This document shows positions 1-32,000 of a stretch of DNA of 32,000 nt, piece by piece (within the stretch, counting starts at the first letter, position 1; each line of letters opens with the position of its first letter). The stretch is from Methanocaldococcus jannaschii DSM 2661 (lineage in GTDB: Archaea; AGJL01; Methanococci; Methanococcales; Methanocaldococcaceae). The stretch is from NCBI RefSeq assembly GCF_000091665.1, contig NC_000909.1, positions 674,048 through 706,047 of the forward strand. The letters are read 5' to 3'. The notes under the pieces were generated by a model, which worked only from the letters and a program-made list of their open reading frames with translations, ran no database searches and was not told where the DNA came from. A program made the position numbers and the translations under genes.

Positions 1-877
1 ACAACATCAATTCCCTCACTCATTAAACCCTCTGCAAATGCATGAGCCATCTTTTGTGTTGAGTAGTGCATAGTATCATAAACGATAACTGCCTTATCCT
101 TAGCTGCTTTACCAGTAGCAAAGTCTTGATATGCCTTAATAACTTTCATTGGGTCTGTCCATATCTGCCCGTGTGATGGGGCAATCATTTTTATCTTTTC
201 TAATAATCCCAACTGAATAACTTCCTCAAATTTCTTTAATACAAGCTTTGACAGTGGAGTAATTAAATTAGCATAAAACTTCTGGTTTGCATCCATTAAC
301 ACATACTCTGGAATATCTTTATCAAATCTCTTGTGTGCTGGGAAGCAGAGATGCTGTCCAAATGCATCGTTTGAGAATAAAATTCCCCCTTCGTTGTAGA
401 AGGTAAACATACTATCTGGCCAGTGTAATAGAGGAGCTTCTAAGAATGTTAATGTCTTTCCTCCTAAATCAACTGTATCTCCTGTATGAACAACCTTAAA
501 TTGAGCGTCTTTTAATGATGGATAGTGCTTTTTAAGTCCCTCAACAGCTACCTCAGTACAGTATATTGGTGCATCTGGGAATTTTTTGTGTATTTCAGGG
601 AGAGCTCCACTGTGGTCTTTTTCTACGTGGTTTTGAACGATTACATCAATTTTAAATTCCCTCCCCTCTTTTTCAAATGCATCTTTTATCCTCCCCCACA
701 TTTGAGCGGAGGTTCCTGGGTATGTGTTGTCTATTAAAGCAACTTTTTCATCTCCAAAGACTAAATAGGCATTGTATGTTGTTCCTTTTAATGTGTAGCC
801 GTGATACATTCTTATGTCCCAGTCTAAAACCCCCACCCAATATACACCATCAGCTATTTTGCTGCGTCTGCTTTCAT
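1..877 (-). CDS. fprA: Flavodiiron protein A (F420H2 oxidase type), N-terminal ~292 codons; 3' end runs off the window
   Basis: Absent from the ORF track because there is no stop inside the window. My minus-strand translation from ATG at 875-877 (GGTGA box at 884-888): [40 protein letters not shown]...[15 protein letters not shown]...APSHGQIW...[23 protein letters not shown]. An HxExDH diiron motif in a metallo-beta-lactamase-like fold is followed by the start of a flavodoxin-like domain. Confidence 0.85.
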
Positions 878-1099
878 ATTTTTTCACCTTTAATTATATT
901 TGTAGTTATTAGTTATTTTATTATCAGTTATTTATTTTATTGTGTAAGTAGTATAAGAACTTAACTATTCGAATTTCAACATATCTATTTAAATACCTCT
1001 GCTAAATTTGAAAATACTATTTCACAATATAAATAAAATTTACTTAAAGATTTATATAAATTGTTTTAATTTTATTTTTCAAATATGTGTATATTGGAA

Positions 1100-1783
1100 T
1101 TATTCTTTTTTAGTATTTTTAGTAAAAGCTGAAAAAGATAATGCTCCTTTTTTACATACACTCATGCATTCAAAACATCTTATACACTCCATCTGGTCTA
1201 TTTTTTCTGTTATTTTTATCTGCATTGGACATTTTCTTTCACACAATCTACAACCTACACATTTATTTTCATCAAGTTTCAGTTTAAAGATTGAGAATCT
1301 CGCAAATATACTCAACAAAGACCCCACTGGACAAACATATCTGCAGAAGAACATTGGATAAATAAATCCTAAAACTAAAAATAAAGCCAACAGCAGATAT
1401 GCCAATGTATATCCAGAGATTTTAACTCCAGATAGGTATGCTAAAACCACTAAAATTAGCACAACATACTTAAAATAAATTAATTTATTGTGAATTTTCT
1501 CATCAACTGTTGGTAGTTTTTTTAATTTAAAGAGTTTTACCCTCAACTCATAAACTAAATTAAATAAAAATCCAAATGGACACATCCATCCACAAAAAAC
1601 CCTTCCAGCAATAAACGCCAATACTATAGCGATGATTTTTGTTATTATAGTAGCTAATATCCTATCTCCTATAATAAATCTCTTAATAAATCCTACAATA
1701 CTCAAATAAAAACCAGTAACTATTAAAGCTCTCACAAAAAATAATGTTTGAGATATTTTCCTCAATATTTGTATTTTATTCAT
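1100..1783 (-). CDS. Polyferredoxin-like integral membrane Fe-S protein (NapH/NosR-like: CGWMCP and CRYxCP motifs plus C-terminal 2x[4Fe-4S] ferredoxin domain)
   Basis: Track ORF is 1100..1840. I prefer the start at M20 (ATG 1781-1783, GGTGA at 1789-1793) because the paralog begins MDKIQILRKISQTLFF and this one then begins MNKIQILRKISQTLFF. Motifs: CGWMCPFG, CRYVCPVG, CVGCRLCERKCP, CIRCFECMSVC. Confidence 0.75.
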   Translation of the reverse strand: MNKIQILRKISQTLFFVRALIVTGFYLSIVGFIKRFIIGDRILATIITKIIAIVLAFIAGRVFCGWMCPFGFLFNLVYELRVKLFKLKKLPTVDEKIHNKLIYFKYVVLILVVLAYLSGVKISGYTLAYLLLALFLVLGFIYPMFFCRYVCPVGSLLSIFARFSIFKLKLDENKCVGCRLCERKCPMQIKITEKIDQMECIRCFECMSVCKKGALSFSAFTKNTKKE

Positions 1784-1945
1784 AAGATTCACCATAAAAC
1801 CCCAATTATCAAACTTTATAATATAAACTCTGGAATCCAAAATATAAAAAGATTTTTAGCCAGATATTTTAAAAATAGGAGGATAAAAATTAGATAAATC
1901 TAATAAAAAATTTGTATAATTGTTAATAAAAAATAGAAGTTTTTA

Positions 1946-2662
1946 TTAACTTCTCTTTTTGAATGCATAAGAAAAGGACAAGGCATCTTTTTTACAGCTA
2001 CTTTTACATTCAAAGCATCTTATACATTCCTTTTGGTCAAGTTTTTCAGTTATTTTTATTTGCATTGGACATTTAAACTCACAAAGTTTGCATTTAACAC
2101 AGTTGTTATTGGTTTTTAATTGAAAGAATGGTTTTATTGAAAATATTGATAAAAACGCTCCTAAAGGGCAGAAATATCTACAAAATGCCATCGGAACAAA
2201 GAAGGATAGGCTTAAAAAGAAAATCAATATTATAAGGGATATAACTGTTCCGTAAAGATTCGTTAAAAATCCAATTGGACAGACTTGACAGAATGCATAG
2301 ATTGAAAGATAGTAAGTTAAAACTAAAGACAGAATTAAAACAACATATCTTAAATATATCAGCTTGTTATGAACTTCCTCATTAACTGTTGGTAATTTCT
2401 TTTTCATAAATAACTTCATCCTTAATTTATACATTAGCTCAAATAAAAATCCTAATGGGCACATCCATCCGCAAAAAACCCTTCCCAATATTAAAGTTAA
2501 AACAACAATAACAACCAACTTAGCTATCAACTGTCCAACACTTCCCTTTAAAATAAACTTCTCAATTATCCCAAAAAAACATAAACAAAAACTTGTCAAA
2601 AATACAAAATAAATAAAAAATAATGTTTGAGAGATTTTCCTCAATATTTGGATTTTATCCAT
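1946..2662 (-). CDS. Polyferredoxin-like integral membrane Fe-S protein, tandem paralog of 1100..1783
   Basis: 238-aa ORF with CGWMCPLG, CRYFCPLG, CVKCKLCEFKCP and CIRCFECKSSC motifs and several hydrophobic helices. GGTGG box upstream of the ATG at 2660-2662. Confidence 0.75.
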   Translation of the reverse strand: MDKIQILRKISQTLFFIYFVFLTSFCLCFFGIIEKFILKGSVGQLIAKLVVIVVLTLILGRVFCGWMCPLGFLFELMYKLRMKLFMKKKLPTVNEEVHNKLIYLRYVVLILSLVLTYYLSIYAFCQVCPIGFLTNLYGTVISLIILIFFLSLSFFVPMAFCRYFCPLGAFLSIFSIKPFFQLKTNNNCVKCKLCEFKCPMQIKITEKLDQKECIRCFECKSSCKKDALSFSYAFKKRS

Positions 2663-2669
2663 TTACAAC

Positions 2670-2810
2670 CACCGTCCTCCACTATGTAGGTGTTTATAGA
2701 TTTTAAGTAATCTCTTGTATTGGTTCTCCCGTTCTGTCCTCTTTTAATAAGAGGACTTCATCAGGGAGCGTTCGGGGGAACGGAAACTCCCCACATCCTG
2801 ACTTTTCTTA
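2670..2810 (-). ncRNA. Candidate omega-RNA / right-end structured RNA of the TnpB element (ends not determined)
   Basis: GC-rich island spanning the tnpB stop. It has a perfect 8-bp hairpin GTCCTCTT-TTAAT-AAGAGGAC (2736-2756, stop codon in the loop) and CGTTC-GGGG-GAACG (2769-2782). GGGAG (2764-2768) can pair with CTCCC at either 2726-2730 or 2787-2791. In TnpB elements the guide RNA scaffold overlaps the 3' end of tnpB. Confidence 0.3.
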
Positions 2811-3580
2811 AATAAATTAAATGTAGCAACAACATCCCTATCAAATACTAAATTACAATTATTGCATTTTAACAACCTCTGCCCATTCGGGTCTAATTTA
2901 CACCCACATATTGGGCAGAGTTTGGACGTTCTTGAGGGATTTACATATTCAACATCTAAACCATCCCACTTTGCCTTGTACTCAATAAAAAATTGGAGTT
3001 TGGAAAAATTCCATCTGTTTAATCTTCTCCTAAAATTTTTTGATTTTTTATTAACTGCCTCCCTGATATTTGTTAAATCCTCCATTAGTATCTTTACATT
3101 GTATTTTAATGCCTCTGAAATCAGAAACTTTGAAATTTTGTGTAAGTAATCCTCAACTTTTCTTTTTTCCCTTCCAGAATATTTTTCCATGAGAGTTTTT
3201 AACTTCATTGGTTTATTGGAAAGCTTCTTTTGTATTTTCTCCCTCTTTTTTGAGAAATTCTCATGAATTCTCTTTAACTTATACACATCTAAACGGGTTG
3301 TCTTAATGACGTTTCCATCTTTATCAAAAATTGAGTATGTAATATTCTTTTCATTGATGTCAATTGTCATGATATGTTCAAAATTTTTAGGATTAACAAC
3401 TTTTTTGAATGGGATTATAATAGAATCTTTCTTAATAATCACTTCTCCAATTTTGAAGTTTCCATTTTTCCACTCTTCAATAAATTTTTTCTGATAATCA
3501 CTAACAACTAAATTTATAGTGATAAATTTTCTTGGTGCAGTGATAATTTTTATTTTATCCCCCTCGAATTTAAACAGCAT
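2744..3580 (-). CDS. tnpB: TnpB (OrfB) RNA-guided nuclease family, C-terminal part with complete RuvC-like and zinc-finger modules
   Basis: RuvC-I D in MTIDINEKN, RuvC-II E in KILMEDLTNI, zinc finger CPICGC...CNNCN, RuvC-III D in FDRDVVATFNL. The reading frame is open upstream to 3682 (SSNINLKNFRKRKRKGLTKKDKPEVKKDFVKLEE precedes the first Met). Confidence 0.85.
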   Translation of the reverse strand: MLFKFEGDKIKIITAPRKFITINLVVSDYQKKFIEEWKNGNFKIGEVIIKKDSIIIPFKKVVNPKNFEHIMTIDINEKNITYSIFDKDGNVIKTTRLDVYKLKRIHENFSKKREKIQKKLSNKPMKLKTLMEKYSGREKRKVEDYLHKISKFLISEALKYNVKILMEDLTNIREAVNKKSKNFRRRLNRWNFSKLQFFIEYKAKWDGLDVEYVNPSRTSKLCPICGCKLDPNGQRLLKCNNCNLVFDRDVVATFNLFKKSQDVGSFRSPERSLMKSSY

Positions 3581-3663
3581 TTCCTCAAGTTTTACAAAAT
3601 CTTTCTTAACTTCTGGCTTATCCTTTTTTGTTAAACCTTTCCTCTTCCTCTTTCTAAAATTTT

Positions 3664-3894
3664 TTAAATTGATGTTGCTACTCTACAAGCAGAGTGACAG
3701 TAATGAGTATGATATTTTGGATACCATTTTTCCTTCCATTCATTATATATTGCCTTTCTTAATTTTGCGTAAGAAGTAATTCCCAGCTCCATTGCCTTAT
3801 CAATGCAAAAATTAACCATTTCTTTAAAATCATATATTAACTCAACAACATCTGAATAATACTTAAATTCGATGGCTTTAATTACTTCCATCAT
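3664..3894 (-). pseudogene. tnpB: N-terminal fragment of the same tnpB, separated from the RuvC part by a frameshift
   Basis: The 76-aa ORF ends ...HYCHSACRVATSI*. The downstream tnpB frame is open from 3682, so the two frames overlap only at 3664-3682, next to an A6 run. Joined length would be about 380 aa, typical of TnpB. Confidence 0.6.
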
Positions 3895-4014
3895 CCATCA
3901 ACTCCTTTTTATAGTTTCTTTGAGTTTTTTCACCTTATGACTTCTCATTCCATACGAAAGACAGATGGTTTGCTCCCAATGAACCCAGAGGGAGTTAAGG
4001 TTGATGATTCCCAA

Positions 4015-4052
4015 GTCCAACATGGAGTTATGCCTATAACGTCATGTTGGAC
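4015..4052. repeat. Sub-terminal hairpin of the IS element (left-end side relative to tnpB)
   Basis: GTCCAACATG (4015-4024) pairs perfectly with CATGTTGGAC (4043-4052). The inner stem GTTAT/ATAAC extends it after a 2x2 internal loop. IS200/IS605 ends carry such imperfect palindromes. Confidence 0.6.
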
Positions 4053-4094
4053 AGACCCCTGTATTGAGCAGACTTAACTTATACTGATATACAG

Positions 4095-4718
4095 CTAAAA
4101 TTTGAACAACAAATCTCTTAAATTTATTGTTGAGAATAAAAAGGATACTATCTTATCCAATATTGTATTTCCCACTTTTTCATTTCCACTGTTGTTGTTA
4201 TTTAAATCTCTATTATTATCAATTGTATTGGTTGTATTTAGTTTAATCTTTCCCTCTTCAATCATACATTCAACAATAGCTTTTTTAATAACACTTGGAG
4301 GGATTCCATAAACTTCCTTAATCTCTCCAAAGGTTGTATCATCTGGAACATTAATATTCAACTTTTCCTTTAAACATTTTGGACTTATACCATATTTGTC
4401 ACAAACCTGTTTTATTGTATAGGATTTTAACTCTTTACCTGAGATACCAACATACTCATTAATCAATTCCTCTGTTAATTCTAAACTACTCACATTACTG
4501 GTCTTTATCTCTTCCTCGTTGTTTGTTGTTTTTATTGTTGTTGTGGGAGGGGGCTCACTATGGTCGCAAATTCCATTGTGGTTTGTATCAATGTATCTTC
4601 CACACTCCCCCGGATAGGTGCAATTTACCCTTCCATAAGGGCAGTCATTCCATGCAAAAGATAAGGATAAAATGGAAAAAAGCAGAAGAATTGCTACTAT
4701 TTTATTTATAATTTTCAT
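4095..4718 (-). CDS. Secreted protein with a Cys-rich N-terminal motif; function unknown
   Basis: Track ORF 4095..4727 starts at GTG. The ATG at 4716-4718 has a GGTGA box at 4724-4728. Signal-like [22 protein letters not shown] is followed by [36 protein letters not shown], then two related ~30-aa segments ([18 protein letters not shown] / [18 protein letters not shown]). Confidence 0.6.
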
Positions 4719-4723
4719 ATTCT

Positions 4724-5281
4724 TCACCTATTCATTCCCCTCTCCGTAGAACTGCTTATTATTTCTTCATATTCTTCCTTACTTATGTATTGAGGAGTAT
4801 AATTAGAACCATAATTATTAAGCATTCTAACAAATGCCCTCATGTGGTTTCTTGAACCTTTCATTAAATTTTCATAAACAAATTTTATATCCTCATTGTC
4901 TGTCTTGTTTATCCATTTTTCTAAATCAGCAATATCTAAATCTTCAATAGTAGCTCCAACTTTTAATGCATCAACTTCTGATTTATCACCTTTCTCAACT
5001 AACTTTTTATATAGTTCCTCAAATTTTGGGTTTGAAAATACTCCAATACTATCATTTTTAACTGGGTCTGGGATGTTGTATTTTTCTAAGAGATATTTAA
5101 CTGCATCCATGTGTGTTTGCTCACTTTCAGCAATGTTCTTAAATATCTGTAATTTCCATTTATTATATAGCGTTAAATAAACATCTCTCGCTAATTTCTC
5201 CTCTTCCCTCATCTCAATGAGTCCCTCTTTTTCCTCTTCACTTATTGGTTGTTTTGGTAATGAGCTTATATATTCAAGCAT
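4724..5281 (-). CDS. Ferritin-like four-helix-bundle protein, DUF2202 family
   Basis: The 185-aa ORF has paired EExxH-like motifs ([12 protein letters not shown]...[11 protein letters not shown]...[10 protein letters not shown]...GSRNHMRAF). No GGTG box precedes its ATG, unlike neighbouring genes. Confidence 0.75.
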
Positions 5282-5292
5282 TAGTGAGTCGT

Positions 5293-5490
5293 TTATATCT
5301 CATTTGAATCAACAAATCTTCCTTTTCCCGCTCCATTTCCAAGCCCATTTCCAACTTGGGTATTTTGCTGATTATTTTGAGTAGTTTGAACATTTTGAGC
5401 TGTTTCTGTATTCTGATTTACACATCCAGAGAATAAGACCAGTGAAGATATTACTAAAAATACTACCAATATCATCGCTATTTTTTTCAT
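5293..5490 (-). CDS. Small lipoprotein-like peptide (signal plus lipobox-like SGC, Q/N/G-rich tail); possibly the detached leader of the DUF2202 gene
   Basis: ATG at 5488-5490 with GGTGA at 5496-5500. Sequence MKKIAMILVVFLVISSLVLFSGCVNQNTETAQ...GNGLGNGAGKGRFVDSNEI. Confidence 0.4.
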   Translation of the reverse strand: MKKIAMILVVFLVISSLVLFSGCVNQNTETAQNVQTTQNNQQNTQVGNGLGNGAGKGRFVDSNEI

Positions 5491-5567
5491 ATTTATCACC
5501 TTTAATGGTTGAGACAATCACATACATAACCATTTACAATAAAAAATAAAAAAATGAGATGAAATAT

Positions 5568-6596
5568 TTATTGAATTGTACTGTTTATTCTCTGATGATA
5601 TATGTGTGGAGCATTAATTCCCCCAATACCTCCTCTACTAGTATTTAATTCATTAGTAAGATTATTTATATTTTGATGATAGATGTGTGAAGCATTTTTA
5701 TTTTCTTGGATTTTACCTCTTTTCATTTTACTCCACATTGGATGTAAGTGCAATTTAACCCTAACCATCTGCTCCTCCTGAAGTTGAACCATTATTCTAT
5801 ATGCTTCCTGATATCTATTCTGTTCCATTAATTGTTCAACTTCTTTCAACTTCTCCTCTAAGTCAGTGACATTAACACCCATTCTCTTCAACATGAGGAT
5901 TCTTCTTTCCATTATTCTTATTCTATTTTGTAGCATTAACTTAACTTTAACTTTTGGGATTTGTTTAATTTCAATTTTCAACCCATTCTTTTGCAATTTC
6001 AACATCAATTTTGAATAGTTACAGAATGGACAAATTGGATTTTCAATAATTTCAACTTTATTTATTCTTAATTGCAATTTTTGTGGTTCAACACTTAAAT
6101 TTACTCCATTAGTTAATAAGACTAAACAGGTTCCGTTCTTTATTAATCCCATTGTTTCATTTAAAGCAATATCATCAAATCCATGGCAAACGCAGACAGT
6201 TGTATTATTTCCAAAAGCATATCTAAATTGATTTTGGAATCTTAAGGTTACATTAGCGTTTGTTTCATATCTATTACTTCCTCCAATTCTCTCAACAGTT
6301 ATTCCAACATTCTCTAAGGCAGTTGTGTAATTTTCAACTACTGCCAAAGGTCCTCCTATAATTATTACTTTATCTGGATTTAGTGCTAATATTTCATCAA
6401 TTAAGCTTTCGTTGTAGATTCCCCATTCAGTTGTTATTACAGTAGCGTTTAAAGCATCTGCAACCTCTAAGGCAGTGCATTGGTCTGCACAGTTGTCACT
6501 TACTAAAACCACATCTGTTGCAGAAATTGATGGGATTGCTACCGCTGAAACTAACGGAATCGCCATTAGCAGTAGCAACATCAGTTTTTTCCACAT
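5568..6596 (-). CDS. Secreted protein with a cell-wall-binding-repeat-2-like N-terminal domain, coiled-coil middle and duplicated HIYHQxIN C-terminal motif
   Basis: Signal MWKKLMLLLLMAIPLVSAVA. IIIGGPLAVV...RIGGSNRYETNANV resembles the CWB2 signature. C-terminus NASHIYHQNIN...NAPHIYHQRIN. GGTGA box at 6601-6605. Confidence 0.6.
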   Translation of the reverse strand: MWKKLMLLLLMAIPLVSAVAIPSISATDVVLVSDNCADQCTALEVADALNATVITTEWGIYNESLIDEILALNPDKVIIIGGPLAVVENYTTALENVGITVERIGGSNRYETNANVTLRFQNQFRYAFGNNTTVCVCHGFDDIALNETMGLIKNGTCLVLLTNGVNLSVEPQKLQLRINKVEIIENPICPFCNYSKLMLKLQKNGLKIEIKQIPKVKVKLMLQNRIRIMERRILMLKRMGVNVTDLEEKLKEVEQLMEQNRYQEAYRIMVQLQEEQMVRVKLHLHPMWSKMKRGKIQENKNASHIYHQNINNLTNELNTSRGGIGGINAPHIYHQRINSTIQ

Positions 6597-6612
6597 TTTC
6601 TCACCTCAAATA

Positions 6613-6804
6613 TTATTTTTGTTTAAAAGGAATATAAGCTTTACTGTTATTTTTGTTATTACTTTTTAATAACCATTTAAGTGTTAGTAGGACTATAATG
6701 ATTCCTCCAATTAAAAGAATTATCCAAAATATCATCCAGAAAATCCAAATAAAAGCAAATGGAAATGGTGAAAAGAAAGCATGATGATAACAACATATTG
6801 GCAT
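6613..6804 (-). CDS. Small membrane protein with Cys/His N-terminus (MPICCYHH)
   Basis: The 63-aa ORF has a long hydrophobic stretch (FIWIFWMIFWIILLIGGIIIVLL) and a GGTG about 7 nt upstream of the ATG. It is embedded in a co-directional operon. Confidence 0.45.
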   Translation of the reverse strand: MPICCYHHAFFSPFPFAFIWIFWMIFWIILLIGGIIIVLLTLKWLLKSNNKNNSKAYIPFKQK

Positions 6805-6837
6805 ATGTCACACCATAAATATTTTATTTTTTTGTTA

Positions 6838-7248
6838 TTATTGTTGCCAGCAACAACATCCACAATGGCAATGACATCCATATCCTCCTCTCATCCCATA
6901 TCCGTAATGAGAGGCAGGATGATTCGTAAAGATGAATCCAACCAATTCTCTGTCATAGTATAGAGGATACTTCTCACCAAATGGTGTATTGAATGGCTCT
7001 CCAACCTCTAATTTACTTAAATCAACATCTTTCCATAAAACTCCAACTATTTTCCCATCTATCTCCAAGTGAGAGAGGTTATAACCAAACGGTGTTGTGT
7101 GCTGAACAACCTCTGCAGTTTTTAAAATATCAACTGGATTTATATCTGTATTTTCAGTTGTCTGAGTTTGATATGCCATCCATGGTGGAAAGGCATAAGC
7201 CATGCCTATCAATGCAATTCCCAATATTACCATTAATAGTTTTTTCAT
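6838..7248 (-). CDS. Secreted protein with Gly/Tyr and Cys/His-rich C-terminal tail
   Basis: Signal MKKLLMVILGIALIGMAYA. The tail is HPASHYGYGMRGGYGCHCHCGCCCWQQ. GGTGA box at 7252-7256. Confidence 0.6.
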   Translation of the reverse strand: MKKLLMVILGIALIGMAYAFPPWMAYQTQTTENTDINPVDILKTAEVVQHTTPFGYNLSHLEIDGKIVGVLWKDVDLSKLEVGEPFNTPFGEKYPLYYDRELVGFIFTNHPASHYGYGMRGGYGCHCHCGCCCWQQ

Positions 7249-7372
7249 TTTTTCACCTGAAGGGTAGTTATAGTATATGTATCTTTTTAACTACATATAG
7301 TAGTGTAAGAAAACAAATATATAAATTTTACTAAGTTGTGAAAATTATTGCACAACCATGAAAATAAAAAAT

Positions 7373-8107
7373 TTATTTTTTTAGGGCTTTTTCCACTACC
7401 TCAAATGCAATATAACCAGCCTTATGTAAAATAGTGTCTCCTAACTCTTTATCCATCTCCATACTGGCTAAACATGGATAGTTGTGGTGGGCATTTGCAA
7501 TCTCTTCCTTTAAATCATCTATAGCCTTTCCTTTCAATCTTTTGGCTATATAATAGGTTTCCCCACAGGGAGCAGAGATTTTAACCTTAACATCTTTAAT
7601 AAGGCCATTTTCAACTTCTATCTCCAATTCTGGCTTTCCTATCTTAAAGTAGTCAATAAATTTATTTATATATTCATTACCCTCTTTCTTCTCCAATGAA
7701 CAGAAGGGTTTTGGGTTTTCGAACTCAATATTATAGTTGCTGCAAACTCTCTTTAAATCTCTCCTCAATGCCAAAGACAAATCATGTGGTGTTTCAGAAG
7801 GAACAATTAAAGCTTTATATCCCTTTTCTTTTAACAGTAGAGGAAGTTCATACAACAAATCTTCATGTAGTTGAGCTATACAAATATCCCCCTCTGGGAG
7901 TTCTGGAAGGTAATCGTAAGGGTTATCAACAAACTCCTCATAAACTTCCTCAATAACGATATTTTTCACATTATTCTTAAAAGTCCAGTTTCCTCTGCAA
8001 TTGTAACAATCATCACAAATTCTACAAAAATCTGGTTCATTCAAAAGGTTTTTATAGAATTTCTCCATTCTTTGATTATTTTTGTGGTAAATAAAAACTG
8101 CCCTCAT
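7373..8107 (-). CDS. DUF166-like protein with Cys-rich N-terminal segment (from memory, historically annotated as thymidylate-synthase-like in methanogens; function unproven)
   Basis: Track ORF is 7373..8155. The likely start is MRAVFIYHK (ATG 8105-8107). Contains CRICDDCYNCRG. Family assignment is from memory only. Confidence 0.5.
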   Translation of the reverse strand: MRAVFIYHKNNQRMEKFYKNLLNEPDFCRICDDCYNCRGNWTFKNNVKNIVIEEVYEEFVDNPYDYLPELPEGDICIAQLHEDLLYELPLLLKEKGYKALIVPSETPHDLSLALRRDLKRVCSNYNIEFENPKPFCSLEKKEGNEYINKFIDYFKIGKPELEIEVENGLIKDVKVKISAPCGETYYIAKRLKGKAIDDLKEEIANAHHNYPCLASMEMDKELGDTILHKAGYIAFEVVEKALKK

Positions 8108-8161
8108 AAACTCTCCCCTACAATTTTTATAAAAAGAATTGATGTTTAATACCAAAAATTT

Positions 8162-8605
8162 TTAAACTTTCTTAAATATTAACTTCACTTTTTCTTCAGT
8201 TTCTGGAACTACATCTGATAGCATCAATCTGCAGTTATTACTCACACTATAAATTTCTGAAAGCAAATACATAAATGGACATACATATGGCTTTAAGTTT
8301 TCTTCCATTAATTTTTTGAGGAAGAGGTCTAATGTGGGATTTATAACTTCAAATATTACTTTTTTATCTTCTTCAACAATATTCAAATCCTCAGATAGCC
8401 CAAAAGTATTCACAAATAAATTTTTAATCTCCTCATTACTCATGTTTTCCTTTATAAAACCCAAATCTTTAAGTAGTTTTATCATCTCATAAGATGCTCT
8501 CCTTCCTAAAACCTTTCCTCCATCCCCCATAACATCATATATTGCCTTATTTATGCTGTAATAAAGAGCAGAGACAAATAAACTATCAATTCCTTTTTTG
8601 TTCAT
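8162..8605 (-). CDS. Small soluble protein, possibly a V4R-type ligand-binding domain
   Basis: Track ORF is 8162..8641; the likely start is MNKKGIDSLF (ATG 8603-8605). The V4R assignment rests on overall sequence resemblance and is tentative. Confidence 0.4.
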   Translation of the reverse strand: MNKKGIDSLFVSALYYSINKAIYDVMGDGGKVLGRRASYEMIKLLKDLGFIKENMSNEEIKNLFVNTFGLSEDLNIVEEDKKVIFEVINPTLDLFLKKLMEENLKPYVCPFMYLLSEIYSVSNNCRLMLSDVVPETEEKVKLIFKKV

Positions 8606-8648
8606 GATATCAATCCCAAAAATACCTCTACTACATACCAATTATATT

Positions 8649-8981
8649 TTAAAACAAAATAACATTCCCTAAAGCCAATATAAACATCATTCCCATTAAA
8701 GCTAAATGAGCTGAATATATTCCAGTATTTTGAAACTGGGTCTTTAATATATTGCATATAGTTGGGCAAACTGTTAAAGGAGTTATTACTTGAAATGCTA
8801 TTGCTAAATAACCTATTATATTATTGCTTATAAATAATGACGCCAATGTTAATATAAAAGCTATCATTAAAGATGCAAAGTGTGGCATTAACCTCATTCC
8901 TGTCAATCTAAATGTGGCAAATCCTGAAAGCATTGCTCCAAATATTACAGATAGAGAAACTAAACTTATTATCTCGTTCAT
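8649..8981 (-). CDS. Small multi-pass membrane protein
   Basis: Likely start is MNEIISLVSL (ATG 8979-8981, GGTGA at 8986-8990). Three to four hydrophobic helices. Confidence 0.5.
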   Translation of the reverse strand: MNEIISLVSLSVIFGAMLSGFATFRLTGMRLMPHFASLMIAFILTLASLFISNNIIGYLAIAFQVITPLTVCPTICNILKTQFQNTGIYSAHLALMGMMFILALGNVILF

Positions 8982-8995
8982 TATCTCACCCTTTT

Positions 8996-9823
8996 TTATA
9001 ACCAAACTGGTCTAACATTTGGTTTTGATAGATAGTTTAGAAATGTTGGTGCTCCAGCAATCTCAAAACCTTCCTCTAAGTTTTTCTCATTAATTCCTCT
9101 AAACTCTGCACTCAACTCACAAACATAAATCTTAACCCCTTTACTCAAAATATCCCTAACTAAATCTCCTAATTTTGGAAATGCTGGATGCTTAACTCTA
9201 TCACATTCTCCTTTTAAAGCCAAACTTGCCCCATCCATCATTAAGAATATTGTTGGCTTTAAGTTCATTTTTAAGGCAACATCTGCCATCATGAATGTTG
9301 CATAAGCCTTTTCAGCATTTCCTGTTCCTGTTGTGTTTATAATGAAGAGTTCATCAATCTTTGTTACCGCTGCTTTTTCTTCTTTCTTCTCTCCCTTTTT
9401 AACCAATATTCTGTAAGTTCCGTCTCCTTTATCTTCAACTTTTATTATCTCATTGCCCATTCCCTTCAATCCTTCAGTTAAATCAGTTAAGGAATTTTTT
9501 CCACAGATGATTTCTAAAATCTCCCCATTCTTCATTTTTGATAACATGTCAGAGACCATCATTATAGGTCCTGGACATGTAGCTCCAACAACATTGATGG
9601 TTTTATCTGCCTTAATCTCTCCAACGTAGATTTTAACAACATTTCCATCAACTTCATACTTTAGGTTGTATTTTTTTAATAACTTCTCAATGTCTTTTAT
9701 CTGCTCCTCCCCGTCAGTTTCAACAACTAAAATCCCCTCCTCTGTGTCATTTAAAATCATATCTATTAATAATGAAGGACTTCTCAATCCTTTAACCTTA
9801 AACTTTCTTATCATTCTTATCAC
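8996..9823 (-). CDS. TusA/SirA-like sulfur-carrier domain fused to a DsrE/DsrF-like domain
   Basis: The CPGP motif in VVGATCPGPIMMVSDMLSKMKNGEILEI is the TusA signature. The C-terminal half (FIINTTGTGNAEKAYATFMMA...KIYVCELSAEFRG) resembles DsrE-family proteins. Confidence 0.7.
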   Translation of the reverse strand: MIRMIRKFKVKGLRSPSLLIDMILNDTEEGILVVETDGEEQIKDIEKLLKKYNLKYEVDGNVVKIYVGEIKADKTINVVGATCPGPIMMVSDMLSKMKNGEILEIICGKNSLTDLTEGLKGMGNEIIKVEDKGDGTYRILVKKGEKKEEKAAVTKIDELFIINTTGTGNAEKAYATFMMADVALKMNLKPTIFLMMDGASLALKGECDRVKHPAFPKLGDLVRDILSKGVKIYVCELSAEFRGINEKNLEEGFEIAGAPTFLNYLSKPNVRPVWL

Positions 9824-10020
9824 CTATGTCAATATTATGCACAAGGATTGTATAAAAAAATTATAAATTAATAATTCACGGTTGTGTTATATCTATGAAC
9901 AAGTATTAACACTCATAATATATAAACCTTTCGATTAAAAGTTTTTAAAATTATTGAGGTTTTACTAAAAACAATAAAAACAAAAGTTATCATACTTTCA
10001 AAATTTAAATATATAATTAT

Positions 10021-10776
10021 TTATAATCTATAAAACCCCTTCGCATTCTTATAAACTGAGGCAATTATCTTTTCCTCATCAACACCAATATTTTTCATAT
10101 ACAACTTAGTTCTTGGTAGTGCATAAATATCCGCCTTCAAACTACCCAAATCACTACTTAAAATGAATTTTTTGTTGTAATTTTTAATTATCTCTGCGGC
10201 TTCTTCGTGGGTTAGCTTCATTGACGGTTGGACAGTTAAACCAACATAAACATCCCTATCGATTAAATCAACTGTCTCCTTATTTATATGGTCAATCATA
10301 ACTAAGCTATCTTTTATTTTAACTTCATCTAAAATCTTTAAAATTTCAATTAATGCCTCTTTTTTGTTCTTTTCTGGTGTATGGATAATTATTGGCATAT
10401 TATAATCTTTAGCTAAATATAACTGCTCTCTCAAAAGGTTCTTCTCATCCTCTGTTAGATAATGCAAACCAGTTTCTCCAATAGCAACAACGTTCTCATT
10501 ATCTAAAAACTCTGGAAGTTTTTTTATTAAAACCTCCCAATTCTTTGGATACCCCATAGGATGAACTCCAACTGCTACTTTAACTTCAACACCAGCCATC
10601 TCTCCCCTCTTAACCTCTAAATTAATCAACCTATCCCAGTGGTCTAAATAAACCTCTGGAGTACTCATTTTATATGGGTCGTGAGCACAGGTTATAATTG
10701 TCTCAATTCCACTCAATGCCATTTTTTCCAAATCTTCAAAGCTCCTAACATCTAAGTGAGTGTGGGCATCTATCAT
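10021..10776 (-). CDS. TatD-family metal-dependent hydrolase
   Basis: MIDAHTHLD N-terminal HxH motif, internal GETGLHY and HTPE, and a C-terminal SSD motif, consistent with a TIM-barrel amidohydrolase-type fold. Confidence 0.8.
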   Translation of the reverse strand: MIDAHTHLDVRSFEDLEKMALSGIETIITCAHDPYKMSTPEVYLDHWDRLINLEVKRGEMAGVEVKVAVGVHPMGYPKNWEVLIKKLPEFLDNENVVAIGETGLHYLTEDEKNLLREQLYLAKDYNMPIIIHTPEKNKKEALIEILKILDEVKIKDSLVMIDHINKETVDLIDRDVYVGLTVQPSMKLTHEEAAEIIKNYNKKFILSSDLGSLKADIYALPRTKLYMKNIGVDEEKIIASVYKNAKGFYRL

Positions 10777-10785
10777 CCTATCACC

Positions 10786-11814
10786 TTAATTTATTTTGTC
10801 TTTGAATAACTCTCCACTATAAACTTTGTTTATCGTTTTTATTAAAGTTACTATCCAAAAGAAGAACAACAACCAATATAACCCAAAGCCTATGTAATCA
10901 ACTATCTCAAACCCAAAGATTTTATAAACCAAGTGTGTTGAAGCAATATAAACCCCTAATGGGAAGATGAATGCCCACCATGACATTGCGTAGGGTAGTT
11001 TTAGCTTTTTAACGTAATAGAGAGTCATGATTATAGCCATCAAACTCCACCATAATCCAAAGCCCCAGAATATGAAGGAGAAGATATAGAATGGTTCTTT
11101 TATAGTTATGAATGGGGAATTATTCACCATGTTTATTAAGGCAACAATTCCAGCCCCTATTGGCCCCAAGTTAATCCATACGGTTGGAGCCATTGCTGAA
11201 GGTAGAGGATGATGCAGTATAAACCTATAAATCACAACTGCTAATAAAGCTAAATATAAGAAGAACCCGGCACCCCAACCAAAGTAATTAATAAGAACCG
11301 TTAATTCATGCCAAACTCCAGTTAAATGAGGCATTATCAAACTCCCGGCAATTGGAATAACTATCAAACCAACCGGTGGAATATACCAACCCGGATTAAC
11401 ATGGTCTAACTTTATACTCTCAGACTTAAACATATAAAACGGAACTATCAAACTGAATAAAAACATGCCAATAGCACCAAAAACCCAGAAGATTTTCCCT
11501 AAAAAGAGGTTATTTTTTATTAATATGAAATCAATACCCAAAACAAGCATAGCCACAGCCACAGTAGGACTAAATGAACTTAAAACTGGATGCTTCAACT
11601 CTGCAATCATATTTTTTGGATACTTTACCCATCTCAAAATCCACAACATTAAAAATACAAAAAACAGCAGTATATTAAAATAAAACAATAAAAATGATAT
11701 ATCTTTTAATATTGGTAAGTATTCAGAATAAAACAGACTCGTTACTGCCAAAACACCAGTTCCCATTACAGCGGCAAACCATGACGACTCAAAATTTTTT
11801 ATATAGCTTTGCAT
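10786..11814 (-). CDS. TehA/Mae1 (TDT) family anion/C4-dicarboxylate transporter-like membrane protein
   Basis: The 342-aa ORF has about 10 hydrophobic helices. Family call comes from overall resemblance and memory of this locus. Confidence 0.6.
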   Translation of the reverse strand: MQSYIKNFESSWFAAVMGTGVLAVTSLFYSEYLPILKDISFLLFYFNILLFFVFLMLWILRWVKYPKNMIAELKHPVLSSFSPTVAVAMLVLGIDFILIKNNLFLGKIFWVFGAIGMFLFSLIVPFYMFKSESIKLDHVNPGWYIPPVGLIVIPIAGSLIMPHLTGVWHELTVLINYFGWGAGFFLYLALLAVVIYRFILHHPLPSAMAPTVWINLGPIGAGIVALINMVNNSPFITIKEPFYIFSFIFWGFGLWWSLMAIIMTLYYVKKLKLPYAMSWWAFIFPLGVYIASTHLVYKIFGFEIVDYIGFGLYWLLFFFWIVTLIKTINKVYSGELFKDKIN

Positions 11815-11837
11815 ATTTTCACCAATTAAAAATAATT

Positions 11838-12203
11838 TTAAAAATAGGGCTTTTTAGTTAGGAAATACAGAAACCTTTCATCATCAGATAACGCATGGAT
11901 AACTGCCTGCCTAACTCCAAAATTAACTCCTAACTTTTTAGCTAAAAATTTCTCCAACTCAATGGTTTCTTTTAGAATCTCTATAACATCTGCGTTTGTA
12001 TCAACCTCTGCCTTTATGTTTGGCTTTTCATTGAAATAGATGAGATACTTCTCATACAAAATCTCCAAGTTCTTCATCTCAACATCAAATAAATCCTTAA
12101 AAATTCTACCCTCATATTCTTCAACGGATTTAAATTTTGCAATCATTGATATTTTTATCTTATTTTCTAATATTTTAGCCAAATATTCTTTTATTTCATC
12201 CAT
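11838..12203 (-). CDS. Hypothetical helical protein
   Basis: The 121-aa ORF has typical codon composition and sits in a co-directional string. No recognisable motif. Confidence 0.5.
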   Translation of the reverse strand: MDEIKEYLAKILENKIKISMIAKFKSVEEYEGRIFKDLFDVEMKNLEILYEKYLIYFNEKPNIKAEVDTNADVIEILKETIELEKFLAKKLGVNFGVRQAVIHALSDDERFLYFLTKKPYF

Positions 12204-12212
12204 AATTTCACC

Positions 12213-12563
12213 CTATTCACATTTAATTGGGTCTTCTGGTGCATTCAATTTCTTTGGATGTGGTGCTTTTACAACAAAAAATTCCAAAATATCAGAATTT
12301 ATGTTTTGGATAAGCATTTTTACATTAAACGGAACATACACAATATTTCCTTCTTTGTAATTATGTGGTTCTTGATCTTCTAATGTTAGTGTCATCTCTC
12401 CTTTAATTATTATTAAATGAACGTAAGAGTTTGAATAATGCTTTGGCATCTGCTCTCCTCTTGGTAAGACAATATGGTTGATCTGGACATGTTCAGTATT
12501 GACAAGTTTTTCAACAACCTTTGTTTTAGCGTCTCTTTTAAACTCATAGACCTTTTCTATCAT
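12213..12563 (-). CDS. Cupin-domain protein
   Basis: LPRGEQMPKHYSNSYVHLIIIKGEMTL...GNIVYVPFNVKMLIQN matches the two-motif cupin pattern. Confidence 0.7.
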   Translation of the reverse strand: MIEKVYEFKRDAKTKVVEKLVNTEHVQINHIVLPRGEQMPKHYSNSYVHLIIIKGEMTLTLEDQEPHNYKEGNIVYVPFNVKMLIQNINSDILEFFVVKAPHPKKLNAPEDPIKCE

Positions 12564-12760
12564 TTAATCACCCATATAAAACACATATTTAAAGAATATT
12601 TTTTATAAATGCAACTGAATTTTAACCTAATTTGCTAATTCAATTAATCAATTTTGCTGATTTACAATCTTATAATTAATTATAATATATAAAATAAAAA
12701 AAATGAAAAAATAAAAGATAAAATTAAAAATTAAAGGTTATTTTGGATTTTATATTATAT

Positions 12761-14407
12761 TTACCCAACTAATCTTTTAATATCTTCATCAACTGTTGAG
12801 ATCGTTGAGATTCCAAACTTCTCAACTAAAACTTTTGTCACATTTGGTGATAAGAACGCTGGTAGTGTAGGGCCTAATACTATATTCTTAACTCCCAAGT
12901 AAAGCAAAGCTAATAATACAGTAACTGCCTTTTGCTCATACCATGAGATGTTATAAGCGATTGGAAGTTCATTTACATCGTTTAAGCCAAATGCATCTTT
13001 TAAAGCCAGTGCAATTTTAACTAACGAATAGCTATCATTACACTGTCCAGCATCTAAAACTCTTGGAATTCCATCAATGTCTCCCAAATCTAATTTAATA
13101 AATCTATATTTTGCACATCCACATGTTAATATAACAGTATCTTTAGGCAGTTTTTTAGCAAATTCAGTATAATACTCTCTTGTTTTATGCCTTCCATCAC
13201 ATCCGGCCATTACAACGAATTTCCTTATTTTTCCACTTTTAACTGCTTCAATTACTTTATCTGCCAGTGCTAAAACTTGGTTATGAGCGAATCCTCCAAC
13301 AATCTTACCATTTTCGAGTGGTGTTGGTGGTTTGCATTTTTTAGCGTGCTCTATAACCTCTGAAAAGTCCTTAGTTCCATCCTCTTTTACTGGGATTCTC
13401 TTTAAGCCAGGATAGCCAACTTCGTTGGTTACATAAACCCTATCTTTATATGAGTCCTTTGGTGGAACTAAACAGTTTGTCGTCATCACTATTGGACCGT
13501 TGAATTTCTCAAATTCCTCTCTTTGGAACGGCCATGAACCTCCATAATTTCCAACGAAGTGCTCATATTTCTTAAAGAATGGGTAGTAGTGGGCTGGCAA
13601 CATCTCACAGTGGGTGTAGATATCAACTCCTGCATCCTTACTTTGCTCTAATAATTGCTCTAAATCTTTTAAGTCGTGACCACTAATCAATATTCCTGGT
13701 CTGTCTCTAACTCCCAAATTAACCTCTGTTATTTCTGGATGCCCATAGGTTTCAGTGTTCGCTTTATCTAATAATGCTAACGTTTCTACTGCATACTTTC
13801 CTGTCTCCATTGCTAAATTAAATAACTCATCAGCATCTTTGCTATCAACGATTTTAGTGAATGCTTTAATTATAAACTTATGAATGTCCTCATTGTTGTA
13901 GCCGAGATGCATGGCATGGCTTAGATAAGCTCCTATTCCTTTAATTCCATAAGTTATAAGCTCTTTTAATGATCTTATGTCTTCATTATCCTCTGCTAAG
14001 ACGCTAACTTCTTTTGTATTGGCTAAATTTATTAGATCTTCATCAGTTTCGTAAGCCCAAGTAGCACAGTATGGAAGTTCTTCTTTATTTAAATTATTTT
14101 TTTCTATAATTTTTTCTCTTAAAGCGACTCCTTTCTTTATCCAATTTATTACATCTTTATCATCAAAATTGACGTTAGTTATTGTTACAAATAATGCTTT
14201 TGGAATGTAATCCATAACTTCATCATCCAAGTAATTGCCTTTATCACAGACATAGCATAAACCTTTTATAGTATAAATCAATAAATCTTGGAGGTTTGCC
14301 ACAACATCATCTTTTCCACAGACTCCTTTTATTGTACATCCTTCATTTTTTGCTGCCTCTTGACATTGGAAGCAGAACATTTTTGTAGGTCTTGGTTCAA
14401 ATTTCAT
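12761..14407 (-). CDS. hcp: Hybrid-cluster (prismane) protein / hydroxylamine reductase
   Basis: N-terminal CxxCx8Cx5C ([21 protein letters not shown]). The 548-aa length and conserved blocks ([36 protein letters not shown]) are typical of Hcp. GGTGA box at 14412-14416. Confidence 0.9.
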
Positions 14408-14677
14408 TATTTCACCCTAAGACTTTTAATATCTGCAAACATTTACAATGTATTTGACAGATGCTTTACATTAAAATCTTTTCTTTTTCATTGTATAAAT
14501 ATATTTTTGACCTTCTTCTTTTGGAGATAGGGGTAATTAATATCACTCACTTTGAAGATAGTTGATATAATTATTATGATAAATCCTGATTTTGTATTAC
14601 CTACAATATTATTATCTTTTATAGGTTTATATTCAGATGTATAAGTATATAGTGCAAAAATAAAAATAAAAATTAAT

Positions 14678-14999
14678 TTAGAAGTGAGAACTCATAACAA
14701 CCTTTGCTCCCATCTTTTCAATCTCTTCCTTCATCTTTTCAGCATATCTACATTTTGGTTTAAATGCAGTCATGCATGTTGCAAAATGAACAACCTCTGC
14801 CCCATTCTTCCCTATTAACTGCTTTATCTGATTCAATCCTAACCTTCCTGGGCAACCCCCACATGTTATTACTGACAATAACTCAACATTCTCATAGTCT
14901 TTGAATGTATCTTTTTTTGTTTAATGCTACTGCTATGCATCCAACGCCTGGACACGTTTTTGCCGCACTATCACATCTTAAAATAACTACCTTTGTCAC
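14678..14999 (-). pseudogene. CGGC-domain protein interrupted by a +1 frameshift in a homopolymer
   Basis: GTG at 14997-14999 (GGTGA at 15004-15008) gives VTKVVILRCDSAAKTCPGVGCIAVALNKK, then a stop at 14892. The downstream frame reads KKDTFKDYENVELLSVITCGGCPGRLGL...; the track ORF 14678..14878 is its TTG-started tail. Removing one T from the T7 run at 14911-14917 restores one ORF of about 106 aa. Confidence 0.6.
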
Positions 15000-15048
15000 A
15001 ATATCACCAACAAATTTTTAATTATAATTTATAATTTATGATAAAAAA

Positions 15049-15456
15049 CTAAAAAATAATAACCTTGTCATAAATCTTTCCATTGATTTTCTCAATTTCT
15101 TCATAAAACTTTGAAATATCTTTAGAGTTTCCTTCAACAACAAAAATCTCTACTTTAGCATTTTTCCCGCAAGATGTTGTTACATAAGCCTGATTCAAAG
15201 ATTTTATAACTTTATTATGTTCAAAATACAACTTACTCATCTTTTCCAATGCTTCCTTTGTAGGATTATAAACAACTATTATAATCCCACTAACAGTTTC
15301 ATTCTTATTTAATGGATTGTTTTCCAACACATACTTTCTTACAGCATCCCTAATTAACTCACTTCTACTCGAATAACCTTTCTTTTTAACAACTTCATCA
15401 ATCTCTTTTAAAAGGAATTTTGGAAATGATATACTGATTCTCTCAACATTAACCAT
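15049..15456 (-). CDS. NikR-like ribbon-helix-helix transcriptional regulator
   Basis: N-terminal RHH (ISISFPKFLLKEIDEVVKKKGYSSRSELIRDAVRKYV) plus an ACT-like C-terminal domain. The canonical NikR His/Cys nickel ligands are not obvious, so the effector is uncertain. Confidence 0.7.
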   Translation of the reverse strand: MVNVERISISFPKFLLKEIDEVVKKKGYSSRSELIRDAVRKYVLENNPLNKNETVSGIIIVVYNPTKEALEKMSKLYFEHNKVIKSLNQAYVTTSCGKNAKVEIFVVEGNSKDISKFYEEIEKINGKIYDKVIIF

Positions 15457-15540
15457 ACTATCACATAAAAAACTATTTTTATTCTAACTTAAAACATTTA
15501 TTGTAATTATATATAATTTCTTAAAAAGGGATGTGATAGA

Positions 15541-16290
15541 ATGATTAAAGAAAAAAGAAAGGTAGAGGTTATTGGCTTAGAACTCCCAATTTTTAAAGGT
15601 GGAGAACAAATAAATTTATCTGAGTTGATAGCTCAATACCCAATTGAAGATGGAGATATTATTGTAATAGCAGAAACATTAATCTCAAAATTAGAGGGTG
15701 GAGTTATAGATAGGGATAAAATAATCCCTTCAAAAGAAGCAATTGAATTAGCCAAAAAAACTGGAAAAGACCCGAAGGTTGTGCAAGTTATATTAGATGA
15801 GGCTAAAGAAATAGTTAAGGTTGGAAAGAACTTCATTATAACAGAAACCAAACATGGATTTGTTTGTGCTAACAGTGGAGTTGATGAAAGTAACATATAC
15901 AAAGGCATAAAAATTCTACCAAAAAATCCAGATGAAAGTGCTGAAAAGATTAGGAAAGAGATTGAAAAATTAACTGGAAAGAGAGTTGGAGTAATAATAT
16001 CAGATAGTGTTGGAAGACCTTTCAGGAAGGGAGCTGTTGGAATAGCAATAGGAGTTAGTGGAATCTTAGCATTATGGGATAGGAAGGGGGAAAAGGATTT
16101 GTTTGGTAGGGAGTTAAAAACAACTGAAGTTGCCATTGCTGATGAGTTGGCAAGTATGGCAAATGTGGTTATGGGAGAGGCTGATGAGGGCATTCCAGTT
16201 GTAATAATTAGGGGGGCTAATGTGCCTTTTGGTAATGGGAAGGGAAGAGATTTAATTAGACCTAAGGAGGAAGATGTTTTTAGAAATTAA
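15541..16290 (+). CDS. cofE: Coenzyme F420:L-glutamate ligase
   Basis: 249-aa ORF with CofE-like blocks: AETLISKLEG, THGFVCANSGVDESN, VIISDSVGRPFRKGAVGIAIGVSG, MGEADEG. Confidence 0.85.
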   Translation: MIKEKRKVEVIGLELPIFKGGEQINLSELIAQYPIEDGDIIVIAETLISKLEGGVIDRDKIIPSKEAIELAKKTGKDPKVVQVILDEAKEIVKVGKNFIITETKHGFVCANSGVDESNIYKGIKILPKNPDESAEKIRKEIEKLTGKRVGVIISDSVGRPFRKGAVGIAIGVSGILALWDRKGEKDLFGRELKTTEVAIADELASMANVVMGEADEGIPVVIIRGANVPFGNGKGRDLIRPKEEDVFRN

Positions 16291-16316
16291 TTTATATATT
16301 TTTATTTTTTAAGTTT

Positions 16317-16348
16317 AATGTTGGACTTTTGTGCAAAAGTCTAACATT
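16317..16348. other. 14-bp-stem hairpin between convergent genes (after oligo-T runs following cofE)
   Basis: AATGTTGGACTTTT-GTGC-AAAAGTCTAACATT has one G-T wobble position. Oligo-T tracts at 16300-16310 are the likely archaeal termination signal for cofE; the role of the hairpin itself is unknown. Confidence 0.5.
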
Positions 16349-16429
16349 GGTTAAAAATTTTCGGACAAAAATACATAAAATCGATTATCTTAAAGATATG
16401 AATATAAATATATTAAAAATATAGTATTA

Positions 16430-16939
16430 TTAGAATTCTTTAACATGTTTTATAATATCTTCCAAAATCTTCTTCGCCTTCTCCAAATCATAATCAACAG
16501 TTGCCTCCAACTCCAAAAATAGAACTTGCAGACTTGGAGAATACTTACCCTTATTAATCAAATACTCCCTATACTCCCAAACTAATTTTTTAAATCTCTC
16601 AAGTTTTAACTCTTTAATACAATCCTTAGCATAATCCCAAACGGTAGATTTTCCTATGCCTAAAATATTACCAATTTCTCTAACAGAATAGCCCTCAATA
16701 ATTAATTCATGAATCTTTTTAACAGTTTCATCATCAACTTTTCTCTTCCTCCCTCTCTTTGCATTCTCAACCTCTATAAAAATGCCTTTTTTCTTTAAAT
16801 ATTCCAGTTTATAAGCCATTTTTGGATGTTCATAAACAGACTTTGGAAGTTTTAGCAAAACCAAATCTTTTTCTCTCAGTTTTACAATCTTATTAATCTC
16901 ATCCCATCTTGGAATCTTAGATATTTTTATCTCAATCAT
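16430..16939 (-). CDS. HTH DNA-binding protein (resolvase/Hin-type HTH in the middle)
   Basis: KRGRKRKVDDETVKKIHELIIEGYSVREIGNILGIGKSTVWDYAKD. Its start overlaps the stop of the upstream recombinase gene by 8 nt. Confidence 0.55.
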   Translation of the reverse strand: MIEIKISKIPRWDEINKIVKLREKDLVLLKLPKSVYEHPKMAYKLEYLKKKGIFIEVENAKRGRKRKVDDETVKKIHELIIEGYSVREIGNILGIGKSTVWDYAKDCIKELKLERFKKLVWEYREYLINKGKYSPSLQVLFLELEATVDYDLEKAKKILEDIIKHVKEF

Positions 16940-17603
16940 CTAAATCCCCAATATTTTTTAGAATCTCTTTTGCCAGTCTGCTTTGAGTGTAAGTTTCAAT
17001 GTAGTTTATGTTCTTATGCTTGGTTATTTTTGCTAAGACTTGTGCTGGGATGCCATGTTCTCCCAAGTAAGTAACATAGGCATACCTCAGGGAGTGAGTA
17101 TTAATTCCATAATTTTTATAAAGCCAAGCTCCAAATCTCTTAACAATCTTTTTCTTTGCTTTTAACTTTTCATCCATTGTTAGCTTTTCATCAATCTCCT
17201 TTTTAATGTCTAAAAAAACATCCCTAACCATTTCAATATCCTCTTTTTTAATGCATTTTGGTATAATCAGCTCTCTAAACTCCCAATCCTTCCTCTTCTG
17301 AGTCCTAACTTTAACAGTTATCCTCTCATTCCAATTAAGATTGTCTATATTGATGGCTATGTTTATCATCCCAGCTATAGCCTCCCAAATCCTACAACCA
17401 TTCCTTAATTGGAATAAAAAAGTTATAAGATAAGCTATTCTCTTGTAATCATCTTCATAAAGTAATTCCTTGTTTTTCAATTTCTGCAAATCTTCTTTAA
17501 ACATTTTATAGGTTTGTTTGTAATCAATGCCTTTATCCCATGTGCCGCTATGTTTTTTAATACTTTCAGAAGGTTTCGATAGATTCCAATCCCATATCAT
17601 CAT
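16932..17603 (-). CDS. Tyrosine recombinase / integrase (compact, catalytic domain only)
   Basis: Catalytic signature: R in NGCRIWEA, HxLR in THSLRYAY, H/K in ITKHKN, nucleophile Y in YIETYTQ. Confidence 0.75.
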   Translation of the reverse strand: MMIWDWNLSKPSESIKKHSGTWDKGIDYKQTYKMFKEDLQKLKNKELLYEDDYKRIAYLITFLFQLRNGCRIWEAIAGMINIAINIDNLNWNERITVKVRTQKRKDWEFRELIIPKCIKKEDIEMVRDVFLDIKKEIDEKLTMDEKLKAKKKIVKRFGAWLYKNYGINTHSLRYAYVTYLGEHGIPAQVLAKITKHKNINYIETYTQSRLAKEILKNIGDLDD

Positions 17604-17691
17604 GTCACCAAAAATTTATTGTCAATTTAGCTAAATTTATATAGTAAGTTATCTAAAAAAGTTTTTAATTGTAATTTTATAAAATCGTAAG

Positions 17692-18384
17692 GTGAATAAA
17701 TTGGTAAAGAAGGTTTATGGTGTTGGTGTAGGTGTTGGAGACAAAAAGCTATTAACATTAAAGGCATTAGAGGTTTTAAAAAAAGTAGATAAAATCTTTG
17801 TCCCAGTATCTAAAAAGGGGAAGAAATCTATTGCCTATGAAATTATAAAGGATTATGTTGATGGGAAGAATATTGAAGAACTTTTATTCCCCATGATTAA
17901 AGATAAAGAGAGGCTAAAAAAATACTGGGAAAATGCTTTAGAGAAGGTTTTAAAAGAAGATGGAGAAGTAGCTATAATAACCATTGGAGACCCTACATTG
18001 TATAGCACATTCTCCTATGTCTGGAAACTTTTAAAAGAAAGAGGGGTTGAGGTAGAGATAGTTAATGGCATTTCATCAATATTTGCCTCTGCAGCTGCTT
18101 TAAATATTCCATTAGTTGAAGGAGATGAAAAACTCTGCATTTTACCTCAAGGAAAGGATTTGGAAAAATATATTGATGAATTCGACACTATAATTATTAT
18201 GAAGACAAAGAATTTAAATGAGAAGCTATCAGTTATAAAAAATAGAGATGATTATATAATTGGGTTGGTAAAGAGGGCAACTTTTGAAGATGAAAAAGTA
18301 GTAATTGGTAAGTTAGACGAAATCAACTTTGATGAATTTAATGACTATCTCTCCTTAGCTATAATAAAGAGGTTTAAGAGATGA
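17692..18384 (+). CDS. cbiL: Cobalt-factor II / precorrin-2 C20-methyltransferase
   Basis: Tetrapyrrole methylase N-terminus VYGVGVGVGDKKLLTLKALEVLKKVDKIFVP, then ITIGDPTLYSTFSY. GTG start per the track. Confidence 0.8.
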   Translation: MNKLVKKVYGVGVGVGDKKLLTLKALEVLKKVDKIFVPVSKKGKKSIAYEIIKDYVDGKNIEELLFPMIKDKERLKKYWENALEKVLKEDGEVAIITIGDPTLYSTFSYVWKLLKERGVEVEIVNGISSIFASAAALNIPLVEGDEKLCILPQGKDLEKYIDEFDTIIIMKTKNLNEKLSVIKNRDDYIIGLVKRATFEDEKVVIGKLDEINFDEFNDYLSLAIIKRFKR

Positions 18385-19442
18385 AAATAATAAAAGCAGT
18401 TCCAGAAGAGTTTTTAAATGGATTGTATTTAATTCCAACTGACAGAGGGAATTTATTGGAATTAGATGAAAACGGAAATTTTGAGGTAGTTAATAATATA
18501 GCCATAATTAGGGTTTTAGCAACACCAAATTTAAAAAAGGCTATAGCCAAGATTGTCTATCAAATTAAAGATAAATACTACTTATTTAAAAATCATAAAA
18601 AAGCAAACTGGCTGAAAAATCTCTTAGAATATATGAACAATAAGATAGAGTTCGATAAATATTATAGAGCCAAAAAGGCATGGTATAGAGGAATAGGGGA
18701 TTTATTTAGAAATATAAGAAAATGGGAATTTGAAAAAGTTGTTGGAAAGATAATCTCACTATTAAAGGTTTTGAATCCAATAGTTGTCTTTGATGTTCAT
18801 GATATAAGAAAATGGCATTATAGGAAGAGTTTTATAAACTTTGTTAAAGAATTAAGGAAAAATAGTATAAGTGTTGTAATAAGATATCCAATTGACTGTC
18901 ATGAAGAGATTAGGGAGATTTTTCCAGAAGGCATTTTAAATACAAAAGCAACCATAAGATACTTTGCAAAGGTTCATGGTTATTATATAAGCGATAGAGT
19001 GGCTGAATATCTCCTAAAAATAACCAATGGAAACTTAGAAACAATATATTTGATATTAAGACACTCAAAAAGAGAGATAAAAAATCTTAGAGAGCTAAAA
19101 ATTCCATGGCTTAGGATTTTACCATATATAGTAGATTCGAAATATCGAAAATTGGTTGAAGTTATAATTGAACTAAGAAAGTTCAAAGTTGAAGATATTA
19201 CTTATAAAGTTAATTACAAATTATCAACCATATACAGATATTTAGATGAGTTGGTTGAGTTAGGAATACTGACAAAAATAAAACATAAAGGCAAAGTAAG
19301 ATTTAAAATAAGATTGAACAGAAATATTTTATTAACTCTCCTCAAAAAATCTAAAAATAACTATTTGCATTGGTTCTCTATTTTCTTGTTAGATAGCATA
19401 CCTTGGGATATACAGATTTTCGAATTTTCGAAAAGTATATAA
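18381..19442 (+). CDS. Winged-helix protein with a possible degenerate AAA+-like core (no intact P-loop)
   Basis: ATGA overlap with the cbiL stop. C-terminal wHTH is YKLSTIYRYLDELVELGILTKIKHKGKVRFKI. It has a Walker-B-like PIVVFDVHD and a lid-like ISDRVAEYLLKITNGNLETIYLILRHS. No GxxxxGK[ST]; YRGIGDLF may be a vestige. Confidence 0.5.
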   Translation: MKIIKAVPEEFLNGLYLIPTDRGNLLELDENGNFEVVNNIAIIRVLATPNLKKAIAKIVYQIKDKYYLFKNHKKANWLKNLLEYMNNKIEFDKYYRAKKAWYRGIGDLFRNIRKWEFEKVVGKIISLLKVLNPIVVFDVHDIRKWHYRKSFINFVKELRKNSISVVIRYPIDCHEEIREIFPEGILNTKATIRYFAKVHGYYISDRVAEYLLKITNGNLETIYLILRHSKREIKNLRELKIPWLRILPYIVDSKYRKLVEVIIELRKFKVEDITYKVNYKLSTIYRYLDELVELGILTKIKHKGKVRFKIRLNRNILLTLLKKSKNNYLHWFSIFLLDSIPWDIQIFEFSKSI

Positions 19443-19584
19443 TAATTAATAGTATTCATACTCAACTTAATGACAGTATTAATATTTATTGATTGTGTAA
19501 AGTTATGACAAAACTTTGTTTTCTTTTTTGGCATATAATTAATATTTTAAGAAACTTAATTTAAATATAAATTTCTTAAAAGGT

Positions 19585-19616
19585 TTTCGAATTTTCGAGT
19601 TACATGTATGTATATG
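19585..19616 (+). repeat. Left arm of the 32-nt inverted repeat
   Basis: TTTCGAATTTTCGAGTTACATGTATGTATATG, read directly from the sequence. Confidence 0.9.
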
Positions 19617-19928
19617 CAGAAAATCTTCGCCTAACTTAAAAAATGGTTGTGAATATCGCAAGCACAACTATTATACTATTGTACTTTTTTTCACAATATA
19701 AGTTAAAATAGTAAAAATTTTTTATTTTATATTTTAATATTAATTATTGTAAAATATTTCCAATAAATATTGTTAAAAAATGTTATTTTAAAAAAATAAA
19801 AATAAAAAAACCATAATTAGCTCTAAAACTCTAACGTTATACGTTTATAATACAAAATAGTGTATAATATCCTTTACTCTAATTTTGCGATAATTCGTTT
19901 TTCAGAAAAAGTTGTCCATTCTGTTGGT

Positions 19929-19960
19929 CATATACATACATGCAACTCGAAAATTCGAAA
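19929..19960 (-). repeat. Right arm of the 32-nt inverted repeat (31/32 identical to the left arm)
   Basis: The reverse complement of 19929-19960 is TTTCGAATTTTCGAGTTGCATGTATGTATATG. It lies 4 nt from the stop codon of the 175-aa gene. Confidence 0.9.
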
Positions 19961-19964
19961 TTCG

Positions 19965-20492
19965 TTAATCTTGATTTTTCAATGTTTTATAGAGCCGTTT
20001 CAAATAATCAATGTGTTTGCATGTATCACTCTGACAGATAACACACCACCAATAGCCTTTATTGCTTCTAAAAACATCACCTAAATGCTCTCCATTGGAA
20101 TCAAAGAATGAAAATACTATTCCTCCAAGTTTATCCTCTTTCCAGCTGATTTCAAACCCTATTTTATCCACTGGGTAATACTTAGTGGCAATTTTCTTTT
20201 TAGGTAATTGTTCGAAAACACTCGAAAAACTCAAATCGAATATTTCTGGAGCCAATCTTTTTAATATCGCCAATCCTTTTGATGTAAATGAATATAAAAC
20301 TTTATGTCCCGCTCTTTCTCTCTTCATTATATTTAGAGCCGAACATAGCCTCAAAAAAGAGCTTGCAAGACCTTTCGATATATTTAAATTTTCTGCGAGT
20401 GATTGTGGATAGGTTGTGCCACGTATTAACACATAATGTAAAATCGCCTTTCTAAATATAGTTGATACTATTTCATAAGGCAATCTTTCCAT
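19965..20492 (-). CDS. Winged-helix DNA-binding protein with C-terminal SWIM-like zinc finger
   Basis: wHTH: TYPQSLAENLNISKGLASSFLRLCSALNIMKRERAGHKVLYSFTSKGL. C-terminus: WWCVICQSDTCKHIDYLKRL (CxxC...CxH). GGGTG box upstream of the ATG at 20490-20492. Confidence 0.6.
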   Translation of the reverse strand: MERLPYEIVSTIFRKAILHYVLIRGTTYPQSLAENLNISKGLASSFLRLCSALNIMKRERAGHKVLYSFTSKGLAILKRLAPEIFDLSFSSVFEQLPKKKIATKYYPVDKIGFEISWKEDKLGGIVFSFFDSNGEHLGDVFRSNKGYWWCVICQSDTCKHIDYLKRLYKTLKNQD

Positions 20493-20581
20493 ATTTACAC
20501 CCAGTATTCCTAATAACTATTATTGTTGTGATTTTGTTTTGTTGATACTCAATTATATTTGACATACTCGTTTATAAAACT

Positions 20582-21049
20582 TTTGATTCATGGGATTGTT
20601 TTAACCCCTATGTGTTGGGTGTAGTAATACTAACATTTTAAGAACGTCTCTTTGAGTATGTTTCTATATTGTACCAATATTTATCTCTTTCTATTATTTT
20701 GTTGTTATATGCTATTTTTTACTAATAATTCTTAGATTTAATATACTGTTAATTTACATATAATCTTTGATTCATAGTTTTTTATTGGTTATATTATTTG
20801 ATTCACGATATCTTATTTTTAATATTTTGAAGCAATTCCTATGAGAAGAATTAAAATTAACTTTATTTCATTAGAATAATATATATATTATATTTAATTT
20901 CATTCAAGTTTATTTCTGAAAATAATAATCACTTATTCTATATGAAATATTGTTTGATTCATTAGATTTTTTAATTTTATTGTTTGATTCATGAGATTTT
21001 TAATAAACTTTATAATAAAACATTTAAATTTAAGAATAATTGATTCAAT
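20582..21049 (+). repeat. Array of six co-oriented TTTGATTCA(T) boxes in the divergent intergenic region
   Basis: Boxes at 20582-20591, 20766-20775, 20797-20806 (..CAC), 20953-20962, 20983-20992 and 21040-21049 (ATTGATTCAAT variant). The boxes at 20948-20971 and 20978-21001 sit in 24-nt repeats with one mismatch, 30 bp apart. A degenerate copy TTTATTTCATTAG lies at 20862-20874. Confidence 0.8.
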
Positions 21050-21179
21050 CTATCTTTCGATTTTTCGAAATCTATATAACGTTCTTAAGACAAAAGTTCG
21101 AAATCAATGGAAAATATTGTAGATAATTAGTAGATAATTAATTTAAATAAATTAATTTATATTTTATTGCGGTGGAAAC

Positions 21180-22409
21180 ATGGACCCAATAGAGTTTATA
21201 CAAAAATCTGCAAGCTCTATAGCAAGCACCATGCATAAATTAAAATTAAAATACAATCCATTTTCTGAAAAGCCAATAAGGGGAAATACAAAGTTTTTTG
21301 TAGGTAGAGTTAGCGAGTTAAGGGAAATTGGAGAAATTTTAGGTTCTGCATTGCATGGTAGTGTTGCTAACGCTGCAATAGTTGGAACTAAGGGGATAGG
21401 GAAGAGTTCAATGCTAAACATCATATACTATGCAACAAAAAAGCAGGGACATTGGGTTGTTGAGATGACTGCCTCTCAGGTAACACCAAGGCAGTTTTTG
21501 ATACAGCTCTTATACAATATATTAACTGAAAACATCATAACCATGAGTGGAACGATAAAATCTGATTACATGGAACATTCAAGTAGAATTTTAGATATGT
21601 ATAGGAAGTTAAACAACTATGGGGATAAAGTTCCTATCCACTATCCAAGGGAGAGGATTGAGAGGGATTTGGAATATCTAATAAATGAAGTTAAAAGTCC
21701 TGATAAGTTATGTATAATTTTAATTGATGAAGCTGACCAATTTGCAAAAAAGAGCTGTTTAAGTTTATTACAATTTTTCCACTCGTTTTTGTATGAAGAG
21801 GGAATTTTAACGTTTATGGCTGGTTCTCCAACATTGATGGATGATTTAACAAAGATATCTCCACCAATAAAGGATAGAATTCCAAAAATAATAAATATGC
21901 CTCCTTTATCAAAAGATGAGTCCTATGATTTAATTAGAAGAAGATTGGAAGATGCTCATATTGATGGAGCAGAGGAGTTTGAGCCGTTTACTGAAGAGGC
22001 TATTCATAAAATTGTTGAAGAGTGTGACGGAATTCCAAGAAAGATAATAATGACATGCTCTGAATCAATATCAATAGCTATAAGAAAGGGTTTAACTAAA
22101 ATAGATGAGAAGGTTGTTAAAGAGGCTATGCATTCTCTTGGCATTAGTGTAGGACATCAAATTCTAAACCACTTAACTCCTGCCCAATCAGAGATTGTTA
22201 GGGCAATGGCTGAGCTTGGAGGTTCAGCAACGGTAACACAATTAGCTGAATATTTAAAAAAATCACCAAGTACTATTGGAACTCATCTCTCTGACATCTA
22301 TGAGATGGGATATATTTATAAAGAAAGGGAAGGAAACAACGTATATTATAAACTATCTAAAGAACTTAGGGATGTCTTAATAGGTGAAGATGATGAATTG
22401 GAGATGTGA
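21180..22409 (+). CDS. Divergent Orc1/Cdc6-like AAA+ ATPase with C-terminal winged helix
   Basis: Walker A GTKGIGKSS, Walker B LCIILIDEAD, lid-like FTEEAIHKIVEECDGIPRKIIMTCSESISIA. C-terminal wHTH ATVTQLAEYLKKSPSTIGTHLSDIYEMGYIYKEREGNNVYYKLS. GGTGG box at 21171-21175. Confidence 0.7.
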   Translation: MDPIEFIQKSASSIASTMHKLKLKYNPFSEKPIRGNTKFFVGRVSELREIGEILGSALHGSVANAAIVGTKGIGKSSMLNIIYYATKKQGHWVVEMTASQVTPRQFLIQLLYNILTENIITMSGTIKSDYMEHSSRILDMYRKLNNYGDKVPIHYPRERIERDLEYLINEVKSPDKLCIILIDEADQFAKKSCLSLLQFFHSFLYEEGILTFMAGSPTLMDDLTKISPPIKDRIPKIINMPPLSKDESYDLIRRRLEDAHIDGAEEFEPFTEEAIHKIVEECDGIPRKIIMTCSESISIAIRKGLTKIDEKVVKEAMHSLGISVGHQILNHLTPAQSEIVRAMAELGGSATVTQLAEYLKKSPSTIGTHLSDIYEMGYIYKEREGNNVYYKLSKELRDVLIGEDDELEM

Positions 22410-23334
22410 TGTTCAAAATTTTGAGCCAGATGTTAAAATATCATTAACAAGAGTTGGAGTTACAAATCTAAAAAAACTTGTTAGATTAAAGAGAACAAAT
22501 AAAAGACCAATAATATTGTTATCTACGTTTGAGGTTTTTGTTAATTTGCCGAGTTCTCAGAAAGGAATACACATGTCAAGAAATCCTGAAGTTATAGAGG
22601 GAATAATAGATGAGGCTTTAGAGTTGGAGAGTTATGAGATGGAGACAATTTGTGAGGAGATAGTTAAGAGGTTGTTTGAGAAGCATGAATATGCCACAGA
22701 GGCAGAGGTTTTTATGGTTAGTGATTTCATGACTAAGGAGAAAAGCCCTATATCTGGGAAGTATTCCCAGGAGATTCACAAAATCATGGGTGGAGCTAAG
22801 GGAATAAAGAAGGATGATGAAATTGAATTAACAAAGATTGTTGGGGCCGAGGTTGTTGGTATCACTGCTTGTCCATGTGCTCAAAATTTAATAAAGGAGA
22901 TATGTATTAAAAACTTAAAGGAAAAAGGCTTTTCTGATGAAGATATTGATAAAATATTGGATTCTGTTATATTTGCCACTCATAATCAGAGAGGAATTGG
23001 TAGAATTATATTGGAAGTTCCTACCGGATATGATATTGAGATTATGGATATCATAGAAATAATTAAAAAATCCATGAGTGCTGAGATTCATGGAATATTA
23101 AAGAGAGCTGATGAAGCTTATGTTGTTGAACAAAGCCATAAAAACCCTAAGTTTGTTGAGGATTGTGTTAGGGAGATGGCTAAAAGGGTAGTGGAGAAAT
23201 TTAAACACTTACCAGATGAGACGAAGGTTTTAATTAGGCAGATAAATATGGAGAGTATTCATAGACATGACGCATTTGCTGAAAAGGTTGCTACATTGGG
23301 GGAATTAAGAAGAGAGCTTTTAAGCTATGAATAA
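22390..23334 (+). CDS. mptA: GTP cyclohydrolase MptA (FolE2/MptA family; first step of the methanopterin pterin branch)
   Basis: The track ORF starts at GTG 22384; ATGs at 22390 and 22393 are alternatives, and all overlap the upstream gene's end. Family motifs: QKGIHMSR, GITACPCAQ, THNQRG. Confidence 0.8.
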   Translation: MMNWRCDVQNFEPDVKISLTRVGVTNLKKLVRLKRTNKRPIILLSTFEVFVNLPSSQKGIHMSRNPEVIEGIIDEALELESYEMETICEEIVKRLFEKHEYATEAEVFMVSDFMTKEKSPISGKYSQEIHKIMGGAKGIKKDDEIELTKIVGAEVVGITACPCAQNLIKEICIKNLKEKGFSDEDIDKILDSVIFATHNQRGIGRIILEVPTGYDIEIMDIIEIIKKSMSAEIHGILKRADEAYVVEQSHKNPKFVEDCVREMAKRVVEKFKHLPDETKVLIRQINMESIHRHDAFAEKVATLGELRRELLSYE

Positions 23335-23380
23335 TTTCACGCTCTTTTTATTTAGCTGTTTATATTTTATAGGTGGTAAT

Positions 23381-24478
23381 TTGAAAGCTTTGGTTTTAGG
23401 TATCAACACAAGGCCTGTAGTTAATTCTCTTAAAAAATTAGGATTTTATGTATATTCAGTCTCTTACTACGCCCCAGAAGATTTAAATGCTGATGAGAAA
23501 TATTATTTGATAAATCCTTTAGTTCATGGAAGATTAAAAGAAAACTATGATGAAAACAAATTAATTGAAATAGCTAATAAATTAGCTGATGAAGTTGATT
23601 GTATCTTTATAACTTCAGGTGTTTTTGAATTCGAAAATTCGAAAATTCCAGGATGGGATAATGTTATAGGTAATGGGCCAAAAAAGATAAATGAAATCAG
23701 TAACAAATATAAAACATATAAGAAATTAAAAAATCTTGGTTTTAATATACCAGAAACTAAGAAAATAAACAATAAGACTCAATTATATAAATTTTTGGAA
23801 GAATTTAAAACCTGCATTTTAAAGCCTATCTACGGGAGTGGAGGAAGTATTTTAAAGATAGAATTAAATAACTTTGATGATGAGATAATTAATGAAATTA
23901 AGTTCCCAATTATTGCTCAGGAATATATTAGAGGGAAAAGTTTTAGTGCCAACTTTATAGGCAATACATTTATAACCTTTAACAAACAAATTATAATTAA
24001 GGGAATGTATGCTGGGAATTTAACTCCATATATTAATTTACCAAATAAGTTTGTTGAAATATTTGGTGAGGTTATAGAATCTTTTGAATTAAAAGGAATG
24101 AGTGGCATTGATTTTTTGATTAAAGATAATGGTCCTTATATTGTTGATATAAATCCTCGCATTTTAGGAACTTATGAGACCATAGAGATGAGTGCATCTC
24201 AAAATTTGGCAATGGTTTTGCTAAATAATAAGTATGCCAAGGAGATTAAACCAAGAAAAGTATATATAAAAAGAATATTGTTTGCTAAAGAGAAAATTAT
24301 CGCTAATATATCAAAAAGGGACTTTATACATGATATTCCAAAGAAAAATGCAGTTATAGAGAAAGGAGAGCCTATAGCTACAGTAATTGCAAAAGAAAAC
24401 ATTAAATCAATAATAAACAGTGTTTATGAGGAGTGTGCAGAGTATGAGAAAAGAAAAGAAGATAGAGAGAATATATGA
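23381..24478 (+). CDS. ATP-grasp domain protein of unknown substrate
   Basis: The track ORF starts at 23327. I favour TTG at 23381 (AGGTGG at 23371-23376), giving MKALVLGINTRP. ATP-grasp blocks: ILKPIYGSGGS, IAQEYIRG, MSGIDFLIKDNGPYIVDINPR. Confidence 0.7.
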   Translation: MKALVLGINTRPVVNSLKKLGFYVYSVSYYAPEDLNADEKYYLINPLVHGRLKENYDENKLIEIANKLADEVDCIFITSGVFEFENSKIPGWDNVIGNGPKKINEISNKYKTYKKLKNLGFNIPETKKINNKTQLYKFLEEFKTCILKPIYGSGGSILKIELNNFDDEIINEIKFPIIAQEYIRGKSFSANFIGNTFITFNKQIIIKGMYAGNLTPYINLPNKFVEIFGEVIESFELKGMSGIDFLIKDNGPYIVDINPRILGTYETIEMSASQNLAMVLLNNKYAKEIKPRKVYIKRILFAKEKIIANISKRDFIHDIPKKNAVIEKGEPIATVIAKENIKSIINSVYEECAEYEKRKEDRENI

Positions 24479-24479
24479 G

Positions 24480-25001
24480 ATGCTAAACGACCCTTTGGTT
24501 CAGGAAGTTCTTTTTAATATATTTGAAGGAGATGAGAAAGGATTTGAAGTTATTGATGTTCTTTTAGAGAAGGGCGAGACAACAGAAGAAGAGATTGCTA
24601 AAGAACTTGGAGTAAAACTTAATGTAGTTAGAAAACTGCTTTATAAGTTGTATGATGCAAGATTAGTTGATTATAAGAGATGGAAAGATGAAGATACCAA
24701 TTGGTATTCCTACACATGGTTACCAACACTTGAAAAACTTCCTTATGTTGTAAAAAAGAAAATAAATGAGTTAATTAAAGACCTTGAGAAGAAGTTGGAG
24801 TTTGAGAAAAACAACATGTTTTTCTTCTGTCCAAATTGTAATGTGAGATTTACATTTGAAGAGGCAATGGATTATGGCTTTTCGTGTCCAGGTTGTGGAA
24901 ACATGTTGCAGGAATTTGACAATAGTGAATTAATTAAAGATTTAGAGGAGCAAATAAAATTTTTAAAGGAAGAATTAAAGAACAATCCTTTTTTGAAATA
25001 A
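24480..25001 (+). CDS. tfe: Transcription factor E alpha (TFIIE-alpha homolog)
   Basis: The track ORF starts at 24420. The ATG at 24480 (MLNDPLVQEV...) begins 1 nt after the upstream stop and matches the usual TFE N-terminus. It has a winged helix (EEEIAKELGVKLNVVRKLLYKLYDARLVDYKR...WYSYTW) and a zinc ribbon (CPNC...CPGC). Confidence 0.85.
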   Translation: MLNDPLVQEVLFNIFEGDEKGFEVIDVLLEKGETTEEEIAKELGVKLNVVRKLLYKLYDARLVDYKRWKDEDTNWYSYTWLPTLEKLPYVVKKKINELIKDLEKKLEFEKNNMFFFCPNCNVRFTFEEAMDYGFSCPGCGNMLQEFDNSELIKDLEEQIKFLKEELKNNPFLK

Positions 25002-25048
25002 TGTTTTTATGGTGATTATATAAAAATTCCCGTCTGCGGAGTGGGATT

Positions 25049-25558
25049 ATGGAATTTGAAAAAGCCCTTTCTATTTTAAAAAACTTATGCTCTGAGAATG
25101 TGGTGGAACATTGTTTAGCAGTTTCAGAGTATGCTTATGAATTAGCTTTGGCTATAAAAAATAAAGGTTATGAGGTTGATGTTGAACTTGTTAGATTAGG
25201 AGGTTTGTTACATGATATTGGTAGGAGTAGAACTCATGGCATAGAACATGGTGTTGTAGGGGCTGAAATTTTGAGAGAGTTGGGTTTTGATGAAAAACTT
25301 GCATTAATAGCTGAGAGGCATATTGGGGCAGGAATAACAAAGGAGGAGGCAATAGAACTTGGATTACCTCCAAAGGATTATCTACCAATAACATTGGAGG
25401 AAAAAATTGTAGCTCATGCTGATAACTTGATATTTGGAACTAAGAGGGTTGAGATAGATGATGTAATAAAAAAATTTGAAAAAAGATTGGGCAAAAATCA
25501 TCCTTCAATTAAGAGAATTATTCTGCTAAATGATGAGATAAACAATCTTTTAAAATAA
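25049..25558 (+). CDS. HD-domain phosphohydrolase
   Basis: The H...HD...D pattern is present: EHCLAV, LLHDIGR, ERHIGAG, AHADNL. Confidence 0.8.
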
Positions 25559-25561
25559 TAT

Positions 25562-26461
25562 TTATGAGAATATTCCTGGAGCGAATTTTAAGATTGTATA
25601 ATATGCTAAAACACCGATTGTCATAGTTACTGCAGAAATTAGGAACATTCTCCCTATTTTTAAACCAAATATTGGAATTGCAAATAAAGCTCCTATAATT
25701 GCCGTTCCCATTTGCACAATTTCAAATCCTTTTGATATATCTTCTGGTTTAACTGGGGGTATTGGAGCTACTCCACTTAACATGCCTGATACTGCTATTA
25801 AATAAGCTCCCAATAATGCGGCAACAGCTGGAATAACTCCACATAATATAATAAAACCAATAGCTAAACCACTTGCTGTAACACTCAATAACTGTCTCTT
25901 ATACATTTTAAAGTCTTCAAGAGTTTTAGCTAATATTTTTAGAGAATCTGACAAATCTCCTCCGTATTTCCTGTTTTCAATCATAATTCTTGCTAACATC
26001 CTTAATACTTTAGAATCATATAAATTGGATACAATTGTCATAGACTCTTCAAAACTTAATTTTTGGTTTTCCATTAAGTATAAAACTTTTCTAAATATAT
26101 CGCTAACTTCCTTTATATTACTTTTAACAACTTCAAGTAATGCTTCGTTTATGGACCTTCCAGATTCGAGGGCTAATATCATAATATAAAGAGCTTGTGG
26201 AATGTTATTCTCAAGAGTTTCTATTTTATTTTCATATAAAATAGATGGAATGAACAATGCAGCTCCCACGTATATAACTACAAATATAATCATACTTTTT
26301 AGGGTTAAGTGTAAATAATATGATATTAGGAGAGGTATCGCAGCTATAATTATTAACAATAATATAAACTTTTTTTCGTCAAAATCCTTACCAAGTTTTT
26401 TAAAGAGTATAATATTCCTTTTTATTGTTCTTTTATATAGAGTTGTCAGGTATTTGGGCAT
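25562..26461 (-). CDS. Type II/IV secretion system F-domain membrane protein (TadC/FlaJ-half-like pilus platform subunit)
   Basis: The 299-aa ORF has N- and C-terminal hydrophobic helices around a soluble helical domain. It is last in an ATPase-TadB-TadC-type gene string. Confidence 0.6.
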   Translation of the reverse strand: MPKYLTTLYKRTIKRNIILFKKLGKDFDEKKFILLLIIIAAIPLLISYYLHLTLKSMIIFVVIYVGAALFIPSILYENKIETLENNIPQALYIMILALESGRSINEALLEVVKSNIKEVSDIFRKVLYLMENQKLSFEESMTIVSNLYDSKVLRMLARIMIENRKYGGDLSDSLKILAKTLEDFKMYKRQLLSVTASGLAIGFIILCGVIPAVAALLGAYLIAVSGMLSGVAPIPPVKPEDISKGFEIVQMGTAIIGALFAIPIFGLKIGRMFLISAVTMTIGVLAYYTILKFAPGIFS

Positions 26462-26481
26462 GCTATCACATTAAATCATTT

Positions 26482-27489
26482 TTATTCTATTTTTAGTTTA
26501 ACAAAAATTCCAAATATTAGTGTTAATAATGGACCAATTTTCAACAGTAGTAGGTTGATAGTGCTCAGTATTCCTGAAAATCCTTGATTACCTATCATAG
26601 TTGATAGTATCATTCCAGTAAAAGGAAGTATCAATCCAACACCAAATGCTAAGTTTCCTAAGTTCTGTATCATAAATTTTGATGAATCTAATTTAACCAT
26701 AGACTCTCTAACTATGTCTTCATATAATTTTCCTAAAAGTAATGGTAGATTACCTTTGTTATAACCTACAATCATCTGGTCGTATAATTTTTTTAATATG
26801 GGAATTCTTGTTCTCATTTTAGCTCTTTCAAGAGCCTCTACTAAGTTGTAACCTCCTATATTGACATCCCTAATTATAGACTTTGCTTCAAATGCTACAA
26901 CTCCGTACTCTCTACTTTTTGAAATAGATTCTAAAACTTCTGGTAGAGACGCTCCTGCTCTAAGTATTGATATCATATATATTAATGTAAATAAGATTTG
27001 AAGCTTTATCTCTCCCTTAAATAATATTAATCTAATTTTTGGATAAAATAGCGATAGTACTAATATAATCCCAGCACCTATCAGTCCATTAACAAATCCT
27101 TGAAGTAGGTTATTGTCCAAAAGTCCCATAAAAAGTAATGCCAAAAAGGTTATAATCATATAGATTACTACCTTTTTAAAGTAGGCTACTTCATCCTTAA
27201 CTCCCATATATCTAAGTTCGTTTCTTGATGGAAATAAATTACCTTTAAATATTTTTGACAATGATTCTGCTGTTTTACCAACGATATCTCCTTCATATAG
27301 TATAAATTCATATTTTTCTATATCAACAAACTCTTCTGGTTCCATATAAACATCATAGAATTCAAGAACTTCTCTTTCTTTTCTTGATTCCTTCAACTCT
27401 TTTAAAGTTTCTATACTAAGTGGTCTTATACCCAACTTATATAATAGTATATCGATTCTTCTCTTTAGTTTTTCAAAAATTCCTTTCAT
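26482..27489 (-). CDS. Type II/IV secretion system F-domain membrane protein (TadB-like pilus platform subunit)
   Basis: The 335-aa ORF has the same architecture as its neighbour and lies immediately downstream of the secretion ATPase. Confidence 0.6.
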   Translation of the reverse strand: MKGIFEKLKRRIDILLYKLGIRPLSIETLKELKESRKEREVLEFYDVYMEPEEFVDIEKYEFILYEGDIVGKTAESLSKIFKGNLFPSRNELRYMGVKDEVAYFKKVVIYMIITFLALLFMGLLDNNLLQGFVNGLIGAGIILVLSLFYPKIRLILFKGEIKLQILFTLIYMISILRAGASLPEVLESISKSREYGVVAFEAKSIIRDVNIGGYNLVEALERAKMRTRIPILKKLYDQMIVGYNKGNLPLLLGKLYEDIVRESMVKLDSSKFMIQNLGNLAFGVGLILPFTGMILSTMIGNQGFSGILSTINLLLLKIGPLLTLIFGIFVKLKIE

Positions 27490-27511
27490 TTAATTCACCA
27501 AGTAGGTAATA

Positions 27512-29611
27512 TCATCTTATCGATCTCAGAAGTTTTTCTGGATCTACCTGGTACCTCATTATGTAATCAGAGACATTTTCAAGTTTTCTAATATTATTTT
27601 TGTACAAGTAACTTAAAACCTTTTTCCTATTTTCTCTGTCTCTTAATAATTCCTCTTTAGTAATCCCCGCTATTTCACAAACTTCTTCTTCCCACATACA
27701 AATTCCTCTTCTTTCTAAACTATCTTTTAAACCATTGTATTCGTAAAGGGTAGTTTTAGCAAATTCATGACCTTCACCACCACCTTTTACAATCTCTACA
27801 ATTCCAAGAATCCTCCTAATCGTTTTTCCAGCTCTTCTAATCCTTTGCTGATTTATAATAAAATTTAATGCTGTTAACATAATCTTTGGAACATTCATTG
27901 GTGGGCTTGTTAATCTTAAAATGGCTTCATCTGCACTATTAGCATGTAATGTTCCAGAACAGTTTGAGACAGCAAAACCTTCGTTTTTTCCAGCGATATA
28001 TGTGTGATTATCTTCAACTGTTAGGTCATATATGTGTCCATTATAATCAACGGTTTCTACTTTAATTACTTCATCTAAATTTATAGTGTTATTTTTTGGA
28101 ATGTAAATATAATCTCCGACCTTTACCATTTCAGCATTTATTTCAAGAACTTCTCCTGTCTTTGATATATAAACAGGATGGTCGTGGGTTAGTGTAATCT
28201 CTCTCCTGTTTTTGGTAGTTATTTTAATCAATTTTCCAGAATATTTTTTTCGCCAAACTCTCAATATTCTTTTATCCTCAATAATTAATGATAATTTATT
28301 GAAACTTTTGATATATATGTTTTCGTTTCCAATATCTATCCACCCAAATCCATTATCTTCTTTTTTTATACTGTTTTTGTATTTTTTAAAGAATTTATCC
28401 ACAAACTCTCCAATGTTTATTATATTCCCATCGGATAAATAAATAGGTTCATCATAAGCTAAAGCCCCATCGTGTCCAGTGTTCATAGCAACTAACAATG
28501 AATGAGCTTCTTTTCCTCTAACCTCTCCAACAAAAATCCTATCAGGTCTCATTCTTAGAGCGTTCTTAATTAAATCATCCATTGTAACTTCATATTCTGG
28601 CATTCCAGGTCTTGCAGGTCTTGTAACCATCTTTATAACATGCTTATGAGGAATCTGCAACTCTGGGGTGTCTTCAATAGTTATGATTCTTTCATTGTAC
28701 ATTGAGAATAGGGATAAGACATTCAATAAAGTTGTTTTTCCAGAACCAGTTCCCCCAGCTATTAAAGTGTTTGCAGGTTTTGCTCCAAAGTAACCCTCAA
28801 CAGCTTGCCATAAAAAAGCGGCAGTGTCGATATCCAAAGTTCCAAAGTTTATTAAATCGATGACAGTTAATGGATTTTTTGAGAATTTTCTTATTGTTAA
28901 TGTAGCTCCGTTCATAGTTATATCTGCTGTGGTAGCATTCACTCTACTTCCATCTGGTAGGAAAGCATCAAGCATTGGAACTCTTGAATCTATTGGTCTA
29001 TTAACTAAATTTGCAATACTTTCAATAATCCTATCAACTTCATTTCTATCTAACACGATATTTGTTTCACACATCTGATGTTTTCTATGAAATACAAAAA
29101 CTGGAACATTGTAACCATTAACCATAACCTCTTCTAATCTATCATCATTTAGTGGAACTTCTAATAAACCAAGCCTTCCAATTACTAAATAAAAGAATTT
29201 TGCTAATGAGTCGATATACGGAATAGCCAAATTATATCTCATGGAGAAATTTGTTAAATACTCTCTTATTTGGTCATATTCTATTAGACCCAAATCACTG
29301 ATTTGAGATTTTATATGATTTAAGTGGTCTTTTGTAAGTTTTGAGAGAGACATATTAATTTTGTCAATTTCAGGGACTAAATAATAAATATAACCCTCCT
29401 CTCTTTTAATTACTACTTCCATTTCTATTTCATCAATTTTTATACTGTAAGTATCTAATATGGTTTCATCATTTCCAACTGTTGCCTTTTTATTAATAGT
29501 TGGATGGGGCTCTATAGGTTTGAGTTTAGTATCACTTGGAATCACTGTTTCAGATTTTTTTTCTTTTTCAATTTTTTCAGATTTTTTCTGTATTTTGTCT
29601 AATATCCCCAT
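27512..29611 (-). CDS. klbA: VirB11/TadA/CpaF-family secretion/pilus ATPase (KlbA-type) interrupted by a mini-intein
   Basis: Walker A GGTGSGKTT and Walker B RPDRIFVGEVRG. The His-box is split as NTGHDG / CSGTLHANS. The track ORF starts at 29677; I prefer ATG 29609-29611 (MGILDKIQKK) with GGTGG at 29618-29622. Confidence 0.9.
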   Translation of the reverse strand: MGILDKIQKKSEKIEKEKKSETVIPSDTKLKPIEPHPTINKKATVGNDETILDTYSIKIDEIEMEVVIKREEGYIYYLVPEIDKINMSLSKLTKDHLNHIKSQISDLGLIEYDQIREYLTNFSMRYNLAIPYIDSLAKFFYLVIGRLGLLEVPLNDDRLEEVMVNGYNVPVFVFHRKHQMCETNIVLDRNEVDRIIESIANLVNRPIDSRVPMLDAFLPDGSRVNATTADITMNGATLTIRKFSKNPLTVIDLINFGTLDIDTAAFLWQAVEGYFGAKPANTLIAGGTGSGKTTLLNVLSLFSMYNERIITIEDTPELQIPHKHVIKMVTRPARPGMPEYEVTMDDLIKNALRMRPDRIFVGEVRGKEAHSLLVAMNTGHDGALAYDEPIYLSDGNIINIGEFVDKFFKKYKNSIKKEDNGFGWIDIGNENIYIKSFNKLSLIIEDKRILRVWRKKYSGKLIKITTKNRREITLTHDHPVYISKTGEVLEINAEMVKVGDYIYIPKNNTINLDEVIKVETVDYNGHIYDLTVEDNHTYIAGKNEGFAVSNCSGTLHANSADEAILRLTSPPMNVPKIMLTALNFIINQQRIRRAGKTIRRILGIVEIVKGGGEGHEFAKTTLYEYNGLKDSLERRGICMWEEEVCEIAGITKEELLRDRENRKKVLSYLYKNNIRKLENVSDYIMRYQVDPEKLLRSIR
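27962..28465 (-). mobile_element. 168-aa mini-intein with Ala at position 1 (no endonuclease domain)
   Basis: Residues 405-572 of the 721-aa track ORF: starts ALAYDEPIYLSDG, has block B LTHDHP and block F/G HIYDLTVEDNHTYIAG...GFAVSN, followed by the +1 Cys. Removal rejoins the conserved ATPase motif TGHDG-CSGTLHA. Confidence 0.85.
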
Positions 29612-29717
29612 TACAAACCACCAGATTATTAATATTACGTAAAAATTAACAAAAATTAACTGATTTTTAATTATCAAGGTTTAACTACACAAAAAGTTAG
29701 CTAACTATTTATAATAT

Positions 29718-31727
29718 CTACAGAGTTACATCAATATCCAAATGCTCGGTTAGTTCCTTGTATCTATTTCTTATTGTTACTTCTGTCACTCCAGCAACTT
29801 CAGCAACTTCCCTCTGAGTTCTTCTACAGCCAAGAAGAACGCTTGCTATATATATTGCTGCAGCAGCAACACCAGTAGGGCCTCTACCGCTTGTTAATCC
29901 TTTTTCAGCCGCTTGTTGCAATATCTGTATAGCTTTGGACTCAACTTCCCCAGGCAATCCAAGTTCAGATGCAAATCTTGGCACATAATCAATTGGATTT
30001 GTTGGGGTTAATTTTATATTTAATTCTCTCGCTAAAAATCTGTAAGTTCTTCCAATTTCTTTCCTATCCACCCTTGATGCTTCGGCAATTTCATCTAAAG
30101 TTCTTGGAACTCTACATCTTCTGCAAGCAGCGTATATAGCGGCTGCAACAACTCCTTCAATACTTCTTCCTCTTATTAATCCTTTCTCAACAGCCCCTCT
30201 ATAAATTATAGCGGCATTCTCTCTTACATGTCTTGGTAGTCCGAGCTTTGATGTAATTCTATCTAATTCTGACAGGGCAAATGCTAAGTTTCTCTCTGCA
30301 GCATCACTGACTCTAATTCTCCTCTGCCATTTTCTTAATCTGTAGAGTTGGGCTCTCTTATTTGCAGATAAATCCTTTCCATAACTATCTTTGTTTCTCC
30401 AATCAATAACTGTTGATAAACCTTTATCGTGGATGGTGTTGTGTAATACAAATCCTCCAAATCCAGCAACGAAGTTTTCTGCATTTGGAACAGTTAAATC
30501 ATAGGCATATCCACTGGTTGGCTCTACCTTATTAATCTCTTTAATTTTTAAGAATATGAAATCAGAGTTTATAAGTTTTTCGAGTTTTCTATTGGTATAT
30601 ATATTTGTTATTCTCCTTACCTCATAAACTTCAATATCATTTATACTCTTTTTATTAATGGTGGCGTTTTCTTTTATTTGTAAAAGTAAGAATATAACAT
30701 CTTCAGCCAACTCCTTTGAGACAAATACTTTTGCATCTTTACCATTAAATATCCCATCTATGAATGATTTTTTTATTTCATAAGGAGATTTAAAGATTAT
30801 AGAGGGAATTCTTTTATTCTTAACTCTCAATTTTTTTAGTAAATTGATAATTTTTTTATTCTTTACTTCAATTTGAATATTTAAATCTTTACTATAGATG
30901 GTTATATCCGAATTCAAAGATTTGAAATAATCAATTGTTTCATTTATAAACTCTTTTTCATTGTAATCATAAGATAATACAATTTTTTTGTCATCATAAT
31001 AACCTTCCGCAATTATGTAACCCAATATTTTACTAAATTTTTTATCTATTTCAATATCTTCTTCAATATTCGGCAATTCTTTTGCTAAAACTAATATATC
31101 TCCAACTTTTAGCTCATCAACTCTTATTGGAACTACCTCATTATCTCTTATGGTAAAGACACTATGGCTTCTGGTAACTCTAACCTTTTTATTCCCTTCA
31201 ACAACTATTTCAAACATCTCACTAACTGGATGCCTTGAAACCTCCGAAACAGGCATGAATTTAAATTTGTAATTGCTGTTAAAGGCAATAACTTCAATAC
31301 CTTTACATTTTGCTATCTCTAAGATGCCCTCTCTTCTAATATTCTCTGAGTTTTCAATAATTTTATCTATAAGTTCTCCAATTTTAACAACTTTTATTTC
31401 TCCATTCTCTTTAATGATTATTGGTTCGTTGTAATCAACACTATAAGTCATAGGAGCTCCAACTCTACATCTTTTAATCTTTTGCTCATGGTCAAATGCC
31501 CTCCATTCTGGTCCAATATCAAATAATTTTTCTTTGATAACACATCCACATTTAGCACAGACTATTTCAGCCCTTTCATAATCTTTAACAACTTCTTTAC
31601 TACCACAAATTGGACAAACAATCTCTTCCTCTCTAACATTTTCTTCTTTTTTTTCAGATTTTTCAACTTTTGTTGTGAGTTTTTTTTCTTTTGTTGTTTC
31701 ATTTTCTTTGGTTTTGAGAGCCTCCAT
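29718..31727 (-). CDS. tfb: Transcription initiation factor B (TFIIB homolog) interrupted by an intein
   Basis: Zinc ribbon CPICGS...CAKCGC, B-finger/linker GPEWRAFD...RVGAPMTY, then [11 protein letters not shown] after the intein and two cyclin repeats. The track ORF starts at 31739; ATG at 31725-31727 (MEALKTKE) has GGTGTGG upstream. Confidence 0.95.
30438..31442 (-). mobile_element. 335-aa intein with LAGLIDADG homing-endonuclease domain
   Basis: Residues 100-434 of the track ORF: starts [10 protein letters not shown], has block B TRSHS and LAGLIDADG-like motifs [13 protein letters not shown] and [14 protein letters not shown]. It ends [10 protein letters not shown] followed by the +1 Thr. 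Confidence 0.9.
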
Positions 31728-31745
31728 AAGCCACACCATTTAAAT

Positions 31746-31991
31746 TTAATTTTTCTTCTCAGTATTTTTATATTTAGATTTATCGTTTTTTATATATGCA
31801 GTTCCAGAAACTTCTATATCTTTGTTAATAGGGAGTATTTTTATATAGGGCTTAGCAACTGGGCCAAAAATATCAACTACCTTACCAATCTTTTTGTTCT
31901 TAAAAATAACTACTGAACCAATCTTTATCTCTCTCTTTCCTCTGGCTATTAAGAAACCCTTTGGCGTTTTGTGAAGTATCTCTACTTTCAA
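31746..31991 (-). CDS. gar1: H/ACA RNP protein Gar1
   Basis: GKVVDIFGPVAKPYIKI is the Gar1 core motif. TTG start at 31989-31991 is preceded by GGGAG. The frame stays open to the window edge, so a longer N-terminus cannot be excluded. Confidence 0.75.
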   Translation of the reverse strand: MKVEILHKTPKGFLIARGKREIKIGSVVIFKNKKIGKVVDIFGPVAKPYIKILPINKDIEVSGTAYIKNDKSKYKNTEKKN

Positions 31992-32000
31992 ATTGCTCCC

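Follow-up and report, generated by a model that had tools for sequence, protein, structure and literature searches.

Layout of the locus

The window analysed here is a 32,000-nt stretch of the Methanocaldococcus jannaschii genome (1.74 Mb, three replicons), namely contig C1 674048-706047. On its minus strand, the list of open reading frames gives, in order, a gene for a 210-aa protein, a 76-aa frame, a 278-aa frame, two polyferredoxin-like genes and the 5' part of a gene for an FprA-like flavoprotein (Table 1). From Pfam family names, we take the locus to be probably MJ0751/MJ0752; a literature search found no mention of MJ0751. A sequence-only reading of this DNA had described positions 2663-4094 as an insertion sequence that carries tnpB alone, with a candidate omega-RNA next to the polyferredoxin-polyferredoxin-fprA genes. 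We correct this annotation to a truncated IS607 relic with defined boundaries.

Table 1. Features of the locus, in coordinates of the window
Feature	Position	Strand	Remarks
FprA-like flavoprotein gene, 5' part		-	last in the order of the ORF list
Second polyferredoxin-like gene	1100-1840	-	
First polyferredoxin-like gene	1946-2662	-	directly downstream of the insert; intact; Pfam Fer4_5
Putative guide position	2652-2671	-	first 20 nt past the right end, TGGTTGTAAATGGATAAAAT; guide use predicted
5'-truncated IS607-family element	2672-3954	-	tnpA 3' remnant, frameshifted tnpB and right end with omega-RNA scaffold
Predicted omega-RNA scaffold	2672-2810	-	covariance model R1 and covariation
Conserved scaffold terminus	2672-2680	-	GGAGGACGG
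Scaffold long stem P5, decayed	about 2712-2723/2679-2690	-	
Scaffold helix P3	2764-2768/2726-2730	-	
Scaffold P4 hairpin	2749-2756/2736-2743	-	
Scaffold helix P1	2787-2792/2775-2780	-	
278-aa ORF	2744-3580	-	
tnpB main frame	2747-3667	-	307 codons; RuvC D-E-D and zinc finger; premature stop 2744-2746
tnpB frameshift 2	2774-2778	-	C5 versus C6 in 17/17 relatives
76-aa ORF	3664-3894	-	
tnpB N-terminal fragment	3667-3894	-	76 codons, stop 3664-3666; aligns to residues 1-76 of relatives
tnpB frameshift 1	3667-3671	-	T3 versus T4 in L034, within ...CAATTTAAAAAA...
Deletion relative to L034	A-run near 3911	-	1 nt, in the tnpA remnant
tnpA 3' remnant	3898-3954	-	serine recombinase; last 18 codons (3901-3954), YGMRSHKVKKLKETIKRS, and stop
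Type 2 right-end-like structured repeat	3957-4059	+	3'-terminal ~100 nt, ending GGACAGACCCC
45-nt stretch	4060-4104	-	provides the new stop, TAG 4095-4097, of the 210-aa gene; absent from empty sites
210-aa gene	4095-4727	-	

The element is a truncated member of the IS607 family

The closest relative of the element is the metagenome locus L034, which is 88.3% identical at the nucleotide level over the 1283 nt of the element and carries an intact tnpA (169-825) and an intact tnpB (809-2002). Homology to L034 ends at both element coordinates, and the left limit, 3954, falls inside tnpA. Pairwise alignment with L034 revealed exactly three 1-nt deletions in the window copy, every one of them in a homopolymer. 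Further relatives were found in metagenome-assembled genomes of several thermophilic archaeal phyla. In M. jannaschii itself the element is single-copy, a DNA search of the genome having given no second copy, and the three other tnpB genes of this genome encode proteins with only ~29-32% identity to the window TnpB.

Most relatives have a conserved coding sequence upstream of tnpB, which is the 3' end of a protein of ~215 aa. This protein has a MerR-type HTH and a Resolvase domain (in L034, Resolvase at 1.8e-23 and HTH_17/MerR) and its gene overlaps the tnpB start, which identifies it by its domains as an IS607-type serine-recombinase TnpA. The remnant in the window aligns to the tnpA 3' end of more than 15 relatives. 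The view that no tnpA is present is therefore nearly right, except that the last 18 codons remain, and the relatives show that the element is not an autonomous TnpB-only insertion sequence. The sole IS607-type tnpA of the genome lies elsewhere, at contig C1 14847-15455, and is 50% identical.

The element ends point the same way. Right ends finish ...GAGAACGG / ACGG in 20 of 20 loci, with complete divergence of the sequences right after, and the left-end flanks finish GGG, usually with A or T in front, in each of the 11 loci that showed a left-end junction. According to a recent review (PMC13565253), insertion of IS607 elements takes place at or after GG and their termini are (C)GG; the match between this rule and the family ends supports the IS607 identity. 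In the window copy, the left junction itself is lost, and the copy is immobile, as its left end has been deleted together with all but the last 18 codons of tnpA.

A second repeat fragment lies beyond the left limit

The sequence-only reading had extended the element to 4094, but 3957-4094 is not part of the IS607 element. Most of this stretch is a fragment of a different structured repeat, here called type 2, which lies head-to-head with the tnpA remnant at a distance of only about 2 nt. Other Methanocaldococcus genomes contain up to 11 matches to type 2 per genome. Its 5' half resembles, in sense orientation, what follows directly on the 3' side of MJ0012-type tnpB genes in five genomes. In one genome (G011) it forms units of ~304 nt with no adjacent tnpB, each AT-rich in its 5' part and GC-rich and structured in its 3' part. 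The repeat has a terminal hairpin with a few compensatory changes. Insertion of a mini-element into the insertion sequence, followed by a deletion, would explain how the type 2 fragment and the tnpA remnant came to lie as they do, although this is conjecture.

The adjoining 45-nt stretch gave nothing significant in blastn-short and has no significant match in the loci compared here or in the rest of the genome. By eye it resembles the left ends of the relatives, and it was considered as a left-end remnant; a profile of 11 left ends missed it in a genome-wide search at E < 20.

tnpB retains its catalytic residues but not its reading frame

The main tnpB frame matches NCBIfam guided_TnpB with 131 bits (cutoff 100) and Pfam Cas12f1-like_TNB at 4.9e-19. 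Its residues were aligned with solved TnpB/Cas12f chains (PDB 9nzp, 8bf8 and others) and with 23 relatives. These alignments bear out the earlier description of an intact triad and zinc finger on the minus strand: the RuvC residues D (TIDINEKN), E (ILMEDL) and D (FDRDVVAT) and the CxxC...CxxC zinc finger are all retained within a TnpB fold. What the gene no longer has is a continuous ORF, which is interrupted by 1-nt deletions at ~3669 and in 2774-2778.

The first break, in the T-run near 3669, had been recognised from the sequence. At this site 23 of 23 relatives read uninterrupted through ...ATSILKNFRKRKRKG..., so frameshift 1 is a mutation of the window copy. It is not the single break that it had seemed to be, since a second deletion lies in the C-run. 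The stop at 2744 is thus premature and not the true tnpB end, as had been assumed; the relatives' frame goes on beyond the C-run as ...SPRTLPDEVWLIKPDGTGEPL..., and in the window the tail ...PRTLPDEV...GEPIQEIT is still legible in another frame up to a stop at 2703-2705, where the family frame ends. Frameshift 2 costs both the conserved C-terminal tail of TnpB and one C of the scaffold helices P1/P2 described below.

Ten independent assemblies (Logan, JGI, ENA, NCBI) match the window over 2400 nt, the sole exception being a polymorphism elsewhere, and the breaks are therefore not sequencing errors. The dN/dS of tnpB relative to L034 is 0.083, which indicates that inactivation is recent relative to the divergence of the window copy and L034. 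There are no in-frame stops inside either reading segment.

An omega-RNA scaffold spans the tnpB 3' end

Over its last ~140 nt the element is conserved in 20 relatives and near-invariant at the nucleotide level, though the relatives' proteins are 65-70% identical and synonymous sites are saturated in the rest of tnpB. One short stretch is read in two frames among the relatives (SQNVGSFR versus SGCGEFR). The invariance and the dual-frame stretch together indicate a constraint on RNA. The segment contains the GC-rich patch that had been noticed in otherwise AT-rich DNA (GC 0.51 at 2720-2799 compared to about 0.25-0.33 in the surroundings), which lies inside the element ends as set by copy comparison.

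RNAalifold predicted five helices from the relatives, with 97.1% of cells paired compared to 86.1% in shuffles. The check for covariation that the sequence-only reading had called for came out in favour of a structured RNA: 13 base pairs show compensatory changes, and 58 cells are changed on both sides, compared to 19.5 in shuffled and at most 16 in slid controls. That reading had also proposed to build a covariance model from the other copies in the same genome, which is not possible given the ~30% identity of the three paralogues. We instead built the model R1 from 17 relatives, with the window left out. R1 matched the window at 2672-2810 (-) with 111.8 bits (E = 5e-29), its sole match in the window and in the genome, and recovered another 41 scaffolds, each at the 3' end of a tnpB, in loci outside the training set. 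From its sequence and covariation, 2672-2810 is a predicted TnpB guide-RNA (omega-RNA) scaffold that is conserved in the family and degraded in the window copy. The proposal of a scaffold over the tnpB 3' end thus holds, but its limits, given before as 2722-2805, do not. A search of Rfam 15, including RAGATH-18 and HgcC, gave no match at E <= 1 for window positions 2000-5000 or for loci L034, L042, L140, L148 and L155. The scaffolds thereby define a covariation-supported omega-RNA family that is absent from Rfam and occurs in IS607 elements across thermophilic archaeal phyla; its intact members would be candidates for compact nucleases that withstand heat.

The damage to the window scaffold is seen in several measures. 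Its R1 score compares to 142-169 bits for intact relatives outside the training set. It folds at -36.8 kcal/mol (z = -2.0) without forming the family P1 and P5 helices, whereas the relatives' scaffolds take the family structure at -49 to -50 kcal/mol (z = -3.3 to -4.4). In the long stem P5, about 7 of 12 positions are paired by a hand count from the sequence.

The right end places the putative guide across the polyferredoxin start codon

Copy comparison sets the right end at 2672, since all relatives diverge immediately after ...GAACGG. Positions 2672-2700 are therefore element sequence, including GGAGGACGG, which had been taken for the ribosome-binding region of the first polyferredoxin gene. 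The relatives read GGAGAACGG at this place, and the motif is a conserved element terminus. It follows that the range in which a guide had been proposed, about 2663-2700, is mostly scaffold. A guide would instead start at 2671 and reach to about 2652; this flank takes in the polyferredoxin ATG at 2660-2662 and an SD-like GGTGG. The flanks of all copies diverge right after ACGG, which fits a guide made up of the variable 3' flank.

Empty sites show a derived insertion at a stop/start junction

The empty-site comparison suggested by the sequence-only reading could be made within the genus. In nine other Methanocaldococcus genomes the stop/start junction is uninterrupted (TAAATG), ...TTTGGGTGGTTGTAAATGG..., and the homologue of the 210-aa gene ends ...RDLLFGWL and its TAA abuts the polyferredoxin ATG. 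The 1.43-kb insert, from 2672 to about 4104 and within this former junction, is therefore derived and specific to M. jannaschii. The 81 nt counted earlier between the stop at 2744-2746 and the ATG at 2662 agree with our coordinates.

The empty site reads TTTGGG/TGG. The right junction is a clean IS607 junction and, as the element ends in GG and inserts at GG, the GGTGG motif before the ATG has been preserved. At the left junction, the target TGGG is missing, and the C-terminus of the upstream protein has changed from ...FGWL to ...FKF, with a stop that comes from inserted DNA. The locus thus shows that an IS607 end can land on a translationally coupled junction and leave the ribosome-binding motif downstream of it unharmed.

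The first polyferredoxin gene has a dN/dS of ~0.06 relative to its orthologues in 7 genomes of the genus; such purifying selection means that the gene must still be transcribed somehow. Relaxed selection on this gene was also considered and rejected: its dN to an outgroup is 0.155, compared to 0.122-0.150 for the other species, which is no clear acceleration, and for a recent insertion the comparison would say nothing either way. Upstream of the second polyferredoxin gene there is a separate AT-rich region, in which TATA-like boxes follow T-runs.

Predicted consequences for the neighbouring genes

The influence on polyferredoxin expression that had been suggested before is plausible in view of the stop/start-coupled junction that the insert split, and the second gene's own upstream region probably limits it to the first polyferredoxin gene. 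The effect predicted for this gene is likely a passive one, in which translational coupling is lost and expression relies on read-through or on a fortuitous promoter.

More specific roles for the element can be imagined. The right end might have been exapted, changes in the P5 loop having created a TATA-like box and GGTGG having been regenerated, so that it would now serve as promoter and leader of the first polyferredoxin gene. The octamer TCTATAAA at 2693-2700, about 22-30 nt upstream of the element boundary, does differ from TTCCTAAA at the same spot in L034, the GGTGG before the ATG is kept at the junction, and the gene behind it is intact and conserved. However, the motif has one mismatch to the consensus, a degree of match that is common in DNA so rich in AT, and a promoter scan of the element's sense strand for the common archaeal TATA octamers found no exact one. 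Transcripts that run in from the operon upstream account for expression equally well, and we regard the exaptation as improbable. If true, a host redox gene would have taken its promoter and leader from a guide-RNA scaffold, with transcription starting at the former boundary.

The mechanism put forward by the sequence-only reading is an active one: the element would still make an omega-RNA with its guide in the polyferredoxin leader, and RNA processing or read-through would modulate the polyferredoxin-polyferredoxin-fprA genes. The scaffold recognised by R1 is consistent with this, as are the co-directional insert that abuts the first polyferredoxin gene and the purifying selection on that gene. 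Against it, the guide had been misplaced, as the element ends at 2672, and the second polyferredoxin gene has an upstream region of its own. TnpB is reported to be needed to process and stabilise omega-RNA (PMC10278001). In the window, this processing partner is twice frameshifted and helices P1/P2 and P5 are damaged, which makes active RNA regulation of the polyferredoxin genes very unlikely.

That full-length TnpB is still made, through slippage of transcription or a programmed frameshift at the T3A6 tract, and that the system remains active, is scarcely credible even though the break adjoins homopolymer runs and the catalytic residues are intact: frameshift 1 is absent from all 23 relatives, the zero-frame TCA ATT TAA before the stop is no X-XXY-YYZ slippery heptamer, the second frameshift, an independent one close to the C-terminus, would have to be overcome as well and, with tnpA and the left end missing, there is nothing left to maintain.

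We return to the reading of 2672-3954 as a recently inactivated, immobile remnant of an IS607-family element with a recognisable but damaged omega-RNA scaffold, to which we give a probability of roughly 85%.

Proposed history of the insertion

In the lineage of M. jannaschii, an IS607-family insertion sequence would have entered the exact TAA/ATG junction of the 210-aa gene and the first polyferredoxin gene, on the downstream side of TTTGGG. It would have carried tnpA and tnpB, with an omega-RNA encoded over the 3' end of tnpB and the element's right end. While the element was active, TnpB and its omega-RNA may, judging from the biology of the family, have recognised and cut the empty site, a G-rich motif followed by TGGTTGTAAATGG..., so that the element was retained. 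Decay then followed. Of tnpA only the last 18 codons remain and the left end is gone, with the foreign repeat fragment and the 45 nt now in their place; two 1-nt homopolymer deletions have broken tnpB, and the scaffold has lost the P1/P2 C and most of its long-stem pairing. Present effects would be passive, with the first polyferredoxin gene moved 1.43 kb away from its former operon and the C-terminus of the upstream protein changed. Transcripts that read into the first polyferredoxin gene, from upstream or from within the insert, most likely account for its expression.

Comparison with known systems

The type 2 units found elsewhere in the genus without an adjacent tnpB resemble PATE-like, protein-less mini-elements related to TnpB. 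The window differs in that it holds only a 5'-truncated piece of ~100 nt, and by Rfam the type 2 repeat is not the HgcC RNA mini-transposon.

TldR proteins are nuclease-dead TnpB repressors (PMC10705468), and the locus recalls them in that it derives from TnpB and that its would-be guide reaches over the start region of the host gene next to it. In contrast to TldR, the RuvC residues in the window are intact and the ORF is broken, and what is seen is an insertion limited to one species, with a genuine transposon end, rather than a conserved host regulator. A TldR-like domesticated TnpB was accordingly rejected on three grounds, the intact catalytic residues, the genuine right end and the absence of the insert from nine genomes of the genus.

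The scaffold is comparable to the reRNA of ISDra2 and to the RAGATH-18-derived RNAs of IS607 TnpB (PMC11061315), in which a structured RNA likewise extends over the tnpB 3' end to the element boundary and the variable flank serves as guide, a use that is predicted here. It differs from the RAGATH-18-derived RNAs in matching no Rfam 15 family and, in the window copy, in being structurally degraded.

The locus is an ordinary example of an element type that is already known and holds nothing surprising for the specialist. IS607 of Helicobacter pylori and IS1535 of Mycobacterium tuberculosis are examples of the family. Its features are all found among the relatives, namely a MerR-HTH/Resolvase tnpA that overlaps tnpB, a CGG end, insertion downstream of a G-rich motif, a guide-RNA scaffold at the right end, and neither inverted repeats nor a target duplication seen. 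The window copy departs from the family in being immobile, with no left end, only 18 codons of tnpA and a frameshifted tnpB, and the lineage to which it belongs is archaeal, thermophilic and spread over several phyla.

Type 2 repeats and IS607-family copies

The structured repeat of which a piece lies head-to-head with the tnpA remnant (type 2 repeat) forms a unit of ~304 nt that encodes no protein. Its 5' part is AT-rich with a TATA-like sequence, and its 3' part is GC-rich and structured, ending in GGACAGACCCC. Up to 11 matches per genome were found in other Methanocaldococcus genomes (G011, G013), whereas the truncated piece in the window is the sole type 2 repeat sequence in M. jannaschii. 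The repeat is absent from Rfam. It is related to the sequence that flanks MJ0012-type tnpB genes on their 3' side. The type 2 repeat could represent a stand-alone guide-RNA mini-element.

Elsewhere on the contig of the window (C1), an MJ0012-type tnpB carries three in-frame stops, and the neighbouring IS607-type tnpA, the only gene of its kind in the M. jannaschii genome, is intact and 50% identical to TnpA of the closest metagenome relative (L034). In another metagenome locus, L037, a right end (...GGAGCGGAGAACGG) lies ~20 nt upstream of the next copy's tnpA start, which suggests tandem IS607 copies.

Coordinates of the features
Feature	Location
Type 2 repeat	window 3957-4059 (+); L158:1729-2032; L138-L154
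MJ0012-type tnpB and adjoining IS607-type tnpA	C1 13566-15455
Right end and next tnpA start	L037, about 2380-2500
C-terminus of 210-aa gene	window 4095-4110 (-)
T6/T7 run in first polyferredoxin gene	window 2573-2579 (-)
UGAUGA-type motif	window 2761-2763 and 2757-2760 (-)

Genes flanking the insert

The upstream 210-aa gene (Pfam MJ0753_N) takes its stop codon from the inserted DNA and ends in ...FKF* rather than the genus-wide ...FGWL*. Two independent run assemblies (ERR9765757 and ERR9765767) have T6 rather than T7 within the first polyferredoxin gene. This variant would cause a frameshift in the 5' part of the gene. It reflects either a polymorphism among laboratory lineages or an error in assembling the homopolymer.

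Scaffold loop motif

Helices P3 and P4 of the omega-RNA scaffold are separated by an internal loop that contains an invariant UGAUGA-type motif. The type 2 repeat copies, which are unrelated to the scaffold, contain recurrent GAUGA motifs as well. By analogy with archaeal C/D RNAs, these motifs might serve as K-turn-like protein-binding sites.

Follow-up and report, generated by a model that had tools for sequence, protein, structure and literature searches.

A conserved candidate replication-origin island of Methanococcales and its two putative accessory proteins

We favor reading the region from MJ0772 to MJ0774 of Methanocaldococcus jannaschii as a conserved replication-origin island of Methanococcales, with MJ0772 and MJ0773 as accessory factors, at a probability of roughly 0.55. 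The region lies within a 32-kb stretch of DNA (the window), and exact sequence look-up identified the three open reading frames as MJ0772 (353 aa), MJ0773 (175 aa) and MJ0774 (409 aa). An initial annotation had described a five-part gene order, consisting of these genes, the inverted-repeat gap between the first two (gap 1) and the direct-repeat gap between the last two (gap 2), and all five parts are present where it placed them (Table 1). MJ0774 as an initiator candidate and the neighboring predicted oriC are already known and not new: the Cdc6-like putative initiator "Mc-pRIP" beside a predicted oriC has been in print since 2004 (Zhang & Zhang 2004; DoriC 5.0; Ori-Finder-Arch 2026). MJ0772 and MJ0773, however, go unmentioned in the accessible Mc-pRIP/oriC papers and elsewhere in the literature searched, so the earlier claim that the arrangement was undescribed stands for these two proteins; it does not extend to the closeness of MCM to the Cdc6-like gene, which was remarked on in 2008. 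Also absent from the accessible Mc-pRIP/oriC papers are the gap 1 inverted repeats, the order-wide box architecture, the MCM-MJ0772 unit and the split locus of M. indicus. Reviews record no experimentally mapped origin in any Methanococcales species, and the origin assignment therefore rests on prediction. MJ0772, MJ0773 and both repeat gaps are concrete, testable candidates for how Methanococcales start DNA replication.

Table 1. Features of the MJ0772-MJ0774 region, in window coordinates (or residues of MJ0772).
Feature	Position	Strand	Basis or remark
MJ0772, 353 aa	18381-19442	+	ORF, sequence look-up, AlphaFold2 model, family invariants, Foldseek
MJ0772 deviant Walker A, ATPNLKKA	residues 47-54		In α/β domain
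MJ0772 basic helix, RAKKAWYRxIGD	residues 96-107		Invariant
MJ0772 Walker-B-like strand	residues 134-138		Ends in D138
MJ0772 lid-like bundle	residues ~188-227		
MJ0772 C-terminal wHTH	residues ~243-312		
MJ0772 tail	residues 326-353		Low-confidence
Box 1, TTTCGAATTTTCGA then AAAG-TATATAA	19418-19442	+	Overlaps last codons and stop codon of MJ0772
Box 2, left inverted-repeat arm TTTCGAATTTTCGAGTTACATGTATGTATATG	19585-19616	+	Conserved in all genera
Inner inverted element, left copy GAATATCGCAA; ATTATCACAA in most relatives	19651-19661	+	Alignment
AT-rich core of gap 1, candidate unwinding element	19661-19830		Nearest-neighbour stability profile
Inner inverted element, right copy TTGCGATAATTC	19886-19897	-	Inverted pair and alignment
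Box 3, right inverted-repeat arm	19929-19960	-	Ends 4 nt before MJ0773 stop codon
MJ0773, 175 aa; N-terminal ArsR/MarR-type wHTH (~10-85), C-terminal β-rich module	19965-20492	-	ORF, profiles, model
TTwGATTCAy box array	20582-21047	+	Five boxes and spacing conserved across order
Central palindrome AAAACTTTAT...ATAT...AAGTTTATTT, between the two box pairs	20854-20915		Inverted pair, stability profile
Box 4, TTTCGATTTTTCGA then AATC-TATATAA	21055-21079	+	About 100 nt upstream of MJ0774 start codon
MJ0774 (Mc-pRIP), Cdc6-like AAA+ ATPase, lid, ArsR-type wHTH; putative replication initiator	21180-22409	+	ORF, profile matches, literature

All Methanococcales genera sampled (Methanocaldococcus, Methanotorris, Methanothermococcus and Methanococcus) share the block of MJ0772, gap 1, MJ0773, gap 2 and MJ0774 in synteny, so the absence of synteny in relatives that would have counted against the initial annotation's reading was not observed. 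The two gaps are of conserved length (495-625 and 610-854 bp), with a GC content of 13-25%. This intergenic DNA has otherwise diverged, and its invariant alignment columns coincide in gap 1 with the inverted arms and the inner pair, and in gap 2 with the ATTCA boxes, the palindrome and box 4. The features of the locus lie far beyond chance, given that the two proteins and the two repeat sets are conserved order-wide. Outside Methanocaldococcus, an MCM gene precedes the MJ0772 homolog; this was seen in M. maripaludis, M. aeolicus, Methanotorris, Methanothermococcus and MAGs. The two genes are directly adjacent at every such locus but one (L010, with a 1.4-kb gap), and they are likely co-transcribed since they share a strand and are separated by only 4-109 nt. 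This placement of MCM directly upstream of the 353-aa homolog in four genera strengthens the link to replication.

The split locus of M. indicus is a natural experiment. There, MJ0774 has been relocated behind a hydrogenase gene without boxes, and both repeat regions remain with MJ0772 and MJ0773, only box 4 having decayed. GINS23 is among the replication-gene neighbors in this species.

Gap 1 contains a conserved inverted pair of ~30 nt, TTTCGnnTTTTCGA...ATGTATGTATA, flanking the least stable duplex of the 32-kb window (-94.5 versus a mean of -117.9 kcal/mol per 100 bp by nearest-neighbour calculation). In M. jannaschii the arms are 32 nt long, 97% complementary and 312 nt apart. Archaeal origins usually have recognition boxes on either side of an unwinding element, and gap 1 fits this layout; it needs no promoter because it is flanked by two convergent gene ends. 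The core is conserved in length and poorly in sequence. Searching 241 million metagenome records with the arm pattern returned 8 matches, all at this same locus. The four TTTCGnnTTTTCGA boxes of one genome mostly vary in concert between species. Box 1 and box 4 are 88% identical over 25 nt, and the DNA motif of box 1, lost in M. maripaludis, is held across a change of reading frame between genera (FEFS versus FRVFG).

Could gap 1 instead be a non-coding RNA, or be transcribed from box 1 together with the arms, such that the inverted arms act as RNA or cruciform and not as protein-binding origin boxes? The good TATA-like element of box 1 does point into gap 1, and the arms remain mutually complementary within each species (75-100%). 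However, neither an Rfam match nor a tRNA was found, the 250-320 nt separating the arms are full of indels and little conserved across species, and arms so distant would make an atypical RNA helix. Moreover, the single box copies at the end of MJ0772 and in the MJ0774 promoter suit a protein site better. We consider such an RNA or cruciform role highly improbable.

Gap 2 carries six copies of TTGATTCA between 20583 and 21047, all on the + strand (starts at 20583, 20767, 20798, 20954, 20984 and 21040), out of 8 in the whole window versus 3.6 expected, both strands together. None of the eight other species in the alignment showed the copy at 21040. The boxes include two pairs, with 30-31 nt within a pair and 156 nt between pairs, and the palindrome overlies a stretch that ranks second in the locus for low duplex stability (100-bp windows, starts at 20841-20881). 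Box 4 is a further, fourth TTTCGnnTTTTCGA box directly before a TATA-like element and is promoter-like (BRE/TATA) for MJ0774. Boxes 1 and 4 resemble ordinary archaeal BRE/TATA promoters, and some of the box family may therefore reflect promoter architecture.

These features raise the question of whether the winged-helix proteins MJ0772 and MJ0773 are transcription regulators of an ordinary kind that happen to sit beside an origin, the gap 2 repeats being operators of the two divergent promoters (of MJ0773 and MJ0774) and the synteny a product of low rearrangement near the origin. Gap 2 is indeed a divergent promoter region, and the likeness of boxes 1 and 4 to BRE/TATA elements points the same way. 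Yet gap 1, lying between convergent 3' ends, needs no operator, and it is there that the elements are best conserved and the DNA is least stable; moreover, the repeat array persists in M. indicus without the MJ0774 gene. The proteins themselves bear further on this question.

MJ0774 was described in the initial annotation as a Cdc6-like initiator candidate with AAA+, lid and wHTH parts, and its intact motifs and domains agree with that description, which is also that of the published Mc-pRIP. It has a Walker A (GTKGIGKSS), a Walker B (DEAD) and a sensor-2-like DGIPR, and the catalytic motifs are invariant in the family. The C-terminal ArsR-type wHTH matches HTH_5 (E 1.3e-12). Matches to Orc1/Cdc6 are weak but consistent (TIGR02928, E 7.5e-11; Drosophila Cdc6, E 3.9e-4), and the score of 41.5 bits is far under the curated Orc1/Cdc6 cut-off of 181 bits. 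One phylogenomic study treats MJ0774 as a non-orthologous replacement.

The AlphaFold2 model of MJ0772 (pLDDT 83, pTM 0.77) places an α/β domain, a lid-like bundle and a winged helix in that order. The C-terminal wHTH and the lid-like segment previously ascribed to this protein are both present, and 9 of 15 family members have sub-threshold Hda_lid matches in the latter. The reported lack of a P-loop, by contrast, needs qualifying: residues 47-54 lie between a strand and a helix, read ATP[NS]LKKT in most relatives, and agree with [AG]xxxxGK[ST] except that they lack the second glycine and, in M. jannaschii, end in Ala, with K53 invariant in the family. The VVFDVHD segment proved mostly unconserved, with D138 alone retained (D or E) and H140 and D141 variable. 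Foldseek matches outside the wHTH, or spanning several domains, are mostly to ORC and RFC subunits, Apaf-1, A. pernix ORC1 and clamp-loader delta, all of them weak (E 0.01-0.1, TM about 0.2). Profile-profile comparison with the 409-aa family matched the generic winged helix alone (probability 2.8%), leaving the N-terminal part without a match, and no sequence-level homology of MJ0772 to MJ0774 or to any solved AAA+ protein was detected. Thus, the suggestion that MJ0772 is a degenerate Orc/Cdc6 paralog gains from a confident model with ORC/RFC-type fold matches, but these matches are weak and unaccompanied by homology to the 409-aa family; we regard it as plausible but unproven. The MJ0772 family has only 8 representatives among 1.84 billion proteins.

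MJ0773 had been called a wHTH plus SWIM-like protein. It does have a wHTH, with a weak ArsR/MarR-type match, and an invariant Cys3His cluster (C150-x2-C153-x4-C158-x-H160); its structure model is of low confidence (pLDDT 66). SWIM membership was not supported, as 0 of 16 members have a Pfam SWIM match and the spacing is CxxC, not CxC.

A role as ordinary regulators would agree with the database names of MJ0772 and MJ0773 ("transcriptional regulator", "MarR family") and with their sole significant sequence signals, which are generic wHTH (ArsR, MarR, Lrs14, Sta1 and Csa3 types). Both also diverge much faster across the order (33-93% identity for MJ0772 and 42-90% for MJ0773) than does MJ0774 (68-97%). 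Against such a role stand the ~245-residue non-wHTH part of MJ0772, which bears Walker-like motifs, and the MCM gene directly upstream on the same strand in four genera. We judge this explanation unlikely, while giving it appreciable weight.

The block might also be a domesticated plasmid or virus replicon that replaced an ancestral Orc1/Cdc6 origin, with MJ0772 as a Rep-like protein and the same-strand repeats as iterons. Same-orientation direct repeats before an initiator gene look like iterons, and the top viral-library Foldseek match of MJ0772 is to a "plasmid replication protein" from a Halobacterium phage (E 9.4e-5, TMq 0.36), which equally favors a replication role for MJ0772 in an origin island. 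In addition, 7 of 14 MJ0772 members give weak matches to phage PHROGs named "replication initiation protein". On one metagenome contig the MJ0772 homolog is interrupted by an element that bears an integrase, and M. jannaschii has an integrase remnant 0.8 kb upstream. For this order, published work has put forward both non-orthologous replacement and a heavy traffic of mobile replication genes. However, the PHROG matches are limited to the generic wHTH, 2.9 million viral contigs contained nothing related to MJ0772 or to the arm motif, and the arm pattern had 0 matches in IMG/VR. All genera have the locus at one and the same place on the chromosome, and any capture therefore predates the order. 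We think such an origin of the block quite improbable; it concerns ancestry and would be compatible with an origin island as the present function.

Taking the region as an origin island, we propose that one protein, most simply MJ0774, would bind all four TTTCGnnTTTTCGA boxes, opening gap 1 and controlling its own gene. MJ0772 and MJ0773 would be order-specific, origin-bound accessory factors. MJ0772, AAA+-derived and probably ATPase-impaired, may be a partner or adaptor linking the origin, MJ0774 and the helicase, and MJ0773, through its winged helix and Cys3His cluster, may bind the direct-repeat array and its own divergent promoter. We assign proteins to repeats purely by inference.

The closest known counterpart is the Mc-pRIP gene with the predicted oriC of Methanococcales, which is the same gene at the same locus: an AAA+, lid and HTH_5 protein with oriC predicted adjacent. 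Iteron-type plasmid origins share with gap 2 the short same-orientation repeats, spaced by about 30 nt, upstream of an initiator gene; the locus differs from them in being part of the chromosome throughout the order, searches turned up no relatives in plasmids or viruses, and its gap 2 repeats stay when the initiator gene moves, as in M. indicus. Sulfolobus oriC3 with WhiP (Cdt1-like, lineage-specific) likewise has a non-Orc winged-helix protein that is encoded beside an origin and proposed to act there. WhiP has two winged helices and no α/β domain, whereas a single winged helix is joined to an AAA+-like N-terminal part in MJ0772 and to a zinc cluster in MJ0773; searching revealed no relation at the sequence level. 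ATPase-impaired AAA+ subunits, such as eukaryotic ORC subunits with degenerate sites and clamp-loader delta, parallel MJ0772 in the α/β-lid-winged-helix order, the deviant Walker A, a single Walker B acidic residue and fold matches that include ORC chains, RFC and E. coli delta, although at these scores the resemblance is one of architecture only. Finally, in canonical archaeal oriC (Pyrococcus oriC, Sulfolobus oriC1/oriC2), orc1/cdc6 is adjacent and inverted ORB elements flank an AT-rich unwinding element. The Methanococcales locus departs from these in its boxes (TTTCGnnTTTTCGA...ATGTATGTATA, not the ORB or mini-ORB consensus), its second repeat region with same-strand boxes, its two extra, embedded lineage-specific DNA-binding genes and an initiator candidate below curated Orc1/Cdc6 thresholds, but it shares with them inverted box pairs around the least stable AT-rich DNA, a nearby initiator gene with a promoter box, and replication-gene neighbors.

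The block formed by MJ0772, MJ0773, and MJ0774 is best read as a putative origin island. Its five-part layout had been described accurately in the initial annotation, with three open reading frames separated by two repeat-bearing non-coding gaps (gap 1 between MJ0772 and MJ0773, gap 2 between MJ0773 and MJ0774). The window lies on the chromosome of Methanocaldococcus jannaschii DSM 2661, and the 353-aa ORF is 100% identical to an M. jannaschii protein. On the 5' side, the trio is neighbored by genes for an F420 ligase, a short HTH protein, a truncated tyrosine recombinase, and a corrin methylase, and on the 3' side by those for GTP cyclohydrolase MptA, an ATP-grasp protein, TFE, and an HD protein. 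The trio and its repeats also proved syntenic in Methanococcales relatives. The order MJ0772(+), gap 1, MJ0773(-), gap 2, MJ0774(+), MptA, ATP-grasp, TFE is conserved in five Methanocaldococcus genomes or MAGs, two Methanothermococcus, Methanotorris igneus, M. aeolicus, and M. maripaludis, and the same trio order is found in eight metagenome contigs. Across the order, gap 1 measures 495–625 bp and gap 2 610–854 bp, with an AT content of 75–87%; in M. maripaludis (L011) the two gaps occupy 6733-7352 and 7875-8484.

Positions of the genes and sequence elements discussed, in window coordinates
Feature	Position	Strand	Remark
MJ0772	18381-19442	+	353 aa, exact sequence look-up
MJ0773	19965-20492	-	exact sequence look-up
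MJ0774	21180-22409	+	exact sequence look-up
Box 1	19418		TTTCGnnTTTTCGA copy
Gap 1 centre	19661-19830		least stable duplex in window
Palindromic-box copy in MJ0772	19136		one mismatch
Additional TTGATTCA copy	21040
Tandem GTAGATAATTA GTAGATAATTA	21119-21140		perfect
MptA/MJ0774 overlap	22384-22409		last 26 nt of MJ0774
Palindromic box in ATP-grasp gene	23630-23643		exact
ORF pair, presumably MJ0769 and MJ0770	16430-17603	-	two ORFs
Stretch 5' of prismane/hybrid-cluster protein gene	11815-12760		~950 bp
Unstable DNA in that stretch	12621-12681		start positions of the 100-bp windows

Outside Methanocaldococcus, an MCM helicase gene lies on the same strand immediately 5' of the MJ0772 homolog, at distances of 4–109 nt, with the exception of one locus (L010) in which a 1.4-kb gap separates the two. 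Because this adjacency is present in both families of the order, gene order suggests that the ancestral island most likely comprised MCM, MJ0772, gap 1, MJ0773, gap 2, and MJ0774. In M. maripaludis S2, the MCM (CAF29586.1) and the MJ0772 homolog (CAF29587.1) have consecutive accessions, and we infer that this MCM is MMP0030, identified in a review as the sole essential MCM of M. maripaludis. A Cdc6-like gene close to MCM and DP2 was noted in this species by Berthon et al. (2008).

Several local peculiarities of the locus were also apparent. The MptA (GCHY-1) ORF begins with a GTG inside the end of MJ0774, and tblastn matches suggest that the two genes overlap likewise at other Methanocaldococcus loci. 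Such overlap points to a shared transcript for the initiator candidate and a gene of pterin biosynthesis. Two ORFs separate the F420-ligase gene from the corrin-methylase gene: a 169-aa protein carrying a resolvase-type HTH_7, and a truncated tyrosine recombinase of 223 aa (Phage_integrase, E 2.2e-7). This pair, 0.8 kb off the origin block, looks like a strain-specific mobile-element remnant, because the two flanking genes directly abut in Methanocaldococcus sp. 16A (L001); in sp. 28A (L003) they are 1.6 kb apart. In a JGI metagenome contig (L018, 2161-3126, protein P0016), the N-terminal ~190 residues of the MJ0772 homolog, directly 3' of MCM, run on without a frame break into the catalytic C-terminal portion of a tyrosine integrase, and an AlpA/HTH_17 excisionase-like gene comes next; the arrangement looks like an integrative element inserted within the MJ0772 homolog. 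Kinship of its integrase with the M. jannaschii integrase remnant MJ0770 was ruled out, as the two are unrelated. Finally, the MJ0772 homolog of the MAG 'Dive100_bin4.136' (L006, 7319-8353) has an in-frame TAG at codon 227, past which similarity stays good and the frame continues; it may reflect a pseudogene, a sequencing error, or read-through.

MJ0774, the 409-aa protein, carries an intact AAA+ module (Walker A, Walker B, and a sensor-2 arginine). Its motifs GTKGIGKSS, DEAD, and a sensor-2-like DGIPR are invariant in 16 family sequences from across the order, which are 68–97% identical, and its matches to Pfam AAA_16, ATPase_2, and AAA exceed the cut-offs. The domain order, as read from profile coordinates, is AAA+, lid, winged helix. 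MJ0774 falls far below the curated Orc1/Cdc6 cut-offs (TIGR02928, 41.5 bits vs. 181.3; NF001625, 23.3 vs. 501), its winged helix matches the HTH_5/ArsR type, with no Pfam Cdc6_C match listed, and the nearest solved AAA+ protein, Drosophila Cdc6, matches at no better than E 3.9e-4. The motifs and weak Orc1/Cdc6 matches agree with the initial annotation's choice of this protein as the initiator ATPase, but that proposal was already published. Zhang and Zhang reportedly described MJ0774 in 2004 as a distant Cdc6 homolog, an initiator beside a predicted oriC. The family is named Mc-pRIP in DoriC, where it is the basis for predicted origins in all Methanococcales; Raymann et al. treated MJ0774 as a possible non-orthologous replacement, a 2017 review refers to highly divergent orc genes, and in a 2026 preprint an AlphaFold 3 model of MJ0774 resembles CDC6 (LDDT 0.546), with a lid domain. 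The proposed initiator role and the origin prediction are thus prior knowledge, and the initial annotation's interpretation is borne out in part.

Gap 1 contains a 32-nt inverted repeat whose arms are 97% complementary and 312 nt apart, and the two outer arms are the sole invariant columns in its alignment. The arm consensus is TTTCGnnTTTTCGA, five variable bases, and ATGTATGTATA, with the second arm its reverse complement; an inner inverted pair, ATTATCACAA / TTGTGATAAT, is also conserved. The centre of the gap is the least stable duplex in the window (-94.5 vs. a mean of -117.9 kcal/mol per 100 bp). Promoters do not account for gap 1, because it sits between convergent 3' ends. Such complementary arms might also belong to a transcribed element, which is the alternative for this gap; known RNA or tRNA was rejected for the gaps, and the ~200 nt inside the inner pair diverge freely.

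Beyond the two arms (boxes 2 and 3), a TTTCGnnTTTTCGA copy covers the last MJ0772 codons (box 1), and another (box 4) lies immediately before a TATA-like element, ~40–125 nt 5' of the MJ0774 start codon. The box 1 DNA is kept in two reading frames, encoding FEFS in Methanocaldococcus and FRVFG elsewhere, and is lost in M. maripaludis. Within a genome, the four boxes tend to change their variable central dinucleotide together: three M. jannaschii boxes have AA and box 4 has AT, M. aeolicus has GG, and M. igneus is mixed. Co-variation of this kind would be expected if one protein read all four sites. A palindromic box, TTCGAAAATTCGA / TTCGAATTTTCGA, was also seen within the ATP-grasp gene, with a box at the equivalent site in four other Methanocaldococcus loci (L001, 12456; L002, 2698; L003, 12651; L004, 10940). 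These copies may represent either a functional site or coding conservation. A further, imperfect copy lies inside MJ0772.

Gap 2 has a different composition. Six TTGATTCA copies lie on one strand within 465 bp, where ~3.6 would be expected in 32 kb on both strands, and the order-wide alignment retains five TTwGATTCAy boxes, all on the + strand. Two pairs of these boxes have a spacing of 30–31 nt with a palindrome in between, and this palindrome coincides with the second least stable DNA. M. jannaschii has a tandem of GTAGATAATTA after box 4 and ahead of the MJ0774 start codon and, in the same promoter-proximal stretch, an extra TTGATTCA copy; of the nine species aligned, it alone shows these two features.

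Easily melted, AT-rich DNA with inverted repeats on either side, conserved among relatives, is found here beside replication genes, a layout sought in archaeal chromosomal origins. GC skew was discarded as an origin locator, as it follows gene orientation in the 32-kb window. Elsewhere in the window, the stretch 5' of the prismane/hybrid-cluster protein gene is free of ORFs of at least 150 aa, yields no Rfam family match, and holds DNA as unstable as the origin core (-94.6 kcal/mol).

M. indicus provides a natural separation of the components. There, the MJ0774 homolog lies ~445 kb off, 24 nt behind an energy-converting-hydrogenase-type gene, with no AT-rich gap and no boxes. The MJ0772/MJ0773 pair retains a perfect 33-nt inverted repeat, the ATTCA boxes, and the palindrome, and box 4 alone, the promoter-proximal copy, has decayed. 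At L016 12688-13649, the block (MJ0772 and MJ0773 homologs and both gaps) is directly followed by GINS23, L44e, and S27e, the replication-translation cluster of Berthon et al. (2008), so that a second replication gene ended up beside the repeats after the rearrangement. The repeat regions are therefore not merely regulatory DNA of MJ0774, and travel with MJ0772 and MJ0773. These two winged-helix proteins could instead be plain transcription factors near an origin.

A profile search with MJ0772 against 1.84 billion representatives gave eight matches, seven of them strong (E ≤ 1e-14) and the eighth weak and restricted to the wHTH region; by these searches the family is an orphan. An AlphaFold2 model (confident, with pLDDT 83 and pTM 0.77) begins with strands, a strand-loop-helix at 40-62, and three long helices at 79-131, continues with a strand at 134-139, a helix, a strand at 164-170, a helix, and a three-helix bundle at 188-227, and ends in a winged helix at 243-312 and a low-confidence tail. 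In an alignment of 14 members, down to 37% identity, residues 47-54 (ATPNLKKA; ATP[NS]LKKT in most relatives) follow the pattern [AG]TP[NS]hKK[T], with A/G47 kept, K53 invariant, T54 in most, and the second glycine replaced by K or S. The family pattern fits Walker A, [AG]xxxxGK[ST], between β1 and α1, at all positions but this glycine, so that a strict Walker A is absent. The strand IVVFD (134-138) ends in D or E at 138 in 14/14 sequences, followed by V, H/R/N, and D/N, the second acidic residue not being conserved, and the motif RAKKAWYRxIGD, part of the helical insertion, shows almost no variation.

Foldseek found nothing below E 0.001 for MJ0772 in the PDB. Its multi-domain matches were almost all to ORC/RFC subunits, Apaf-1, A. 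pernix ORC1, MuB, RdrA, and clamp-loader delta (E 0.011–0.12, TM 0.13–0.29); Fic proteins also appeared, through their winged helix. Sub-threshold Hda_lid matches occur at the expected place in 9/15 family members, and neither phmmer nor a profile search against the PDB recovered an AAA+ protein. Comparison of the MJ0772 and MJ0774 family profiles by hhalign aligned only the wHTH (probability 2.8%), with 0.3% for the N-terminal parts. The initial annotation's degenerate Orc paralog is plausible, with Walker-like remnants and weak ORC/RFC fold matches for it and no detectable sequence homology to MJ0774 against it. The architecture of MJ0772 is likely AAA+-derived and catalytically impaired, and its descent from a common ancestor with MJ0774 as a paralog is unproven and doubtful. 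PHROG and NCBIfam matches were dropped as Rep evidence, covering only a generic wHTH.

The block might alternatively be an anciently captured mobile replicon. The one MJ0772 match below E 0.001 in a viral Foldseek library is a haloviral "plasmid replication protein" (E 9.4e-5). Recent arrival as a mobile element was rejected, because neither MJ0772 nor the arm motif has relatives in viral contigs; the arm pattern is absent from 2.9 million such contigs and, in the metagenome collection, present only at this locus.

MJ0773, of 175 aa, has an ArsR/MarR/AspA-like winged helix in its N-terminal half and a β-rich C-terminal half ending in an invariant WWCxxCxxxxCxH (C150-x2-C153-x4-C158-x-H160) and then a helix; the model of this C-terminal module has only moderate confidence. 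The initial annotation had called the protein SWIM-like, which did not hold: the CxCxnCxH signature is absent, and 0/16 family members matched the SWIM profile even at E up to 10. Because of this, we label the C-terminal part a putative Cys3His module instead. The protein diverges fast, with 33% identity in M. maripaludis. The idea that the three winged helices are especially close kin was also rejected, since hhalign gave probabilities of 14.8%, 2.8%, and 0.4%.

Taken as an origin island, the block suggests a mechanism, although the binding assignments of all three proteins are ones we infer. MJ0774 would recognise the four TTTCGnnTTTTCGA boxes, melt the AT-rich gap 1 core, and control its own promoter, with MJ0772 and MJ0773 as lineage-specific accessory factors bound at the origin. 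MJ0772 may act in helicase recruitment, because MCM adjoins it, and MJ0773 may bind the direct-repeat array, because of the divergent promoter and repeat array there; MJ0773, MJ0772, or both may occupy the TTATATTCAC boxes. We give a probability of about 0.2 to a lineage-specific multi-protein origin complex on a two-part origin around MJ0773, composed of active MJ0774, AAA+-derived but ATPase-impaired MJ0772, and zinc-cluster MJ0773 on the array, in which MJ0772, co-expressed with the essential MCM, would assist MCM loading.

No canonical Orc1/Cdc6 is recognisable in the Methanococcales, and no origin has been mapped there experimentally; a review counts M. thermautotrophicus as the only methanogen with an experimentally demonstrated origin and describes initiation in Methanococcales and Methanopyrus as an intriguing unknown of archaeal replication. 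MJ0772 and MJ0773 are unmentioned in the accessible literature, in keeping with the initial annotation's view of the trio arrangement as undescribed, and we did not find descriptions of the two-protein two-gap architecture, the MCM linkage, the M. indicus split, or the Walker-like remnants in MJ0772. What is added here is a precise map of cis elements kept across the order, two more conserved candidate proteins, which remain beside the origin DNA where MJ0774 has left it, the ancestral order from MCM to MJ0774, and a natural rearrangement that separates the components, all directly testable in the genetically tractable M. maripaludis. By eye, the TTTCGnnTTTTCGA and TTwGATTCAy boxes differ from the archaeal ORB consensus. 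If the complex reading is true, the Methanococcales would have an ORC-like split between active and inactive subunits that arose independently of eukaryotes.

Follow-up and report, generated by a model that had tools for sequence, protein, structure and literature searches.

The window analysed here is a stretch of 32,000 nucleotides from the chromosome of Methanocaldococcus jannaschii DSM 2661 (NC_000909.1, positions 674,048 to 706,047), and feature coordinates are given within it. Its central part carries genes for proteins of 353, 175 and 409 amino acids (p353, p175 and p409), two spacers and a series of TCGA-containing boxes, arranged as follows (strand given where assigned).

18381-19442, plus strand: gene for p353, with a degenerate AAA+-like N-terminal part, a winged helix and a tail (residues 326-353) predicted to be disordered
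19135-19153: site A, a double TCGA box within the p353 coding sequence, encoding DSKYRKL
19417-19442, plus strand: site B, a short box spanning the final codons and the stop codon of p353, made of a double TTTCGA plus GTATATAA
19492-19514: conserved block between sites B and C, of the TTGTG...CA(C/A)AA dyad type (alignment of 19 genomes)
19582-19616, plus strand: arm C, the left long box, made of a double TTTCGA box, 4-5 nt, then ATGTATGTATATG; points inward
19645-19668: inner left box, a small dyad with ATATCGCAA (ATTATCACAA in relatives), mirrored by the inner right box
19680-19860: AT-rich core, a candidate DNA unwinding element, 13.3% G+C over 181 bp
19883-19897: inner right box, TTTTGCGATAAT, inverted partner of the inner left box
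19929-19963, minus strand: arm D, the right long box, an inverted copy of arm C; points inward
19965-20492, minus strand: gene for p175, with an ArsR-like winged helix and a C-terminal CxxCx4CxH zinc-finger-like domain
20211-20240: looser triple TCGA cluster within the p175 coding sequence, encoding EIFDLSFSSVFE
20574-21056, plus strand: another repeat family, TTTGATTCA boxes that all point the same way, within the 687-bp spacer upstream of p409
21055-21079, plus strand: site E, a short double TTTCGA box immediately next to the TATA-like CTATATAA, with p409 beginning about 110 bp downstream
21091-21106, minus strand: site E', a degenerate inverted copy across the TATA-like element from site E, kept in close relatives
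21180-22409, plus strand: gene for p409, an AAA+ plus ArsR-type HTH protein (Pfam AAA domains and HTH_5)
23630-23645, minus strand: copy within the ATP-grasp gene, encoding FEFENSK

All three neighbouring proteins contain ArsR/MarR-like winged helices. For p353, Pfam gave a weak winged-helix (FUR) match and nothing else, and its AF2 model (pLDDT 83.5) returned weak full-length Foldseek matches to RFC/ORC subunits (E ~1e-2) together with strong winged-helix matches. Sequence searches against the PDB with p353 and p175 yielded weak winged-helix matches only, and homologues of both proteins were found in Methanococcales only. The third protein, p409, is very probably Mc-pRIP (MJ0774), with 69-99% identity across the order. 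Its best PDB sequence match was Cdc6 (7jgr_G, 3.9e-4), and it was the best TIGR02928 match of the genome, although below threshold (27 bits versus a cut-off of 181); we treat it as a candidate divergent Orc1/Cdc6-like initiator. Its lineage has been described as lacking canonical Orc1/Cdc6 (PMC3914693, PMC5333045), and in our TIGR02928 comparison no canonical Orc1/Cdc6 turned up anywhere in the order, not even in genomes without the module described here. Phyletic complementarity between the module and canonical Orc1/Cdc6 was therefore ruled out. Two kilobases to the left of the locus is a cassette with a tyrosine recombinase, which the loci of relatives lack.

A genome-wide pattern search for TTCGAANNTTCGAA, allowing at most one mismatch, found nine matches in the whole 1.74-Mb genome; the two small replicons had no match. 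Six of the nine, including both exact copies, fall within 4.5 kb at this locus; the window holds six matches versus 0.07 expected from shuffles. The distribution is not uniform, and so one of the two grounds for rejection set by the preliminary description falls away. The remaining matches are in coding sequences, such as an aminotransferase gene at genome position 656,068 and position 7709 of the window, and look incidental. Searches of the genome for the motif and the long box found no motif regulon elsewhere. Rechecking the sequence confirmed the five copies quoted in the preliminary description (19417-19434, 19584-19598, 19947-19960 followed by TTCG, 21055-21070 and 23630-23645) and the looser clusters at 19135-19153, 20211-20240 and 21086-21106. 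The TCGA enrichment that had been estimated there by eye was borne out as well, with 15 occurrences in 19.1-21.1 kb, whereas 2 kb of the genome hold 1.12 on average. A single other genome region, at 15-18 kb, was denser in TCGA; it was rejected as a related site, having heterogeneous contexts and no match to the motif. The palindromic TTCGAA hexamer that had been proposed as the unit did not hold up, since relatives keep the direct repeat TTTCG-N2-TTTTCGA instead. Across 21 Methanococcales genomes, the conserved unit was a direct double box, TTTCGrr-TTTTCGAr, with 8-bp phase, often with CGAG or CGGG. Among 40 genomes of the order, the strict pattern occurred zero to seven times per genome, mostly at this locus, compared with zero or one for a reversed control.

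The long box consists of the core double box followed by ATGTATGTATA, measures about 33 bp and has only two copies in the entire genome, arms C and D, which form a 32-nt inverted repeat with 97% complementarity. The arms sit between the 3' ends of the convergent p353 and p175 genes, so no promoter is needed there. Both were found in all 21 genomes carrying the locus, and the resulting 42 arms gave a single consensus that approached 2 bits at both TTTCG boxes and at ATGTAT-TAT; within genomes, the two arms co-varied. In 20 of the 21 genomes, the outer-to-outer span of the arms was 362-380 bp and the interior between them 296-314 bp with 10-24% G+C. The interior sequence diverged among genomes although the span stayed fixed, and constraint was stronger on the arms than on the interior. 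In M. jannaschii, the interior has 21% G+C overall, and the lowest 60-mer of the AT-rich core has 5%. An Rfam search of the spacers returned no match below E = 0.4, and a structured non-coding RNA gene at the spacer was rejected on the lack of an Rfam family and on the G+C content (21% in the interior, 13% in the core), since in a hyperthermophile the interior of such a gene should be rich in G+C.

The shorter copies differed in how well they were kept. Site B was conserved from Methanocaldococcus to Methanothermococcus and in most genomes lay about 164-168 bp before arm C, on its left; the p353 match stopped short of it in some of them. Site E was kept order-wide wherever p409 is downstream, and its double box was missing where p409 had moved. 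The preliminary description had suggested that copies inside genes could be outlying sites, which is plausible for two of the three genes. Site A was the most conserved 18-mer of the p353 gene (rank 1 of 1044, eight genomes) and contains two rare codons, TCG (1.7% of those for Ser) and CGA (0.8% of those for Arg); the encoded peptide is nearly invariant, so DNA and protein constraints are inseparable. The cluster in p175 ranked 4 of 498, with a chance probability of ~4e-4 for its rare-codon use, and its peptide is invariant, so the conservation of this DNA copy is likewise confounded. Because the rare TCG and CGA codons are kept, the p353 and p175 copies are plausible as real sites. The ATP-grasp copy, on the other hand, ranked 131 of 1154, was lost in one close relative (L033) and half lost in two (L036 and L037). 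More distant genomes do not have it, and it is probably incidental.

The gene order p353, spacer, p175, spacer, p409 was kept in 19 of the 21 genomes examined, and the neighbourhood and its spacing were alike across five genera. In the other two species, p409 lies 191-445 kb away and has no upstream spacer of its own; the boxes and both spacers stay with p353 and p175. In Methanococcaceae, an MCM helicase gene is directly upstream of p353 on the same strand, and the two are apparently co-transcribed. The three genes and the motif were jointly present or jointly absent: eight genomes of one genus had neither p409 nor the motif, and the five of these that were tested also lacked p353 and p175, so that the module is not universal in the order. 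In one relative (G004), the observed/expected ratio of CpG is 0.086, yet the locus is the TCGA-densest 2 kb of the genome, and the motif occurs there in exact form three times only, at sites B, C and D. The survival of CpG-containing boxes in a nearly CpG-free genome is an unusually clean sign of selection on a non-coding site. Comparison of these sequences indicates that the motif is specific to this locus and that purifying selection acts on it strongly throughout the order.

We also examined cumulative GC skew. In M. jannaschii, the global minimum is at genome position 691,656, 1.8 kb from site B. In the full genome of G004, a clean minimum falls on a CRISPR array at 767 kb, whereas the boxes are at position 105 kb and p409 is at 297 kb, and a third genome (G015, 50% sampled) had no clear V shape. 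Among the genomes examined, agreement between GC skew and the locus was thus seen in M. jannaschii only. Since skew tracks purine loading, the M. jannaschii minimum may be a coincidence of gene orientation.

Methanococcales and Methanopyrales are the archaea without an experimentally identified origin or canonical Orc1/Cdc6 (PMC3984812, PMC3914693). As the doubled word is near-unique in the genome and forms the order-wide core of two facing boxes that enclose readily melting DNA, it is most likely the protein-binding box of the chromosomal origin of this group. We consider it fairly probable, on the basis of locus specificity, conservation, geometry and gene linkage, that the double box is the core of a lineage-specific origin-recognition element in the Methanococcales chromosome, an analogue of the ORB. 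The earlier suggestion of a recognition core, possibly ORB-like, is partly supported: it agrees with all of the comparative evidence, including the replication genes nearby, but its palindromic, dimeric form was not conserved. In such an origin, the two ~33-bp long boxes, which point toward one another and have about 310 bp of highly AT-rich sequence between them, would be the recognition arms. An initiator would bind each arm, with polarity set by the asymmetric box, the DNA would be unwound, and MCM would be loaded onto the spacer between the arms, initiating replication. The short versions, including site B about 166 bp to the left, could act as mini-ORBs, and occupancy of E and E' around the TATA-like element upstream of p409 may repress the p409 gene, giving autoregulation.

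Three candidate binders can be named for the box. The Orc-like p409 is the leading candidate, though at less than even odds; the MCM-linked p353 is possible but rather doubtful in that role, and p175 seems quite unlikely. No report of initiator binding to the boxes by EMSA, footprinting or ChIP was found in the literature searched. It is also conceivable, if somewhat unlikely, that the origin is recognised mainly by p353 and/or p175, which never leave the boxes, and not by the Orc1/Cdc6-like Mc-pRIP. If so, Orc1/ORB would have given way in this order to a new initiator or helicase-loader system of a non-Orc kind, acting at the double box. A box of 15-33 bp that occurs at one locus and is conserved across the order provides a concrete reagent for binding and replication tests in the genetically tractable M. 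maripaludis.

Other roles for the boxes were weighed against the origin reading. They could be operators of a local circuit in which at least one of the three winged-helix proteins controls its own or its neighbours' transcription and has no direct role in initiation. At sites B and E, a CGAAA-type element stands directly upstream of a TATA-like sequence, in an arrangement resembling BRE/TATA promoters, and they may thus serve transcription alone; genome-wide, the positions just before TTTATATA show an enrichment of CGAAA of about 9-fold, but in few cases (14 of 673). The ArsR/MarR-like folds of the three proteins, the E/E' pair around the TATA-like element upstream of p409, with the double box missing where p409 has moved, and the GC skew of G004, which does not support an origin at the boxes, all fit such operators. 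We nevertheless regard this explanation as unlikely, since the long boxes, the two best conserved, are flanked by the 3' ends of two genes, where promoters are not needed, and their facing arrangement keeps a fixed span of 362-380 bp around a core with 13% G+C; moreover, no regulon exists elsewhere in the genome, and linkage to MCM and an Orc-like gene suggests replication.

A centromere-like segregation or organisation site, near but not at the origin, where a winged-helix protein nucleates and spreads as AspA does on pNOB8, would account for many boxes at one locus with outlying copies inside genes. The winged helices of p409 and p353 match AspA weakly or structurally; however, any ArsR-type fold tends to give such matches, a scan of ten neighbouring proteins identified no ATPase of the ParA or SegA type, and the AT-rich spacer of fixed length would be left unexplained, making this role very improbable. 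The 33-bp inverted arms around ~310 bp, with the recombinase cassette to the left, might also recall a foldback transposon, MITE or other integrated element whose terminal inverted repeats enclose AT-rich filler. The preliminary description had likewise named a multi-copy mobile family as a ground for rejection, and this one fails too. The whole 1.74-Mb genome has exactly two arms, and the extrachromosomal elements have none. The repeats are single-copy and syntenic in every relative examined, with the same spacing across five genera, their arms are more constrained than the interior, and the recombinase is specific to this genome's locus among those compared. Judged from these sequence features, a transposon relic appears largely refuted, and we give it hardly any credence.

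The canonical ORB consensus is a TCCA-N3-TGGAAA dyad plus a G-string, and inverted-ORB origins include Sulfolobus oriC1, Pyrococcus oriC and Aeropyrum ori1. Orc1/Cdc6-dependent archaeal origins have inverted ORBs flanking a DUE, plus mini-ORBs (PMC5333045). The Methanococcales locus resembles them in its long asymmetric boxes, inverted around an AT-rich region in a gene-free spacer with core-only copies nearby, in the adjoining gene for an AAA+ plus winged-helix initiator-like protein (and, in some genera, an MCM gene), and in the box at the putative promoter of that initiator-like gene. It differs in the box itself, a direct 8-bp double TTTCGA box plus ATGTATGTATA with neither the TCCA-N3-TGGAAA dyad nor the G-string. 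In the candidate initiator p409, an ArsR-type HTH also takes the place of the winged-helix domain of Cdc6, and its score falls well short of the Orc1/Cdc6 cut-off; two more lineage-specific DNA-binding genes always flank the boxes. The WhiP-dependent oriC3 of Sulfolobus, whose initiator is not Orc1 and which has its own inverted repeats, offers a precedent for an archaeal origin whose recognition depends on a winged-helix protein that is not Orc1/Cdc6. Its motif differs, however, and no WhiP/Cdt1 homology was found for p353 or p175 in PDB sequence searches or, for p353, with Foldseek.

Zhang and Zhang reportedly predicted in 2004 that the origin is the spacer directly upstream of MJ0774, that is, 20493-21179 of the window. 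This predicted Mc-pRIP-adjacent oriC of Methanococcales also appears in later work (DoriC 5.0, PMC3531139; PMC4009838), and the Ori-Finder-Arch preprint draws the M. jannaschii origin as ORB(-)/DUE/ORB(+) (10.64898/2026.08.15.744077). Our locus shares the chromosomal neighbourhood and the candidate initiator with the Mc-pRIP-adjacent oriC; unlike in that prediction, the spacer upstream of p409 contains only sites E and E' of this motif, and the long boxes are in the next spacer, 19443-19964. Because relocation of p409 in two species left both spacers beside p353 and p175, an initiator-adjacent prediction would miss the boxes there. Predictors that search beside the initiator gene alone would thus miss the inverted-box unit, certainly in these two species.

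Two features of the spacers varied among groups. A switch from A to T skew in the spacer was seen in the Methanococcus group and was inconsistent in Methanocaldococcus. The TTTGATTCA boxes were missing in the Methanococcus group; across genera they occurred at fixed offsets from the p175 start (90, 274, 305, 461 and 491), and they remained with p175 where p409 had moved.

The locus comprises the following genes and sites (window coordinates).

17692-18384, tetrapyrrole methylase gene
18381-19442, p353 (353 aa), with one weak winged-helix match
19135-19153, site A, within p353
19417-19442, site B, at the p353 3' end
19582-19616, plus strand, arm C, a long box
19929-19963, minus strand, arm D, a long box facing arm C
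19965-20492, minus strand, p175 (175 aa)
21055-21079 and 21091-21106, short sites E and E', upstream of p409
21180-22409, p409 (409 aa), AAA+ with an ArsR-type HTH
downstream of p409, GTP cyclohydrolase MptA, then an ATP-grasp protein and TFE-alpha

A Z-curve study of 2004 reportedly predicted an origin beside MJ0774. This predicted origin is included in DoriC (PMC3531139), and p409 has the features described for MJ0774 or 'Mc-pRIP', a putative, divergent initiator of the Cdc6 type in Methanococcales (PMC3531139, PMC4009838, preprint 10.64898/2026.08.15.744077). Reviews describe the Methanococcales origin as still unrecognised and initiation there as unknown (PMC3984812). In a 2026 preprint the M. 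jannaschii origin is drawn as ORB(-)/DUE/ORB(+) beside Mc-pRIP, and the motif table of that preprint may already contain the TTTCG box (10.64898/2026.08.15.744077). Our analysis adds a box-level consensus and the genome-wide uniqueness of the box, and shows that it persists in a genome from which CpG is almost absent. It also adds species whose split locus links the boxes to p353 and p175, a mixed skew outcome, and a verdict on the in-gene copies.

We compared 13 kb around the p409 homologue from 20 further Methanococcales genomes. The gene order p353, ~520-bp spacer, p175, ~690-bp spacer, p409, mptA, ATP-grasp and tfe was conserved from Methanocaldococcus to Methanococcus, and the motif positions were constant across relatives, with site B at the p353 end, C and D as inverted-repeat arms, and site E ~100 bp upstream of p409. 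For the boxes, conservation, geometry and linkage to genes are direct observations. The consensus of 42 arms from 21 genomes was tTTTCGrgTTTTCGAg, four to five variable bases, and ATGTATgTATa, approaching 2 bits at both TTTCG boxes and in the ATGTAT-TAT part. The preliminary description had built the motif from palindromic TTCGAA hexamers; the arm consensus instead shows the unit under selection to be a direct double TTTCG box in 8-bp phase plus an asymmetric extension. Methanococcus carried the box variants CGGT/CGAG or CGGG/CGAA. Variable positions were common to both arms within one genome, a likeness that points to either one binder or conversion between the arms. In 20 of the 21 genomes the arms spanned 362-380 bp from outer edge to outer edge and enclosed an interior of 296-314 bp; the interior diverged in sequence and kept a G+C content of 10-24% (13% in the central 181 bp in the window).

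On re-reading the sequence, all site coordinates of the preliminary description were correct, and its proposed genome-wide search found the motif concentrated at this locus. Allowing at most one mismatch, TTCGAANNTTCGAA had six matches in the window against 0.07 expected and nine genome-wide; six of these nine, including both exact copies, lay at 19136-23643, and the two small replicons had none. The long box occurred only twice in the whole genome. CpG is depleted genome-wide (observed/expected 0.32), and the TCGA enrichment at 19.1-21.1 kb, previously judged by eye, was borne out by counting (15 versus a genome average of 1.12 per 2 kb). Only one region was denser in TCGA (chromosome 15-18 kb), with unrelated contexts. 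Each of 40 genomes from the order had zero to seven copies of the strict pattern, mostly at the locus, compared with zero or one for a reversed control.

The suggestion that in-gene copies could be outlying sites fared differently from copy to copy. One close relative has lost the ATP-grasp copy (23630), two keep half of it, and more distant genomes do not have it. It ranked 131 of 1154 in conservation and is probably incidental. Site A was the most conserved 18-mer of the p353 gene (rank 1 of 1044), and the cluster within p175 ranked 4 of 498. DNA- and protein-level constraint are inseparable at these two places because the encoded peptides are nearly invariant. Site A, however, contains a TCG and, two codons away, a CGA, which make up 1.7% of Ser and 0.8% of Arg codons, respectively; codons with CG that are this rare speak for a DNA-level role of site A and the p175 cluster. 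Site B overlies a p353 tail predicted to be disordered and was kept where the p353 match ends earlier.

The locus was split in two Methanocaldococcus genomes, G003 (1,414,293 bp) and G004 (1,328,194 bp), in which p409 was displaced by 445 kb and 191 kb, respectively, and lies directly behind a different gene, with neither spacer nor box in front of it. In both, p353, sites B, C and D, p175 and the spacer with TTTGATTCA boxes remained together. It is thus p353 and p175 that the boxes accompany, and not the Orc-like gene, and the double box at site E is tied to the presence of p409 downstream. We read G004 whole (loci L065-L131) and counted 3,214 CG in 1.33 Mb, an observed/expected ratio of 0.086 versus 0.32 in the window's genome; one 13-kb stretch (L040) held a single CG. 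Nevertheless, TTTCGNNTTTTCG occurred in exactly three copies, namely sites B, C and D, and its nearest one-mismatch match was the site A variant. The origin-like locus was the TCGA-densest 2 kb of G004, ahead of the two CG-densest sites (~170 CG per 2 kb), which we take to be rRNA operons. These results are strong evidence that selection acts on the DNA word itself.

Eight genomes of genus g3 (G024, G027-G031, G034 and G035), two of them at least 99% complete, lacked p409. The box motif was found in none of the eight, p353 and p175 were absent from all five tested, and synteny of the mptA region was lost in both examined. Boxes and the three genes thus come and go together, as a single module. 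A canonical Orc1/Cdc6 passing the TIGR02928 cut-off was found in none of the order's genomes, g3 included; p409, wherever present, was the best sub-threshold match.

Cumulative GC skew of the window's chromosome was lowest overall at 691,656, which lies 1.8 kb to the left of site B. The curve of G004 was cleanly V-shaped, with a minimum at 767 kb, distant from the boxes as well as from p409 and exactly at a CRISPR array (G004:C1:767,400-768,500; 37-nt repeat starting GTTTGAATCACCAG), and G015, a further Methanococcales genome sampled at 50%, had no clear V shape. GC, AT and purine curves moved together and so mostly report gene orientation. Given this mixed outcome, skew is weak support for an origin here.

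Among the proteins, p409 was the most conserved (69% identity across the order), paralleling the most conserved DNA word, and its best solved relative by sequence was a Cdc6 (7jgr_G, 3.9e-4). Homologues of p353 and p175, the proteins never separated from the boxes, were confined to Methanococcales. The p353 model (AF2) was confident (pLDDT 83.5); full-length Foldseek matches were weak (E ~1e-2) but were to RFC and ORC subunits, Aeropyrum ORC1 among them, its C-terminal winged helix matched strongly, and it carries a degenerate P-loop-like stretch, ATPNLKKT. p175 combines a winged helix with a CxxCx4CxH domain. In the family of Methanococcus, Methanothermococcus and Methanotorris, the next gene upstream of p353, in the same orientation, encodes MCM (672-677 aa; MCM P-loop, lid and OB domains present), whereas Methanocaldococcus has the tetrapyrrole methylase gene, whose stop overlaps the p353 start by 4 nt (18381-18384). 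Further left, 2 kb from the locus, a compact tyrosine recombinase (223 aa) and an HTH_7 protein (169 aa), neither found at the corresponding position in the relatives examined, lie amid cofactor genes (16430-17603).

By analogy, the boxes are probably ORB-like elements, and we infer protein binding, DNA unwinding and replication initiation at the locus. On each long box the asymmetric extension would fix the direction in which the initiator binds, and the boxes face the AT-rich core, the presumed site of MCM loading. Auxiliary roles would fall to site B, at a distance of ~166 bp, and perhaps to site A, and a binder at E and E', which bracket a TATA-like element upstream of p409, would repress that gene. 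The binder may be p409, as the most conserved protein, or else p353 or p175, which never part from the boxes. A second family of co-oriented TTTGATTCA boxes occupies 20574-21056, at offsets of 90, 274, 305, 461 and 491 from the p175 start. They are kept from Methanocaldococcus to Methanothermococcus, stay with p175 where p409 moved, and are absent from the second spacer in the Methanococcus group, the very group in which p175 identity falls to ~35%. This single event hints that p175 might read TTTGATTCA rather than the TTTCG box.

Between sites B and C there is another conserved, dyad-like block (19492-19514), and a second inverted pair of ATTATCRCAA type lies ~30-45 bp inward of each arm (19645-19668 and 19883-19897). 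The inner pair and TTGTG-type dyads may represent a third protein-binding motif family. A TTGTG-N11-CACAA-like dyad occurs twice, between sites B and C and just inward of arm C.

Follow-up and report, generated by a model that had tools for sequence, protein, structure and literature searches.

The ORB(-)/DUE/ORB(+) pattern of archaeal origins is described in the Ori-Finder-Arch preprint. In Sulfolobus oriC3, inverted repeats lie around the uncharacterised motif TACTACTACTAC and are bound by the non-Orc winged-helix protein WhiP. Methanococcales and Methanopyrales are the archaeal orders without a recognised bona fide Orc1/Cdc6 and without a mapped origin, and reviews treat replication initiation in them as an open problem. 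Using the Z-curve, Zhang & Zhang (2004) placed the origin of Methanocaldococcus jannaschii in silico near MJ0774. In the papers citing this study (PMC4009838, PMC3531139, PMC3914693), the position next to MJ0774 is the only origin predicted for this species. The first-pass annotation of the DNA analysed here referred, correctly, to in silico skew work pointing to this locus; the work is that of Zhang & Zhang as these papers cite it. Ori-Finder 2 and DoriC give a Methanococcaceae "ORB" motif, TT[TA][GT]ATTCA[TC][GA]AT... (PMC4164010). Experimental origin mapping was not found in the literature for any Methanococcales member, and the M. jannaschii prediction is in silico only. A previous marker-frequency analysis of M. 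jannaschii, which is polyploid, gave no informative result.

We analysed a stretch of 32,000 nt of the M. jannaschii DSM 2661 chromosome (NC_000909.1, positions 674,048–706,047), called the window below. It contains MJ0774 (Mc-pRIP; 21180–22409, plus strand), whose product is a divergent AAA+ protein of the Orc1/Cdc6 type, has a winged helix-turn-helix and matches TIGR02928 with an E-value of 7.5e-11, below the cut-off. The published predicted oriC/ORB region is the A+T-rich gap of 687 bp at 20493–21179 (IGR2). We take the published oriC to have the coordinates 694,540–695,226, an interval of 687 bp, equal to the length of this gap. Six copies of TTGATTCA are located at 20583–21047, all on the plus strand, and none at 19443–19964, in the gap that carries the element described here. 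Five of the six copies fit the stricter box ATTCAY, and their positions are kept across the order. The same distribution of boxes, in IGR2 and not in the element gap, was found across 14 genomes. IGR2 boxes are on one strand only and thus lack the inverted pair demanded by the minimal origin pattern. The two gaps match in A+T-richness and in conservation of position, and MJ0773 separates the element gap from MJ0774. GC skew in the window follows gene orientation, and the window is too short to show an inflection. We propose that the element is a 376-bp candidate protein-binding module of the Methanococcales replication-origin locus. Judging from sequence comparison, it is most likely a non-canonical core of the ORB(-)/DUE/ORB(+) type, with a probability of about 0.55.

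Structure and conservation of the element

The element gap (19443–19964) is flanked by two 3' ends, those of MJ0772 on the plus strand and MJ0773 on the minus strand. The ORF ends had been read correctly from the sequence (353 aa, ending at 19442, plus; 175 aa, ending at 19965, minus), and the ORFs were identified as these two genes. Most other intergenic gaps had been described as much shorter. The window has three more gaps of over 500 bp, but this one is the only convergent one of the four. The gap contains an inverted repeat with the arms at 19585–19616 (left arm, S2; plus strand) and 19929–19960 (right arm, S3; minus strand). The arms are 32 nt each, with an identity of 31/32. They face each other with 312 nt between them, and the whole unit (19585–19960) is 376 bp long. 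This match, claimed previously, was confirmed, and 100 dinucleotide-preserving shuffles gave no comparable inverted-repeat pair. The arm pair is real and non-random. Using profile R1, we detected the left arm with 36.3 bits (E = 1.4e-10) and the right arm, which is 4 nt off the MJ0773 stop codon, with 38.7 bits (E = 2.5e-11). The pattern TTCGRNNTTTCGR could serve as an alternative to the profile for finding the element. On its outer side, each arm has a tandem TTTCGRR, the S-box, and on its inner side an alternating pyrimidine-purine tract. In the left arm, the tandem TTTCGAAT/TTTCGAG is followed by 5 variable nt and the inner alternating tract CATGTATGTATATG.

We compared the orthologous convergent gaps of 16 genomes from four genera: Methanocaldococcus, Methanotorris, Methanothermococcus and Methanococcus. 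The arm pair is the top inverted repeat at this gap, the unit is 362–390 bp long, and the GC content of the spacer is 11–25%. In comparison, the identity of the flanking proteins goes down to 33–49%. The arm consensus across genomes is TTTCGRRTTTTCGAGTNNNATRTATRTATA, with 15 of the 32 positions invariant. Substitutions in the inner tract are mainly G<->A, and the alternation of pyrimidines and purines is preserved. The comparison of sequences indicates that the element is under strong purifying selection throughout Methanococcales. The two arms of one genome show a mean of 2.7 differing positions, whereas arms of different genomes show 5.7–6.0. A permutation test showed that both arms evolve in concert: the observed value was reached in 0 of 10,000 permutations. 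The species-specific variants GAAT, GAGT and GGGT recur in the same-orientation sites S1 and S4 (see below). Variants common to the arms, S1 and S4 point to a common reader and not to base pairing. With profile R1, each locus yields two full-length arms and no more. When metagenomes were scanned with a degenerate arm, 14 loci were obtained, 12 syntenic and two unrelated low-complexity matches; scanned viral contigs contained no arm matches. When species-representative genomes (M. jannaschii excluded) were scanned for an exact 21-nt stretch of the arm, there were no hits, which is uninformative on copy number because the arms of relatives differ by 1–3 nt. Within the loci profiled and the metagenome scan, the element is single-copy.

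The spacer (19617–19928) is 312 bp long with 20.6% GC and is a candidate unwinding element. Its A+T-richness and the A-run near 19790–19812 had been noted by eye, and both are present. By nearest-neighbour free energy (z = 3.6), the centre of the spacer at 19704–19803, with 6% GC, has the lowest stability of any 100-bp stretch in the window; several promoter gaps within the window nearly match this instability. Throughout Methanococcales, the length of the spacer is kept and its central sequence is free to vary. The left inner box GAATATCGCAA (19651–19661, plus strand; order-wide consensus AAATTATCACAA) has an inverted partner, the right inner box GAATTATCGCAA (19885–19896, minus strand), and this pair is kept across the whole order. 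The first-pass annotation described a symmetry continuing weakly inward from the arms. It turned out that this holds order-wide for the inner pair, but nothing symmetrical was found beyond the arms and the inner box. When the left half of the spacer was compared with the reverse-complemented right half, z was below 2 in 12 of 16 genomes. Outside the unit, between S1 and S2, a palindrome (TTGTGTaaagttatgACAAAA) with a T-run after it (19488–19531, plus strand) is kept across genera.

The window contains six S-boxes against 0.01 expected, and all of them are inside 4.5 kb. In addition to what had been described earlier, the outer half of the arm recurs in partial form at 19419–19431, 19137–19149 (minus strand), 21056–21068 and 23631–23643 (minus strand). 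S0 (19118–19149, minus strand) is an S-box (TTCGATATTTCGA) with CTATATATGG within the MJ0772 coding sequence and is conserved in Methanocaldococcus. In Methanotorris, M. aeolicus and Methanothermococcus, the MJ0772 homologues contain equivalent S-boxes on the minus strand. S1 (19419–19445, plus strand), an S-box (TTCGAATTTTCGA) with GTATATAA, covers the last codons and the stop of MJ0772 and lies 167 bp upstream of S2. The S1-S2 distance is 163–167 bp at the five loci measured (the window, L008, L010, L011 and L014). S1 falls into one reading frame in some lineages and into a second frame in others; its retention in both indicates a constraint on the DNA. S4 (21056–21082, plus strand), an S-box (TTCGATTTTTCGA) with CTATATAA, precedes the start codon of MJ0774 by about 110 nt. 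It is present wherever MJ0774 adjoins. In M. indicus and M. infernus, which have MJ0774 elsewhere, the gap contains no S4; the 21-kb MJ0774 locus of M. indicus contains no S-boxes. A TATA-like sequence follows S0, S1 and S4 at 3–7 nt in each case. S5 (23631–23643, minus strand) is an S-box without a pyrimidine-purine tract inside the ATP-grasp gene, found in Methanocaldococcus only. Its membership in the S-box system is doubtful, and it may have arisen incidentally from the coding sequence.

Genes and proteins beside the element

MJ0772 (18381–19442, plus strand) encodes an orphan protein of 353 aa found in Methanococcales only, and the gene ends 143 bp from the left arm. The predicted layout of the protein is an AAA+-like domain with a degenerate P-loop, a lid and a winged helix. 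The best PDB matches of its structure model (pLDDT 82, pTM 0.75) are Orc1/Cdc6 proteins on origin DNA, 2qby_A (E = 3.3e-4, probability 0.99) and 2v1u_A, a fold match of modest E-value and low TM scores (0.2); RFC and ORC subunits are next best. In 5 of 10 members of the MJ0772 family, a weak Hda_lid match is located just before the winged helix. MJ0772 has no intact Walker A and Walker B motifs. At the P-loop position, placed with the secondary structure of the model, stands ATPNLKK(T/A), which retains the lysine but not the glycines, and at the Walker B position stands VVFDVHD. A search for a sequence link to Orc1/Cdc6, with hhalign against the MJ0774 family, a PDB profile and 1.84 billion representatives, gave only a weak alignment of the winged helix. 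On the strength of the structure model, MJ0772 is predicted to have an Orc1/Cdc6-like fold.

MJ0773 (19965–20492, minus strand) encodes a winged-helix protein of 175 aa with an invariant C-terminal WWCxxCx4CxH, likewise found in Methanococcales only. Its model is poor (pLDDT 66) and gives generic winged-helix matches only. The N-terminal domain resembles ArsR/MarR winged helices, including the centromere-binding protein AspA of pNOB8 (E about 0.01–0.03). No relation of MJ0772 or MJ0773 to WhiP/Cdt1 was detectable, and neither protein was mentioned in the literature searched. A search for tRNAs found none. An integrase-like ORF lies 2 kb from the element.

In the other genera, the conserved order is MCM, the MJ0772 homologue, the element, the MJ0773 homologue, a gap and the MJ0774 homologue, and in three genera MCM immediately precedes the MJ0772 homologue. 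The layout of inverted sites around an A+T-rich core, which had been likened to that of archaeal origins, is present, and it stands in a conserved island of MCM, MJ0772, MJ0773 and MJ0774. It had also been supposed that the element is served by the Orc1/Cdc6-like gene 1.2 kb away. This gene is MJ0774. In M. indicus and M. infernus, however, MJ0774 is relocated and the element is unchanged, so that service by MJ0774 is only one option. MJ0772 is an equally good initiator candidate.

Other explanations of the element

The S-boxes could be operators through which a local factor (MJ0773, MJ0772 or MJ0774) regulates the replication-gene island and perhaps also unannotated short transcripts. The arms would then be two convergent regulated promoters, or protein roadblock terminators where the convergent genes end, not an initiation site. 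The TATA-like sequence 3–7 nt past S0, S1 and S4 fits this explanation; a CGAAA-type sequence just upstream of a TATA box presumably resembles an archaeal BRE/TATA promoter. S4 stands before MJ0774 and is lost when MJ0774 leaves, S1 over the MJ0772 stop and S3 at 4 nt from the MJ0773 stop are each oriented with their gene, and the conserved palindrome and T-run come after S1. However, both genes bordering the gap end there, and neither a conserved ORF nor a known RNA was found in it. The tract of the arms retains G at the R positions (ATGTATGTATA) and would therefore make a poor TATA box. A transcript of a spacer with 11–25% GC would be unstructured in hyperthermophiles. Operators leave the conserved spacing of about 312 bp, the inner inverted boxes and the freely varying A+T core unaccounted for, and we consider this explanation unlikely. 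The chance is smaller still that the element is a centromere-like site of chromosome segregation or organisation bound by a winged-helix protein such as MJ0773. Segregation sites are often near the origin, and a conserved, clustered and inverted arrangement of sites agrees with such a role, as does the weak similarity of the MJ0773 N-terminal domain to AspA (E about 0.01–0.03; model pLDDT 66). But this resemblance is not specific, and there is no conserved partition ATPase beside the element. A long, length-constrained A+T core is unlike known centromeres; to our knowledge, it is not a feature of any of them.

We also assessed whether the arms could pair with each other. In a transcript, they would form the long terminal stem of a non-coding RNA or a processing stem, and in extruded DNA a cruciform. 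The identity of the arms within a genome is far above that between genomes, which formally looks like compensatory change. However, the 41 arm differences are wobble-compatible on the plus strand in 8 cases, on the minus strand in 14 and on neither in 19, a split that shows no strand-consistent pairing. The lineage-specific variants of the arms recur at S1 and S4, and these two same-orientation sites are unable to form a stem with the arms. Rfam gave no match at permissive or gathering thresholds, and the spacer, at 11–25% GC in hyperthermophiles, has halves that are not complementary. Pairing is highly improbable. The first-pass annotation had named a foldback element as the alternative to an origin, that is, a non-autonomous mobile element (MITE/foldback) inserted between two genes. 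Terminal inverted repeats flanking an A+T-rich non-coding core and the integrase-like ORF 2 kb away would agree with this. The element, though, occupies the same syntenic site in 16 of 16 genomes of four genera, with no presence/absence polymorphism. No dispersed copies were found: the metagenome loci with arms are syntenic in 12 of 14 cases and otherwise low-complexity, viral contigs gave none, and the R1 matches of full length number two at each locus. The flanks (cttaaaaggt/ttcgttaatc) contain no direct repeat or target-site duplication. Order-wide synteny, two arms per locus and the lack of a target-site duplication effectively refute a MITE or foldback element. Thus, with no dispersed copies in these scans, non-complementary spacer halves and no RNA signature, we rejected MITE, foldback and structured RNA.

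The origin reading and known systems

Since the element is real, single-copy and located order-wide beside replication genes, it is most likely an undescribed core origin module. The claim that an origin core lies at the element is thus backed by the layout, the conservation and the replication island, but the published prediction and its motif sit in 20493–21179. From this anatomy, we infer the protein-site assignments, the unwinding and the initiation of replication as follows. A divergent Orc1/Cdc6-type initiator, either MJ0772, whose gene adjoins MCM in most genera, and/or MJ0774, would bind both arms in opposite orientations. The outer tandem TTTCGRR x2 S-box is the likely winged-helix contact, and the inner pyrimidine-purine tract would be easily deformed and directed into the spacer. 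The AATTATCACAA boxes about 35 nt inward may be sites of an accessory factor, possibly MJ0773. The length-constrained A+T-rich region of about 225–312 bp would melt, and MCM could be loaded there. S0 and S1 may aid cooperative assembly or block transcription arriving from both convergent genes. S4 at the MJ0774 promoter could couple expression of the initiator to occupancy. IGR2, in which five phased ATTCAY boxes lie on one strand, would form the second module of this origin region. Initiation could instead take place within IGR2, with the element in another role, and we count this against the origin reading.

It is possible, and we suggest it only tentatively, that replication starts at the element and not in the MJ0774-adjacent gap. 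Its reader would be the ATPase-degenerate, so far unrecognised Orc1/Cdc6-like MJ0772, encoded together with MCM, and the origin would have two modules, two divergent initiator paralogues and a new recognition code made up of the tandem TTTCGRR and the deformable pyrimidine-purine tract. If this is true, an order said to "lack Orc1/Cdc6" uses two extremely divergent initiator paralogues. The analysis replaces a vague "origin near MJ0774" with a precise map conserved across Methanococcales. It shows two full arms with four to five satellite S-boxes, two inner boxes and an A+T core of constrained length, together with five phased boxes in the next gap and three candidate binding proteins. One of these is MJ0772, linked to MCM, with a predicted Orc1/Cdc6-like fold that was previously unreported. 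The map suggests that current origin annotations of Methanococcales may span no more than half of the functional region. Each item of the map is directly testable in M. maripaludis, a genetically tractable species with this architecture.

Like a MITE or foldback element, the element has a short, A+T-rich, non-coding core between terminal inverted repeats. It differs in being single-copy and order-wide syntenic, without a target-site duplication or internal fold-back symmetry. With the published Methanococcales oriC (Zhang & Zhang 2004; DoriC; Ori-Finder 2), it has in common the locus, the presumed initiator MJ0774 and A+T-rich gaps kept order-wide. However, it lies in the other gap and lacks the published boxes, which are on one strand only. 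Archaeal Orc1/Cdc6 origins (Sulfolobus oriC1, Pyrococcus oriC) are closer in layout. They share with it inverted repeats facing a meltable A+T-rich core, extra sites nearby, including one at the promoter of the initiator gene, and Orc1/Cdc6-like and MCM genes alongside. As in the ORB/DUE/ORB pattern, repeats surround an A+T core of low stability and an initiator gene is adjacent, MJ0774 being unlinked in M. indicus and M. infernus. In contrast to ORB origins, the arms have neither the TCCA..GGAAA dyad nor the G-string and carry the tandem TTTCGRR and the pyrimidine-purine tract instead. The ORB/mini-ORB consensus (TCCA-N-TGGAAA dyad, with or without a G-string) was matched loosely 13 times in the window, where 16.6 matches were expected, and in neither gap. 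The element adds an inner inverted box, its flanks are two 3' ends, and the candidate initiators are extremely divergent. With the WhiP-type origin (Sulfolobus oriC3), it shares an inverted-repeat module beside a lineage-specific winged-helix gene. The motif differs from the TACTACTACTAC of oriC3, and MJ0772 is Orc1/Cdc6-like by its predicted fold.

The inverted-repeat element and its conservation

The 353-, 175- and 409-aa open reading frames of the window are exactly MJ0772, MJ0773 and MJ0774 of Methanocaldococcus jannaschii DSM 2661. The 3' end of MJ0772 is at 19442 (plus strand) and that of MJ0773 at 19965 (minus strand); therefore, the 522 bp that separate them (19443–19964) lie between two 3' ends. 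As the first-pass annotation had described, this gap holds an inverted pair: the left arm (S2, 19585–19616) and the right arm (S3, 19929–19960) are 32 nt long, match at 31 of 32 positions and enclose 312 nt. No comparable pair appeared in any of 100 dinucleotide-preserving shuffles. The spacer is indeed A+T-rich (20.6% GC), and the least stable 100 bp of the 32 kb is located at 19704–19803 (6% GC, z = 3.6). Two other descriptions held in part. The inner motif pair continuing the symmetry is present (19651–19661 and 19885–19896), but the spacer as a whole is not symmetric; the gap is long, but three further gaps in the window are likewise longer than 500 bp.

Comparison loci (L-numbers) came from the neighbourhoods of MJ0774, MJ0773 and MJ0772 homologues and from metagenomes scanned with a degenerate arm pattern. 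The same pair is the top inverted repeat of the orthologous convergent gap in 16 genomes of Methanocaldococcus, Methanotorris, Methanothermococcus and Methanococcus. The unit measures 362–390 bp, mostly 367–378 bp, with a spacer GC content of 11–25%; by comparison, the flanking proteins fall to 33–49% identity. Fifteen of the 32 arm positions are invariant. The consensus TTTCGRRTTTTCGAGTNNNATRTATRTATA consists of an outer tandem of two TTTCGRR repeats, five free positions and an inner alternating pyrimidine–purine tract, in which most substitutions exchange G and A, so that the alternation is kept. The second inverted box, about 35 nt inward of each arm, is also conserved; it reads AAATTATCACAA in most lineages, whereas both boxes of Methanothermococcus carry the variant AATTATTCC, as does the right-hand box of M. 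aeolicus. The central 200 bp or so of the spacer vary freely in sequence and keep their A+T-richness. A profile built from 24 arms recovers two full-length arms at every locus, no more and no fewer, along with partial hits to the satellites. Borderline partial matches to it also occur in the window at 30578–30603 and 7710–7731 (E 0.02–0.03). In the complete chromosome record of M. aeolicus, CP104873.1, the locus (L015, record positions 989–14215) lies in the first 15 kb; the submitters may have chosen this starting point for the record, and the position is no evidence of function.

Satellite sites and arm variants

The outer half of the arm, or S-box (TTCGRNNTTTCGR), occurs six times in the window against 0.01 expected, always within 19137–23643. 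The outer halves of the arms account for S2 and S3. S0 (19137–19149, minus strand) is inside MJ0772, S1 (19419–19431, plus strand) covers the last codons of MJ0772, and S4 (21056–21068, plus strand) is about 110 nt upstream of the MJ0774 start codon. S0–S4 were found again in other genera. S5 (23631–23643, minus strand), in the ATP-grasp gene, is a perfect S-box without the pyrimidine–purine tract, is restricted to Methanocaldococcus and is doubtful. The distance from S1 to S2 is 163–167 bp at the five loci measured, and three genera carry additional S-boxes beyond the MCM gene. M. jannaschii and M. infernus translate S1 as TTC GAA TTT TCG (FEFS), Methanotorris and M. indicus as TTT CGG GTT TTC GAG (FRVFE). 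This use of different frames indicates that the constraint acts on the DNA. A conserved palindrome, which reads TTGTGTaaagttatgACAAAA here and ATGTTTTGTGTAaaGTTATGACACAA in other genera, precedes a T-run at 19488–19531, between S1 and the left arm; it might be a terminator, encode a small RNA or bind a protein.

The arms evolve in concert. The two arms of one genome differ at 2.7 positions on average, compared to 5.7 (left–left), 6.0 (right–right) and 5.9 (left–right) between genomes, a likeness that was not attained in any of 10,000 permutations. Both arms carry GCATATATG in M. infernus and CGAAGTGCATATATG in M. villosus, and TTCGGG is present at all sites of Methanothermococcus and M. aeolicus. 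Satellite sites of the same orientation share these lineage-specific variants.

Flanking genes and the neighbouring gap

Methanotorris igneus, Methanococcus maripaludis and M. aeolicus share one gene order: MCM, the MJ0772 homologue, the element, the MJ0773 homologue on the opposite strand, an A+T-rich gap of 610–850 bp and the MJ0774 homologue, followed downstream by GTP cyclohydrolase, ATP-grasp, TFIIE-alpha and HD genes. MCM directly precedes the MJ0772 homologue in Methanotorris and Methanococcus (L011 1233–4342, L013 1132–4248, L014 870–4109); a 674-aa ORF stands there in Methanothermococcus and a tetrapyrrole methylase gene in Methanocaldococcus. Close to this position in the window (16430–17603, minus strand), flanked by the genes for F420 ligase and tetrapyrrole methylase, overlapping ORFs with HTH_7 (resolvase-type) and phage-integrase domains could be left over from an integrated element.

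MJ0774 has been published as Mc-pRIP, and its match to the orc1/cdc6 NCBIfam model TIGR02928 (E 7.5e-11) falls short of the cut-off of that model. MJ0772 (18381–19442), an orphan protein, and MJ0773 were found only in Methanococcales, and no mention of either was found in the literature searched. The top PDB matches of the good AlphaFold2 model of MJ0772 (pLDDT 82, pTM 0.75) are 2qby_A, the S. solfataricus Cdc6/Orc1 on origin DNA (E 3.3e-4, probability 0.99), and 2v1u_A (A. pernix ORC1–DNA); RFC and ORC subunits come next. The alignments are full-length, yet the TM score is only about 0.2. Half of the family shows a weak Hda_lid match immediately before the winged helix, and the P-loop is degenerate (ATPNLKK(T/A)). 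Judging from the model, MJ0772 is probably an ATPase-degenerate protein of Orc1/Cdc6-type architecture. At the sequence level, profile comparisons of MJ0772 with the MJ0774 family, the PDB and 1.84 billion representative sequences yielded no more than a weak winged-helix alignment. The MJ0773 family (19965–20492 in the window) combines an ArsR/MarR-like winged helix at the N terminus with a C-terminal domain whose invariant WWCxxCx4CxH motif resembles a zinc finger; the structure model of MJ0773 is poor (pLDDT 66).

In the literature searched, the sole origin proposal for M. jannaschii is a Z-curve prediction beside MJ0774 (Zhang & Zhang 2004, cited via PMC4009838, PMC3531139 and PMC3914693), made purely in silico. 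The "Methanococcaceae ORB" (origin-recognition box) of Ori-Finder 2, TT[TA][GT]ATTCA[TC][GA]AT... (PMC4164010), matches the TTGATTCAY boxes of the MJ0773/MJ0774 gap (20493–21179). These boxes are at 20583, 20767, 20798, 20954, 20984 and 21040, all on the plus strand; the inverted-repeat gap has none. Across 14 genomes of four genera, five of the six lie at almost constant distances from where MJ0773 starts (start codon to box: 92/276/307/463/493 in M. jannaschii and 88/270/300/456/486 in M. maripaludis), as two pairs 30–31 bp apart and a single box, and no genome has more than one minus-strand match. Thus, the neighbouring gap is a conserved same-orientation array without an inverted pair. In its middle, at about 20838–20890, a block of about 50 nt with a TATA-like end, GAGAAGAATTAAAATTAACTTTATTTCAT.AGAATA.T.TATATA, is conserved across genera.

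The MJ0774 homologue of M. indicus (L009 10001–11215) is placed about 440 kb away from the element, its start 24 bp behind the stop of another gene. It lacks an A+T-rich gap, and its 21-kb locus is free of S-boxes. In M. infernus, too, the gene is not beside the element. The arms are nevertheless perfect (33/33 in M. indicus and 32/32 in M. infernus); therefore, the element is maintained independently of the MJ0774 gene position. In both species the neighbouring gap retains its boxes and has lost S4 alone (L016 5381–7035; L017 5439–7052), which appears tied to the MJ0774 promoter. In M. indicus this gap now adjoins the GINS23, L44e and S27e genes.

Nature of the element

The first-pass annotation had proposed an origin core served by the nearby Orc1/Cdc6-like gene. 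This interpretation is partly supported; given M. indicus and M. infernus, service by the gene 1.2 kb away is only one option. We consider a non-canonical origin module of the ORB/DUE/ORB type (DUE, DNA-unwinding element) the best-supported reading, at a probability of about 0.55. Recognition of the facing arms would fall to a divergent Orc1/Cdc6-type protein (MJ0772 and/or MJ0774), and that of the inner boxes to an accessory factor, perhaps MJ0773. The length-constrained A+T core would then melt and allow MCM loading. Satellite S-boxes might serve cooperative assembly, insulation from transcription and autoregulation, and the neighbouring box array might form a second module.

A system of operators, promoters or roadblocks acting on the replication-gene island is conceivable though unlikely, and a segregation site is improbable. 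A stem of RNA or DNA is very hard to sustain. The 41 differences between paired arms do not follow the pattern of an RNA stem: wobble pairing would tolerate 8 of them on the plus strand and 14 on the minus strand, and 19 fit neither; the lineage-specific variants, moreover, recur in satellites of the same orientation. A shared protein reader or homogenisation between sites explains the arm likeness more simply. The least credible is a MITE or foldback element. The degenerate scan of metagenomes gave 14 loci, 12 with MJ0772 and/or MJ0773 homologues alongside and 2 unrelated low-complexity matches; viral contigs gave no arm matches, and neither target-site duplication at the element ends nor fold-back symmetry was detected. 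The element is also present in every relative examined, and on the collected loci, metagenomes and viral contigs this explanation was rejected. The dispersed copies or target-site duplications anticipated for a MITE did not emerge from metagenomes, viral contigs or collected loci.

With this map of the element, the long-standing question of how replication starts in Methanococcales can be put to direct tests. Origins with inverted sites around an unwinding element are already known, as is this locus as a predicted origin. What appears undescribed is the element with its recognition code, the architecture shared across the order, and an Orc1/Cdc6-like MJ0772 beside MCM. A 2026 preprint describes the oriC of M. 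jannaschii as fitting ORB(-)/DUE/ORB(+), with no readable coordinates, so the inverted repeat may have been noticed earlier. According to the Ori-Finder-Arch preprint, ORB(-)/DUE/ORB(+) is regarded as the minimal pattern of an archaeal origin. Here this pattern is supplied by the inverted-repeat gap, with a motif different from the ORB.

Follow-up and report, generated by a model that had tools for sequence, protein, structure and literature searches.

A co-oriented five-box array as a candidate protein-binding site in the predicted replication-origin region of Methanococcales

What are the short repeated boxes that lie upstream of an Orc1/Cdc6-like gene in Methanocaldococcus jannaschii, which protein reads them, and do they belong to the chromosomal replication origin? 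Reviews describe Methanococcales as lacking a canonical Orc1/Cdc6 and an experimentally mapped origin, with the origin standing as an in-silico prediction without validation and the initiation mechanism not established. The predicted oriC adjoins MJ0774, the "Mc-pRIP" of the Tianjin group, and is Mc-pRIP-adjacent in DoriC (Zhang & Zhang 2004; Gao et al. 2013; Luo et al. 2014). Table 1 of Ori-Finder 2 gives a "Methanococcaceae" ORB motif, TT[TA][GT]ATTCA[TC][GA]AT[AT]T[AT]T[AT], derived with MEME from the origins predicted in DoriC (PMC4164010). A 2026 preprint on Ori-Finder-Arch takes the M. jannaschii oriC to lie beside Mc-pRIP and to fit an ORB(-)/DUE/ORB(+) layout.

We analysed this locus within a 32,000-nucleotide stretch of the M. 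jannaschii DSM 2661 chromosome (the window, from whose first letter positions are counted) and compared orthologous loci in 14 genomes of Methanocaldococcus, Methanotorris, Methanothermococcus and Methanococcus. The boxes lie in gap B (20493-21179), a 687-bp interval flanked by a minus-strand ORF of 175 aa and a plus-strand ORF of 409 aa. On the other side of the 175-aa ORF, gap A (19443-19964) separates the 3' ends of two genes arranged tail to tail. Three genes frame the two gaps:

18381-19442, plus strand: MJ0772, 353 aa, 100% identical to the protein known from M. jannaschii, which looks like a degenerate AAA+-lid-winged-helix protein
19965-20492, minus strand: MJ0773-type gene, 175 aa, encoding a candidate binder of the boxes
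21180-22409, plus strand: MJ0774 (Mc-pRIP), 409 aa, encoding a divergent Orc1/Cdc6-like AAA+ protein, the other candidate binder

Downstream of MJ0774 come a folE2-type GTP cyclohydrolase gene and then an ATP-grasp gene. From the comparison of orthologous loci, the ancestral order is MCM, MJ0772-like gene, gap A, MJ0773-like gene, gap B and Mc-pRIP. Zhang and Zhang reportedly gave the M. jannaschii oriC in 2004 as 694,540-695,226, an interval of 687 bp, the length of gap B.

Sequence, enrichment and conservation of the boxes

A sequence-only reading of this DNA had described six co-oriented boxes and one degenerate copy in gap B, two of the boxes lying within 24-nt repeats, and its coordinates, repeats, gap length and flanking ORFs were all borne out. 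TTTGATTCAT occurs at 20582, 20766, 20953 and 20983, TTTGATTCAC at 20797, ATTGATTCAAT at 21039 and TTTATTTCAT at 20862; the 24-nt repeats occupy 20948-20971 and 20978-21001, 30 bp apart. The features of gap B that concern the array are the following:

20582-20599, plus strand: box 1, TTTGATTCATGGGATTGT, with GATTCA invariant in one alignment; overlaps, on the opposite strand, the BRE proposed for the MJ0773 promoter
20766-20783, plus strand: box 2, TTTGATTCATAGTTTTTT, with TTCATAG invariant in 11 genomes
20797-20814, plus strand: box 3, TTTGATTCACGATATCTT, with ATTCA invariant; paired with box 2 at 31 bp
20843-20925, no strand assigned: central element, between box pairs 2-3 and 4-5, holding the 20862 copy
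20953-20970, plus strand: box 4, TTTGATTCATTAGATTTT, within the 24-nt repeat 20948-20971
20983-21000, plus strand: box 5, TTTGATTCATGAGATTTT, within the 24-nt repeat 20978-21001; paired with box 4 at 30 bp
21039-21049, plus strand: sixth copy, ATTGATTCAAT, not conserved and specific to M. jannaschii

The box core is ATTCA, which in Methanocaldococcus takes the form of TTTGATTCAYGA with a T-rich continuation, and T-rich tails such as GATATTTTT follow the boxes. TTTGATTCA occurs five times in the 32-kb window, against a mean of 1.46 in whole-window shuffles, and all five copies fall within 20582-20991 and on the plus strand. TTGATTCA occurs eight times in the window, and six of these copies lie in gap B, spanning 465 bp (binomial P = 2.6e-9 for six of eight copies within 687/32000 of the window). 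All six are on the plus strand, in agreement with the single orientation claimed earlier. Over 5000 first-order Markov simulations of gap B, which is AT-rich (16-30% GC), copies averaged 0.085 and never exceeded 2.

Compared with the published ORB motif, boxes 2, 3 and 5 show one mismatch, box 4 two and box 1 three, and boxes 2, 3 and 5 are the sole matches with at most one mismatch on either strand of the 32-kb window. By sequence and by place beside MJ0774, the TTTGATTCA boxes are thus the element already published as the predicted Methanococcaceae ORB, and as a sequence finding they are a rediscovery. The Ori-Finder 2 and DoriC descriptions consulted consist of a MEME motif and a gene-adjacency rule only. 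They do not include strict co-orientation or a fixed five-site geometry, linkage of the array to MJ0773 rather than MJ0774, or a second motif family in the neighbouring gap. What our comparison adds to the published prediction is the five-site anatomy, the MJ0773 linkage and the origin-like layout of gap A.

The five boxes keep their position, orientation and spacing in 13 of the 14 Methanococcales genomes, across four genera; M. voltae has four, without a recognisable box 3. Measured from the 175-aa start codon, the A-positions of the ATTCA cores stand at about 94, 278, 309, 465 and 495 nt, and box 1 is present in every genome at about 94 nt (range 82-96, with 82 in M. voltae). Boxes 1 and 2 are 182-185 bp apart in most genomes but 177-180 bp in M. 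voltae and Methanothermococcus Ax23, boxes 2 and 3 are 30-31 bp apart in 13 genomes, boxes 3 and 4 are 155-157 bp apart (147 in Methanotorris), and boxes 4 and 5 are 30-31 bp apart in all. The spacings of 30-31 and about 156 bp correspond to whole turns at about 10.4 bp per turn (about 3 and about 15). The DNA between the boxes is mostly diverged across the compared genomes. Over the 14 loci, TTNNATTCAY occurs 53 times in the gaps (5.7 per kb) versus 39 times outside them (0.27 per kb), a 21-fold difference in density, and none of the 53 copies lies on the minus strand of the gap. In M. maripaludis, all five copies have changed in concert to TTATATTCACAAT, as expected for sites read by one protein.

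Alignment of the orthologous intergenic regions thus found the boxes conserved in all four genera, and the earlier suggestion of an iterated binding-site array gains strong backing from position, orientation and spacing held order-wide while the intervening DNA diverged. Because the boxes are conserved, we infer that protein binding at the five sites is very probable. The conserved array is smaller than first listed: of the seven copies, five are conserved orthologous sites, and those at 21039 and 20862 are not. At 21039, relatives whose AAA+ protein is 97-98% identical carry ATTAATTACAT, and the copy is missing from every other genus among the compared genomes; it is probably not a member of a functional array.

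The copy at 20862, previously called degenerate, turned out to be part of a separate conserved element, palindromic and TATA-centred, that is the most conserved block of gap B in the 14 genomes. Its inverted arms, AACTTTATT (20859-20867) and ATTCAAGTT (20902-20910), enclose a TWTATATA-type run at 20880-20887 that matches the TATA consensus for methanogen promoters (PMC2699501). The arms pair in 90% of cells, compared with 14-57% when the partner is slid; two pairs have changed on both sides, and the covariation score was reached by 2 of 500 shuffles. Only one other 100-bp stretch of the locus is less stable than this element, which has 12% GC and ranks among the least stable DNA of the window. 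An Rfam scan of 19300-21300 (E<=5) returned chance-level matches only and no known RNA. A 43-aa ATG ORF that starts in box 5 shows no conservation, and gap B holds no credible small ORF.

Linkage of the array to MJ0773 and candidate binding proteins

The boxes adjoin the Mc-pRIP (MJ0774-type) gene in M. jannaschii and 11 other genomes. The exceptions are M. indicus and M. infernus, which keep the array without the gene beside it. In M. indicus the AAA+ gene lies 450 kb off, 24 bp behind an unrelated gene and with no boxes near it; in M. infernus it is absent from the locus and lies elsewhere. In both species the 175-aa gene still has the central element and the boxes upstream of it, with GINS23 (M. 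indicus) or an F420 ligase gene as the array's neighbour. What has been lost from the gap in these two species, where the AAA+ gene moved, is TTTCGAnnTTTCGAAAT-TATATAA, the module found at 21055-21103 in M. jannaschii. The promoters proposed for the two divergent genes are:

20550-20579, minus strand: putative MJ0773 promoter, proposed from sequence, conserved columns and the promoter geometry of PMC2699501
21055-21103, plus strand: promoter module proposed for the AAA+ gene, with TTTCGATTTTTCGAAATCTATATAA and then, at 21097, a second TTCGAAA; belongs to the TTCGAA motif family

The TATA of the AAA+ gene is bracketed by TTCGAAA elements, not by ATTCA boxes. Comparison of the repeat families upheld the earlier distinction between the box motif and the TTCGAA family of the neighbouring gap. 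The sequence-only reading had placed the array upstream of the Orc1/Cdc6-like gene, but the array is not tied to that gene, since it persists beside the 175-aa gene in M. indicus and M. infernus. Its proposal of an autoregulatory operator for a flanking winged-helix protein finds no support for the AAA+ gene, given the retained array and the TTCGAAA-bracketed TATA: when the gene moves, the array stays and the TTTCGAnnTTTCGAAAT-TATATAA module is lost, which speaks against the TTGATTCA boxes being that gene's autoregulatory operator.

The TATA-like TTTTATAAAC, read on the MJ0773 strand, corresponds to the reverse complement of 20570-20579, and a conserved ATAATTG (20550-20557) lies about 21-28 nt downstream of it, at the expected place of an initiator. 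Box 1 overlaps the nine nucleotides that lie upstream of the TATA-like TTTTATAAA on this strand, which is the place of the BRE in M. jannaschii promoters (PMC2699501). Given this overlap of box 1 with the putative MJ0773 BRE/TATA, transcription of MJ0773 would also be subject to feedback from occupancy of the array. The transcription-start data of Zhang et al. 2009 leave out MJ0772-0775.

MJ0773 combines an N-terminal ArsR/MarR-like (also PadR-like) winged helix with a beta-rich C-terminal domain carrying an invariant CX2CX4CXH motif. The N-terminal domain has weak sequence and fold similarity to AspA and TubR (E 0.003-0.2). The family is confined to Methanococcales, with four full-length clusters among 1.84 billion representative proteins, and the array has the same order-restricted distribution. 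MJ0774 matches AAA_16, ATPase_2 and a C-terminal HTH_5 winged helix; its match to TIGR02928 (orc1/cdc6), at 7.5e-11, is below the model cut-off. The confident predicted model of MJ0772 (pLDDT 83.5) finds the archaeal Orc1/Cdc6-DNA complexes 2qby_A and 2v1u_A as its top PDB matches, at weak scores (E 4e-3 to 1e-2, TM 0.22), followed by ORC and RFC subunits. Hda_lid is weakly matched in 8 of 13 members of the MJ0772 family, and MJ0772 has a winged-helix match, also weak, at 247-305. The gene directly follows MCM in Methanococcus and Methanotorris, with gaps of 5-84 bp in four genomes. Paralogy of MJ0772 and Mc-pRIP found no support by sequence, where profile-profile alignment covered the winged helix only, at a probability of 5%.

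As to which protein reads the boxes, setting the recognition helices against the box variants did not separate MJ0773 from MJ0774. The box flanks differ in M. maripaludis and M. voltae, the species with a highly diverged MJ0773, and this coincidence is suggestive of MJ0773 as the binder. The winged helix of Mc-pRIP is invariant across genera, as is the ATTCA core. Further support for MJ0773 comes from the array staying with it where the AAA+ gene lies elsewhere, from box 1 abutting its putative TATA and from the order-restricted distribution that its family shares with the array. We lean slightly and tentatively towards MJ0773, and regard Mc-pRIP as a possible but slightly less favoured candidate.

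Origin-like layout of gap A and comparison with known systems

Gap A lies between two gene 3' ends, so no promoter is needed there. It contains the following feature:

19583-19962, no strand assigned: ORB(-)/DUE/ORB(+)-like unit, with inverted repeats TTTCGAATTTTCGAGTTACATGTATGTATATG at 19585-19616 and 19929-19960

The arms are 32 nt long and 97% complementary, and the core at 19700-19810, with 6-7% GC, ties as the least stable DNA of the 32-kb window. Across genomes, the inverted 32-37-nt TTTCGAnTTTTCGA repeats read TTTCGrnTTTTCGA then GTTGCATGTATGTATA and stand about 370 bp apart, and inner inverted AATTATCACAA repeats are visible in most genomes. This layout is kept in 13 of 14 genomes; the exception is M. 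voltae, where the left arm alone was matched and a truncated remnant of the right arm stands at the border of the extracted gap. Gap A is 457-620 bp long in 13 genomes and 840 bp in one MAG with a truncated 353-aa ORF. The 3' end of MJ0772 carries another copy of TTTCGAATTTTCGAAA at 19418-19433. With inverted TTTCGAnTTTTCGA repeats around an AT-rich core, gap A has a better origin layout than gap B. GC skew across the 32-kb window follows gene strand and is uninformative on the origin.

Canonical archaeal ORB and mini-ORB elements (Pyrococcus, Sulfolobus, Methanothermobacter) are, like the boxes of gap B, short repeats in AT-rich intergenic DNA beside an Orc1/Cdc6-type gene, and the TTCAC half-site of the boxes resembles TTTCAC/TCCAC. 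Multiple direct copies of mini-ORBs occur at origins of the Pyrococcus, Sulfolobus and Methanothermobacter type. The boxes differ in having a TGATTCA/ATTCAY core without a TTCCA..TGGAA-type dyad, which the Orc1 winged-helix domain recognises, no G-rich extension (GGGGT), the part that the AAA+ ISM contacts, and no DUE between inverted copies, a layout found instead in gap A with another motif. A further difference lies in MJ0774, whose ArsR-type HTH_5 stands where the canonical counterparts have the Cdc6 winged-helix domain.

Plasmid iterons (pPS10, P1, F, RK2) offer a second likeness, in that the boxes are likewise co-oriented, in helical phase and beside a 12% GC core and winged-helix genes. 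Iterons are Rep-binding direct repeats beside the genes of their binding proteins, with a coupled autoregulatory site, and are usually contiguous (a register of about 22 bp), three to seven in one block. In contrast, the boxes here are dispersed (184, 31, 156 and 30 bp), as two pairs plus one single box across 420 bp. The element is on the chromosome, and the flanking proteins yielded no Rep-family match. BLAST of the array against PLSDB plasmids gave chance AT-rich matches only. A scan of IMG/VR for two boxes 30 bp apart gave unrelated contigs among the matches listed, the pattern being too unspecific.

The R1 parC/ParR and pNOB8 AspA centromeres likewise combine two direct-repeat clusters flanking a promoter with the gene of a small DNA-binding adaptor, a winged helix in AspA of pNOB8 and a ribbon-helix-helix protein in ParR. 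Here there is no conserved partition NTPase, repeats are far fewer and the winged-helix likeness is generic. The closest functional precedent for a second origin motif with an accessory reader is the ucm/UBP system of Sulfolobus, in which a second conserved origin motif, unrelated to ORB and needed for origin function, is read by the accessory protein UBP, a genome-wide nucleoid protein, rather than by the initiator (Dhanaraju et al. 2025, PMC12141716). Sequence and protein are different in that system; in our case a local array adjoins the gene of its candidate binder.

Competing explanations and what they would mean

Our preferred explanation, which we hold at about even confidence, is that the five conserved boxes form a fixed-geometry, head-to-tail protein-binding array in the replication-origin region of Methanococcales, accessory to the unwinding site. 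A winged-helix protein encoded next door would bind the boxes on one helix face and build a polar nucleoprotein scaffold around the conserved TATA-centred palindrome. This scaffold would adjoin, without replacing, the ORB-DUE-ORB-like unit of gap A, where unwinding is more likely. A link of the array to replication is probable because its neighbours include MCM, a pair of Orc-like proteins, the ORB-DUE-ORB-like unit and, in one rearranged genome, GINS23. We favour an accessory array over the origin proper because the boxes share one orientation, show no ORB hallmarks and stay with MJ0773.

Gap B itself is, in our estimation, unlikely to be oriC, with the ATTCA boxes acting as Mc-pRIP ORBs that flank the AT-rich central palindrome as unwinding element. 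The published motif and prediction, together with the Mc-pRIP-adjacent placement in the Ori-Finder-Arch preprint, point to this gap, but the array does not accompany the Mc-pRIP gene in M. indicus or M. infernus, and the Mc-pRIP promoter is bracketed by the other motif family. The very unstable central element could let gap B itself unwind, yet the boxes are co-oriented rather than inverted around the AT-rich core, and both the inverted long repeats and the lower stability belong to gap A. In sequence, the constancy of the ATTCA core goes along with that of the Mc-pRIP winged helix, and TTCAC resembles mini-ORB half-sites and the TTTCAC of Methanobacteriaceae and Halobacteriaceae ORB motifs (PMC4164010). 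Mc-pRIP could therefore be the binder, as the literature assumes, although the tail of the boxes is T-rich instead of G-rich. It also seems improbable that the array is purely a transcriptional operator or enhancer without a replication role, at which MJ0773 cooperatively binds five phased sites and autoregulates its own and the divergent promoter. Such a role fits the array's place in a divergent promoter region equally well, and box 1 does overlap the putative BRE/TATA of MJ0773, but a distance of 180-400 bp separates four of the five sites from the promoter that they would control. The array stands at a fixed distance from the MJ0773 start codon in the 14 genomes and follows that gene, whereas spacings held order-wide, mostly to 1-3 bp, would be unusual for a simple autoregulator. 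The ArsR/MarR/PadR-like winged helix of MJ0773 and the consensus TATA within the central element also suit regulation. Against them stand the lack of a ligand or metabolic operon associated with the locus and the conserved neighbours (MCM, two Orc-like proteins and the ORB-DUE-ORB-like gap).

A centromere-like partition site, with iterated direct repeats on both sides of a promoter and a small winged-helix adaptor that binds them (as in ParR/parC of R1, AspA of pNOB8 or TubR), is very unlikely. Two co-oriented repeat clusters do flank a TATA-containing core and the N-terminal domain of MJ0773 weakly resembles AspA and TubR, but these matches are of a generic winged-helix kind, the repeats are few and widely spaced, and no ParA, ParM or TubZ-type motor gene is conserved at the compared loci. 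The idea that the boxes are a functionless chance or low-complexity repeat could draw on the AT-richness of gap B. It is effectively refuted by the conservation data: the orthologous boxes persist in four genera despite diverged flanks, the copies lie on a single strand, and composition-matched simulations never give six of them.

A bolder version of the accessory-array explanation, rather unlikely as a whole, holds that the boxes are an MJ0773 docking array, not Orc-type ORBs, that the true origin lies in gap A, and that Methanococcales origins are bipartite, with two motif families and different reader proteins. If so, a phased, polar scaffold beside the origin would be built by MJ0773, a winged-helix/zinc protein specific to the order, and the origin itself would be the inverted TTTCGAnTTTTCGA repeats with their DUE. 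The DoriC oriC of M. jannaschii would then have been placed one gap too far to the right, and the direct repeats might give iteron-like copy-number control in polyploid cells.

How chromosome replication starts in Methanococcales is a long-standing gap, and the boxes are the sequence signature behind the sole existing origin prediction. The comparative data sharpen that prediction to five fixed-geometry sites, three candidate binders and a competing origin-like unit 1 kb away. If the boxes are read by MJ0773 and not by the Orc-like protein, the published origin assignment and the motif's label would need revision.

The central element and the AAA+ gene promoter

Gap B, the divergent gap between the winged-helix gene MJ0773 and the Orc1/Cdc6-like AAA+ gene MJ0774, holds the following besides the five conserved ATTCA-core boxes:

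Window 20843-20925: central element, strongly conserved, between the box pairs
Window 21071-21078: CTATATAA, the AAA+ gene's putative TATA, inside a module at 21055-21103

We found that the central element is built around a TWTATATA consensus box flanked by inverted arms (AACTTTATT and ATTCAAGTT, 43 bp centre to centre), and that a C:G pair of these arms is replaced by A:T in M. infernus and by T:A in M. maripaludis. Possible roles for the element are a bidirectional promoter, a site bound by a dimer, or a stretch of DNA that forms a hairpin.

The putative TATA has TTTCGATTTTTCGAAAT on its upstream side and TTCGAAA on the other, at 21097; a 25-nt near-copy (88%) is present at 19418-19442, where MJ0772 has its 3' end. 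In the AAA+ gene's leader region, window 21119-21140 is a perfect 11-bp tandem duplication (GTAGATAATTA twice), at which seven of the ten other aligned genomes, the closest strains included, show a 16-nt alignment gap.

Altered loci in other Methanococcales

M. indicus has its AAA+ gene 450 kb away from the box array and 24 bp downstream of a 369-aa gene that is unrelated; the array's divergent neighbour there is a gene cluster encoding GINS23 and ribosomal proteins L44e and S27e (local coordinates, L010 3976-4001 and L011 2916-4000). The module at 21055-21103 is missing from the gap in genomes with a relocated AAA+ gene. The M. aeolicus gap upstream of the AAA+ gene (L012 3147-4000) is about 170 bp longer and carries an additional tandem run of three AATATTCAAT copies near that gene; these repeats contain ATTCA but otherwise differ from the conserved boxes.

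The neighbouring proteins

Window 18381-19442: MJ0772, 353 aa, annotated as "transcriptional regulator"

The AlphaFold2 model of MJ0772 is confident, and its top PDB matches, albeit with weak scores, are the archaeal Orc1/Cdc6-DNA complexes 2qby_A and 2v1u_A. The protein gave weak matches to Hda-lid and winged-helix, it has no P-loop, and an MCM gene directly precedes its counterpart in Methanococcus and Methanotorris. MJ0772 may be a second, degenerate Orc-like protein. MJ0773 (window 19965-20492) matched no Pfam family; a WWC-x2-C-x4-C-x-H motif in its C-terminal domain (protein residues 148-160), invariant across the family, probably forms a zinc site, in fusion with the winged helix.

An origin-like layout between MJ0772 and MJ0773

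Window 19418-19964: gap A, separating the tail-to-tail genes MJ0772 and MJ0773, with an ORB(-)/DUE/ORB(+)-like arrangement
Window 20209-20226, minus strand: TTCGA-N-TTCGA copy TTTTCGAGTGTTTTCGAA, inside MJ0773, encoding the conserved SFSSVFE
Window 23630-23643: TTCGA-N-TTCGA copy TTCGAAAATTCGAAA, inside the ATP-grasp gene, retained in close relatives

The two TTCGA-N-TTCGA copies within coding sequence may be functional sites or mere coding-sequence by-products. A further unstable segment, with about 8% GC and equal in instability to the gap A core, lies at window 12640-12780.

Gap A holds outer inverted repeats of 32 nt with 97% complementarity (TTTCGAATTTTCGAGTTACATGTATGTATATG, at 19585-19616 and 19929-19960). 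These enclose a core with a GC content of 6-7% and an inner set of inverted repeats of the ATTATCACAA type. This layout is kept in nearly all of the 14 Methanococcales genomes, with M. voltae matching the left arm only. Gap A, the next gap leftward from the published oriC, may be the actual unwinding site.
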